A program made the position numbers and the translations under genes. This document shows positions 1 through 64,000 of a DNA stretch of 64,000 nucleotides, in pieces (the stretch's first letter is position 1; every line of letters starts with the position of its first letter). The notes beneath the pieces are model-generated. The model was not told where the DNA came from. It did not search any database and saw only the letters and a program-made list of their open reading frames with translations. The stretch spans positions 18,354,001 to 18,418,000 of the forward strand of contig NC_087251.1 in the NCBI RefSeq assembly GCF_037042905.1, read 5' to 3'. The DNA is from Lytechinus pictus. Its lineage: Eukaryota.

Positions 1-1826
1 AAATTAAAAGAAAAAAAAATCTCATACCGAAATTGAAATAGATTGCAAAATGTTTGCCCCTTTTAATCCCTGTCACATATCTAACACCAGCTTAACCGTG
101 GACGATTCGCAGACAATATAGATCTCTTTACAGATATCGAATCTTTACGACTCGACGCTATGTTCCTGGAACGCCGTGTGCGGCGCTCTTCACATCTTAA
201 GCTTTTTCGGAACATTTCTTATACTTTCGTTACCAGAATCTTTGTCGTCACTAAATAACGCTCGTTTTTTATGTTGGCATTTTTCATTTTTTTTGGGGAA
301 ATACATGGATACAACACTAATGGTTTAACTTACATATCACTGACTTGAAATTAAAAAAGTTGAAACTGATTACAAAGAAAATACGGTTTTTTATTATATG
401 TCACGTGATTGATGACGTTTTTTTTTACCCCTGTACCATAATACGTTCGGGGGAGCCACTTCCTTTCAAAGATGTACAACATGATTGTCTAAGAAAACTC
501 GTAAAGCCGGTTTAAGTTTCATCGTCGGGCGATATATGTGCGTACAAAAGAATGGGTATCAATAGCAACTAATTTATTATTCTTCAGTTTATTTTCAATG
601 AATACTCAGGCGTTGTTGTTTTTAGTAGTTTTTCTCATAGTGTAAACAACGTTCCCCGGGTACAGAGGTTTTGTTGCTCTCGGGTACTTTCCGATTTGAG
701 AATTATCTTGTTCGTTTTGATCATCGTACACGTCTTTTATTCGGAAATATTCGGAAAAGAAAACGCAGCGATATTTAGTGCATCACATATACGGTATGTG
801 CACACGTACACTGCATATCGCTTCGCATATGTGGGTCATCATTGACATTGTTCGCCGTATTATTCAGGGTGATGGGTAAGTGAAAAGTATGGTCGTGTGA
901 CCTTACTTCGCGCGTGACCATATTTCGTGGACGGTCGTATATCTCAGAAAGTACTTAATATCGTTATAATCTGATACCACTACCAGAAAAAGCCGTTAAA
1001 AAACTATCCTGTAGTGAGAGTTTCTAGTTGATAAGATTGGAATTTGTTTAAGCTAGGGCTAGGCGATTGGGCAGGCGCGCGCACCTGCCTCGCCCGATCC
1101 TCGCCCATATGCGCCCACCACTAACTTAGCACTTAGCAGGCAGGGTAGGACTTCGGACACATCCACACATAAACATCTCCAACTAAAGTGAGTACACTAA
1201 CTACCCCAATTTTCACTTCCAATCTAAAAAAACACAAGGTGAGAGGATGTATTCCCTGTATGGGCAATGCATCCCCTCACCACCCAATTTTTTTTTATCA
1301 ACAACTGTCCTTTTCCAGCCAAACGTTCTCTGCTCTTTAATTAATGATTAACATGGACAGTGAAACTAGCTGATCTTATCCTCAGCATCCTAACATAGCT
1401 TCAAACCACTACCTCTCTCTAAAAAACGCCCATTATCAACCACAATACAATCCATGAAATAAGCACAATTTGAACACAAAACAAAACCAAAAAGCCTGTG
1501 TATCCATTGACATCTTTTATGATTGATAAGATATCCACGCATAAAGGATTTGGACATGTTCAAAACCATCACCCCACCCCATGTGCGCCACAAATTCTAC
1601 ACCCTACACATACTATAATAGCCCCCTTTCAGCTCACCAAACGCAACATATGTTATTCATATCTGGTTCCAAAATACACTGGATAGAAGACTAGGCCAAC
1701 TTCCAGCCAACTGGGCAGCAGCAATGACATGATTTTGATGCGACGTCGCGTCGTAACTACGTGCCGTGTGCAAATCGTAAATATATCTATTCCCCGCTCC
1801 GACTGTCGTATTCATGTGCGTATATA

Positions 1827-2050
1827 TACGGAGCTCCTAAGGCATTTTAGGTGACATGACTTGTTTTTCTCAGGAATTATCAACTCCTTCCTTCGATTTA
1901 TAAGACATTCCCCATGACTTATTATTCGTTTCCCTTGACTTACAACTCGTTTCCTCGACTTTTCTCTATAAGTCGAGGAACGATTAGATTTTAAAAAAAA
2001 TAATAATAATAAATAAAATAAAAATGTCTTGTTACCTTTGTGGTTCCGTT
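1827..2050. mobile_element. Degenerate small MITE-like element with internal ~21-bp repeats (possibly IS3EU-related)
   Basis: Left end TACGGAGCTCCTAAGG vs right-end revcomp AACGGAACCACAAAGG. Internal degenerate ...TGACTT... units. No clear TSD. Confidence 0.25.
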
Positions 2051-3469
2051 TGCGACAGTGGCTTATAAGGCAAAATAAATTGAGGAGCCAGGCATGGTTC
2101 ATATTATATGGGACAACACTTCTAAAAAGCCGCGAGTGAGCGAAGCAAGCGAGCAAAACTTTGAACTTTTTTAAAACAAACACATAGTTTTGTGATATAT
2201 TTTGACACAATATTTATGCATGATAATTTTGTTTCACCCCTTTTCATTTCCTTTTATTCTTGTTCGCCTTTTTCTTGATCTTTAAGCTTTTCTGTCTGTT
2301 GTTTGTTTGTACACAAGTGATGTGTATTTGCTTGTGTACATACAAAATTGGTTCGTGGACGGTGTATTCCGTGTGGATAGGAGATATTACTCAACCAACT
2401 TACATTGTGATGTGTCTAATATAGCCAGAAATGTCGTGATGATAAAGAGGAAGAACATCATCACCAATCCAGCAAAACACCATATCTTAGATGTTCTACG
2501 AGAAGAAAAAATATGCCAAACTCGTATAATAAAATGAAACAATCTCCCTTTTACACAAATAAACATGATAACCGAAATTATTTTTTTAGATAATGCATGC
2601 CCGGAACAATAATCAACCACTATGAAATAATGTACATTTAATTTATAAACTTTCCAGTGGCTTTCCAAGAGCTGGAAAATAATTTCTTGATTATTAGTGT
2701 CTGATTTTAATCAATTCTAAATCCACAATTATTCATTAAAGCGATACAATACAATTTGTATTATCTAACAATGCTCTTGATTTATTCATCTAAATGACTC
2801 TGTACATAATTTTATAATATTGCAAATATACCTTGTTGGGAAGAAGAGTGAAAGGAATAGGAAGAAAATGTATGGAGTGAAGTTTCCATAGGCGACATAT
2901 AGGGTGAAGTTGTCCTTGAAATCCACGCTGTCACTAACATTAGCAAATTTGTGATCTGTAAAATACTAAGAAAATGAAAAGAAGGAACGTAATTACGTAT
3001 TGAAGGGATTATAGAATCCCCTTTTTGAAAACACCCGACACAATCATGAATGAAAACCACCTCCCCTATATTAGACTTTTTTTTATATTGGGAGGTCAAT
3101 TTTTTGTCTAATTGCTAAACTCCTAACATCTCGGCATCACCATTCCAATTATTTTTCTTTTAAATAATAAATCATTAAATTTGATGATTATCATCAAAGA
3201 CTGAACAGAAAAATAAATAAATCAAATCAATTAAAAAATCAATTCGAAATATCAAGTAACCAACATAATATATGAAACGACAGATGATGTTTTTAACGAA
3301 ATTTTGTTTAAATAATATATTCAGACTTACTTTATCTTTCAAACTTGCATCATGATTGATGTAAGTCGATCATGTATCGGATGTAATCTCTCCCCTTCTT
3401 TGTAATAGGCATATTCTTCATTTATCACTATAATCGGTTTATTTATTTATCTATTTATTTTCTTTCTTT

Positions 3470-3492
3470 CTATCTATCTATCTATCTATCTA

Positions 3493-3539
<47 letters not shown>

Positions 3540-3540
3540 A

Positions 3541-3633
<93 letters not shown>

Positions 3634-3707
3634 CTATCTATCTATCTATCTATCTGTCTGTCTGTCTGTCTGTCCGTCTATCTATCTATCTATCTATCTA
3701 TCTATAT
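3470..3707. repeat. (TATC)n / (TGTC)n microsatellite
   Basis: Directly visible tetranucleotide array. Confidence 0.97.
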
Positions 3708-3804
3708 CTCCCCGTATGAACAGACTACAAGACTATTCATCTATTCATCTATGTCTGTATGTCTGTTTTTATAACATATACCTGTACATTGCCATTATAG
3801 AGAC

Positions 3805-5232
3805 CACTGGCGTAAATCCGTGTTGATGGGCGGGGGGGATGACTGAAATATTTTGGCATTTTTTTGCAATCATGTTTTTAGATATGCAAGGAATTGTCAT
3901 TGATATGTCCACAGTGGCGTACCGTGGGTCACGGCATTGGGGGGGGGGGGGCACCAGCAAAATTTTTTAATGACTGAGTGAGTGACCTAATAGAGACATT
4001 TTAAGGACAATGTCATTAAACGGATATGTATCTCACTCATCAAATAATGCGAGCGCGAAGCGCGAGCTGAATTTTTTTTATATTCACACCTAAAAAGGGA
4101 CATTATAATCAAATGTGTATAGGCCTAATCATGATAGGTACCTGTCTCGCTTAACAATGCGAGCGCGAAGCGCGAGCTGAAAACTTAGATAATTCAGACC
4201 TGAAGTGGGGCATTCTAAGTTTTCTTTGTAGGAATTAACCAGGACCATACGTATTTCATTAACCAAATGATGCGAGCGCGAAGCGCGAGCTGAAAATTTT
4301 TGATATTCAGATCAGAAGAAGGGACATTTTAAGGACTGATTTTAGGAATTCATGAAAAGCAGACATATCTCACCAATCCATGAAAAATGCGAACGTAATC
4401 ACGGACAGGAAATGTTTCATATATATACGAAGACCTTAACATGGGGCAATCACTTTTGAGTCATGAAAAAAAAGCATATGTCACTACATAAAACAATGAT
4501 AACTCAAGTGCTAGGAAATATATTTGGTTTATATTGACTTGAAAACGGGATGTTTTGGTACAACAGGATTATATATCTCGTTAAACAGACAATGCGAGCA
4601 CCGGGAACAATTGAGACGTAGGCCCTGGGCAAATTATGTTTCATAAAGTTATGATAAAAATGTTTCTTATGTAATGTAACTTAACATAATTATAATATAA
4701 TATAACATTATAATGAACAATATTTTCTTCTTTCCCACTACGTTTCTCTTCCTTTCTCCCTCTTTTCTCCTTTTTCCCATTTCCCCGTTTTTTTTTTTTT
4801 TGGTCAGCCGATGGGGGGGATGTGCCCCCCATGTCCCCCGTAGTTACGCCACTGTATGTCCATATGGCAAATACCCCTCCAATATTATTATGTTTTTTAC
4901 CCCATGATGGTTTAATGGTTTATTAGAGATTACATTAAAAAAATTTGACATTCCATCTTAATCCCTTCCCAAAGACCCCAACATTGATGAATTGGAAGTA
5001 TTTCGTTTGGAAATGGTGAACTGGCTCTTTATTTGCATTTTATGATTCAATAATATTATTTTATTTGTTAAGCGGTATTTTTGGAAGAATTTTCACCAAT
5101 AAAACAATTATCTCTTGTGATTTTTTTTTCATTTCTTTCGTAAAAGGTGGGGGGATGTTTGTACAGGCCATCCCCCCCTCCTCGAAAAAAGGGGGGATAT
5201 ATCCCCCCATCCCCCCGGGATTTACGCCAGTG
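3805..5232. mobile_element. Non-autonomous hAT-like element (outer, host of a nested element)
   Basis: TIR CACTGGCGTAAATCC ... GGATTTACGCCAGTG. 8-bp flanks ATAGAGAC / ATAAAGAC (7/8 match). Poly-G/C subterminal tracts. Confidence 0.85.
3912..4854. mobile_element. Non-autonomous hAT-like element (inner, nested)
   Basis: TIR CAGTGGCGTA ... TACGCCACTG. Perfect 8-bp TSD TATGTCCA (3904-3911, 4855-4862). Internal repeats containing GCGAGCGCGAAGCGCGAGC. Confidence 0.92.
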
Positions 5233-5359
5233 ATAAAGACAGTAAATATATCCCATGCAAAAACTGCATTTACATTTTAAATTTAATATAAATTATTGGG
5301 ACTTTACGGCGTAAGACAACAGTGGATTGTTTTATTGATAAAAACAAATTGTTTGAACA

Positions 5360-5508
5360 ATAATTTATACAAAAATTGTATTTTTTCAGAGAGAAATATT
5401 GCTCACACATTCCAACTCCACTGAACTTTATCTTTACATAATTTATACAAAAATTATATTTTTTCAGAGAGAAATTGCTCACACATTCCAACTCCACTGA
5501 ACTTTATC
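5360..5508. repeat. Tandem duplication of ~77 bp
   Basis: ATAATTTATACAAAAATT...CACACATTCCAACTCCACTGAACTTTATCT occurs twice in tandem. Confidence 0.9.
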
Positions 5509-5635
5509 TCTACAATATGCTTACAGCGGTACAATAATAAGAAGGAACAATGAATGATTCAAAATTGCTCAACTCATGTCACGGTATTTAGCCAGTTACA
5601 ATTGGTACTAACCCCAATTCACATAAAAGTCAGAA

Positions 5636-5831
5636 CACTCTAAAAACACTGAGTAAAATCTTACCCAATGTTGGGTAGAAAGGGATCATACATCTTTGCT
5701 TTGTATTTTCCCCCATATTTGGCTATTTCAACGCAACACTGCGTAAAATTTACAAAATTTGGGGTATCTTTTTACTCAACCAACATGCATGTTCCCATTT
5801 TACCCAATATTGGGTAAACCTTTTTAGAGTG
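5636..5831. mobile_element. CACTA/EnSpm-like MITE
   Basis: TIR CACTCTAAAAA ... TTTTTAGAGTG. 2-bp AA flanks on both sides. Internal TTACCCAA..TTGGGTA palindromes. Confidence 0.7.
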
Positions 5832-5839
5832 AAGCGTCA

Positions 5840-6125
5840 CAGGGCCCTGGGAACGATATTTTAACTGGGGGTGCTGATGTAAATTTGAAAGCCCCCCCCC
5901 CCCCACAAAAAAAAGGGGGTTTCACTTCAAAATGAAGGTCATATTAGCCCAGAGAAAGTTGACAATCAGGAAAGAAGGGTTTTACTCCAAAAATGTAAGT
6001 CATTTTGGTTACATTTTTCAATTGTTCCACACCTACCAGAATTCCAGGGGTGATGCCTAATAATAATACACGCAGCACCCCCAAGGAAAATCGTGATCTC
6101 AGTACCCCCGCTTTCCAGGGGCATG
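5840..6125. mobile_element. Degenerate hAT-like MITE
   Basis: CAGGGCCCTGGGAA start and TTCCAGGGGCATG end. Internal GGGGGTGCTG / CAGCACCCCC motifs. TSD not preserved. Confidence 0.45.
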
Positions 6126-6816
6126 AGCCTCTTTGAAAACATCATGTTTCATAATTACATCCAAATTATTATAATCATTAAAAACACATGGTCATGTACG
6201 GAACGAGGTCTGGTTCGGAAAATATTCATGATGAACAGCAACGGCCAAGATATTGATCAATGAAAGTATGAACATGCATAATAAATTAACAAATTAAATT
6301 ATTTAAAAAGTAAGTAACTAAGTGTTTTAAATATAAATATGAAAAGTACTGAATTGTTTTCATGCATTTAACAAATAAATCTCAATATCCTTTAAATACC
6401 TGAACTAAATAAACCTATAAATGAATGAATAAATGAATAAAATACAAATAAATAGATTTAAAAAATTAAATTGATATAAATAAGATGTATATTAGTATAA
6501 TTACCCGTTCAGCTGTAATGAAACTATTCCATGGGTACAGGGTTCCAAGACCTTGGAAAATGAAGATAATTGTCACAAGCCCAAATCTAAGAAACATAGA
6601 AATAACCATATATCGTTGTCAGGATGTAATTCAAGTTTAACATGGTATTTACCACATATCGCTGTCAGGATGTAATTTAAGTTTGATATGGTATGTTCTG
6701 TTTTATTTTCGTAAAAAATATAATCTTCCAGTTATCTCCATACACTTATTGTTCACATAGTGATAGCAGTATTACATTGCATTAGTAGCATAAGTAGTAG
6801 TATATAGTTTTAAATG

Positions 6817-7113
<297 letters not shown>

Positions 7114-9650
7114 TAGAAGTGTTTTAAAATAATGATATATTCATCGTATAAAGTTGGATTTTCTAAATTCATTATACCCGAGTTTTTCGGTACAGACTAC
7201 TTCCCTATAATGAGTTTTAATGTTTTCTTGCTTTGATACTACTCTACTGCTAATATAAACAGTATAACCTGTCTTTTGGTGCTCTCCTGATTTCTGGCTC
7301 GTCCTTTGGTGTCTCTTTATACGATCTCGGTTGATCTTCATTTTCCATTGGTGTTAACATCACAGAATCACGGGAATATTGTCCGTCCATACTAAACTGC
7401 TCTTTATCTTCTAATTACGACTGGATTTTGAACACTGCAATCAAGACCAGCGGTAAATCAAATATAGCGAATATTGTAATGGTTAGCCGTTTGTCATTTT
7501 TTTTTTAATCTTCGAAATTCATAACACAGCAATTTCAATTAGCGAAGGGAAAGAGACAGGGGCTTGGGATGTTGCTCCGCCCTCCCTTTAGAAAGGAGAT
7601 AGAAATGATCAAGAAGAAAAATATGTGAACGGGAGATTCAGAGAAATAAAGCAAAATCACCTTTACGTCAACCCCATCAATATAATTATATATTGCTATC
7701 TCTCATCAACAATTAATAGAATACAATGGCTATATACAACATTTAAATACATCATGAAAGCGGATTACTAATTCCATGGCAAAGCAAACTTTTTGTTTAA
7801 TATTATTTTATAGCAATAGGAGCCTTGAGATTTTTTTTTATATCACAACGGCATAATTAAAAATGACAAACCTAATTTGATTTTAACTTACCCGATAAAG
7901 TCGGTCAAAGTGTCGAGGTAATGAGCACTAGTCGAAACCTAGTTCTAGTACAAGAGCATTATTTTAATCAATGCATGCGCTTTAATAATCTCTGTGTAAC
8001 TAGCTTTATGATTTTCATGCGGAGCGAGGATGAGTCAAAGAATTGTGGTGTAGCCCATGCAGGCCTAGTCATGGGCTGGTGAATGTTGATGCCACCCCCA
8101 CCCCCTCTCCAATATCCAATATCTGACAATGTATCTGTTTGAAAGTCTTCGGAGGTATTCGGTAAATGTGCGATACGATAGCCCAGGCAAGCAGATATGA
8201 CATTTCCAAGGGCAGGGGGTACGTGTCATAAGGCAGGCGGCTATGATCAGATGGTAGACATATTTATTTTAGCAGAATGATTGGGGGTGTCACTGATCAT
8301 GCTGCTTATTGGAACCGTAAGAGCTTAAGAAACGCCCCGAGATTGAATACCCAAAATAAGAATTCATAACAACCGTTTTTCTGATAAATATAGATTTTTT
8401 GTATTATTCGTTATTAAGGATAATGAAATTATCCATCCCTGGCTCCGTAAAACAAAGGTGTGAATTTCGTTGGAATGAAAATATGTTTAGCATTATCAAT
8501 GTTTATGATGTACCCTTGGGGATGGGTCTGCTATACTTCCGAAGTTATTTGTTTTTCAATGATTAAAATATGTTATCTTAAGGAAAGCATCCAATACAGT
8601 CAGCATTGTTTGTATTTTGTCTATAAAGATATTCTGTCTATATTAATATGTTTGTTTAGTTAATATTAGTTCGTTGTTTAAATAAAGATTACAGACTTTT
8701 TACTTTCTAATTTAATTGATTTCCATTATATTTATGTGTTGATATTATGTAACAATCAATGTGCATTAATTTTACATCTTCTGTTATTCAACGAAGAGCA
8801 TAAGAAATGAATGACCCCCACACTTCGCCTGCATTTTCTCTTTACTCCACGGCCTACTCACGCAATCATAACAAGACCCGGAGATGCTGTGAAAAGATCA
8901 AGGATGTATCATTAACCTGAAACATTAGACTTCATCTAGGAGGAGTCACCTTCAAGTTTAAAGGCAGAGACTTCCCATTTTCATGATCTTAAGCACAGCC
9001 TTTACAAAAGGGATAAATCCTATAACCGTCGGCAAGGCAAACTGCTTTCTTAATGTTTGCATTTTCTTTCTTTCTCGTGTACCCTGCCCATATTATACGT
9101 GAACACTCCATTTGAAATATTTTCTTATTGTGTTTTCTATTATTTTACAATAAAGAGACAAACCATCAGAAATAAGAAAATCAAAATCTTTATTGAGAAA
9201 GTAATCTGAGAGGTATTGGCACCTTTTTGCATTTTTTTCATCCGGAGCTCATTCTAATCTACTTTTTCCGACGGGTTAAAACTGTTTAAAATCCGTCATG
9301 TCAACATCTTAGGACAACATAATATGCATCCTCATTAATGAAATAATTTCAAATCTCCTTCAAATATTTCAAACAATTAATATATATATATTTTTTGTTT
9401 AGTGAACAACGTGTGTTTTGGGAATCGATTGTGTTTCTATTTTAACACTTTTGAACGTATAAAAAAACAATAGTGAAACAACAGAAGATGGAAGGTAGGT
9501 GAAAAATAAGTAAGACAGCGACACAAACTGTAAAAAGTAAATATCTAAGGAATATTCTCTTTCTAACTATAGATAGCGCTATACTACTACTTGATTTATA
9601 AAAAAACGAAAATATCAAAAATATGCAGTGAATATAATCTTACCATCGAT

Positions 9651-9759
9651 CATTGGCGGCGGAGCAGAGGATTATCTTTTGTGTTTGGGGGGGGGGACGC
9701 AACAATAGACGTCCCCCCCCCCCAAATACAAAAGATAATCCTCTGCTCCGCCGCCAATG
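9651..9759. mobile_element. 109-bp hairpin MITE, hAT-like
   Basis: Near-perfect ~50-bp inverted arms CATTGGCGGCGGAGCAGAGGATTATCTTTTG... Perfect 8-bp TSD CCATCGAT (9643-9650, 9760-9767). Confidence 0.93.
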
Positions 9760-11299
9760 CCATCGATATCCAATTTCCACATGGTTTTATATACATGTAT
9801 ATATAACTATTACAATCTAACGTACCCCTCAATCATCTGAATTATATAACTCTCCAGAATGAAATTTAGTGTCTCTATTTTCGAAGCACTACTGTTTGTA
9901 ACTAAAGATAACGCTATACACCACTTTACATTGTTTGCAAAATTTCTTAGTAAGAAATCGATTTAATATATACGCAAATTAACTCTATTGGTTATAAAAT
10001 GAAGAGAAATGAGTGCTTTGAATAAAAAAAATGTAAAAAGGAAACAACGAGGATTCCCAAGAAAACTAAAAATAGACCAAAAGGAAGAAAACATTTTTAA
10101 AAATGCCTTGCAGTAGCTATGAAATTGCCATTTAGTATCACCTCCACTCCCGTTGCTGTAACTCAGTTAAATTCTTTTAAAAAGTAATAACATTACTGAT
10201 CACATAAGTTTCCAACATTTTTATGATGAATTTGAGGTCAATAAAAATTAATGAGGGGAATGTTCTTTTATTGTGATGGTGTGCGTGTGTTTTAATATTT
10301 ATGTGTAATTGGTTATTGTAAGATTTAGATTTTTAATTTTAATTTAATTTTCCTATATGAAACACTAATATAAAGTTTGTAACTAAAGATGTCGCTAGAC
10401 CACTTTTTCGTAAATGGTGACTTTTCAAAATACGTAAAAAGGCTATACTGTATACTGACTGTCTATATACTGACTTCACATCAAACACATTTTATGACAA
10501 TCATATTATTCCGTTGATTGCCATAATTACAACTACATGTATTTATTTTTAATGGCGTAAAGATGAATTGAAAGTAATGTTTTGCACCATTTTGATGAAA
10601 ATGATAACCAGTTTGAAGCCGACCACACACCTTAGGACAGGACTGAGATTTACTATGGGAATACTTACATAATTTATCAAAAGTAAGTAAAATAATAAGT
10701 GGTTGGTGCAAAAGTGAAAAATGGCATTACATCCTTGGCTTTCTATTTTTCTGTTCATTCGATTTTACTACGATGAGTGCATTTCGAAAAAGCTTAAGTT
10801 TTCCATGCACAGTGCTATTTCCTGAAGAAAGCAAACCTAAAATAATTTAATTTTATGTTTAAAATATCTATAAGAATATATAAAACAATATTTTGTTTTA
10901 AAACAATTTGTTTAAATGCTGACTGTACATTTGCTAGTACCTCGGCCTATGCTAAAATGATAGGTAGTTGAGTTATATTGCTTTTCTCCCGAAAGGCCGA
11001 AAGCTTATACTTTTATAACAATTCACTCCAAAACTTTTAGTGATGCAGCCAGCAGCCTTTAAATAGTTTGTTATATTTTCCAAAATTGAATACGAACACA
11101 TAAATTTTAGATTGTAAACTCTATTCATCATTATGATAACCTCATATAAACTAAACTAATAGAATATCGATCCATATATTGTGTCCACTATTTGGAATAT
11201 TTTTATTCTAATTTTCCCTTTTTATCTTATAAAGCGCACACCTAGTTCCCAAGAATGCGTATAGCATTTCCATTTATTTGAATGTAGGATAAAAGAGCA

Positions 11300-11406
11300 T
11301 TGTCAATTAAATGCCTTGCTCACGGGCATAGGTGCCGTAGCCGGGGGTCGAACCCCGGACTTTCAAATGTCTAGTAAGGCTCCTTAAACTACTTTGCCAG
11401 GGCACC
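11300..11406 (-). mobile_element. tRNA-derived SINE head (degenerate)
   Basis: Minus strand 11406-11331 reads GGTGCCCTGGCAAAGTAG...GGTTCGACCCCCGGCTACGGCACC, with A-box-like, B-box and acceptor-stem pairing. It is followed by GAGCAAGGCATTT, which recurs near 42463. A second head copy lies at 13657-13696. Confidence 0.65.
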
Positions 11407-12108
11407 TTCATGATCGCGTGTAAAGGCCTTAACAAAACACAGAGATACGATCTTACGTATACGTAAGCTCCCGAAGGGAGCTAGAGAGGGAACTCTTTCC
11501 GCGCGTTTTTATTTCCCATAGGTTTTGTACATAGCCAACATGGCTGCCGGTGTAGCGGCGGATTCGGTTCCACCGGCGGATACCGTATCCGCCGGCAGAT
11601 ATCGTTCTAAATGGCCGATATCGTTTTTAATCGGAACCATATCCGCCGGGTTTGCGCGGCTTGAAGTTTGCAGATTTGGTTCCTCGGCGGATTTGGTTCT
11701 ATTGACTATACGTGTAATTCAGACAACCTCGGCAGCGCGCGCATGCGCGGCTCTGGCAATGTCGATCGCAATGGGGGGGGGGGGGGGGGGGGATTTTCGT
11801 CCGCCTTTAGTGAATTTTTATTCAGGGGCGGATCCATACAGCGTTCGACATAGGGCTCGATGGGGGTGAGGATTAATAGGAGAAATAATGTCTCGATATT
11901 TCATGTATTACATAGACCTGGCACATACGCCAAAACTTTGCTATTTATTATGATCAGATTTTGATGAAATTTCATATCATTTTTTTTTTTTTTTAATTTG
12001 TATACTATTTTCAGTCCGCAGTATGCATCGATCTCTTTAACTGTGCTTTTACACACCAATGTTAGTGTCAGTTTGCCAGACTGTTTGGCGAAAATGTGCA
12101 CCCCCATA

Positions 12109-13453
12109 CAGTGCGTATTAAAAAAACGGGACAGTTTTGAAAAGTCTATAAAAAATTGTTTCAAATTATGATATCTATATTTTGATGTTAATAGATGCTC
12201 TGAAATCTTATCTTTGAAATGCCATTTAAAAAAAAATTGTTCATGCTTGAGCGAACACGGGACGTTTTTGTCGGGGGTTCAAAGAGAGGCTTGCGCCAAA
12301 ATGGCAGAAATTAGAAATTTGATGATCAGACTTTTAACTAATCAGCAGGCTTCCTTTTTACCTTTTCATTATCTTCGCCATGATTTTCGAATTATGCTGT
12401 CAAATTTTATTTACAAATGTATTTATATACTTGAATTATTTTATTTTTTCATTAAAACTTCTTTAACCTTTGAATTTTCCTTCATAAGTAAGAAAAGAAG
12501 ACTTTTGTCAACCCAAGGAAGAAGATTTGCGTTATTAATCATGTTAATTGGGAGAACTTGTAGTTATTCAAATCGTATTTTATTAGGTGAAAAAAATTAC
12601 GTTATGGTACCTTTATAATAGAAAGACATGAATCCTATTTTCAAGGGGTCATTGATTCCTTGACCAAGTTTAATTAAGTGCTTGACAGGGCAAACAGGAA
12701 AGGATTCATGTCTTTCAATGGCAATGTATTGAGTAAATTTTGAAGGAGCTAGATATGGCAGATCGGATAAAATGTATTTAAACAGTTGTGAGCGAGCAAG
12801 CAAAAATTTCCACTTTTTTTAATATCCAATTCTGTGATAGATTTTGACAAAATATTTAAAAAATAAATCATATTTCACTTTCTATCTTTCCTTGTATTCC
12901 CTTTCCACTTTTTTATTGGGGGGGGGGGGTAACACCCCGAGCCCCCACCCATCTGTATGCCACTGTTCAAAAGCACCATAACCTTTGTAGCACACAATCA
13001 CAATGGAAGGATTAAAAAAATACACGCTTTCCCATATACTTCGGTTTAAAAATTTTGTTTTTGCTTATAGAATGAATATTGAAAGCTAAAAGAGAACATA
13101 TTAAAAAGAAACAACAGAACAATTCAGGCAAATAAACAGATTCGAAAATGAATTTTAACAGCATAATTCGAAAATTATGTCAAAGATAATTAAAAGGTTA
13201 AAAGGAAGTCTGCTAAATAGCAAGAAGTCCGATCATCATATTTATCATGTTATGCCATTTTGGCGCAAGATTCCTTTTTAACCCCAAACTAAAACATTCC
13301 GTGTTCGCTCAAGCATGAACAAAACTATTTTTTAATGGCATTTGAAAGATAAGACCTCAGAGCACCTATTAACACCAATATATAGATGTCATAATTTGAA
13401 ACAAAAATTTTATAGACTTTTCAAATCTGTCCCGTTTTTTTCGATACGCACTG
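12109..13453. mobile_element. Tc1/mariner-like MITE with ~240-bp TIRs
   Basis: CAGTGCGTATTAAAAAAACGGGACAG ... CTGTCCCGTTTTTTTCGATACGCACTG with TA on both flanks. Arms ~12109-12345 and ~13215-13453. Confidence 0.9.
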
Positions 13454-13656
13454 TATAGGCATATTGGTTTTTGAAACTACAAATGTTTAGAAAAAATTCA
13501 ACAAATTAAAACTTCATATTTCCAAATAAATGATGCAAATAAGTGTATGAAAATATGTTTTGCTGTTAACTCATATTATTGCTTGTAGAATGCTAATTTT
13601 GGGTGAAAACATAAATTTGACATTTTTAACAAAAATCCCAAAAAAAATAATGTTCT

Positions 13657-13696
13657 ATGTATAGCCAGGCCGCCTAGACCACTCGGCCACGGCACC
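13657..13696 (-). mobile_element. Truncated tRNA-like SINE head (A box)
   Basis: Minus strand GGTGCCGTGGCCGAGTGGTCTAGGCGG..., homologous to the head at 11331-11406. No 3' half. Confidence 0.55.
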
Positions 13697-13989
13697 TCCA
13701 CGTATGTGAGTGAAGGATATCGCGATAGCGCAAGAACGATATCTTCCGAAGAGAGTGGCCTTTTTTGGTAATGAATCCGCCGGAGTAGAACACGATCCGC
13801 CGGCGGATTTGGTGCCTAGAACAGTATCTGCCAGGCGCAGGATCCGCCGGTACACCGGCGGACAATTTGAAGGATGATTTTGGAGGGTCAATGTTTTATT
13901 CATGAGAATGACGTCAAAATACGCATAATGCACTTGTGTGATTGGATTAAACGCTAATGTTTTATTCATGTACTCATGCATTAAACATT

Positions 13990-14207
13990 TTTTTTCCGTC
14001 CCACAATTCCCTACGATATCTGTGCGAAGTGTCGTTCTTTTGGACTCTGCGAATTTGAAGTTTCTGAAACGAAATAGCTAGACTAATTATCTGTTTATAG
14101 AATTGATGTTCGAAATCATGGTTTCTGAGTGAATTTCATTGGAGCGGAAAATCTTGGAGGGAACATCAATACTATTCTAATGACATTCCATAGAAATAAA
14201 AGTAAGT
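13990..14207 (+). promoter_or_regulatory. Putative promoter/first exon with splice donor
   Basis: CpG-richer stretch with TCCCACAATTCC (ZNF143/Staf-like). Donor AAA|GTAAGT at 14201/14202. Downstream exon-like blocks. Confidence 0.35.
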
Positions 14208-14649
14208 TACGCTCATTTTAATGTTTTGATCTCACTTGCAAATTGTAATGTGTTTGCCGGGGTTCGGGGCTCATCCTGTATTACGCACTATGTAAACCTC
14301 AATTTCAATATTTCTTTTGCCTGACTTCCAAATAAGTGTGATCATTGAGTTTCTCAAAAATACTATATCTAGGACTAGGGGTCTATATAGTTTGTCGTAG
14401 ATCTAGACATTCATCGGAATGCTTCATGTAGGTCCAAAGTAAACCTTTATTTCAGTTTTATTGTGATTAGACAATTATCAGGGGTAGATGTGGACTTTTT
14501 TCCGACCTCCTGTTTTTTTGTAACGACAAACTGTCGATTTTAGGCCTATTCAAATTTAGGTCAATGTAGGGATATGGTCAGAGCGGGATCCGGCCTTTGA
14601 TATCGCCGGTGCTAGCCGGCTAGCGAGATTGTCGATGTAGTCATGGGGT

Positions 14650-14731
14650 ATGAAAATAGCGGGGACGGACTAGGCCCAAACTTCAAGCTTGAAAGTTGAA
14701 GTTTAGGCCTAGTCCGTCCCCTCTATTTCAT
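14650..14731. repeat. ~40-bp-stem hairpin/palindrome
   Basis: ATGAAAATAGCGGGGACGGACTAGGCCCAAACTTCAA pairs with TTGAAGTTTAGGCCTAGTCCGTCCCCTCTATTTCAT. Confidence 0.9.
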
Positions 14732-15270
14732 CTTCATATGAATAAGTATAATTCTCAGCAGTTTCTTTTATTCAGGAACGCTTTACTTCAGAATAATCAG
14801 TGTTGAAATACGATTGACTTAGCATTAATGTCTGTTATGTTAAGTGTTACTTGTCTTAGTCTTAGATTTGAATGAAATGGCGTAGCCTACCCTAGACCTA
14901 AATCAAGTCTATTTGAACAGGATACCCTGGGCCCGGCCTGGGGTGGTAATTTGAAAACGTTCTTAGTGTTTACTTCATTCAAATGTGATGTGATTCTTAA
15001 GTTATACAGGTCCAGCATAGACCAGATTCAGCTATATACAGCTGTAGAAATATGTGGTTGGAATCGTTTTACTTTTATAAACAGAGTGAGGTAGGCCTAT
15101 GCCTCTATGTGATAGAGAATGAAGTTTCGGGTCCAGATAACTTTTTTGTTCTAGTTTGGAATATTCATTCATAGACCTGGGATATGGGCAGCTGGAAATT
15201 TCAAAAATATTGTTTAAGAAGAGTAATTTTATTATCTCTAAAACTCTCAAATTTAAATTGTCAATTGCAG

Positions 15271-15397
15271 ATCCAATGGGACCAAGTTCTTAGCAGTTCA
15301 CACCTAGTCAGAAGTACAAAATTGAGAACCATGCCGATCAGCAAGTGTTAGTTACAATCTAATGAGGAACAGGATATCTGAATGGAAAAATTGCAAG
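15271..15397 (+). other. Candidate internal exon (mostly non-coding)
   Basis: TTGCAG| acceptor and AAG|GTATGC donor. Stops occur in all three frames in the 5' part, and a late ATG is at 15382. Confidence 0.35.
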
Positions 15398-15939
15398 GTA
15401 TGCTTACAACCAAATAAATGAATATTTCCCCTTTTTTGGGAGGGGGTGGGCTATGGCCAATTGTGCTGAAACATGATGCGATATCATGTAATGTTAAAGT
15501 TCCATTGTGAGTTAATATTTGTTTGAATTCAGATTCACCAGTATTTCCATTTCTAACACTGCATACTAATTATCCATATCTCCTGTCTATACATGCATTT
15601 GCATAAAAACCCAAGATATTAACAGTTATCACAAAATTCTGATAAATATTTGAATTAATTTGCACTCTTTATTTTCAAAACATACTGTAGATAGTTATAT
15701 TGATATATGAATTTATCTGGATGTGGGACGAAAGTGACTGCATGTGCTAAACTTGTTTTATCACTGAAGATATGAAATAGAGTTTACATCTTTTTTTTAC
15801 TAAACTGGACTAGATGAGTAAAAATAATTTACAGCTTATTATGTTCTTTTCTCTTTTTTACCATGCAGGTTTCCCACTTCCTAAGCTGTTTAAGTACTGG
15901 TATCACAACATAAGTGCCAAGAAGAGATATGAAACGGTC

Positions 15940-15997
15940 TCAAAAATTTTGCTGGTGCCCCCCCCCCCCCGATGCCGTGACCCACGGTACGCCACTG
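15940..15997 (-). mobile_element. Solo end of the 3912-type hAT-like element
   Basis: Reverse complement of 3912-3965 (CAGTGGCGTACCGTGGGTCACGGCAT.GGGG..GCACCAGCAAAATTTT). Confidence 0.85.
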
Positions 15998-17892
15998 CAA
16001 GTCTTCATAAATTATGTAGGGTTATTAAGTTGCATTTATTGTTATCTTCATTTAAAAAAATGTGAAATGGGCTACCACTGCAATAATATATAAATAGACT
16101 ATATTTCAAAAATAGATTGAATTCTAACCACAGTGACAGTAGACAAATCAAATTTTGTTAATGATTCGCTAATGTATTGATTGGGGAAGGCACTCTTTAG
16201 GATTCTGGCATTGTGTCCCACCCCCCCCCCCCCTTATGAGGAGTGCTCTCACATCAGTAGACTATTTCTTGTCAGCAAATTTGAAAGGAATTTACCAATT
16301 TTTTTGAGTGACAAACTTTTGTGGAAGAAAATAAATGAATATCAAAGGTTTTTATGCTCTTTTATGGAATATTAACTATAGGCTCATCGAGATCCTTTGA
16401 ATGAAATTTTAACAAACATTGTACAATGTAGAAAAATGTACTTAATCCTATTTTTGTACATTTATATACCCACCCCATACTACCCTTACCCAGTAACAGC
16501 CCTTTTTAGCTATGCATTGCCTTCATTTTTTTAAATACAATTTAATGCTTGGTAGATGCTAATTATTATTTTTATGTTAATGTCAATGTTTGAGAAAATG
16601 GATTCCTTAATAAACATGTTAATTTTGAATTGAATTTTTTTATTTTGGTAATTTTCATTTATCAATTAATTGTGATGATGTATTGCTTCTGAGCTGTTAT
16701 GCACAAATGGCACAAGATGTTGCACTGTACTGAAATGTGATGATGCCACTGTTACATGAGATCAAACAGCAGTCAATTAAAATATTATTCAAGAAAAATA
16801 AGGATAAGAGTGGGAAAGAAAGTAAATGACAGGAGAATTATTTGCTTGTATGCATATAGTTATGTCAGTTTCTGAGAGAGAGAGAGACAGACAGAAAGAG
16901 AGAGAGATGGGGGGGGGGTGAAAGTTCAGTTTGTTTTGAAAGAAGCAATTATAAGACCTTACTGTTCATAACGGGGGGGGGGGCTAATTATTTCTCCAAA
17001 TTTTTTAAACCTGCATATAAAATTCATTTTTTCTTTCCAAATGAAAATTACACCAGATTCATTTTCAGTTGAAAATAAAAAAAGAAATAGCCTACGATCG
17101 GTTTGCTCTCTTGCCTATTTAATTTTGAGAACCCCCTCCCCCCTAAAATATGGTATATACCTAGGTCATGATTATTGATGTTTGACATAGAAGTCGCCAT
17201 TTAAAATTAAGTGCTCCGAGGACTGCTATTCATAATAGGACTTATATTGGAGACTACAATTATGGAAAAGAATTTGATTTGTTATTATCTTTGTTTATAT
17301 TATGAAAAGAGGTTCATTTCGTTTTCTGCAATAAAAAGAAAAAAGGGTTCCAGAAACTTAAAGAGATCTCATCGTATATGGCAACATTTTCTTTGGGAAC
17401 CTCCTCTGTAATATTTTTTAGCAAAGATCCTGGCCATTTGCAGCTAAAACAAAGCAAAGATACAGTAATAATCGTAACAAGCAATAACAAATAGATCATT
17501 AAAATAGATGAATAATAAAACTCTGAGGAGGAACAAAACGAATGATCTGACATGATGTAATCACTGACAGACACCATAAACGATATTAATCAGGTCGCGC
17601 ATTATGCTAAGTAGTGACAAAATACTAATTTACATATTTTTACGCTATGCGCGAAGGACGTTCCGTGACCACGCCTTCATTTCGCTGGTGTACCAAAACA
17701 GTGGCGGTGTCCATAGGCTTGTATACGAAAAATGGGAGCAGTGTGCACTTTTGACCCTCCGAAATTTTCTTCAATTCTGACCGGATGCAGAAGCGGAGTT
17801 TCACCCCCCTGTAACAAAAGTAGCATAGCGCCATCTCTTGTCAGTAACATTATATTGATGTCATTTGCTGTAAACATCAACGATTTTCAGAT

Positions 17893-20800
17893 TAGTAGAG
17901 CGGATTAGCTCCAAAAATCACAACAATTGTGCAAATTTTGACTAAAGCATAAAACTTTCACAAGTATTAGTATATGCCATAAGATTTATTTTAAAGATGG
18001 GAGGTAAATTTATAAATGCCATTTTCGACCGTTGCCATGGCAACGGATTAATTTCTCCAAAACAACATACATTCCCATATAAATGGTAAATAAACATGAT
18101 ATAGATGACCAAAATGATAATTTTCAGGCTCCCGATTGAAAACATATGAAATTTAGAAATATTCAAGATCATAAAGATAGTTCCAATTGGTCCGTTGCCA
18201 TGGCAACAGCTTGTTTTTCCCCTGAAAAATAAACATTTTGATTAAAAAAAGTTGTAGAATATGATATATCTTTAATTTCCCCTAATTTTACAGTGCTTAA
18301 CAAAGATATTTTGGTTGCTAAATGTGTAAATTGCATCTCAAGCCATTGCCATGGCAACCAAATAACATCTAATTCACAAAAATAACATGGTTGTCAAGAC
18401 AATGGATAGGTGGAAAATACAATTGGAATTGACTTAATATGTATGCTTAAGTTTTGACCCCCTCATTTGAACAAAAAATACAAAATTGTTCTGCAGGAGT
18501 TCTTTATAAAGATAAAATATTATGTTGCTTTTGAAATGCTTGAATTGAATTTAAAAAGGAACAATTTTACAAAGGGCCCGTTGCCATGGCAACAGCTTAT
18601 TTCCCTCTAGAAAAGTAAAAATATTGATAAAAATGTAGAATACGTGTACGGTATGATCATCATTCCATTTCCCCTAATTTCAAGGTACTAATCGAGATAT
18701 GTTTGTGACTAAATTTATAAATATAACATCTTAAGCCATTGCCATGGCAACCAAATAACATCTAATTTTTTTTAAAAGTGGATGATAAGGTTAAAAACAG
18801 GTGAAAGATACAATGAATATTAACTTAATGTGCATTCGTAAGGTCTGACCTACTCAACTAATTTAGGGGAAAATAATACAGTCAGTGTTCTGCATGAACT
18901 AATTAAAATAATAAACATTGATGTTGCCTTGGTAATACTTGAATTCAACGATAAATATCAATGTTCCAAATGGCCTGTTGCCATAGCAACGGATCATTTA
19001 CCCAAGAACAGTAGCAGTTTTGATTTTTTAAAAGGACTGTATAATCTGATTTTTCTTTCATTTCCCTTAACTTTAGGGTAAGAATAGATATGTTTGCTGT
19101 TAACATGCAAATAACATATAAATCCATTGTCATGGCAACCAAGTAACATCTAATTTGAAAATAAAATATAACATGGTTGACATGATAATGGACAGGTGGA
19201 AAATGCAATTTATAACAATTAACTCAAGGTTTCACCCAGTCATTTAATTTTGAACAAAGATTACAATGTTTCGCATTAGTTCATTAGAATGATGAAATTT
19301 GAAGTAGCCTTGGTAATGCTTGAAGTTAATGATAAATATCAATGTTGCAAATGGGCCGTTGCCATGGCAACGACTCTTTTTTCCCAAGAAAAGCACTAAA
19401 TTTGATCGAAAAACAGTTTAAAATCTGCATTTTGTCATAAATTTCCCCTAATTTTAGGATGCAAAGCATAGATATGTTTGCTGTTGATGTACAAATAACT
19501 TCAGCCATTGCCATGACAACCAAATAACATCAATTTCAGTGGCTTAATTTGGTTTCTATGTTTTAAGGGTGAAGTAGTACATTGGGACTAGTTACAAGGA
19601 CAGCCAGTGGTCTGACGTGTCCAAAACCCTAAGACGGCTTCCAAAAATGGAGTTTGAAATGGCTGTTGATATATAAATGGACATATAGGTCATTTCCTAT
19701 CAATCTGAGATATATGATTTTGGTGTCTAGACCATGGTTTCAATGGTCAAATAATACACTATCACAAGTTGAATGGACAGTCAGTTGTCCATTATATAAA
19801 AAAATCCAAGATGGCTTCCAAAAATGGAGTCTAAAATTGCTGTTGCTGCATTAAAAAAGTAGTTTGTTTGATATCCTGGAATATGTTTATGTCATGATTA
19901 AATGGGTCAAATAATACATTAGGACAAGTAACAAGGACAGTCAGTGGTCAAGTTTGTCCAAAAATCCAAGGTGGCTTCCAAAAATGGAATAGCTCCTGTT
20001 ACTAACAAATGGACATATTTCGTGTAATATATGTCAGTAAATACATCATGTACATTTGAACAAGTTACAAGGACAGTCCGTAATCCAGTGTGTCTAAACA
20101 TCCAAGATGGCTTCCGACAATTGGAGTCTAATCGGAGTCTGTTACTTCAAAATTGACATAGTTCATTTAAAATCCACCAAGAAAAAATTATTTTGGTGTT
20201 CACACTTTGGTTTCAAGGTTTTAAAAAATATGTTTAGACTGGTTACAATGATATCCAGTTGTCCATTTTTTCCTAAAGAAATGATGGGAATTTTCAAAAA
20301 GTAACAATTTTCTGATATATGCAGAAATTAAAATGCGTACTAGCAGATGATACTTGATAATTATTTGTCATCAAATTTCGAGCCAAGTATTATGCTAAAA
20401 CAGTCAGACAAAGCAAAATTTTAATGATTTCCATGTAAAAGTTGATTTACTGTATTTACATTGATTAGGAGCTCAAGACCATGTCAACTCCTCAGATAGA
20501 CTTTTGATTTTTATTTATCAACGCCTATTATCCCCTTATATATTGATATGATGAACGGCCTTAAAGCACAAATCACACCAAGACACTTTCTTCAAAATGG
20601 CAGCCTGCGAATACTTTGAACGAAATTGACCAGCCTCGAAATGAGAGTTTCGGGAATTTATTTGAGCCCAAAAAAGTCTGATATGATTTTTGTAGGTCTT
20701 ATTTCGATGCCATGTATAATGAAATAATATGGTGCTTATCATTTAGCATATTTATGTTCAGCACCCTCAAATAAGGGACAAGGAAATAAAATAAACATAT

Positions 20801-23062
20801 TATATTTATCAAAATTTGTACTTTTAAGGGACCATTGGCAACATTGATATTTATCATTATGTTCAAGCATTACCAAATCAACATATCGTAAGAACTCATG
20901 CATAACACTTAATGTGATTTTAAAATTAAAAGAGTAGGTCAAACCTTACGCATATTAAGTTAATTTTATTGTATTTTCCACCTGTCCATTATCTTGTCAG
21001 CCATGTTATTTTTTGGGTAAATTATATGTTATTTTATTGCCATGGTAATGCCTTAAGATGTTATTTATACATTAACCAACAGAGATGTACGTGTATGTTT
21101 GGCACCCTAAACTTAGTAGAATTGAATGAAAAATAAGATTCTACAAGGTATTTTTTTTTATCAAAGATGGTATTTTAGGGGGAATAAAATGACCCGTTGC
21201 CATGGGAACAGAACACACATTTGTCAACATTGATATCAATAAATTCAAGCATTACCAAGGCAACATCAGTTTTTATCATGCTAATGAACTCATGCGGAAC
21301 ACTTACTGTATTTTTTGTTCAAAACTTAATGACTGGTCAAAGTCAAACCTTATGTCGATTAAGTAAATCTTTACTTTACATTCCACCTGTCCATTATCAT
21401 TACAACTGTGTTAGTTTGTTTTAAAAATTATATCTTAATTGGTTGCCATGGCAATGGCTGAAGATGTTATTTATTTATTAACAGCAAGCATATATATGCT
21501 TAGCTCCCTAAAATTGGGGCAAATGAAATAAAAATCAGATTTTACAATTTTTTTGTTTATCAAACATGATACTTTTCTGGGGGGAATGAGCTGTTGCCAT
21601 GGCAACGGGACATTTGAAACACTAATATTTATCATTAAATTCAAGTATTACCAAGGCAACATAATTTTATTATTCTGATGAACTCATACAGAACTCTTAC
21701 TGAAATTTTTGTTCGAAATTAAATGACCGGCCAAACCTTTCGCATATTGAGTTATTTGTATTTGTATTTTCCACCTGTCCAAAATCTTGTCATCCAAATC
21801 ATTATTTTTTAGTATTAGATATTATCTGGTTGCCATGGCAATAGCTTCAGATGTTATTTATACATTTTGCATCAAACATATCGATGTTTAGCACACAAAG
21901 ATTAGGGGAAATGCAAGAAAAATCAGATTCTACAGTCCTTTTTTAATCAAAACTGATACTAAATGATCTGTTGCTATGGCAACAGGCCATTTTGAATATT
22001 GATATTTATTGTTGAATTCAAGTATTACCAAGGCAACATCAATGTTTATCATTCTAATTTAGTTCATGCAGAACACTGACTGTATTATTTTCCCCTAAAT
22101 TAATTGAGTAGGTCAGACCTTACGAATGCACATTAAGTTAATATTCATTGTATCTTTCACCTGTTTTTAACCTTATCATCCACTTTTTAAAAAAATTAGA
22201 TGTTATTTGGTTGCCATGGCAATGGCTTAAGATATTATATTTATAAAATTTAGTCACAAACATATCTCGATTAGTACCTTGAAATTAGGGAAAATGGAAT
22301 GATGATCTTACTGTACATGTATTTTACATTTTTATCAATATTTTTACTTTTCTAGAGGGAAATAAGATGTTGCCATGGCAACGGGTCCTTTGCAAAATTG
22401 TTTTTTTTTTTATTTAATTCAAGCTTTACCAAGGCAACATTAATTTTTTATCTTTATAAAGAACTCCTGCAGAACACTTTCTATATTTTTTGTTCAAATG
22501 AGGGGGTCAAATCTTAAGCATACATATTAAGTTAATTTCACTTGTATTTTCCACCTGTCCATTGTCTTGTCAAACATGTTATTTTTGTAAATTAGATGTT
22601 ATTTGGTTGCCATGGCAATGGCTTGAGATGTAATTTACACATTTAGCAACCAAAATATCTTCGATAAGCACTGTAAAGTTAGGGGAAATTAAAGATAAAT
22701 CATATTCTACAATGTTTTTTTAATCAAAATTTTTACTTTTCTGGGGAAAAACAAGCCGTTGCCATGGCAACGGACCAATTGGAACTTTCTTGATGATCTT
22801 GAATATTTCTAAATTTCATATGTATTCAATTGGGAGCCTGAAAATTATCATTTTGTTCATCTATATCATGTTTATTTACCATTTACATGGGAATGCATGT
22901 TATTTTGGAGAAATTAATCCGTTGCCATGGTAACGGCCGAAAATGGCATTTATAAATTTACCTCCCATCTTTAAAATAAATCTTACGGCATATACTAATA
23001 CTTGTGAAAGTTTCATGCTTTAGTCATAATTTGCACAATTGTTCGGCTAAGCCGCTCTACTA
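17893..23062. mobile_element. 5.2-kb non-autonomous foldback DNA transposon, Academ-like, with modular long TIRs
   Basis: Termini TAGTAGAGCGG ... CCGCTCTACTA with 3-bp TSD GAT (17890-17892, 23063-23065). Arms ~17893-19540 and ~20940-23062 are built from ~390-bp subunits. No long ORF. Confidence 0.9.
19580..20270. repeat. Degenerate internal tandem repeat in the foldback spacer
   Basis: Recurrent ACAAGGACAG(T/C)C and CCAAGATGGCTTCCAAAAATGG at ~19630, 19806, 19965 and 20101. Confidence 0.75.
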
Positions 23063-23543
23063 GATAGCGGTTTCATGCAAAAAACAATAATGTACTAACA
23101 AATATTACTAGAAGGGTTGAAAGCCGGTTCACGTAGTTGCATATTTCTTAAAATTTGCTTAACCAGTCTTAAATTGGACATTGATGGAATATCATTCACA
23201 TTCTTGTATAGCACCAGCTATGGTTTAAGACACTATTATAATAGTGTTACATCTGGGGACCCAGTCGTTGACCAAAATTCAAAGATCCGTACAATTTCTG
23301 TTTCTGTTTCTGTTTATGGTAACTCCCGTAGGAACTCGACAGGACAGCATATTTGCTGGTAAACGCCAAGCTGGTTAAACCAATTACCTAGGAAACATTT
23401 TACGTCTAGGTTATTCAGTCATAGTGGCTGACCTTTCAACTTGAGTTTGAAATCTTAGATTTATTGCAACTCTGTGGTAGACGGGGCCAAGTGAGTTTTT
23501 TTTACCTTGAGAAAGGGGGCCTGCTTATATATTTGATTTTCCT

Positions 23544-24638
23544 CAGGGGAGGAGGAACGGGAGCAGGGGGGGGCAAGTGCCCCCTCCCTTAAAAATGTCC
23601 GTAGGAAAAAAAATGCCCTTTTTATAATGGAAAATGCCCCCTTTTCAAATGAAATGTGCCCTTTTTTTTAATGAAATACCCTTTGGAAGAAACTATAATA
23701 CATTAAAGGTTAGAAAATCACAAAACTTTTGACTCGCGCTCGCATCAATTATTGTTTAGTTTAAGGTATTCGTCCTGTTTATTGTTACACAAATGCATAG
23801 AAGGTCCATTTTTTAGGTTGGACAATATCACAGAGTTTTGGCTGGTGTTTCGCGCTTACATCAATTATTGTTCATTAATGTACTCATTCTTTTCTTGGTT
23901 ACAAACAGTATAGGCTTGTTTTCAGATGAGATAATCACAATTTTCTGGCTCACGCTTCGCGCTCACATCAGTAATTGTTTAGTAAGATTGTTTAGTAAGC
24001 ATACAAAAATGCTTAGAATGTCCAGTTTTTAGATTGGAATATCACACAATTTTGGCTCTTGTTTTGCGCTCGCACAAATTATTGTTTATTAAGGTACTCA
24101 TTCTGTTCCTGGTTAAATAAGAAATGCTTAGAATCACGGTCCAGTTTTCTGATTACAATATCACAAAATTATTTTCAGCTCGCACTTCACACTCGCATTA
24201 TTCGATTGGTGAGATATATGTAGTAGCTCTTATCCTATCTGAGTCACCAAATGCAGTCTATAAAAAATCCCTTTCTGGTCAATATATTAAAATTTCAGCT
24301 TGCGCTTCCCACTCGCGTTAATTATTCTTTAATTAAATTCTTTTTTTTTTCATGATTACAAAAACTGCTCGGAATGTTTACTTTTCATGTCTTATTACAT
24401 GAAATTTCCAAAAGTTTGAGCTCGTGATTCGCGCTCGCAAGGATGCTACTTTTATAGTATAATTAGGTCCATAAAATGAACGGTCATTACTATACAAAAC
24501 ACACAACTTCTTCACACAGATGAAAATTTCATGGTGAATTGTGCGTTTGCACCAAAATGCCCTTTTTGGCCGCATATAAGTGCACTTTTTTGGCTTTGCC
24601 TCCCCAAACGAAAATAAGTTCCGTGTCTGCCCCCGCTG
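23544..24638. mobile_element. Degenerate hAT-like element with GCGCTCGCAT-containing ~100-120-bp internal repeats
   Basis: CAGGGGAGGAGGAACGG start, TTCCGTGTCTGCCCCCGCTG end, and repeated CGCGCTTCGCGCTCGCA-type units. Boundaries approximate. Confidence 0.55.
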
Positions 24639-24691
24639 AATTTTCTCCATGAATCAAGTGAGATGTCCATCATTCACCTTTTCCCGGCTTT

Positions 24692-25110
24692 CAGGGCGCG
24701 ACACTGCATGGTACTGGTCCGACGGTCCCAGACCAGTAAAAATTGCTGTCGGGCCAGTAGTTTTTCAGAAATAGCCAGATTTACTGGTCCGAAATGACCA
24801 GTAAAAATATATCAAACTGATACAAATGATATTTTCTTTTTGTAAATTACAAAAATGGCTCTGGGGGCCATCTTTAAAAAAAGTCCAAAATTGAGAAATG
24901 GCATGAATTATGTTGTGGGGGCAATACAATAAAAGCAATTAAAGTCAGCAAAATAAACTCAAGTCTCTTGTTATATTTCTCTTTCTTTTGGGGGACCAGA
25001 AAATTTTAGGTCGGACCAGTAAAAAATTGAAATAGTATTGGGGATATACTGGTCCGACATGAACAGGTTGGACCACTGAGTAGAAAAAAAAAGGTTTAGT
25101 GGGGAGCCGA
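24692..25110. mobile_element. Short hAT-like MITE, GGACCAGT-motif family
   Basis: CAGGGCGCGACACT ... TAGTGGGGAGCCG. Both ends are closely similar to those of 33337-35459. Confidence 0.8.
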
Positions 25111-26004
25111 AATCACGTTTGTGCTTACATTTTTCATACAAGGTTGATTTAAACAAAATAAATGTACCCCGGGTACTTAGATATATATTCATTTAATTAT
25201 TTTTGCAATGGACCAGTGTAAAGTAACACATCTACAGGATAGGACCTATTTTATTCAAACAAAATTATTACACCGGCCCGTATTTGATTAATTTGTTGTA
25301 TATTCACGATACAAACAACATGAAATTACTGACTAACTAATGTAATTTTTTTAATTTAATGGAGGATGGGAATCGACGCTGGCGCAGCGGTTATCTTTTT
25401 TTTTAAATTCTTATTTTCGACATTTTTGCCGGATAGTGCATTGGTTTACGTACAAAACCGATTCCGGATACTCGGCCGTGGAGTTCATGTTGTCGCAATG
25501 CTGATGACAACGGTATTGAAGGTCAATTTCAGGTAAAACTTAGTGAAAAGTAAGAAAAATATCAGCTATAAAGAATACAATGTGTTGTTCTAGGCTCTGT
25601 CGTCTGTTGAAGAGTTTCCTTTCACTCGGGCAGCTCTCAGACGAGTTAAATCCCGCGTTCCGTGTCAGTGACAGGAGCCTCCGGCTCATCAGCGACAGCG
25701 GGTCGCTCGCCGCCGAAGGTGCTGGCCGCCCGACTCGCGCCGTGCCACTCCCAGACTCGGGCCTGGCAGAGGCAGAGACAAGTATGGCAGTGTATCCTAT
25801 TGCCGGACACCTTTATTTCAGTGCTTTAAAAATGACAACTAGAGGAAATACAATCAAGAAAAATTCACACTTGCTATTCCAAATATTATGAAAATTATGA
25901 ATATGATAAAATTATTTTATATTTACCAACCATTTTCTTTGCATCGCACTTGCTGCGTACTACGAAGCCCCAAACCGGACATTTTTGACAACGAAAAAAA
26001 AAAA

Positions 26005-26276
26005 ATTATTACGTACGTACGTGGTATTATTACGTACGTACGTAGTATTATTACGTACGTACGTAGTAATTATTACGTACGTACGTGGTATTATTACGTA
26101 CGTACGTAGTATTACGTACGTGGTATTATTACGTACGTACGTGGTATTATTACGTGCGTACGTGGTATTATTACGTACGTACGTAGTAATTATTACGTAC
26201 GTACGTAGTATTTATTACGTACGTACGTAGTATTATTACGTATGTACGTAGTATTTATTACGTACGTACGTAATAA
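26005..26276. repeat. 21-bp minisatellite GTATTATTACGTACGTACGTA (left TIR)
   Basis: Directly visible array with palindromic TACGTACGTACGTA core. Confidence 0.97.
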
Positions 26277-26425
26277 GCACCTCGCCGAACCTGTCGAGGA
26301 ACCTGTATATAGAGTTTGGATTAATATATGGATGTCAAATTTTTCCATTCATTTATTTCAATTTCCCCGCCTTTTTCCTGGGTGTGACTACATATTCACA
26401 TTACAGCACATTGAATGATCGCTAT

Positions 26426-28885
26426 ATGTAGGTATGTGTGAATACGGGCGCATCGCGAACGCTGGTTTTGGCTGCACGGTTTTCGCGCGGGTTTTGCTGC
26501 AAGTGGCATCGCCTCTGTCTGGGCGGCTCATCGAAAATGGGGTTTCATGCGCATGCGCACATAGTTGATGCAATCTCGTGCCTCGATACAGACAGTTGAA
26601 GACTTGCTCTTTCTGTACATATAAGTTTCAATGTGGATACTCGCCTGTGAAGTGTGGATATCGGAGCTTGAAAGTTCATCAAATTTTTGGATGCGCAAAT
26701 GATCGAAATTTTTTAATGGTAAGTAGAACTGCAATCCAATTATGTATCTTGACCTTTTAAAAATGTATTCAAATTGAAAAAAAAACTATAAAAAAAATGT
26801 TCTCGTGTGGAGCAGTCCAGATATCAGAGGCGCGAGCTACCCTTGTCACAACCGGTCTCTCGCCAGATGAGCTCCCCGATGCGGTGGGCTCCCGACGGTC
26901 TTTCGGCAGTCGAGCTACCGGTACCCGATGCGGAGGGCTTGGTGACGGGAGTGGTCGATAGTGAGTCGTTCATGCTGGATTGAACTGGATCTAAATTGTT
27001 CACTTGATAATATTGTGCCTTTTTCTGAAAATGTCTGTCATTACCGTAGATTGTTATTCTGATATTGATTTAAATATATACATTTTGTCACAAAAACATT
27101 CTTTCCTCCTAAGGTTATAGAATCATATTTTATCATTTGGAAACTGGATTCTTTTGGGAGTGGAATATTAATGTTGACTTGACTTATTAAATTAAAATGC
27201 AAAATCTATAGTGTTTCTTTTTTTCTTTTGTAGAAAAAAAAAAACATTTTGAAACTTTTCAATCATGTTTCATTATTTTGAGACTGGATTTGCTTTTGAA
27301 AGGAGAATATCATAAATGTTGACTTTTTAATTAAAATGCAAAAATTATGTTTATTTTTTAGTTTCTTTTTTTTTTAAATATATTTTTTTAAGTTTCTTTT
27401 TTAAATTATTGTATTGTTTATTTTTTTCATATTTCATTATTTGGAGACTGGATTTGCTTTTGAAAGGAGAATATCTTAAATGTTGATTTGTTTTTTTTAA
27501 ATGCACGAACTAGATGTTGTTTATTTTATGTTGTAATTTTTTTCATTCTTGTAAGAAAATACATGAAAACTCAGAGGAAAGAATATTTCATTTCCAGATG
27601 GGTCTGAGTCCTGTATTTATGTTTATTATTAATTGTACTATTTATTTTTTTGTTCACTTTTCTTTTTTTAGGGATGCAGGTGGGGGTTGTATTTTGAAAT
27701 GGAAAATGGGGATGGGATTGGTACAAGTTTTTGTTTCTCTTGTTTTCAGTGCTTGTTTGGAGCTTTGATGTCTGTTTTGTTGTTGTTGTTTAAAGCTTTG
27801 TTATATATTTTTGCTGGTTGTTTTTTGCTTTGTTTTGAAAGAAATAGACCACTCTTTTCCTTTTCTTTTGGATTCGACTAATAATTTGAATTTATTTTTC
27901 TTTAAAAAGAGAGCTCAAACAGGGCTTTTGTAATACAATGTATGTATACAAATCTAAGAAATTGACAACTGATACAATATATTAAAACTTCATGTTCGTC
28001 CTTCTTGATACTTGAAATAAATTGCATACAATTCTACATACATATTTTACACTCAGCTGCTCATTCCTTCTAAAAATGTAATCACATGTCCATTGTCTCT
28101 CAAATCAAAAGCTACATATTATAACAAACTGTTGAAACAATAGAATACATAAGGAAGTGGTGAAACAATAAAATACATCAGAAAAAACACACATATTTTT
28201 ATTTGGTCATACAAAGTACAAAATAATTTTTTTCTTATGTAAAAAAGGACCCCCGTACAAACACATACAAAATTACAATACTAAGTTGAAAAAGAGCTTG
28301 TAATTTATATCAGAAAAACAAAGAAATACATTAGAAATTACAAAAACAATACTTAAGACAAATTCATTAGGAAATTATCTACATGATGCTGTTTTGATGC
28401 CAACTAAATTATATGAATTATCTATCATAATCACCTTCATTTGGCAAAAAAAGAGGCAAGTAATTGTGATTTTCTGTTATTTGCATAATTAATTAGGATT
28501 AATTAGAAGAAATTATTTTACACATAATAAGAAAAATTACTAGATGAATTGATACACATCAATTAAGCATTCTCTCACCTTTCCATTGATACCTAAATTA
28601 CTTCATAGGGCTCAAAAACAAAGAAGTTAGAGCCTGTTGAAGGCTTGGGTTCAAAATGGTCACAAAATGGTCACAAAAATCGATTCTGTACTCCATTGAC
28701 TTTACATTAAGACAATGACCACAAATTTGGATGAATATGTGCGACTTAAACTGGAATAACTTTATAATTTCTTTATGAAAACTAAAGTTCTTGGTATCAT
28801 TTTAAAGGTCTTTTTAAGAGCTTTCAAGTGATACCAAATTTATTCATATTTGATGATTTTCATTTTTTTTGTCACATACCTACTA
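26426..28885. mobile_element. 2.46-kb element inserted in the left arm of the IS3EU-like element
   Basis: Short TIR GTAGGTATGTG (26428) / CACATACCTAC (ends 28883), with TAT(AT) on both flanks. The uninterrupted site GATCGCTATGTGAG is retained (revcomp) at ~32486-32499. Confidence 0.85.
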
Positions 28886-30219
28886 TATGTGAGTTTGCTG
28901 GACGATATGGGGAGCGGGGGGCGGGGGTCACCTCTCCCACGTGTGATCGAGCTTTGTAGTCAGTTTGTGGCGTGGCAAGAATCAAAATTAACTATATTGT
29001 ACGGTCAAAGAAACATCGTCATAAAAATCCAGGGGCCAGCATAGGCAGATCCACTACGTGGTAAAGGGGCCGCCCCTCCTCCATTGGCGACGCGAAAAGA
29101 GGGGGAAAGAAAGAAAAAAAAGGAGAGGGAAGGGAAAGGAAAGAGGCAAATAAGAATAGGGAGACGAGTGAATTAAAATAAGGTGAGGGGAAAACTTTGA
29201 AAATAAAAAAATCTTGATCATGCAGCTACATAGTATATATTTTTTTTGCTCTTGCTCCGCGCTCTCGTTGCCTGTTATGAGATAGGCCTACATATCTTGC
29301 TCAACAGGCTGAAATGGAGATAAACAAAACATATTCAGCTCAGACATCGAGATTTATTTATTTTGTGTAATGTATTTTTAAGTGCTCTGTATTTTTTTAA
29401 TGGTCTGCATCTCGAAATATCTCAGCTTGAGCTTCGCCCACGCGCATTATTCATGTGGGAAAATATATCCGTTTCATGAAAATACGACTAGAGAATATAG
29501 GCCTATCCTATTTTGGGATTTAAATTTCAAACTTTGCGCACGCATCAATCTGCCTATATCGTGATCATAATTATTTTTTAAAAGTGCTTAGAATGTCCAG
29601 TTTTTATGTCCGAATATCATTTTTTTGCTTTTTTTCGGGCACTTTAATCTTTAAAAGGGCACCGACAAAAGTTTAAGATTTAGATAGCAGTATATAACTT
29701 AACAATTTATTGATGCGAGCGGAAAAAGTTTGAGATCGAGATCTAAAAACTGAATATTAGATTTTTTAATTATGAAAAGGATAGTTATCTTCCTTTATGA
29801 ATAATGCGAGCGCGAAGGAATACAAAATATGCAACTAAACAATAATTGATGCGGCGAGCGCAAAGCACGAGCGGAAAAAGTGTGAAATCTAAGAAAACTC
29901 TATTTTGTTACTATATTTATTTAACCTAGAAACGGGCCCTCTAAGCACATTTTGTCATCATATGAAAAGGATAACTATTATTAGTTCCTCTACCTAAGGG
30001 CGAGCTGAAAATATTGTTGATATTCCGATCTGAAAAAAGAGACAATAAGGATTATGAATTCATAAAAAGGATTTTTTTTCATTTAATAATAGGCCAAATG
30101 AGAACGCGAAATTTTGGAATTCATACAGAAGTATTCTCACTAACCAAAATGCGAGCGCGTAGTGCTAGCTGATATATTTTCGCAATCAGACCTGAACAAA
30201 AGGGATTTATTTAGCATTT

Positions 30220-30628
30220 AATTATTACGTACGTACGTAGTATTTATTACGTACGTACGTAGTATTTATTACGTACGTACGTAGTATTATCACGTACGTA
30301 CGTAGTATTATTACGTACGTACGTAATATTTATCACGTACGTACGTAGTATTATCACGTAAGTACGTAGTATTATCACGTACGTACGTAGTATTATTACG
30401 TACGTACGTAATATTTATCACGTACGTACGTAGTATTATCACGTACGTACGTAGTATTATCACGTACGTACCTAATATTTATCACGTACGTACGTAGTTT
30501 TATCACGTACGTACGTAGTAGTATCACGTACGTACGTAGTATTATTACGTACGTACGTAATATTTATCACGTACGTACGTAGTATTTATTACGTACGTAC
30601 GTAGTATTTATTACATACGTACGTAATA
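30220..30628. repeat. Central 21/22-bp ACGT minisatellite
   Basis: Same unit as 26005-26276 with ATCACGTAC variants, followed by the same TAATAAGCACCTCG.CGAACCTG tag. Confidence 0.97.
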
Positions 30629-32644
30629 AGCACCTCGTCGAACCTGTAATCTTAACAGATCAATGACAGTCGGACTAGCTAGACTACTTTTGATGGATGT
30701 CAATCTTTCGATTTCCACACCTTTTGTGACTATAGATCTGCTGGACACTTAAGGGGGGTCACCCCTCCCATAATAGTGTTGGCATTATAATATTGATACA
30801 TTATGTGATCGAGCTAAGTCAGTTTGTGGAGTAACAAGAACATAAAAATTAGCATAATGTACGTTCATAGGAACATTGCTATTATCACCAACATCCTAAA
30901 AGATTTTTTTTTTAAGTGCAGGGGTCAGCAAAGGCGGATCCAAGAGAAAAGGACAGCGCCCCCCCCCCCTTCCCCAGTATTGGCGGCGCAATAAGAAAAC
31001 TTCGGGACTCAAAAAGAAAAAAAAAGGAAAGGAGAGGGTAAAAAGAAATAATGAAGACGGGTCACGAGTGAATAAAATGAGGGGGGCGGTCGAAGACTTT
31101 GAAAAAGTAATCTTTCATGTCAATTTATAAAGGTTGATAAGGAGCTTAAAATATTCAATTTTAAGTCAGTACACAAACATATTCCATTTCAGACATAGAG
31201 CATTCATTATTTTGTCTGATATGCAATCGCATTATTTGAAACGTGAACTAGGTCCTTCTTCGTGTATTCCATAAAGTTCTCAAGATGGTCTATTGTTCAG
31301 GTCTTATTGTAAAAAAATATCAACTAGCACTGCGAGCTCGTGTTTTGGTTAGTGAGAATACTTCTGTATGAATTCCAAAATTTCGCGTTCTCATTTGGCC
31401 TGTCATTAAATTAAAAACTAGGTTAAAAAAATATATAGTAACAAAATAGAGTATCCCGTTTTCTTAAATCTCACACTTTTTCCGCTCGTGCTTTGCGCTC
31501 GCCGCATCAATTATTGTTTAGTTGCATTATTTGTATTCCTTCGTGCTCGCATTATTCATAAAGGAAGATAACCATCCTTTTCATAATTAAAAATATAATA
31601 TTCAGTTTTTAGATCTCGATCTCAAACTATTTCCGCTCGCATCAATAAGTTGTTTAGTTATACTGCTATCTAAATCTTAAACTTTTGTCGGTGCCCTTTT
31701 AAAGATTAAAGTGCCCTAGAAAAAAAATGCAAAAAATTGATATTCGGACCTAAAAACTGGACATTCTAAGCACCTTTTTTAAAATAATTATGAACATGAT
31801 ATAGGCACATTGATGCGAGCGCAAAGTTTGAAATTTAAATCCCGAAATAGGATAGGCCTATATATACTCTAGTCATATTTTCATGAAACGGATATATTTT
31901 CCCACATGAATAATGCGCGTGGGCGAAGCTCAAGCTGAGATATTTTGAGATGCAGACCATGCATTAACAAAAAATACAGAGCACTTAAAAATCAATTTGT
32001 AAATTACACAAAATAAATAAAAGCTCGATGTCCGAGCTGAATATGTTTTGTCTATCTCCATTTCAGCCTGTTGAGCAAGATATTTATGTAGGCCTATCTC
32101 ATAACAGGCAACGAGAGCGCGGAGCAAGAGCACAAATGTTATATACTGTAGCTGCATGATCAAGATTTTTTTATTTTCAAAGTTTTCCCCTCACCTTATT
32201 TTCACTCACTCGTCTCCCTATTCTTATTTGCCTCTTTCCTTTCCCTTCCCTCTCCTTTTTTTTCTTTCTTTCCCCCTCTTTTCGCGTCGCCAATGGAGGA
32301 GGGGCGGCCCCTTTACCACGTAGTGGATCTGCCTATATGCTGGCCCCTGGATTTTTATGACGATGTTTGTTTGACCGTACAATATAGTTAATTTTGATTC
32401 TTGCCACGCCACAAACTGACTACAAAGCTCGATCACACGTGGGAGAGTTGGCCCCCGCCCCCCACTCCCCATATCGTCCAGCAAACTCACATAGCGATCA
32501 TTCAATGTGCTGTAATGTGAATATGTAGTCACACCCAGGAGTCACATAAGGCGGGGAAATCGAAATAAATGAATGGAAAAATTTGACATCCATATATTAA
32601 TCCAAACTCTATATACAGGTTCCTCGACAGGTTCGGCGAGGTGC

Positions 32645-32903
32645 TTATTACGTACGTACGTAATAAATACTACGTACGTACGTAATAATACTACGTACGT
32701 ACGTAATAAATACTACGTACGTACGTAATAATTACTACGTACGTACGTAATAATACCACGTACGCACGTAATAATTACTACGTACGTACGTAATAATACT
32801 ACGTACGTACGTAATAATACCACGTACGTACGTAATAATTGCTACGTACGTACGTAATAATACTACGTACGTACGTAATAATACCACGTACGTACGTAAT
32901 AAT
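32645..32903. repeat. 21-bp ACGT minisatellite (right TIR)
   Basis: Reverse complement of the left array. Confidence 0.97.
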
Positions 32904-33336
32904 TTTTTTTTTTTCGTTGTAAAAAATGTCCGGTTTGGGGCTTCGTAGCGTACCCCTCCACGAAAAACATTATTATTTTCGTGCGCGACAAATTACATCA
33001 TGATTCCGGACGCGCGCCGGACGGGTAAAGATATCCTTGATTATAATGATGTAAGAGCAAATTTGTATGATTTTTTTCTTCTTACATCATATCATGAGTA
33101 AATTCTAAGTATTATTTGCTTTTTATATCGAATCTGAGCAGATGTTGGTAATGAATTCGTGTTTGATAACTTATTTTATTTTGTCTTGTTAGCTGCATGT
33201 TCCATGGCACTTTCCATAATATGCTCGCGTTCACGAGTATCGTGACGCTCATCAAGTTCTATCGATGCGCTGCCGATCGACGGCTCTACTCACGGTAAAC
33301 CTCGCGCACGGGTACCTTGCGAACTAGCCGTTGAAT

Positions 33337-34215
33337 AGGGCTCAACACTAGCGGCGGTCCGACGGTCCCAGACCGGTAAAAATCGCTGTCGGGCCAGTAG
33401 ATTTTCAGAAATAGGAAGATTTACTGGTCCGACATGACCAGTAAAAATATCATTTTCGGGCCAGGAATTTTTCCAAAAATAGCAAGATTTAAGGGTCCGA
33501 CATGACCACTAATAAAATCCACTGTTGGGCCAATAACTTTTCCAGAAATTGTCAAATTCACTGCAAACTATTTCCCCCCGTTAAATTCTGTCATTCACAC
33601 ACAGAATACACACACAAGAGTAGCATACAGTGTACATGTAGCCAGCCACACAACCCACGTGGTAAATTCTCTACTGGCTGCGCGAACGAAGCTTGGCTAA
33701 ACTCTGGCAGATATCTCTCACAGAACTGTAAAAATTCACGGTTCATACTCATGAAAGGCTCTTATAATGTCCATATTTCCTAAAAATTGGAGTAACTCTG
33801 TCATTTGTAAGCAGTAAAAGGAGAAATTTTCACTTCTGTTTTGGTTCAAACAGATCGGGTTTCGGGTGATATCTTCTGAATACATACTAGCCCCACATAT
33901 GCATTTATGTGTGTGTTGATACACTTGGTTTCTGACTTTCTTTCGTAGTTATTTTAATTGAGCCAAAAAGAAACTGATAAATTATTTGATGATAGTTTTA
34001 GCTTTCTTCCTCTGTTTTCTTCCTATCTTTCTTTCCTTCTTTCTTTTCAATCTTTCTTTGTTTCTTCCCTCTTTTCTTTCATTTTTTTGTTACTGTCTTT
34101 CTTTTTTAATTTCCCTTTTTTCTTTAATTTGTTCTTTCTTTCCTTTTAAAAATATTTTTCTCTATTCCTTTTTTCTCTTTCTTCCTTTCTTTCTTTCTTT
34201 CTTTCTTTCTTTTAT

Positions 34216-34281
<66 letters not shown>

Positions 34282-35033
34282 TTCCTTCCTTCCTTCCTTC
34301 CTTCCTTCCTTCCTTCCTTCCTTCCTTCCTTCCTTCCTTCCTTCCTTCCTTCCTTCCTTCCTTTCTTTCTTTTTGATATTTTTCTTTCTTTAATTCTTGA
34401 GTCCATCCATCCTATATTCATCTCTTCTCTCATTCCTTTCTTTCCTTCTTTTTACCATTTTCTTTCCTTCATTCTTTGTCACTTTCTTTGTTTCTTTCTT
34501 CCTTCCATCCATCATTTATTTACCCTTTCTTGTTGTTTTTTTATTTCTTCCTTCTTCCAACCCTTTCTCTCTTTCTTACATTCATTCCTTCCTTTCTTAT
34601 ATATGTCTTGTTCTTTCCTTTTTCCCTTTGTTAAATCTATCCTTTTACCTTTCCTTTCTTTTTTTTGACTGCTTGCTTCCTTTCTCTCCTTTATTCTTTC
34701 ATTCCTTCCTTTCTTTGTCTCTCAGTCTTTCTTTTTTTCTTCCTTTCATCTATTCTTTTCTCTTTTTTTTTATATTGCTTGCTTCTTTCCTTCCCTTCCT
34801 TTATTTCTTTCCTTCTATCTATCATTTTACCTTTCCTTTATTTCTTCCTTAACTCCTTTCTTCCTTCTTTCAATCCTTCCTTCCTCTCTTTCTTTATTTT
34901 GACCTTCTTTCCATCTCTCCCTTTACCCTTTCTTTTTTATTGCTTCTTCTTTCTTTCCTTTACTAATTACTGGATTTGTTCTTTCTTTCTGTATTGCTTG
35001 CTTCATTTCTTTCCTTCATTTCTTTTTTTCTTT

Positions 35034-35081
<48 letters not shown>

Positions 35082-35459
35082 TTTGTTCCTTCTTTATTCC
35101 TTCCTTCCTTTCCTTCTTTAGTTCTTTCTTTTTTTCCTTCCTTCACATCTATCCTTTCTTTACCTTTTCTTTTTTTCTTCCTTCCTTCCTTTCTTTTATT
35201 CTTTTCTTTCTTTCTTTTTTTCTTTCTTTCTTCGTTTCTGTCTTGCTTTCTTTTTGTCCTTCATTCCTTCATTTTATTTTTTTTTGGGGGGAACGAAAGG
35301 CTAGAAAAATAAACTTGCGCCTTTTTTTAATGTTTTCTTTATTTTTTGGGACCAGTAGATTTTAGGTTCGGACCAGTAAAAATTTGAAAAACTGGGTATC
35401 TACTGGTCCGACATGAATAGGTTGGACCAGTAGAAAAAAAGGGTTAGTGTGGAGCCCTG
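33337..35459. mobile_element. 2.1-kb hAT-like non-autonomous element with TC-rich interior (GGACCAGT family)
   Basis: AGGGCTCAACACTA ... TAGTGTGGAGCCCTG. Partial TSD CGTTGA on both sides. Repeated GGTCCGA/GGACCAGT motifs. Confidence 0.85.
34000..35285. repeat. (TTTC)n/(TTCC)n polypyrimidine low-complexity tract
   Basis: Directly visible. Pure arrays at ~34185-34370. Confidence 0.97.
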
Positions 35460-36125
35460 CGTTGATGATCGGCACAATACTTGACAATAGACACCACACC
35501 CCATCATTCGATCGAAGGAGCGGACGAGATTGAAATTCGGCAAATCAGGCCCATATTTCCGTTAGAAAATATATCAATTGTTAATACAAAACTATGTTAT
35601 ATGATATTTTAAGCATTTTCTGTCATTTTTAGAGATAATTATATATAGGTAAAAGTTGGATTTTTGCCTTGTTTTTGCAATCTTGTTCTATGTATTGCTC
35701 TGTGAAATTGAATTGCGGAAGTCTTACGGTATGAATTTGTTTTAGAACGCAGTAATATGCGCGTCCGGAATCATAATAGTGTCCGGTAATACAATACGTG
35801 ACTATACGCGCTAATAAATATTTTGAGTATAGGAGTAGGGGTCAGAGTCGGACATTTCTTGCCCATATTAACAAACTAATTTTTGTGCTTGTATTTTCTC
35901 CAAAAGCTGTATGTGTACTTGTGTAGGACCTATCCAGGGGCCACCCAAGGGTTCATTACATGCCGCCGCGCACAGAAAATTCAAGCAATAGAAGTCGTGT
36001 GTTGTGGACCCAAGAAGTGAGATCCCAGCACGCGCGACCCACTAGTTAGAAATCCACTGCCAAACGCGGTTCGTGGTGCGAGGTTAGTATACTAATACTA
36101 ACCTCGCAATACGTGTGAGTGCCAG

Positions 36126-36446
36126 GGGCCGATTGCACGAAAGGGTCTTTCCAAGGACTGTCTTTCGTGTCGCCCATCTATCTTTTATGATGCGCTATAA
36201 TAATAAGCGGGGTGTTTCTGAAATTTATGATAAACAAATAAAATTTGTAAGCTTGCTTTTAAATAAAATTTTATACAATTTCATGAGATATCACATCATT
36301 TTATAAACAAATATTTTGTTTATTTTAACGGACAAATAAAATATATTTGCAGATAATTTATTTGAAATGCGTTTCACATGGCGTATCATAAAAGATGGGC
36401 GACACGAAAGACGGTCCTTGGAAAGACCCTTTCGTGCAATCGGCCC
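36126..36446. mobile_element. Harbinger-like hairpin MITE
   Basis: ~70-bp TIR GGGCCGATTGCACGAAAGGGTCTTTCCAAGGAC... Flanks CAG / CAA. Confidence 0.85.
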
Positions 36447-36968
36447 CAAAATAACTCAACTGCTTCTCCAGAGCTCACCCTCAGTCAGGGCACTCATTGA
36501 ATTCAGTTACATCTCCATGTGTGGCAAAATAAGGGTGGCAATTTTGGCTTATTTTCTCTTTTCCTATGGGACAAATGCCTTGATATTCTTACACTGTCAG
36601 TTTCCAATACAGCTATTCATCATATAACTTGGCTCTTATGTAAATTTGATTCTTTAAATTATTTTTTCTTAATTAAAAATAGAGATTGAAAAATGAAAAT
36701 TTTCTTCCCATATTACTTTCCACCAATAGAGGGCATACACAAAAATATGCCCAAAATTCAAGTTTTTGAGCGCTCTGGTGAATACAAAAATTATTTCCAA
36801 GTTACTAAGAAAAAATACATTGCAACTGTATGGAAATTAGTAATTTTGGTCACAAAAGTGATATTTTAATGATTTTTTAAAGTGTGTGCTATGTACAGCA
36901 TTGGCATACCATAGTCCTACCTGTAGATTCCCCACAGGCAGGATGGTTGCAGTGAACAAGTGCCTCAG

Positions 36969-37717
36969 GGGTGGTATTCTGGAACACTGTCATAAATTTT
37001 GTCATTTCTCTCCGAGACGTGACACCGCTATGATTGTCACAAATCGGTATTCTAAACATTGTCTTTTTCCTTTCATATCTCTCAAAGTTCCCGACCATCT
37101 TTTCGGAAGCAAACCAATCAAAATCATTGTTAGTTCCCAGTAGGAGCCCTTCTAGCCAATAGGAACTTAGCTCCGTGACAGGTAGGGTGTATCCCCAATA
37201 CAGTTGTTGGTATCGCGCAACTACGCGTATATTGATGCGCTTAATTACAAAGAGAGACGGAGCTGTGAAGGATTTTAGAGGAGAAGTAGAAAAAGAAGGA
37301 AAACAGAGAAAAGAGGAGGCATTAATATGTTTATTATGGGGCCTATCTAATTGTAGCATGAAAAATAATTTTGAAAATTATCGTGGATGACGAGTGAAAC
37401 TAATACCACAATCTAATCTAACTAATATCATTATATGCTTGACAGTCAGTCGACAGGGTGTCGAGATATTTTGTACTAAAAGATATGACAAAATTTATGA
37501 CTGCTACCCCCTGTCATAACTTTTGTCATATCTTTTGCTTGTATAAAAGGATTACGCACATTTAAAGCCGCATATTTTTGGTGCACGCTAAAGAGAAGAG
37601 ACAAAATTTATTACAATTTTTGTGACAACAGTTATGATATCCACAAGAATACCGATTTTGTCATATCTCTGAGATAACATAAAATATGGAGAAAAGACAA
37701 TGTTCAGAATACCGCCT
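36969..37717. mobile_element. Harbinger-like MITE upstream of the carboxypeptidase
   Basis: GGGTGGTATTCTGGAACA ... TGTTCAGAATACCGCCT, with CAG on both flanks (36966-36968, 37718-37720). Confidence 0.7.
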
Positions 37718-38079
37718 CAGACTCCAGCCTCCAGGAGCATCGCGGCCGCTAGACCAAAACTAAAGCTTATCTCTGTTATGTTGGTTGTTCCGCTGAACTC
37801 TGTTGGCTCCACTCACCAATTAACAGAGACTGAAGTTCTAACTCAATCTGTACAGGGACTCAATGGCCATATGTTTATTATGTATTAAGTTCAGATCCAC
37901 CAGTTGCACGACAGCCAAAGTAAGTCACTGTTTTTCCCCGTTTTGGTGCATTTCAGGCCAAAACGAAATAATAATCTTTATTTTGGTCCAGTCCTTTTTA
38001 TATGTTTTTATGAAATAAAGACAAAAATCGATGAGCCCAGTCGGGGGGATTTTGCATTGGTAACCCCCTATTGTGGCTG

Positions 38080-38212
38080 CATGATAGCGAGCCGTCTGTG
38101 TACGAGGAGAAATAAAAAAAGAATAAAAATGTTAAAAAACTCCTTGAAACAGACGGCTGCCAGCTGTCTACGCGGCCGCTTGATCAACTGATTAATACTA
38201 GTTAAGGTATAG
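38080..38212 (+). promoter_or_regulatory. Putative promoter / non-coding first exon of the carboxypeptidase
   Basis: Local CpG-rich patch with possible donor AAG|GTATAG at 38206/38207. A strong acceptor TATTTTCCAG| at 38850 implies an upstream exon. Confidence 0.4.
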
Positions 38213-38947
38213 CCTACATCAAGAGATGTTCGTGCTGGCTCCACTCCACTTCACTACCGCTACACCTACACCTACAAAAACTTCAAGGTCCAATACTCGC
38301 TCTGATACTCTGAGTGGCAAAGGTGGGGGAAAAATGCATATTTATTGTAAAAATCCTACACCAAAACTAGCTTAAAAAGAATAAATGGAATTAAGTATTT
38401 TTGGTTACAAAAGTGATATTTTAATGAATTTTTTAAATGTGTGTTGTATATTGCATATATCTACATGTCAGATTCCCTGTACAGGCAGGGTGGTGCAGAC
38501 CAGAGTTTTCTCCTTTTCATAAAGAACTTGGAACGATGGGTCCCTTTGATATTTGGTGTTATTTGGCAAGATGTTTATCATGCTTGTCAAGCAACTTTCA
38601 GAGTCAACATCATGTAAGGGGATTTGCCTTGTGTAAACAATGCCAGGAAAAATAATTTTCCAGTTTCCTGCTTGCCAATGGTATCAAAATTGTGAAAAGA
38701 CAATATGGCTAGTATTACAATTGTTTTGGCCAAATAATTATTTAAATCTTTATAACTCTCTCTTTGTGTAGGTCTATTGTTATTTAGTAAACCCACTTTG
38801 GGCATACATGAAGTTCTGTATTTTTTGTGTGTCATATTTTTATTTTCCAGGTTACCAAGTTCAACGTACAGTATATGGTTACACATTGACTTTTTATGAG
38901 CCATGGATCACAGTGTGTGAGAATCGAGCAACGAAGACAGTGCAGAG

Positions 38948-39638
38948 ATGGAAGTCGCACAAAGAAACAATGTTTGGACTACCACCACAAACCCCCAGGG
39001 TAAATCCATACACAATACAGTATTGTATTCCTCTTTCATTACTTGTCTTCTTCTCTTTGGTCTCGGGTCAGCCGGGAATGTGAATCCAAGACCTGAACTG
39101 TACGTGCCTAACTATAAGTACTATCACAATGTATCATCAATCGGAACTTTCATCACCGACCTGGTCGTGAAACATCCTACCTACTTTCGTTTAGACCTGA
39201 ACTTCAAGTCCCGCTCCAGTATTCCCCAGTACGTACTGCATATGACTAATTTTTCAAGCTCAAGGACATCGTATGGGAGCCATGGAGTGTCAAACATTAA
39301 GCCCCGCCTCCTACTGTCATTCGGGGAACATGCAAGGGAGTTCTTCCCGGTTGAAAGTATGATACATCTTATGAAAAGAATCACCAGAGGGTTACATGCA
39401 CCACTTAACAGCCCAGAGGATCAGTTCACCAAACATGTTCTTTCTCAGTTAGATATCTACATTATTGTCATGGCTAATCCAGATGGTAGACAGCATATTG
39501 AAAGGACGGGTAACTACTGCTGGAGGGGCACCAGCACTGGTGTGGACTTGGACAGGAACTTTGCTTGGAATTTTGGAGGTCATGGGAGCTCAGGTGATCC
39601 TACTGATGAGGAGTTCAGAGGACCTTTTCCTCAGTCAG
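38948..39638 (+). CDS. M14 zinc carboxypeptidase, coding exon 1
   Basis: ATG in GAGATGG context. Hydrophobic signal (VLYSSFITCLLLFGLGSAG), LLLSFGEHARE (HxxE), MANPDG, WRG..GVDLDRNF, FRGPFPQS. Donor CAG|GTACAG, phase 1. Confidence 0.95.
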
Positions 39639-40561
39639 GTACAGTACAGTACAACCTATCACAGTAGCATTTACAAACCTACCCTACACTGACCAGTTCT
39701 TGGTAGTACTGTTTTTAGTTCCTTGCTGTATTCAGTTACATTGTAGTAACAAATTTCCTTTATGGACCCGGGGGACACTTCTATTGACAAATTATGGATA
39801 TAATGCATGTCCAAAAGACGTGTGAAAAGGGAATCTATTTCAAGGTACAGGATGTTACATAAATGTATGTAACGTAATTAAGGTGTCAAAAACAATTGGG
39901 TAATTAATTTCTGAACTGAACTGAATTTATTACCAAATCATGTCAAAATACATTGATAGTGATACAGGGTAAATTTTCATATGATATATACTTCATTGGT
40001 ATTAAAAGGACTCCACGGAAATAGCAAGTACTGCTAGTGGGACGTGGAGCCCCTATCCTACGACATACATAATCATAATTAATAGCATGAAATAACGTTT
40101 AAATAGTAAGTTTACAAATTATGCTCTTCGGAAAATAACATATCTGGTGTATAAAACAAATGAATAGGTCTAGCATAATAGGGTAAAAGCAAGAAATGCA
40201 TACAAATGAATTAAAACATGTACCTGTGATTACAGTATCTGATTTACAAGAGTAAAAAAAAGATAGAATGTGTTTCGAGTAGGATATATTTTTGTGCCAA
40301 GATGACGTGTTTAGGGTCCAATATACTCCCTAGCCAATTTACTAGTGATATGTGACCGATACTCTTTGCTAGTGAAATGCACAGGATGACTGAAATGGTA
40401 AAATTATATGGGAGTACTTGCTAAGGGTTACATTTTGTACCCAATTATTTAATAGGGTGGGGTTCTGTAGCCAAAACAAGTTTGTTAAATGCAGGGTTTT
40501 GTACCCAATACTTGTTATGGGTAAAGTTTAACAAATTCACACTACTATATTCTGTATTCTA

Positions 40562-41430
40562 TATAGGGGAAAATGGGGAAAGTTGAGCATAGGGGCAAGT
40601 TGAGCCACCACCTCCAGGTCAACAATGAATGAGTCAGACATTGTGGTGGTGTCATGCATGGGTGACCCTTTACATAAACCTTAGTCCCACCACATTGTTT
40701 TCAACTTTGAAACAAAAAGTATTTTTTATAGGGATAAATACAAGTTTCAGCCAAAAAAGTAAAAAAGGGTGTGAAATAGATCAGTGCTTTTTACCCACAC
40801 ACATCTTTAAATATAAAAAAGTAATAAGAACAATATTGTTAGTCCAGGTATGGATTCTCATTCTTGTCATAGTCTTTTACATGATGGATGCATAAGAAAT
40901 GTGTGGATGTGAAAATACGGAATTAAGTTCGGACTGGGGTAATTTGTGCCAGCCAACATGGGGCAAGTTGAGCCATGGTAATTCTTATGGTAATGTGTAA
41001 TACAAAAAACAAACAAACCTTAAAAAGCCATTGATATGCAGGCAGAAAGGAGCAAATTCACATGACAGTTTTTTACTTTTAGAGGATGTTAGTATTTATA
41101 GAGAATTAGCAAGTGAAAAGACTTTAAATACAAAATTGACATGCTAGTTCTTCCCTCATACATTTTGTACAAAGTTTTTGTGGCTCAACTTACCCCAGAA
41201 GGTGGCACAACTTACCCCACAGATGGGGCAAGTTGAGCCATTTGAGATCGTTTTTTTTAAAGGTCACAATGACTTTCAGTGTGGGGGTAGAAAGTTATAT
41301 ATAGGTGAAAAATATTTCCCAAGAAACAAATTTAAAGGCAAGGTACTTAATACCACAATATTATTAGTCATATCAATTCTAACATGCAATATGCAAAAAG
41401 TGTCACAACTTACCCCGCCTTCCCCTACTG
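40562..41430. mobile_element. Tc1/mariner(pogo)-like MITE in intron
   Basis: TAGGGGAAAATGGGGAAAGTTG ... CAACTTACCCCGCCTTCCCCTACTG|TA. Repeated GGGGCAAGTTGAGCCA motifs. Left terminus degenerate. Confidence 0.7.
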
Positions 41431-42136
41431 TATAGTACTTGTTGAAAGCTGCATTTTCCTTTCACTTGTAATAGGATATCTGCTCTTTCTTTACAGTGAG
41501 TGCAATTATTGCCATCATTTGTGTGTATAGCACATACATATAAAATTTTGCAATATACTGCAAGCAATGGTTTCATTGAAACTAGCCTACACTGTAGTGT
41601 ATATATTATTTGTTAGTGTTGATCCCATGTTTGATTTGAATAGTTTAAAGAAATTGTCCAATAGCCTAGAACTAATCCTTTTGTTTTAAAAAAGGTTTTG
41701 AAGTAAAAATACATTTAAAAATAGCATGGTTAGTCAAGCTATTTGACAATTTCTTTGAACTAATTCCCCTTTAACCATTCTTATGGAACACAAAATCAAC
41801 ACCAACAAATTATAGTAAGCAAGTTTACAAACAATTATTACAGAATATACACAACAACCAGGTGGTTTTGAACTTTTGCAAATGATATTTGGTGTCATAA
41901 ACGTAAGTTTGTGTAAAGATCATAGCTCAATGTGTAACACTGTCTCCAGTACTGTTTCTTCAGATATAGACAGCTCAGGGATATGCATGATTTTTAGAAT
42001 AATGAATTCATTTGTTGGCTGTTTCTGTAGATTTTCTCCAAGTGGGAATGAAATTTGCATTTGTGAGTTTGAAGTGTTTGTTCAATACTTAAGTTGTGAA
42101 GGATTTTTAATTTCCTGTCTTCCCTTATCTACACAG

Positions 42137-42238
42137 AACCCGAAGGAAGAGTTTACTTAGAGCTGTCAAACACACATCACTTTGATGCTTTCATCTCCTT
42201 CCACTCTGGAATACAGCAAATATATATTCCTTTTGCTG
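42137..42238 (+). CDS. M14 carboxypeptidase, coding exon 2
   Basis: ACACAG| ... G|GTGAGT. Reads (E)PEGRVYLELSNTHHFDAFISFHSGIQQIYIPFA, completing the SEPE motif and giving the third Zn ligand (SFHS). Confidence 0.93.
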
Positions 42239-42600
42239 GTGAGTGATATTACATTTTTAGTTCATTGTAGATTAATAGATTATCAGAATCAATATTGTCA
42301 CAACGTAAACCTCTTTGCAAAGATCATCTTTTCTGAGAAGAGTGACCATGTATTATGTCTTTTGTTTTAGAGAGAAGTAATTTTTTTGTAACATGTGCAC
42401 ACATTGATATTGATAATACATAAGCATTTTTGTGTATTTGAGCAATTTTGATGAAATGCCTTGCTCAAGGCCATGCCGGAAATTGTAGCCTGGACTTCCA
42501 TGGTTTAGTCGGTGACTAAGAACACAGCATGTGGCATTAATTAAAAACACCCTACCCCCAGCTTCCAGCTCTGTATATGAAAACTTTGCTTATTAAAAGG

Positions 42601-43109
42601 TAGTCCACGTCCTGGACGATTTTTATTGATTGGGCCAACCCTATCGGACCGTACCGGTACCCCCACGCGCACACGTAACCAACACACACACGCCCTCCAC
42701 TGATTCACTTACTCCCAGTGATTTCGCCTAACCCAGTGATTCACCTAACCCACTGATTCACTTTCCCCGAAAAATGACTATTCAGGGGGGGGGGGGGGTG
42801 TATGCGTGTTATGGGGATGTAGTGTGTTATGTGTTTGGTACCGGTAATCGTATCGTACAAAATAACAATTCAGGGGGTGTGTGTATGTGTGTTATGGGGA
42901 TGTAGTGTGTTATGTGTTTGGTAGTCGTATTGTACAAAATAACAATTCAGGGGGTGTGTGTATGTGTGTTATGGGGATGTAGTGTGTTATGTGTTTGGTA
43001 GTCGTATCGTACAAAATAACAATTCAGGGGGGGTGTATACGTGTTATGGGGATGTAGTGTGTTTGGTAGTCGTATCGTACAAAATAACAAGAGTCCAGGA
43101 GGTGGACTA
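42601..43109. mobile_element. Non-autonomous element with 9-bp TSD (AcademH- or MULE-like) containing a 77-bp tandem array
   Basis: TIR TAGTCCACGTCCTGGAC ... GTCCAGGAGGTGGACTA. Perfect TSD ATTAAAAGG (42592-42600, 43110-43118). About four 77-bp units at 42780-43090. Confidence 0.88.
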
Positions 43110-43648
43110 ATTAAAAGGGTGTTTGTGCTCTGGTGCAGCATCTATGCTACATGAATGTGTGATTAGCTGTATATATAGTTGACTTTTATCATCTATTATA
43201 CAGTATGTTGTAATTTCAGTATCTGTCTATTATTTTGTTGGATAGTATCTGATCATTATGAATTCCATGAGGCATGATATAGAAGGATCTGGATCTGAAT
43301 GTTCTAGAACAATTCTGAAAGACAAATTCCCTTGATATGATTCCTACCCTGACGACAGCACTATTCTAGGACAACCCACCCTGCAAAACTTGTTTTCTTA
43401 GAGGACAACTTACATCATCCAGCCTCTTGTGGAGTTGTCCTTTGGGAAAATGTCCTAGAATTTTAGATTAACCCTTTGATGTCATAATTCAGGGACTATA
43501 TATTCTTAGGGTTTGTCATTATGCGTTGTATATTGCAAGAACTTCATGTGATGCATTTCTTTCTGTCTGTGGTTCTTTTATCTATATATCGGTATCTCTC
43601 TCTCTTTCTCTCCCCTATCTCCATGCTCTGTCATTTCTTCATCTTTAG

Positions 43649-43821
43649 ATTCTGCATCCAGAAAAGCCAAGAGAGTCCCAGTGAACAGCGCTGTTCAGCT
43701 TGGCCTAGCAGAAGCCATGTCTAAAGCAGGAGGTTCTTCATTCAAATATGGAATAGGTTATAATCTTTGTGAATATCCTGCTGATGGAACAATATATGAT
43801 TACATGGCTGGTGTTAAAAAG
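43649..43821 (+). CDS. M14 carboxypeptidase, coding exon 3
   Basis: CTTTAG| ... AAG|GTCAGT. Reads (D)SASRKAKRVP...KYGIGYNLCEYPADGTIYDYMAGVKK. Phase consistent. Confidence 0.93.
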
Positions 43822-44203
43822 GTCAGTTGTGTTAACTCTGAACTGAATTGCAGCATTCATGAGGTTTATTATGTTGTATAAGTGGTGACAATTGATGACC
43901 TTGGCAGGTTCGATGTTAAAAAAAAATCTAAACATAAGACATAAATATATATGTGTATATGTCTTTATCTGTAAAGCACATAGAGAGAGGGTTTATACAT
44001 GTACTAGTATATTAATGCGCTTGATTAATTTATTATTATCATTAATTGTTGTTATTATTATCATTGCTTTCCATTCCATTTGGAATAAACAAGTCTTTCA
44101 CATTTTCTCCATATTTTCATGTAGATATTGTCTGAAATATTTTCTTGCTTTATATTGAATATTATTCTATATGAGTTATGAACTTTTGCATTCTATTCTA
44201 TAG

Positions 44204-44299
44204 ATTCCATTTTCCTTGAATGTGGAGATGTGGGGCGAGGGAGATATAGATAATAAACAGTGTTTTGATCTCTTCAACCCTCCAAATGAAAAATTAGCT
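44204..44299 (+). CDS. M14 carboxypeptidase, coding exon 4
   Basis: CTATAG| ... GCT|GTGAGT. Reads IPFSLNVEMWGEGDIDNKQCFDLFNPPNEKLA, including the catalytic Glu equivalent. Confidence 0.92.
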
Positions 44300-44741
44300 G
44301 TGAGTATGAACAAATCTTTGCTTGTATTTTAGTCTGAGTCGTAACTGTATGACTGGTGACTGTTGTTAATTTCAGCAGAGATTGGTTTACCGGTGAAGTA
44401 AAGAAATATATACATGTTTCAGTGTCGTTAAAGACTTGAAAAATTACCACATAACTACCACAGTATTGCAGTATTTTTACTGCAGCATATGTTAAAATGA
44501 GTCACTCGGAGTGCTGTAATCTACACAGCCAAAGCATGTAGTCTCCCTAAAGCAGAGAATCCTCCATCAATATCACGAAACATGTTGCACAAGTGACATT
44601 AAGTGAGTGTGTTTATTCACCAAAGAGATGCAAACTTTGAAATGGTGTTGAGTTATTTTATCAGTTACGTTTGAGCATTTGTTGTCTAAACTTTTTTAAT
44701 GATGTACATATTTCTTTCATTGATTCCCCCCCCCCCCTCAG

Positions 44742-44840
44742 GCTTCATTAGAAGATAGCATGCCTCTCTATGATGCACTCTTTACACACGTGGTACGTTG
44801 GAAACAAAAACAAGTTCATGAACAGTACCACCATTTAGGG
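44742..44840 (+). CDS. M14 carboxypeptidase, coding exon 5
   Basis: CCCTCAG| ... GGG|GTAAGT, open in phase 0. Reads ASLEDSMPLYDALFTHVVRWKQKQVHEQYHHLG. Confidence 0.85.
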
Positions 44841-46077
44841 GTAAGTACATTAATATCCATATTGATATAATCCTGTCTAGATTGTTGTTTTTTAAGGGGG
44901 ATTTAAGGGAATTTCAATTACACTTCTCACATTATTATGCCTCACATTGAAACATTGTCCAATAATGAGAACTTTTACTATTTATCTGAAAAGAAGCTCT
45001 AAACTTGTTGTACATGTAGTACCGGTTCATGTATATCACATTTTGAAAACAAGTCATATTAAACTAAAGCAATGCTTAATGTTTTTTTTAAATCAAATTC
45101 AGCAATAGTTTATCTGGTTCCTAGTTACTGAAATAGATATAAAACCTACTTTACTATGGTATGTATATATTGTATAGTCATTGTATGTAATATAGTTTTC
45201 CATTGGAAACTAAAGTCAGCATATGTAAGGCTTCATCAGTCTTTCATTTTATCACATTCATTGTACAGTGTACATGTATGCTGGTTGTGTAATAGTTGGT
45301 GATTCATACCTTTATTATGATCTTGCATCTAGTTTTAAGGATTCCATTCGGCATTATTATAATTTTTCCCATATGATTTTCTTTTCTTGAGAGATTCACC
45401 AAAATATTTGTAAATGTGAAACAGTGTAATTCCAGTCTTAACTATGACTTATATTATTTGTTCAGATCATATAGGCAGTATCTTAACCCATTCCCTACCG
45501 AAACCAGATGATTCCTGTAAAAAGTCTATTGGAAGTATAGCAAATCATTAGTCATTGGTTGGTAGTATCAATTGGTCTTTGACAAGTTATGGTAGATTCG
45601 GTGTGGATGCTGGTGTTGGTGTTTGAAGCACAAATTAGATGACGTCCATATCTTCAAAACCAGGCATGATATTCTCCCCACTAAAATCAGAATTCCGATT
45701 TTTTAATCATTTTTTTTTAATGTGAAATCCTTTGCCCAAGATCATTCTCATGCTGTTTTTTACTGCTTTTTTAAAGTCAAATGATAAAGCTATCATGCAG
45801 ACTCACCTTGAAAAATCACTTTTGATTTTTTAACTATGCAAGAGCTTGTAACCCCGACCGGGGTGTCTCAGACGTCGGCGGGAACTTGGCCACCCTTGGC
45901 TACTTTTCAGATTTTTTTCAGAGGGGAATATCATGCCTGCAAAACCTAATCTGAGGTTTAAATCATAGTCCAAATCACATTATTTACAAAAGCTCATCAC
46001 CAAGTGAGACTGACTTCATAAGAATATTCATGATTATTTATGATTGCTTCTTTTGACTGTTTTCTTGCTTCTTACAG

Positions 46078-46263
46078 CAGACCGATCTGTACATTCCAAA
46101 GAGCTATGTCATTCCCTTCTTACTGTGCCTGTGTGTCTTCCTGGTTATATTCTTTCGTCAAGTACCTTGTGCCTTTAACCACCGATTCTATTCCCGAAAG
46201 AGGGTCGTCAGCTTGCGTTCTCTCAGCTCCACGTTCACCGTCAGTGGTATCAAGATCACATGA
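46078..46263 (+). CDS. M14 carboxypeptidase, terminal coding exon (transmembrane segment and tail)
   Basis: Strong pyrimidine tract with TACAG|CAG| acceptor. Phase 0 reads QTDLYIPKSYVIPFLLCLCVFLVIFFRQ...RKRVVSLRSLSSTFTVSGIKIT-stop. Confidence 0.75.
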   Translation, partial: QTDLYIPKSYVIPFLLCLCVFLVIFFRQVPCAFNHRFYSRKRVVSLRSLSSTFTVSGIKIT

Positions 46264-46635
46264 CACAAACATACATTTTAGTACGTTGTATGTTTTGTTA
46301 TCTATTGTGTATTTCTGTGAATATGCAATTTAAGTGAATTATCTTGCGGTTTGTGAGATGTTGGCAACTGCCCTCTACTGTTTTGTCTTAATAATTTTTT
46401 TATTTATTTCAATATCAGTATGATTTTTATATCGCTTGTGACCAAATGTGCAATTCTCCAACTTATAAATTGTTCAATCTATTCTTAATGGTGTGAATAT
46501 ACTTAATTATGATATGGTATATTCATGAATGCCTCTATGATGGCATGAGTATATTTTATTCGTTCTGATGTCCATGCAATTTTCTACATTAGGGTAGAGG
46601 TAAAGCTGCAAGAAATTTAATAATGCAAACATGAT

Positions 46636-46713
46636 AAAGAAAACAATTACACTCTGATATTATAGACAACTTTCAAAGAAAACAATTACACTCTGATATT
46701 ATAGACAACTTTC
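46636..46713. repeat. Tandem duplication of 39 bp
   Basis: AAAGAAAACAATTACACTCTGATATTATAGACAACTTTC twice. Confidence 0.92.
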
Positions 46714-47053
46714 GGCGACATTTTATTCATTATAAAGAGTGATTTCATGTATTAAATGCCATTTGATATTTATCATAGCTTCTCATATGATTTTTGTACA
46801 AGGTTTAGGTTCATGCTTACTTACTAGTATACATTTACTTGCTGAATGTAGAATTAGCAAATTGTATATTGTTGATTGAATGCAATATGAGACAGTACAA
46901 GGAGCTAATAACTGAGTGAGCATTTGTTGTTGTGTGCAAACTTTATTGTAATAAAATTGTTCCAAATGTTCTTACAACTATTTTGTAATGCATAATGCAT
47001 GCACCACTATTGTTTATTATGAGAAGCTTGTGGGTCAACCATTTTTCCCTTAA

Positions 47054-47462
47054 GGTCACTGCACACCTTATGATTGGTCTGCGACCCGATCTGGGAATAA
47101 AATATAGTAGGATTTGATGCTAATATTGAGACATGGGATATCTTACTGTGTAATGTTCAAAATCATTGTATGAATACCTATGTTCAAATCTGTGACTATG
47201 CTATTCCTTATTAGATTAACAGTGAATTAAATATCTAGTCATAATGACGTCATAGCAGTCATACGATTGTATACGATTTGAAACCGATGTGGCCTTTACT
47301 GAAAAATAAAGGTTTGAATCATCCAAAATTATCATTAATATTCTTTCAGTTAATTTGAGCCTCAAATGAAAATATATTTTTCATTCACATTTTCAGAAAA
47401 TGAGCAAAATGCGATTTGTTCCAGAATCAGATCGTGGACCAGCCGTAATGTGTATGGTGGCC
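47054..47462. mobile_element. TTAA-flanked MITE (Harbinger- or Kolobok-like)
   Basis: TTAA|GGTCACTGCACACCTTATGATTGGTCTGCGA ... TCGTGGACCAGCCGTAATGTGTATGGTGGCC|TTAA, imperfect TIR. Confidence 0.65.
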
Positions 47463-50400
47463 TTAAGACATACAAGATAGCATGGGCTATGAGGAAGAAT
47501 TGAAAAGTTAACTAGATATTTAATTAAACGGTGAATTCTCAGTGTGGGAAAGAATAAGGATTAATTGTTAGGACGAGCAAGGAAGACTAAATTGCGTACA
47601 AAGATTGACCCATCTCTCACGATTAATGCATATGATTGACATCAAAAGAAGTACACAACTTGCCTGCTTGTACATGTATTGTGAAAGTACCTTCACTCTT
47701 AATATGAGCAATATAACTCTGTGCCTGATTGAAAATTTCATGAAGTGTGAAAAGTGATGTATGTGTAGGTTCAGATGAACTAGGGCTCTTATGTCATAAA
47801 TCATGTAATCCCAATAACAATTTCTAAAATTCAATGATAAATTGACAGTTTGCAACCAATAAAATTACACAATTTCAGTAGCTTTTGAACAGTAGCTTTA
47901 TTTAAACTTGCTATCAAAATAAATTTTATGAAATAGGTCCCTTGGTATACAAGTACTTCTCTAAAAATCAAAAGGAAAATAGAATAAACATTAAATGTTA
48001 TGCTAGGATGGAAATATTTTGTAAAAGTTTTAATATCACGTATGTATTTGGAATGATCTTTGTAATTGCAATGTTTTATGTTTTCATAATTGTGAAATGA
48101 AATGTAGGTTGTTTAATTAGCACACTTTTAAATACTCATAGATATGATTTGTATCATATTTGAATTAAAAAAGATAACTCAATTCATATTACCTGCAGTG
48201 ACAAAAGTTAGATGTGGTATAAATCATTTGTAATCATTTATCTAATGACCACAACATTTTAAATTCAATTTCTTGAACAATCCATTTTCAGTCATGTGGA
48301 TATCAATCTGTACTTATTCATTAAGGATTTTCAAACAATGAATGGAGCAGTAGATCATTATTTTGTTATTATTCAATGGCACCAAGATCATAAATAATGG
48401 TATTTGTTTATAAACCTGGCTAGTTGAAATTTTTACAATGATAGCCCCACCCCCAAGAGAAAAGAAATAAAGTTGCACAGCGGGCAGAAAGGGGAGAGAC
48501 GTTCATGGAAAGGACATGTCATAGAGTTGCTGATGTGCATATGCAGTGTATCGATAACAAATTTTTCAAGCTTTTGTTTTTTTAAGGGCATTCTAAAAAT
48601 ATTCTAACTGTATGTACAACTATTTTTCAGGGACATACATGTAAAAGGAAAATGAAATGTGACAAAAGTATTTTTGATATTCCTTCATATTCTGTTAAGA
48701 GTAATTCTAATGAATGTGGCATTATATGGTCTTTTTTTTTAATATAGTCTACTTTAGATAGTTGGCCCCATATATTTTTTTAATCATAGATGCTCCTGTA
48801 ATGTTGATATGTTGGCTGGTCCTTTTGTATTACAAAATTCATATCAATACCAGTATCTTGATTGATGATATCACTGTATATTGAGTGCACCTTTTATCAA
48901 TTTTCAAGGTATATGCCACGATGATAGTATGTTGTATATCTTTTAAAGTTGATGTCTAAATGCCATTTCATCATTCAAAACATTGTAAATTACATATAAC
49001 ATAGCCATGTAGAAGTATCGATTGCATTTCTATTGATTTCATTGATACGGGATCAAGGGCAAAACACTTGGGTGTTAAATTCAGCAAATATGATTGACAT
49101 TGAAACACATTTGGCTTGCCAGTCATTCATAGGATGTGTATATTGCAACTAAGAGATTTGTGAAAGACACCCCCATATAGCACAAGCAAGGCATATTATA
49201 TTTGTACTTGGCGTGCTTCATAACTCTGATTGTCAAGTTATTCATGACTTTATGAATGACTGGAGTGTGGGATGTCAAAATGTAAACTGAGTGTTATTTC
49301 AGAGGTCCACTTGATAACATGATTCGACAGCTAATCAAAGTCAATGTTTCGCTTATGGTTACCATAGTGACAAAGACAAAGTAAGCACAACTGTAAGTCT
49401 CTGTGAAACTGGCCCCACGAGGTATTAGGATTGAATGTGAACTTTTGTGGAAATGATGCAGAATTGTTCAATAACAGTAATAATTTTAATTGTAATAAAA
49501 CAAAACACATTCTCTAAAGCCAAAATATACCAGTAGTCACTTTCTCATTATTTTCACAGTGTGATTGATATGTTTGGTTAAAATAATTTAGCAGTAGGCC
49601 TACTCCATGATTTAAAAAGGACTGGGATTGTGTGGTTGATAATGTTTCAATAATAATGTTATTTAATAGTATTGTGTAGACTTGATTTATCATTCACACA
49701 TAACCATTTATCTTTATATTATTTTGATCCATGACATGTGTTGATTGATTTTCTTTCATTGAACCTTAATGTTACCTTTGAATATCCATATGTTACGAGG
49801 TATCAAAGTTTGTCCCCATCCGTCAAAGAAAGATTTTTGGAGTACCAATGTGTGAGTCACATCAATTTGACCCTGTGAAAATTGTAATGACAACATTTGC
49901 TAACAATACAGGTTCCCAGTAGAAGAAATTTTGTCCAAACTTGGGAAACAGTCACGATGAAGAAAAAAAAAATCACAAAAATGCCCCCTATTTCAAGTAA
50001 AAGTCATATACCATATTGTAACAACAATCACCAGAACCATGAGTGAATGATAAACTAAGTTAGCTTTTTTAAATCTTACTTTTGAAAATAGCCTACATGC
50101 TGTTTTTGAATTCGAAAGTAGCCATCGCAATTTTTTCTACACTATGTTTTCACCATCATTTAGAAAAGTATGAGTTTACATGAATATTGACCCAGTCAGA
50201 TGTCATGTGTGGATATTTTTCTTCCTGGGACCTTATGAATGGGAGGGGGGTATATATATCTCTTAATGAAGTTATGCATTACGACATGAACAACTGACAC
50301 AAAAATGAACCCCAAGCAGACTTCTTCATGACAGCAAGAATATATGTGCATTTTGAATTTGCATCATTTCATCATTTATACAAAAATGTAGCGTACTGCA

Positions 50401-51017
50401 TGTGAAGTCAATGTGCTAGAAGTAGTCAACATGTGCTTATTTCGGTACTTCCTCATTGAGATCAAAACTTTTGAATCGATTTGGCCTGCTAAACTCTGTC
50501 GTTCATCAATTCATCCATAGCTTTCTGAATAGTCCTGCACATTTACGTTTCATTTCCATACGGCATTTATTTATATTTCAATGTTTATAGCATCATGAAA
50601 TGTGCAATGGTACGGATGACATCGTCCAATTCCTTCACTGAATATTTTTGGACATAAAATACAAAATATAAATACAAACAGCTGCTATGTTTAATATTTA
50701 ACTGCCATGCAGTCTGTCTGAATGTTTACATCCATTCTATTAAGATTTTGTTATGATTTTGTCACTGCAGGGGTGGTAAATAAAAGGGATTTTTTTCTCA
50801 TAATCGATATTAACTTTAACTTATATTTCAGTTTACATTGAAGAATATGCTTAGCCGGATAGGAAAATCGACCTCGCGGGCCCTCCCCAAATAAAACACT
50901 ACAGGTTTCATGAAGCTTTTATGCAGAAGAGTTGAAAATATTGTTTCCCATACGAAATTTGTTTGTTTTTCTCTCATCAATCAGTACTGCAGCTCTGTTA
51001 TGAACTTGGCATCCCTG

Positions 51018-51172
51018 GGCCCCGTTTTATAAAGAGTTACAACTGTTGTAACTTTGCCATTATGGCAACTACCATGGTAACCTTGATTTTGATTGGCTGC
51101 TGAGCCCTGTTGCCATGGTAGTTGCCATAATGGCAAAGTTACAACGGTTGTAACTGTTTATGAAACGGGCCC
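51018..51172. mobile_element. 155-bp Harbinger-like hairpin MITE
   Basis: ~60-bp TIR GGCCCCGTTTTATAAAGAGTTACAAC.GTTGTAACTTTGCCATTATGGCAACTACCATGG. CTG on both flanks. Confidence 0.88.
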
Positions 51173-53107
51173 CTGGTCTTGATCCAAAATTGCAAATCCG
51201 TTGCATGATTATCTTTATTAATGCTGAGATGTGTTTTTTTCATAAAGATTGTAGGTCCCAGGGTTTAACAATAGGTCTAACTCTGTGCTAAAATTATGGG
51301 GCGCCAAAAATTGGAAAATTCTGTTTATATTGTATATTTCTTATGTTTACTATTTTGTTTCCTTTTGCTTTCATAATGACGAAAAATACTTCAAAGTACT
51401 TCAGTTATCATTTCCGGACAATTTGGGTGTCATAATGAGTTAATGAATTGGATGTGTACTTTTAGGGATTTGTAACCCAATTGGCTCTCCATAGTTAAAC
51501 CACAACTTTAAACCAGGGTTTAATTTAAACCCGAGTTCAGAATACGGGCCCTTATGTTTATCTATTCCTGCATAATTTATTATTATATCTGAAAGAAAAT
51601 CATAGTTCAGTCAAGTTCGCAAGGTTATGCCTGGCTTTACTCTTTGAAAAATATGAGGTGAAAATGAGTATAACATTTGATTAATGAACGAATTTCGGTC
51701 GTCATTAATTGTGAATCGAATTTAAATGGAAAATTGTTACAAAAGTAATAAAATCGGACAACAATACGGAATTAAGAATGACTAAATAAACAAAAACATT
51801 TTTTTTTCTTTCTCAAAATTTGCTTCCAATGACATTTTAACCAATTTATCATCTATGTTGATAATTGACTGGGGTGCTCAGAGGAGACAATCATGCCAAA
51901 TGAAATAAGAAAATAATGTTTACTCATAACATCCACTGAACAAATTTTAGATATTTTAGTCAACTCGGTTTCCACACAGCCTTAACCGATCTCTGTCTAG
52001 ATTACTTCTTTGTCTGATTTCTATCAACTTTCAGTTTATTCTTCTTTTTATTTGCACAATATTTTTGTATTTCCAAGGATGAAACTGTTAGTACTTGTCA
52101 AAAATCATTCACTTTTTTTTAAATGGAAAACAGTGAAGGCTTTACAACGTTGTAATCAACCGAAACTGCACTAAAAAAATCACTGATTTTAAACGATATA
52201 CAACTTCGTAGTCGGTTTAATTATAGATAATACAAGTCTTATGGTTTTGAAATGTATTATTGATCTTAAATCACTCATTATATGACATTTTTTACGTATA
52301 ACTCGGTGAAGAGATATGTGGCGATAGTGGGAAATCCTTTAATATTTCGGAAAGTAATGGGTACGGTTAGATGATGTATACAAGAACCGATTATGATAGT
52401 TCACTAAGACTGAATAAATTACACATCTAATATAACTATTGCACAACATCACATTAAGATAGTTTTATGCAAGACCTGTAAATGTAACCTAATTGATCAC
52501 TTCAGAACTTATTCATTGGTGCAACGCAAATTTACTAGTCTGCTCCTGAGCCTAGATCCTTGTCGGCTTTATTTTTATACACACGGATTGAGAGCCAAGA
52601 AACAGGCGAGTCACTTAAAATACTTGTATATAAGTACATACTGCACTGAAACTGTATATAATATTTTGTTTTGTTCAGATTGAATTCTTTTCATGTATGA
52701 GAAACAATATGACATTTCTTTTCGGTTTTACATTCGCATCTGAACGTATTACGATTTTAGATCGGAACTTTGCAATTAAAAACAAATGCAGAAACTTAAA
52801 CACGAAAGTGGTGTGATATGAACTACAGAGAGGAGGGGGAGGGTTATAATTGTATATATATTTTGTTTACTAAGAAATTGAATAGCGGCTTCCTCTTTAT
52901 CCAAGAGCTTTGTCAAAGGTAAGATGTATACAGCATAAATAATAAGAAAGATACTTTAATAATATTGGCATATTGCACTTTGTTTGAAATATAAATCAAC
53001 AAATCAATCGGATAATGAAATATGACATGACTGTGTATGACCAGTTCTGAGTTGATGATTTCGTCACTAAAACAATTAAGGTATTAGTTTGTGTCCTGTC
53101 GGCTTAT

Positions 53108-54475
53108 TCAAAAAGATTTACTCTTGTCCCCACTGGACAACTTTCTCGGTCCGATTCTTGGAGTATTAGGTGGTATATTATTCTGCCTCTCCTCTGAGAT
53201 CCTCATAAGAGCCCTCCGCCTATTCTGCATCTCGATGCATTCACTAGGAGTCATAAGACGAGTGCTCAGATTTTCACCCGATTTTCTCCTTTCTAGTATC
53301 TTCTTCTGCGATGCTACGAGAACCTGAAGAGCCTTGGTCCCGATTTTTGGCGGGACTGGTCCTCTTTTGCTCCCAGATGATCGAGAGCTACTAGAAACGG
53401 AGCCCACTTCTACTACAATATTTTCCCTCGACACCGATGGTCGTCGAGCACCAGGGAATAAGCTGGACGTGGCAGGAGCCCCGAAGTCGTCTTCGCTCAT
53501 CCCGCTTTGGGGTCGCGGAAAAAATGAGGAAGGAGCGGCAGGCGATCGCCGAGGTGCCGACAGCGTGAACAATTGAGGAGGATTGGCGGGAAATGGGGAT
53601 GATTCTTTCCTTGACGACGGGCGATCGATAGTCTGATGAAAGTGGAATGGAGATGATGCTCCCAATCTTTGGTTGCTGGCTGGGAATAAGGTGTTTTGGC
53701 TTTGAGTTCTTGGTGAATTTCCCCTTAAATTTGAGCCCAACGTAGCGCCAGTGTTTGAATCCGAGTCCACATTGTTCGGCGGCAAAGGGCTCGATATTCG
53801 TTGGAACTGGTCTCTCATCGCATTCAGATTCAGCGCCGTTAGACGGGCCGTTGTTTTCAGTGTTGATTCTGAAATTCCTGCAAGGGCAGATGAGTTATCA
53901 ACTTGTTCTCTTGATGTTAATCGAGATTGTACCTTTGGTTTTCCGGGTTCAGGTTTGTCATCCGTACTCTTTGGTGTAATGTTCACTCGCATCATCCCAT
54001 TCGGTCTCGTCAAGTAAATTTTTGCCTTTTTTGTGTCCTGTTCTTGACTTTTATTTTTCTCTAACTTCTGTGCCTGACTATCGTCAGTGGATCCGTCACT
54101 ATCTCCGTCATCATCATCATCATCATCGTCGTCTTCTTCATCGCTATCATCGTAATCGTCAACCTCTTTCCGCCTTTTCTTTTGCTTGCCCTTCTTGCAT
54201 TTCGGATTGGCACCCGGTTGTCGGTTCCGCGATTTTACCGTCGATTCGTCATCCTCCTTATTCACCTGTTTGATGCAATGTAAGAACTGTTTCAGTTCTG
54301 AATATTCCCGATTATGGACCAACATAGTTTCAATGTAATCCTTTCTTAGCTTTGCCTGATGACGTTGGAGTTTCTGCTGGTCGTGTTTAAACTGATTTGA
54401 ATTGATCAAATCCACTTCGGCGAGAGTCATACTCTCCCGTTTTGCCAAAAGTCTGTTAGAACCCTGTCCGCTCAT
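53108..54475 (-). CDS. Uncharacterised 455-aa protein: N-terminal coiled coil, basic patch, acidic tract, S/P-rich disordered region
   Basis: 1368-bp uninterrupted non-repetitive ORF with raised GC in an AT-rich background. Start context CAAGATGA with A at -3. Family not recognised. Confidence 0.85.
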   Translation of the reverse strand: MSGQGSNRLLAKRESMTLAEVDLINSNQFKHDQQKLQRHQAKLRKDYIETMLVHNREYSELKQFLHCIKQVNKEDDESTVKSRNRQPGANPKCKKGKQKKRRKEVDDYDDSDEEDDDDDDDDDGDSDGSTDDSQAQKLEKNKSQEQDTKKAKIYLTRPNGMMRVNITPKSTDDKPEPGKPKVQSRLTSREQVDNSSALAGISESTLKTTARLTALNLNAMRDQFQRISSPLPPNNVDSDSNTGATLGSNLRGNSPRTQSQNTLFPASNQRLGASSPFHFHQTIDRPSSRKESSPFPANPPQLFTLSAPRRSPAAPSSFFPRPQSGMSEDDFGAPATSSLFPGARRPSVSRENIVVEVGSVSSSSRSSGSKRGPVPPKIGTKALQVLVASQKKILERRKSGENLSTRLMTPSECIEMQNRRRALMRISEERQNNIPPNTPRIGPRKLSSGDKSKSF

Positions 54476-56479
54476 CTTGATGTCGAAGAAAAGGCTGATC
54501 CTAATTATTTATAATTTGACTCAAGTTAGTGTTGTCGGGATACTGACGGTCCTTTTATAAAGACACTATATATATCCCACAAAGTATTGATGCGTTCCAA
54601 TATGAATCACATTTTCACGTGGCACCTCCTCGTCAACACTTGAAAATATAGAAACATCTCGACAAAGAAATTTTCTTTGTTGCGGAACCTCAAGTTTAAA
54701 AGTTAGCAGTTAGTCAATTTGTTATATCTGTATCCTCACACTGTCCGATGTTCATTTATGGTAACAGAATTTGAGTTTGTAAGAAATCAAATTGAGAAGA
54801 ACAATATCCGTCTATAATTGTCCGGGTATCGTCAAATGCTCCTTTCAAATATTAAATCACAATGAGTGTTGTCGCTAACATCTCAAGTCGCTTTATACCA
54901 TCAATAAGCACTTAAAACTTCCAAAATATATAACAATTTGTCGTACGCAATTAAGTAACAGGATTTTCACAGCACTAGTCACAACACTGCTGATGTGGTG
55001 AAGTCCATTAGTGACAGTAATATGCAAAGTGTCTCGCTTCCTCAACCACCCTAATGTCTTGGTAATCATAGCGATAGAGGGGTTGCAGAGTGATGCTAAC
55101 TAAATCTCTGTATAATTACGCAATAGACGATCAATACAGCTCTCTCATAACCAGACATCGCTTCTTCAAGGTTTAATCCTCTCGTCCTATCTCAAAACCT
55201 CCAAGGAACCCTTAGCAGTGCTCCCTTTGCTGACCATCTTAAGAATCCATAGTAGCGCCATTTTCCCACTGTTGATCAGAGATTTAAAGTTTGTTATGCT
55301 TGGTTTCGGATCTTATTCACTCCTTTCATGTTTTACCAAGCGGTCTAGTGAATGGATTCCCCACGGAAAGACATCTTGATGTTATTATAATTGAGGGGCG
55401 GAATTGTTGAATTTCTGATAAAGACGACCCCAAGATATGTGCCCATGATATAAAAGAGAATATTCTGATTCAATAAATTGAGGAGATTCGTACAAAGGGT
55501 CATGAATAGTTCCTAATTGGTTTTCCTATATTATTATAAAAAGTTCCGACGGCATTTTAAATAGAAAGTATATATGATGCAAAATAAAATATATGTACAA
55601 CAAAAACCAAATAAAAACTTTAAACAGTTCCTTTATAACAAGGTATACACATCGATTTGTAAGTTTCAATTGAATTCAACTTTTTGATCTGTAGAACGTT
55701 CGTTTTAATGTAATAAAGATGAAATGAAATTAGAATAAAAAGATGGGACGACGATTGATATTTGAAGCAAAGGGATGGATTTAATTGGAAAGTGACATGA
55801 CAAGCTATTAACGCTGTTCGAAAGGATGTTCATCCTTCCTAACCTCATCCTCGATTATACTGCGTATATAATCCTCTATACAATTGATTCTTATTAAACT
55901 GACTGGTATAATTACTTATGAATAACACGTCATTCATAAAAATGACGAGATTTCTAGTAAGAATGTGTTTTATGACTGATAGGAGATATCTGGTGGCCCT
56001 TTCCATAGAATCGTGCAAATTCCTAAATTTCCTGGAGAGAATGATACTGTAATCCTTATTTTAATAATTGTTCTAGAATCTAGAGTGTATGGAATTCATC
56101 TCATTTTCTCTGTACCTTCTCTGTTTGTTTGCTAATTGGTTCTTAATGAACTCTTTGTATTTGGCAAACAATGACCAGCGACGTTACCACTTATAATTAA
56201 AGGTGGATCACGACACGATGGTACCGGCAATTACGGACGGAAATTCATTTCGGCGAGCTAGTAAAGGTTGTCCACACACCCTGACATCAAACTGGTATAT
56301 AATAGAAGCAGAATAAGGTTCAACCAAAACAAATGAAATTAAAATAAAAACTGTATTATCGTTATTCTTTAAAGGGTCAAAGTTTGGTCGTTCCCGAGCT
56401 CGCACGATCCCTCTCAGAAATTTTGAGAGAAATCGTATCACTTTTAATTCTGTGCCCCTATTATATTTATGAATCTTTA

Positions 56480-56862
56480 TAAAATAGGTGTATTATTTCA
56501 AGCATCGCGATTGGCCAATACGCGTCACATGACATCCAACTTTTTTGTGCACTGCACGGCAGTGCAAAAGGTGCGCAAAGAAAATTGACATTGCACGCTC
56601 AAGCAAACCAGTGCGGTAGAAGTCCAACAAAACTGTACTGTAACTTTTTACAAATTTGTTTCTGTGTTGCTATTTTATAAAACAAATAATGCACTTGCTC
56701 TGTCGTGCGTAAAAGTAAATGCAGAGAAAGCTCGGTTTCTTCAGATGGAGCACACTGGGCACTCGCCGCAAGCGGCTCGTGCACAGTGCACCTATCTAAA
56801 GAAACCTCGCGTGCTCTGCATTTCCACTAACGCACTCGGCTGCATGCATTATTTGTATAATA
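56480..56862. mobile_element. Repeat-like element with internal inverted repeat (possibly Crypton-like non-autonomous)
   Basis: ACAAATAATGCA (~56682) / TGCATTATTTGT (~56845) inverted pair, plus GATTGGCCAAT and GTGCAC-type palindromes. No TSD seen. Confidence 0.3.
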
Positions 56863-59837
56863 TTTCAATAGGCATGATGAGGGTCAGTTTGTTGTATTTG
56901 TAAATTCAATTCAATTCAATTTGATTTTACTCCATTCCATTCAGAAATATAGTGACATCAGCAGGTATGGTAAATGAAATATATTACGATAATATAGATA
57001 CTAAAATTATGTGATTAAAATGTACTACTGTAAACCCTAGAGGGTTTGCCTGGACTGCCAAAATATCAACATTAAACAAAGTCGTTGAAAAGGGGTAGTT
57101 TGATTGCATAAAACCGAGCATAAACCAAAGAATGCGAAAAGAATATGAAAATGGAAAAGTTAAACATTTAATTTGAAAGAAGTAAAACTCATCTAGTACC
57201 GAAGTCCGATGGGGCGCAGTAAACGTATAGGGAGGAAGGGGGTGAAGCAAAACTTGAAATCATGATAGGGTAAAACTGCCACTAAAATACAACAATTCAC
57301 TAGAACTCGATCGCTTCGCTCCCTCGCATTTTCCTTTTGGAATAAGAAGGGTTTACAGATTGTTTATGAGAAATATATCGTCACTTTATGAGTGAGATCA
57401 CTCCCCCTTTTTTTGTTCCCATTGTTTGAAATCCTGGATCCAGGAGCAACACCCTGCCCCACCCCCTCTGAATGAAATAGATGGGAGTTTATCTCAAGCC
57501 GATCCACTGTAGTCCATTAATAGCCTCCAATGAAATATTTGAGACCTTATAGTATACTTGAGTAAAGCCCTACCTCGAGCTGTATCTTTAAATTGAAAGG
57601 GGATTTACCACTACCACTGGCTTAACTATCTGATCCCCCTTCCAGTAAGCTTTCTTAAGATTGGGATGAAAGGTTCTTGTTATCTTTAGGCATGATATTT
57701 AGGTGTTACTATGGTAGCTTAATCATTTTAGCCGTCACGGTAAAGCCATGGAGGCAAAGGCTTTCGCTCATTTGAGACGCACATGCCCAAACCTCGTCAT
57801 GTTCGTAACTGAGGTGGCAGAATAACTAGAGGTTGGTTCGGATGACTCCCCCCCCCCCCCCTCCCTCCGGCCCTGCTATAGTTACAAAACGGAAAAAAAA
57901 GAGTAAAGACGCGAATGGAAGGGAAACTGTAAAACTTTATAATTAAATATCACCATTAAAGTTTTTCTCGCTCGCTTGCCTTTAATTCTCGTATATCATT
58001 TCCGGCGATTTAGTTGTCACATTTGACAATATACCCGAGAAACGTTAATAATTCCATGCATTTTGTTTATGATGCTTTATTTTCGTGTTTCATTTTGTAA
58101 TGGCACGGCTAGTTTGTTTTCTTTGTCTTGTTTGAAATAAGAACCACTTAATTTGATATTGTTTTGAAATCTTTTGTGTATGCACATGCGTAAGTCGACT
58201 TATGAAAAGCTGCCGTCAAAAAAGAACGGCAGCTTTTAGAAGTTTTTTTTTCGAAGTTTTTTGTTGTTGTAGTGGCTATAACTACTTGAACAAAAAACTT
58301 CTAAAAGTCAACAAAGCCAGTGATGAATAGCGCCATCCAGAATGAGTTCATGCCACTCTCGTATACTCCTATAGCTTCGATCCATTTCTCCTAATTTTAT
58401 TTTAATATATATATATTTTTTTTTTGGGGGGGGGCATTGGGGACGTATTTAAGCAATGTGTTTGATCTACAATATTTCTTTTTTTTTTCATTTCAACAGC
58501 CCATATTTCTCGTTTATTCAGGGAAATTTGTTTTACACATGGGCAGTGTCAACAAATTGGGGAATCTCTTTCGTTTGTGAATCATGTTTATCACGCAATG
58601 GTAAATAATATGAAGTAACAACTCTAAATTGTTTTTTTTTCATACATCCGATTTTCTGTTTGGCTGAGGCTGATTTTCTATTAAATAATTTTTGGTGCAT
58701 TTAGGCCTACCTAAGAAATTAATATTGATTGCTTTAAAATTATTAGTTTGGTCTTCCTTGAATTTGCATGGTTGATCAACATTAAGCTATTATTATTGCA
58801 AAGTCCGTATGCATATATAAATATAAAATAATTATTCTACTAATTAGGCTAATGGTTAACGGTTCTAATACACAACCCTCTTTATGTATGTTATAGTGGA
58901 GACGGAATGCTGGCTTTCCACACTGAGCTAGAGGTAGGGGCAAATCCATGATAATCTGTCAATGTAATGTCTGAGAAAGGAGAGAACCCTTTAAATTCTT
59001 TTCTTAGACTCATTAAATAACAATTGAAGCAATACATTAATTATCCTTATTATGGTGACTGGCCCCAGTTTGAACAGATCGAGAGCTACTAGCTTCATGG
59101 TTTGAAGGTAATTTTCGAAACTGTTAACATTCTACATGTAGAAGGAGAGTTAAGCCAGGTAGGGGCGCCACCTTTATACAGGGATCTCTTTACAGCTGTC
59201 TTCGAAGCTCTGAATTTTAGAAATTTCTTTGGAAATTTAACCTGCTCTAATTTTGATATTTCTTAGATTAGACATAACTCGATTAAGAAGAAAAACGAGC
59301 TCAAAATGTGAAAGGGATGGTGCAAGCTAAAAGAGGGACTTTTTTCCCATGCTCGCGAAGCACGAAAACCTCTGTGATTTATTTTGGAAGAAGAAAAAAT
59401 TGTGTAATTTCGCTCATATAAACTAAGCGCTTCCTTTTGTTTAAGAAACTTCAATGATAATCAAAATGTCAAATCAATGGCGCAAAACAAGACAGGAGAT
59501 GGATGTGCAGCAATATAGAATAAAGTTTAATATCATACATACTTTTGCATAAAGCACGGCACGAATTTACTGCTACCCCCTTTGAGCAGATACTTTGCAA
59601 AAAAATTTACTTGCTGAAAAGCGAAAGAAAATAGCATTTGGGGATTTCGGGAGTGATGGTAATGTTTACCAGCTCGGAATTTTGTGTCAATGCAATATGA
59701 ACAAAAAATACTATTCACACTCTATGTATACTTAAAAACTTCTGGCAAGAATATACGTTTCCCACAGCCGGGAAGGGTAAAAACGGAGTATAATAAAGGC
59801 GTGGGGAAACTAAAGGGAATGGAAATTTTATAGTTTT

Positions 59838-60082
59838 CTTCCCGCGCGGAGCGCTAAAGCAAAATTTTGTATGAAGAGAGAGAAGAACGTCTCGTTTGGG
59901 TTTTTATTCTTTTGACCCCCCAAAAAAGGAAAAAAAAAACAAAAAAAAAGATATACCTTCCTTCCCTTTTCTTCTTTCGCTTTTTCTTTTTCTCCTTTCC
60001 CCTTCTTTTTTTTCTTTTTTGGGGGCATTTTTTTTTTTGGGGGGGGGCGACTGCCCCCACCGCCCCCCTGGCTACGCGCCTG
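59838..60082. mobile_element. hAT-like element end fragment
   Basis: GGGGGGGCGACTGCCCCCACCGCCCCCCTGGCTACGCGCCTG end preceded by a T/C-rich tract, the same layout as 4720-4854. Confidence 0.55.
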
Positions 60083-60189
60083 GGTTAGCTTTCTACTTCC
60101 TTGGGTCATGTGGATTAAGAATACGAATTTAAATTTCCTATTTTTTTTTTGAACGAACCCTACCCCAGTACCCCCTTCAAACTGTACAC

Positions 60190-60384
60190 TGCCCCCCCCC
60201 CCCCCCCCGCGTATTTGTATTCAAGCTCAATCTAGCTCGGCCTCGGGGTCCAGCGACAGGGAGCTCGGCCGGAGGCGGCGAGGGCCATGCCATCACCAGG
60301 GACCGGAGGACCGAGCAGTCACAAGTCGAAACGAGCTCTGAAAAGTACGGCTCGCGTTATTCATGTTATTGTTTCACTGTAAGT
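60190..60384 (+). promoter_or_regulatory. GC/CpG-rich putative promoter and first exon
   Basis: Poly-C followed by a GC-rich block. GCCATG at 60287 is open to the donor ACT|GTAAGT at 60378/60379. Confidence 0.35.
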
Positions 60385-61090
60385 AAAAAAGTTTCATTTC
60401 ATTGTATGTTGTACGAAACGGAAGAATCATTTAGGTCTGCTCTATTGATCAGGCTTGGAATTTATGTGTTTGTTGTGTCATTGACACTCTAGTTCATCTA
60501 AGTTACTTCTTAATGTTAACTGAGCTTGTTTTTGGTAAAATTTTCCGTACTTCAGTCCCACGTATGAACATTTTTGTGGCCTTTCGCATAGAGTACGCCT
60601 ATCGACTATCGTGTCGACGATCAATACTAACCTCGTACTAGTGTGAGTGGTCGACGATCGACTCGCATCATTTCTGTCCAATAGCAATGCAATGACAATG
60701 ACCATAGCAATGGAATAGAGCACATCCTCCTCACAGTGATGCAGTCGCGCCAGCAAAAGAGTTATAAAAAATTGCCTTGTTTCGTTTTGCGATGCAAAAC
60801 TGCACTAGCATCTAAATTGTCTTGATATCGTTGGTGCCAGAATGCAGATGATGATGACAGATGATTAATTTTAAGAGAAGAGGTGAAAGAGGATGATGAT
60901 TTCATGATGATTAATAAATTGACTGATTGAATAATGATCATTGATGATGATGATAATGGTGATTGATTTAAATTAATGATGCTCCTTGATGATTGATGAC
61001 AACAAATGATGAATAAAGATGTTAAAAGACAGAATTAAAGAACAAGGTCAAGTTGTCTGTTGTCTTTTGGTCCCATGTCTAGACGCTTAA

Positions 61091-61776
61091 GCCTAATACT
61101 CCCAGGGTATTTTGATTCTTGTCATCATGGGGGGGATGTATTGTGATTGTGGCAGATCATGCAATCACGATAAAAGAGAATTATGTATTTTTATGCATTT
61201 GCATAGGTGAACTTTACTAAATTCATATTTTGTTTTTTATGACTTGTGCAAATTTATTTAAAAAAATCATACTCCTTGCTCTAATTCATTACATAAAGCT
61301 CCTTGAATGATGTTGATGATATAAAAAAATTCTGGTAACAAAATAAAATTCTTATGTATTTTATTTTTATGATTTTCTTATGTAGGCTATTCCTTTGTGA
61401 AAAGTTTGTTTTGTTCATCTTTTTATTTTTATTGAGTTTTCTGCAAAATTTGTCAGGGACATTATTTCAGCCTTTAAATAGCATTAAATTAAATGACTCA
61501 TTTAATCACTCATTTACAAATTATAACTGAAAACATATTTTGACTTTGTAAATCAAAACAGTTTTTTTATTAATTTTGTGTTTGACATGCACGTACATGA
61601 TTTTTGCCTTGGTAGCCATGTAGGCGCATGCCCAGACATCAAAACTTTGGTCTAAAAAATTGTGCAAGACTTGAAAATAAAAAGTCAGCAGGTGGGGCAG
61701 TCAACAAATTTTGCATGGCAGGTTTATCACAAAAAATATTGAGGGGGGTCATTATACACTTCCGAGAGTATTAGGG
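61091..61776. mobile_element. piggyBac-like MITE
   Basis: TTAA|GCCTAATACT ... AGTATTAGGG|TTAA. Confidence 0.7.
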
Positions 61777-62043
61777 TTAAGTAGATAAAAAAATACTTAT
61801 TTTTTTGCTCCTGGTTCTCCCAATGCCAACATATAAACAATTGTAAAGGGTTGTGCTTTGTACAGTACATGTATGTAATAATTGCCTTGACATTCTGAAA
61901 TATTGCTTGTAAAGTTTTGAAAGATATTTGTCCAGACATGCTCTAAGTGGGTATAACACCAAGTAACTGTCTGTTCTGGGGATAATTATTGATTAATTAC
62001 ATACAATTTTTTTCATTGTTCACTTATTTCACTATACATGTAG

Positions 62044-64000
62044 CAGGGTGCGACATAAGCGCTTGCCCGATTGCCCGGGGCAAGTAAAAGTTAGAGTCGG
62101 GCAAGTGTTTTGAAGCAAAGACAAAAACTGCTTGCCCGAATGGGGCAAGCAAAAATCTCCTATGGAAATTATATTTTAGAAAGATTCCCCATATTTCACC
62201 ATAAAAATAAAGACAAAAAAAAGACAAAAAAAAGCAATATCATTAATTTCTTCTTTCAAAAAAGTTTATTTCGAATTGCAAAATTTGCGCCATTTTCTGC
62301 AATAAACACACAGCTCAGAGACGCACACACACACAGAATCAATGGCAGTCTAGCGTACCTAGCTCGCTAGCACCTAGTCCACGCAACCGATGCGTGTAGT
62401 TAAGTTTCTACGGAGTACGAGTAGGTCAACAGCCTACAGTGCTGCACAAACGAAGTTTGCTCTGGAAGAAACCTCCCACTGTACTGTCAAAATTCACATT
62501 TCTTACCAATGAAAATTCTTGTAATGTCCATATTTCCTAAAAATTGGGGTAGCTCTGTCATTTGTAAGCAGTAAAAGGAGAAATTTTCACTTCTGGTATG
62601 CTTCAAAAAGATCGGGTTTCGAATGATCGTCTGTATCGCACACACTGAAATACATTGTTTGACAGTCCCACATATGCATTTGTGTGTATGTTGATGAACG
62701 TGGTTTCTTTCGTCCCTTTTTTTTTTAGCCAAGGAAATTTATAAATTTTCTTCTTTATTTATGACTGGATAATTTGAGCTTTCTTCCTCGCTATTTTCTT
62801 TCTTTCTGCCTATCTTTCCTTCTTTTGAATCTCTCTTTATTTCTTTAAATTTCCTTCCTTCTTTTGTTCATTTTTTCTGTTACTATAGCTGTCTTTCTTT
62901 TTTGTCATTTTTTCTTTCTATCTTTTTTTCTTTCTTCCTTCCATCCAACCTTTGTTTACCTCTTTCTTTAATCCTTCCTTCTTTTTCCCCTTCCTTTCAT
63001 TCTTCCTTACTGTCTTCCTTCCGTCCATCCATTCTTTACCTTTTCTTCCTGTCTTTTTTTCTTCCTTACTTTCTTCATCCCTTTCATTCTTTCTTTTCTT
63101 TCTTTCCTTCATTCCTTCTTGTCTTTCATTCTTTCTTTCTCCTTCTTTTCTTTCCTTCTTTCTTTCTTTCTATTTTTCTTTATTTCTGTCTGTCGTTCTT
63201 TTGATCTTTCTTTTTTTCCATCCATCCTTTCTTTTCTTATTTTTTCTTTCTGCCTTCCTTCATCTCCTTCTTTCATTCCTTCCTTCATTTCTTTCTGTCT
63301 TTCATTGTATCTTTCTTTTCTTTTTTTTCCTTCCTTCCATCTATCCTTATACCTTTTCTTTCTTCCTTTCTTCCTTCTTTCCTTTCTCTTGTTTTCTTTC
63401 TTTCCCTTTTCCTTCCTTTCTGTTTACCTTTTTTCTTTTATTCATTCCTTCCTTTCTCTTCCTCTCATTTTTTTTCAATTTTTTTCTTTTTCTTTTTTCT
63501 TTCCATCCTCCTTTCCCTTATTTCTTTCCATCTTTCTCTTCCCCGCAGCCAATATCTCTCTCTCTTTCTTTCTTTATTTCTTTTTTTTCTTTCTTCCTTT
63601 ATTTCTTCGTCCTTTCTGTCTTTCTTCTTACTTTTTTTTCTTTCATTCTCTCCCCCTCTCTTAATTTTTTTTCTCTGGTTATTTTCAGTGATTTCCCCTT
63701 TTTTATTGTGTGTCCTAGTCCCCTCCAAAATATATGGAAAATATATGAGATTAGGAAATTAATTAAAAAGCATATTTACCATTTTGTCATGATGTTCAAG
63801 ATAAAAATCATTAAAAAAAAAGAAATACAACTACAAGGTACATCAGTAGTCATGTTAAAAAATGTATTTTTAAAGCCGTCAATGGTATGGTATGTAAAAC
63901 TATAAGGCTTTAACTTGTTTTGAAGCAATAAAACTTTGTTTTGAAGGATTTTTTCGGGCAAGTGAAATCTATATTCGGGCAAGTATTTTCCAACTATTTG
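62044..64000. mobile_element. hAT-like element (GGGCAAGT-motif family) with TC-rich interior, running off the window end
   Basis: CAGGGTGCGACAT start, with repeated CTTGCCCG/CGGGCAAGT at 62060-62150 and 63955-63985. Interior 62522-62790 is homologous to 33765-34020. Confidence 0.8.

Follow-up and report, generated by a model that had tools for sequence, protein, structure and literature searches.

Long modular inverted repeats are familiar in sea urchins from the TU foldback elements of Strongylocentrotus purpuratus. The Lytechinus pictus element analyzed here shares this build, but TU elements, as described, are set apart by short outer-domain repeats and a longer target-site duplication (TSD). 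Transposons of the AcademX type duplicate 3 or 4 bp of their target (PMC10045372). In the lancelet transposon ProtoRAG, the host factor YY1 binds GCCATCTTG in the terminal inverted repeats (TIRs), helping the transposase to target the TIRs and also repressing transcription and transposition (PMC7481187). RFX proteins bind the X-box, described as GTNRCC-N0-3-RGYAAC or a single strong RGYAAC half-site, RFX targets keeping one RGYAAC half-site while the other half is looser (PMC3414849); the RFX4 motif is given as CGTTGCCATGGCAACG (PMC5449588). The Lytechinus element is itself an ordinary non-autonomous Academ. What appears to be new are X-box arrays within Academ ends, and a YY1 consensus at the matching distance in relatives.

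An Academ-type foldback element

The locus lies in a 64-kb stretch of L. pictus DNA (hereafter the window) and is a non-autonomous foldback element of 5170 bp that begins with TAG and ends with CTA (Table 1). Its arms (17922-19530 and 21432-23043) are inverted and 87% identical, bearing out the foldback transposon recognized in an earlier note on this DNA. The element fits that structural class, having long TIRs of tandem subunits and a non-coding middle, and it encodes no transposase, since no frame of 100 aa is free of stops. It is multi-copy in the Lytechinus sea urchin. No read joint across the whole element occurs among the 15 listed of 142 joints, and an Rfam search of the window returned 0 matches.

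Both the ends and the TSD point to Academ. The same trinucleotide, GAT, stands at both flanks, a duplication of AcademX size seen at this one locus; a 3-bp duplication is absent at the full-length relatives L005 and L012, which lie in metagenome contigs. A TA-duplication reading of the ends was dropped in favor of the 3-bp duplication with TAG/CTA ends, and AcademH, with its 9- or 10-bp TSD, was ruled out by that same duplication. The first ~60 bases match autonomous, AcademX-type elements and are held in common with curated bivalve Academ-1 families. The ends match autonomous loci L005, L008 and others (blastn E values of 4e-7 to 5e-6 against L005, L001, L003 and L004). Among the curated Academ starts examined, 12/13 begin with TAG, and three have TAGTRGAGCRG...AAGCATGAAA. 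The terminus and the GCAT-type word are candidate recognition signals for the transposase.

Loci sharing these ends encode proteins of 1329 and 1506 aa. The relatives' proteins carry DN.DH, DQP.Y, D[QH]AHEQ, DGAA, EEADTR, DTD.V and GCD..S.F...GKK motifs and a Cys cluster, which we take to be DDE-, XPG- and Cys-rich-type. Pfam yielded only weak matches, to DUF6589 and TCR, and transposase sequence searches against solved structures, Foldseek and Atlas gave nothing significant. A cognate transposase or X-box partner was not found: paired X-box and Academ-end patterns had 0 matches in viral contigs, and the terminus plus X-box pattern had 0 matches in prokaryote genomes. The one prokaryotic paired-X-box match (L014) lies in bacterial coding sequence and was rejected, being a single stretch repeated on either side of an assembly gap.

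The internal array probably derives from another repeat family, because the reads are richer in it than in the arms. The adjoining nested insertion, presumably Kolobok-like, interrupts the right array immediately before an A box.

Table 1. Features of the Lytechinus element (positions in the window)
Feature	Position	Strand	Remarks
Whole Academ-type foldback element	17893..23062	.	
Left TSD, GAT	17890..17892	+	
Right TSD, GAT	23063..23065	+	
Left ("long") end: TAGTAGAGCGG terminus, AAGCATRAAA word from nt 53	17893..17954	+	common to 15 related ends
Right ("short") end: same terminus, AAGCATGAAA word from nt 43	23011..23062	-	candidate transposase signals
YY1-type word GCCATTTT, then directly the first X-box (18031-18044)	18018..18044	+	84 nt from GCAT word
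Mirrored GCCATTTT-type YY1 word and X-box	22921-22947		
Left subunit array	18182..19540	+	3.5 units of ~390 bp
Left A boxes	18194, 18580, 18977, 19358		
Left B boxes	18345, 18738, 19126, 19507		
Left C boxes	18524, 18923, 19304		
Right subunit array	20826..22783	-	5 units
Right A boxes	22758, 22369, 21970, 21593, 21196		
Right B boxes	22606, 22210, 21829, 21442, 21036		
Right C boxes	22425, 22024, 21647, 21251, 20869		
Second conserved subunit word GACAGGTGGAA, example copy	18798..18803	+	CAGGTG
Internal array with YY1-like CAAGATGGCTTCC words	19545..20290	+	4-5 units, period 136-178
Old nested MITE-like insertion	20297..20825	.	imperfect inverted ends of 24 nt; TTAA next to one of them

Phased X-box arrays

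X-boxes recur through both arms at regular intervals. Perfect GTTGCCATGGCAAC occurs at seven sites, all where the earlier note had placed them; two of the near-perfect sites in that note are shifted by one base, to 18738 and 22606. With up to 2 mismatches there are 19 GTTGCCATGGCAAC sites in the window, every one inside the element, compared with a mean of 0.15 and a maximum of 2 in 100 shuffles of the window. Counting the TTACCAAGGCAAC type, the element holds 28 X-box-like sites: 2 terminal, 9 A, 9 B and 8 C. Spacing is 141-160 bp from A to B, 167-191 from B to C and 54-56 from C to A, giving a unit of 377-399 bp and confirming the proposed periodicity of ~390 bp. The idea that two ~195-bp halves form this unit as a dimer had weak support, its score being reached in 40, 19 and 7 of 300 shuffles, and was abandoned.

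Identification of the 14-mer as an RFX X-box agrees with published motifs (PMC3414849, PMC5449588). The strict RFX1 consensus is present in 10/28 sites and one perfect RGYAAC half-site in 24/28, and box types A, B and C all retain the half-site, their other half being less strict. Type A forms a perfect palindrome, identical with the palindromic X-box consensus, whereas B and C boxes show a stable asymmetry and depart from A at positions that are fixed in the left and right arms alike. All 11 terminal and A boxes have a pyrimidine 5' and a purine 3', in agreement with the RFX4 motif. A GCATGA-like word stands 83-100 nt away from every A box. Boxes A and B contain the ATGGC core that is also present in the YY1 word; type C boxes are without the ATGG/CCAT core of that word, yet are 90% conserved. 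Elsewhere in the window, an unrelated MITE at 51017-51171 likewise contains X-box-like words.

Boxes are conserved beyond their surroundings

Quantified conservation supports the earlier impression that the motif is better kept than its spacer. Across 6 non-redundant subunits, identity is 582/630 (92%) in the boxes and 3519/4919 (72%) in the remainder. None of the 304 other 14-column windows of these subunits reaches the conservation of any box, nor do any of 20,000 random window triplets reach box level (null 0.72 +/- 0.03). The excess is present at both G/C and A/T columns. Contrast is weaker in the 3 left-arm subunits alone, where 3 windows reach the level of boxes A and B and 22 that of box C. 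Comparison of the mirror arms gives 160/168 in boxes versus 1272/1453 elsewhere (p 0.002), a result that overlaps the subunit test and is not independent of it. The GACAGGTGGAA word, which is non-palindromic and presumably of E-box type, is conserved as well as the boxes (155/165); exact CAGGTG occurs 7 times within the element. Arm-to-arm identity is 92% for subunits L1/R1 and 96% for L2/R2. Since boxes hold at 92% and the rest at 72% across subunits diverged by ~30%, the boxes appear to have been selected within the mobile lineage. This conservation predates the present insertion, because it is measured among subunits that diverged by ~30% before the arms were copied.

Host-factor words in related Academ ends

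Most related Academ ends carry a word for another host factor where the Lytechinus element carries X-boxes. Among 15 related ends, of which L003 and L004 are one and the same, the YY1 consensus AA[AG]ATGGC is found in the first 400 nt of 10, and an X-box in none. The YY1 core lies 66-103 nt from the GCAT word in relatives and 87-90 nt in the Lytechinus element. Locus L013 follows the same foldback-array plan, each of its arms being built of ~169-bp YY1 units. In one part of a curated bivalve library, AAGATGGC or AAAATGGC was seen by eye in 15/21 Academ ends with unlike termini, and octamer, TGACGTCA or AGGTCA words occur in several; the bivalve ends in this part include POU-, ATF- and nuclear-receptor-type words. 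The full X-box 13-mer is absent from the first 400 nt of every entry of the bivalve library, which includes 100 Academ families. The terminus and the AAGCATGAAA word are constant across relatives, while the third word varies among known host consensus sequences.

So many exact words of unrelated host factors are more easily explained through host proteins than through one transposase domain, and suggest that Academ elements borrow interchangeable host proteins as an aid to moving. The earlier note saw here the best candidate for an undescribed system in the window; because the same position in relatives is taken by YY1 and other host-factor words, the element is one version of an end design general to Academ rather than a system on its own.

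Host RFX as a probable accessory factor

We propose, with a probability of roughly 0.6 and from sequence evidence, that host RFX replaced YY1 as the accessory factor of this element, much as YY1 serves ProtoRAG. Besides the host-factor words of relatives, this proposal draws on the half-site pattern, the conservation of type C boxes that lack the YY1 core, the bases flanking the terminal and A boxes, the X-box-like words of the MITE and the read variants described below. Academ ends would then have three tiers: the TAGTRGAGCRG terminus; the AAGCATGAAA word, placed at nt 43 or 53 and, like the terminus, common to related families and a likely transposase signal; and, ~84 nt further in, a cassette matching a host transcription-factor consensus. 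That cassette would be YY1 in most relatives and an RFX X-box in the Lytechinus family, where it may have been amplified into arrays offering one strong site or half-site per 55-190 bp. Bound along both arms, host RFX could open or position nucleosomes and assist in loading and pairing the ends; it might also drive or tune transposase transcription in the autonomous parent. Box-bearing copies would be mobilized more often, and their boxes thereby kept. A bound host factor need not aid the element, however, since YY1 suppresses ProtoRAG transposition. More tentatively, and with the odds against it, Academ ends in general may hold a swappable cassette (YY1, POU, ATF, nuclear receptor or homeobox) ~85 nt inside a constant transposase signal, partly handing over end recognition or activation to the host; the sea urchin family would have switched to RFX in nucleosome-scale arrays, tying mobilization to cells rich in RFX, for example those of the male germ line and the ciliated embryo.

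The earlier note rightly named host RFX and the transposase as the two candidate binders; it missed the Academ identity, the 3-bp TSD and the YY1 and other host-factor words of relatives. The main rival, which we consider rather unlikely, is that the boxes are sites for the family's own transposase, a winged helix of which would read the RGYAAC dyad by convergence or distant RFX kinship, with arrays loading it cooperatively as in Galileo, where repeats inside long TIRs are reported as sites for the transposase THAP domain (PMC3688188). Because every A box is phased to a GCATGA-like word, the subunits may repeat a transposase-binding module. The ATGGC core that boxes A and B have in common with the YY1 word counts against host RFX, as does the presence of the strict RFX1 consensus in only 10/28 sites. 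In a 127-aa model of the L007 transposase, residues 29-87 are confidently predicted to form a winged helix (pLDDT 91-98 by block), for which RFX5 (Z 6.7, rmsd 2.8, 72 aligned) and RFX1 (Z 6.4, rmsd 2.7, 68 aligned) rank in the top 10 of 48,161 chains. However, L007 is a non-cognate transposase from an element with YY1 words and no X-boxes, all Z values are below 8, and the RFX chains tie with many non-RFX winged helices, including domains of RNA polymerase III, condensin, MCM8 and Cdt1. No RFX Pfam match at E up to 1 occurs in 8 locus ORFs or in 30 of the 120 listed homologues, and a third word that switches among host consensus sequences beside a fixed terminus and AAGCATGAAA word argues for host proteins. 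That the transposase's own winged helix both reads the X-box and is kin to the RFX domain is less likely than the general swappable cassette.

It is very unlikely that the host retains the array, here and elsewhere, to serve ciliary or sperm genes as an enhancer, an insulator or a sink for RFX. Heavy RFX binding would be expected from 28 sites within 5 kb, and the left flank (16500-17834) has low one-direction RNA (depth 0.2-3.4); but the arms themselves give little RNA, from both strands, and conservation lies among paralogous subunits of a mobile lineage, older than this insertion, so that nothing supports a role in ciliary genes for the mobile enhancer or factor sink that the earlier note suggested. 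The C boxes of this copy are degraded where those of other copies are intact: two of the listed read variants (40 of 870) fall inside boxes, both shifting this copy toward the type-C consensus and each at full depth in 3 contig sets. A search of the window that left small exons aside turned up no ciliary gene. It is highly improbable that no protein selects the boxes and that short palindromes in the array are merely homogenized, be it by gene conversion or by template switching. Type A is indeed palindromic and the arms, at 87% identity, exchange sequence, but homogenization accounts poorly for the stable asymmetry of types B and C, for the equal conservation of the non-palindromic GACAGGTGGAA word, or for YY1 cassettes at the same position in relatives.

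Significance and relation to known systems

If host RFX does act on this element, Academ ends form a natural series with one core signal and differing host-factor cassettes, on which one could test directly how cut-and-paste elements choose cell type and timing by way of host proteins. In the literature searched, such use is shown for YY1 and ProtoRAG only. Titles and abstract openings in that literature mention neither RFX sites at the ends of DNA transposons nor host-factor cassettes of Academ; a prior description in Repbase or Dfam is possible. If the transposase binds the boxes instead, its winged helix would have RFX specificity. Each copy brings ~28 predicted RFX sites into a model genome for ciliogenesis and gene regulatory networks; copies can distort RFX ChIP, ATAC and motif-enrichment results and are raw material for enhancer co-option.

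The element resembles Academ/AcademX in its TAG...CTA ends, 3-bp TSD and first ~60 nt, but is non-autonomous and has X-box arrays where a YY1 cassette is usual. Like ProtoRAG, it is a marine-deuterostome DNA transposon with a host-factor consensus within its TIRs; ProtoRAG, however, belongs to another superfamily and has one, experimentally tested YY1 site per TIR (PMC7481187), whereas the 28 sites here are predicted RFX sites. Galileo and other Foldback-type elements also have long TIRs of tandem subunits with a repeated protein-binding word, but Galileo belongs to the P superfamily and its word is bound by its own THAP domain (PMC3688188), while the Lytechinus word is a host-factor consensus. 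Measured against published descriptions of the RFX X-box (PMC3414849, PMC5449588), type A is the palindromic consensus and types B and C keep one RGYAAC half-site, but the usual single site per promoter is here a phased array in a transposon.

The X-box array and its conservation

The seven perfect palindromes that the earlier note had reported are all present where it placed them, and 19 sites with no more than two mismatches from GTTGCCATGGCAAC all lie within the foldback element (0.15 expected). Once the TTACCAAGGCAAC type is added, the total rises to 28, and the sites sort into four classes: a terminal box, present once in either arm, and three boxes (A, B and C) that recur in every 377-399-bp subunit.

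The boxes are better conserved than the rest of the subunit. Pairs of subunits from one arm share 66-76% identity. Across six non-redundant subunits, box identity is 92% (582/630) versus 72% (3519/4919) for the remainder, and no other 14-column window (304 compared) or random triplet of windows (20,000 drawn) attains the box level. The claim that the motif is preserved better than its surroundings therefore withstands the refutation that the earlier note had proposed. When the three left-arm subunits are taken alone, 3 windows reach the box level for A and B, and 22 for C. A second word, GACAGGTGGAA, is equally conserved (155/165).

Selection on the boxes acted during subunit divergence inside the mobile lineage, because the arms have subunit types in common (L1/R1 92%, L2/R2 96%) and because the consensus base is present in other copies at two C-box positions that deviate in this copy (2 of the 20 rows falling within the element, from the 40 listed of 870). 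The boxes therefore most likely served the element rather than this locus.

Positions of the element, its parts and other features of the window
Feature	Position	Strand	Observation
Inverted-repeat element	12103-13459		414-nt arms, 80%; CAAAATGGC word in each arm
Foldback element with X-box array	17893-23062		
Left array	18182-19540		
YY1-like array in element middle	19545-20290		Even more abundant than the arms
Right array	20826-22783		Inverted relative to the left array
High-copy repeat fragment	23175-23441		Strong RNA coverage, depth 355 and 145 in two directions
Second large foldback element	25960-32948		TACGAAGCCCC ends, TACG-type arrays; flanked by the 6-bp direct repeat GCGTAC; presumably IS3EU-like
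Further long inverted pair	28886-32493		Inside the second foldback element
Zinc carboxypeptidase (M14) gene exons	38921-43881		Exon tested matches a Lytechinus pictus protein at 100% identity and the Strongylocentrotus one at 92%
Small palindromic MITE	51017-51171		GGGCCC-type ends, CTG on both sides; inner arms with X-box-like words ATGGCAAC and CCATGGTAAC around a GATTGG word; unrelated to the X-box element; presumably Harbinger-like
466-aa open frame	53108-54508	minus	No Pfam family; only two homologues, both unnamed (73% over full length; 52% over 16%)

Element anatomy and Academ assignment

The element starts with TAG and ends with CTA, with GAT on both sides at this one locus; target duplications of AcademX are described as 3 or 4 bp (PMC10045372). 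In a curated bivalve library covering the first 400 nt per entry (PMC10294476, supplement file 24), 13 Academ starts were compared: 12 open with TAG, and three have the element's end, TAGTRGAGCRG...AAGCATGAAA. This end pattern matched 13 loci in a scan of metagenome contigs, including L005, which is full-length at 6391 bp and has an ORF of 1329 aa, and L007, with a 1506-aa ORF. We take both ORFs to bear DDE-, XPG- and Cys-finger-type motifs; Pfam returned only a weak DUF6589 on the locus ORFs.

The AAGCATRAAA word lies at nt 53 in one end of the element and nt 43 in the other, and this 10-nt asymmetry recurs in L005 (53/43) and L012 (52/43). A search for a 100-aa frame inside the element found none; its middle also holds an old nested MITE-like piece. 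Several copies exist, since summed read-contig depth in two runs, which does not equal copy number, is 89-515 on the arms versus 23-40 on the left flank (16500-17567). End and X-box pattern scans of metagenome contigs, viral contigs and prokaryote genomes found no autonomous partner.

Host-factor-type words in related Academ ends

Of 15 related ends, 14 of them distinct, 10 have the YY1-type word AA[AG]ATGGC within their first 400 nt, and an X-box occurs there in none. At L006 (2073-2470) and L009 (10001-10400), TTTGACCTT/TGACCT and TAATTA words replace the YY1 cassette, while L001, L003 and L004 have TAATTA only, among the words counted. The YY1 cores of relatives lie 66-103 nt from the AAGCATRAAA-type word; the element's first X-box core lies 87-90 nt from it and directly adjoins a leftover GCCATTTT. 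This comparison indicates that the X-box array is this family's version of a cassette usually filled by YY1 in Academ ends.

One of the 36 parts of the bivalve library file was gone through completely. Judged by eye, AAGATGGC or AAAATGGC is present in 15 of its 21 Academ ends, despite unlike termini, and several carry octamer, TGACGTCA or AGGTCA words. The full X-box 13-mer is absent from the whole file (first 400 nt per entry), where four matches to its 9- or 10-mer parts fall in one Kolobok, one TcMar and two further entries.

Candidate binders of the boxes

We favor host RFX as the putative binder, a factor serving the element, with a probability of about 0.6. The RGYAAC half-site is kept, with a looser partner, in all three box types (24 of 28 sites), which is the pattern described for RFX targets (PMC3414849). 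A pyrimidine 5' and a purine 3' flank all 11 terminal and A boxes, fitting the RFX4 motif as reported (PMC5449588). Also counted for host RFX are the type C box, which lacks the ATGG core shared by the YY1 word, the X-box-like words in the unrelated MITE, and the precedent of YY1 on a ProtoRAG TIR. A further point is that the third word of the ends changes from one exact host-factor consensus to another, the factors being unrelated, although neither the terminus nor the AAGCATGAAA word varies.

It is less likely that the boxes are sites of the transposase itself, as internal repeats are in Galileo (PMC3688188). A winged helix is confidently predicted in the L007 protein, and structure comparison against 48,161 chains ranked RFX5 4th (Z 6.7, rmsd 2.8, 72 aligned) and RFX1 10th (Z 6.4, rmsd 2.7, 68 aligned). 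However, domains of RNA polymerase III, condensin, MCM8 and Cdt1 score just as well, Z below 8 being common; a check of 30 of the 120 listed homologues gave no RFX family match; and the modelled protein is a non-cognate transposase. Motifs in its N-terminus (ORF 1161-5678, P0001) mark two ZAD-like zinc modules, followed by the predicted winged helix. The second module compares with the ZAD structures of M1BP and Grauzone at Z 6.2-6.3, and Pfam names neither domain type in this ORF. Host use of the array as an enhancer is improbable, given boxes that most likely served the element; in one rRNA-depleted run (about 6 in 100 of it covered), RNA depth was 0.2-6 across arm bins on both strands, and the left flank gave a weak signal in a single direction. 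Neutral homogenisation of the boxes is about as improbable.

Relation to known systems

The literature searched, which did not extend to Repbase or the AcademH description, describes neither arrays of RFX sites at the ends of DNA transposons nor Academ ends whose host-factor cassettes can be exchanged. The separate ingredients are all known already: Academ elements, foldback arrays, X-boxes, and a TIR with a host factor. YY1 has been shown to bind the TIR of lancelet ProtoRAG, where it is described as aiding transposase targeting of the ends, yet repressing transcription and transposition (PMC7481187). Among the related loci, L013 has the same architecture as the element but a different word, with ~169-bp YY1 units arrayed in both of its arms.
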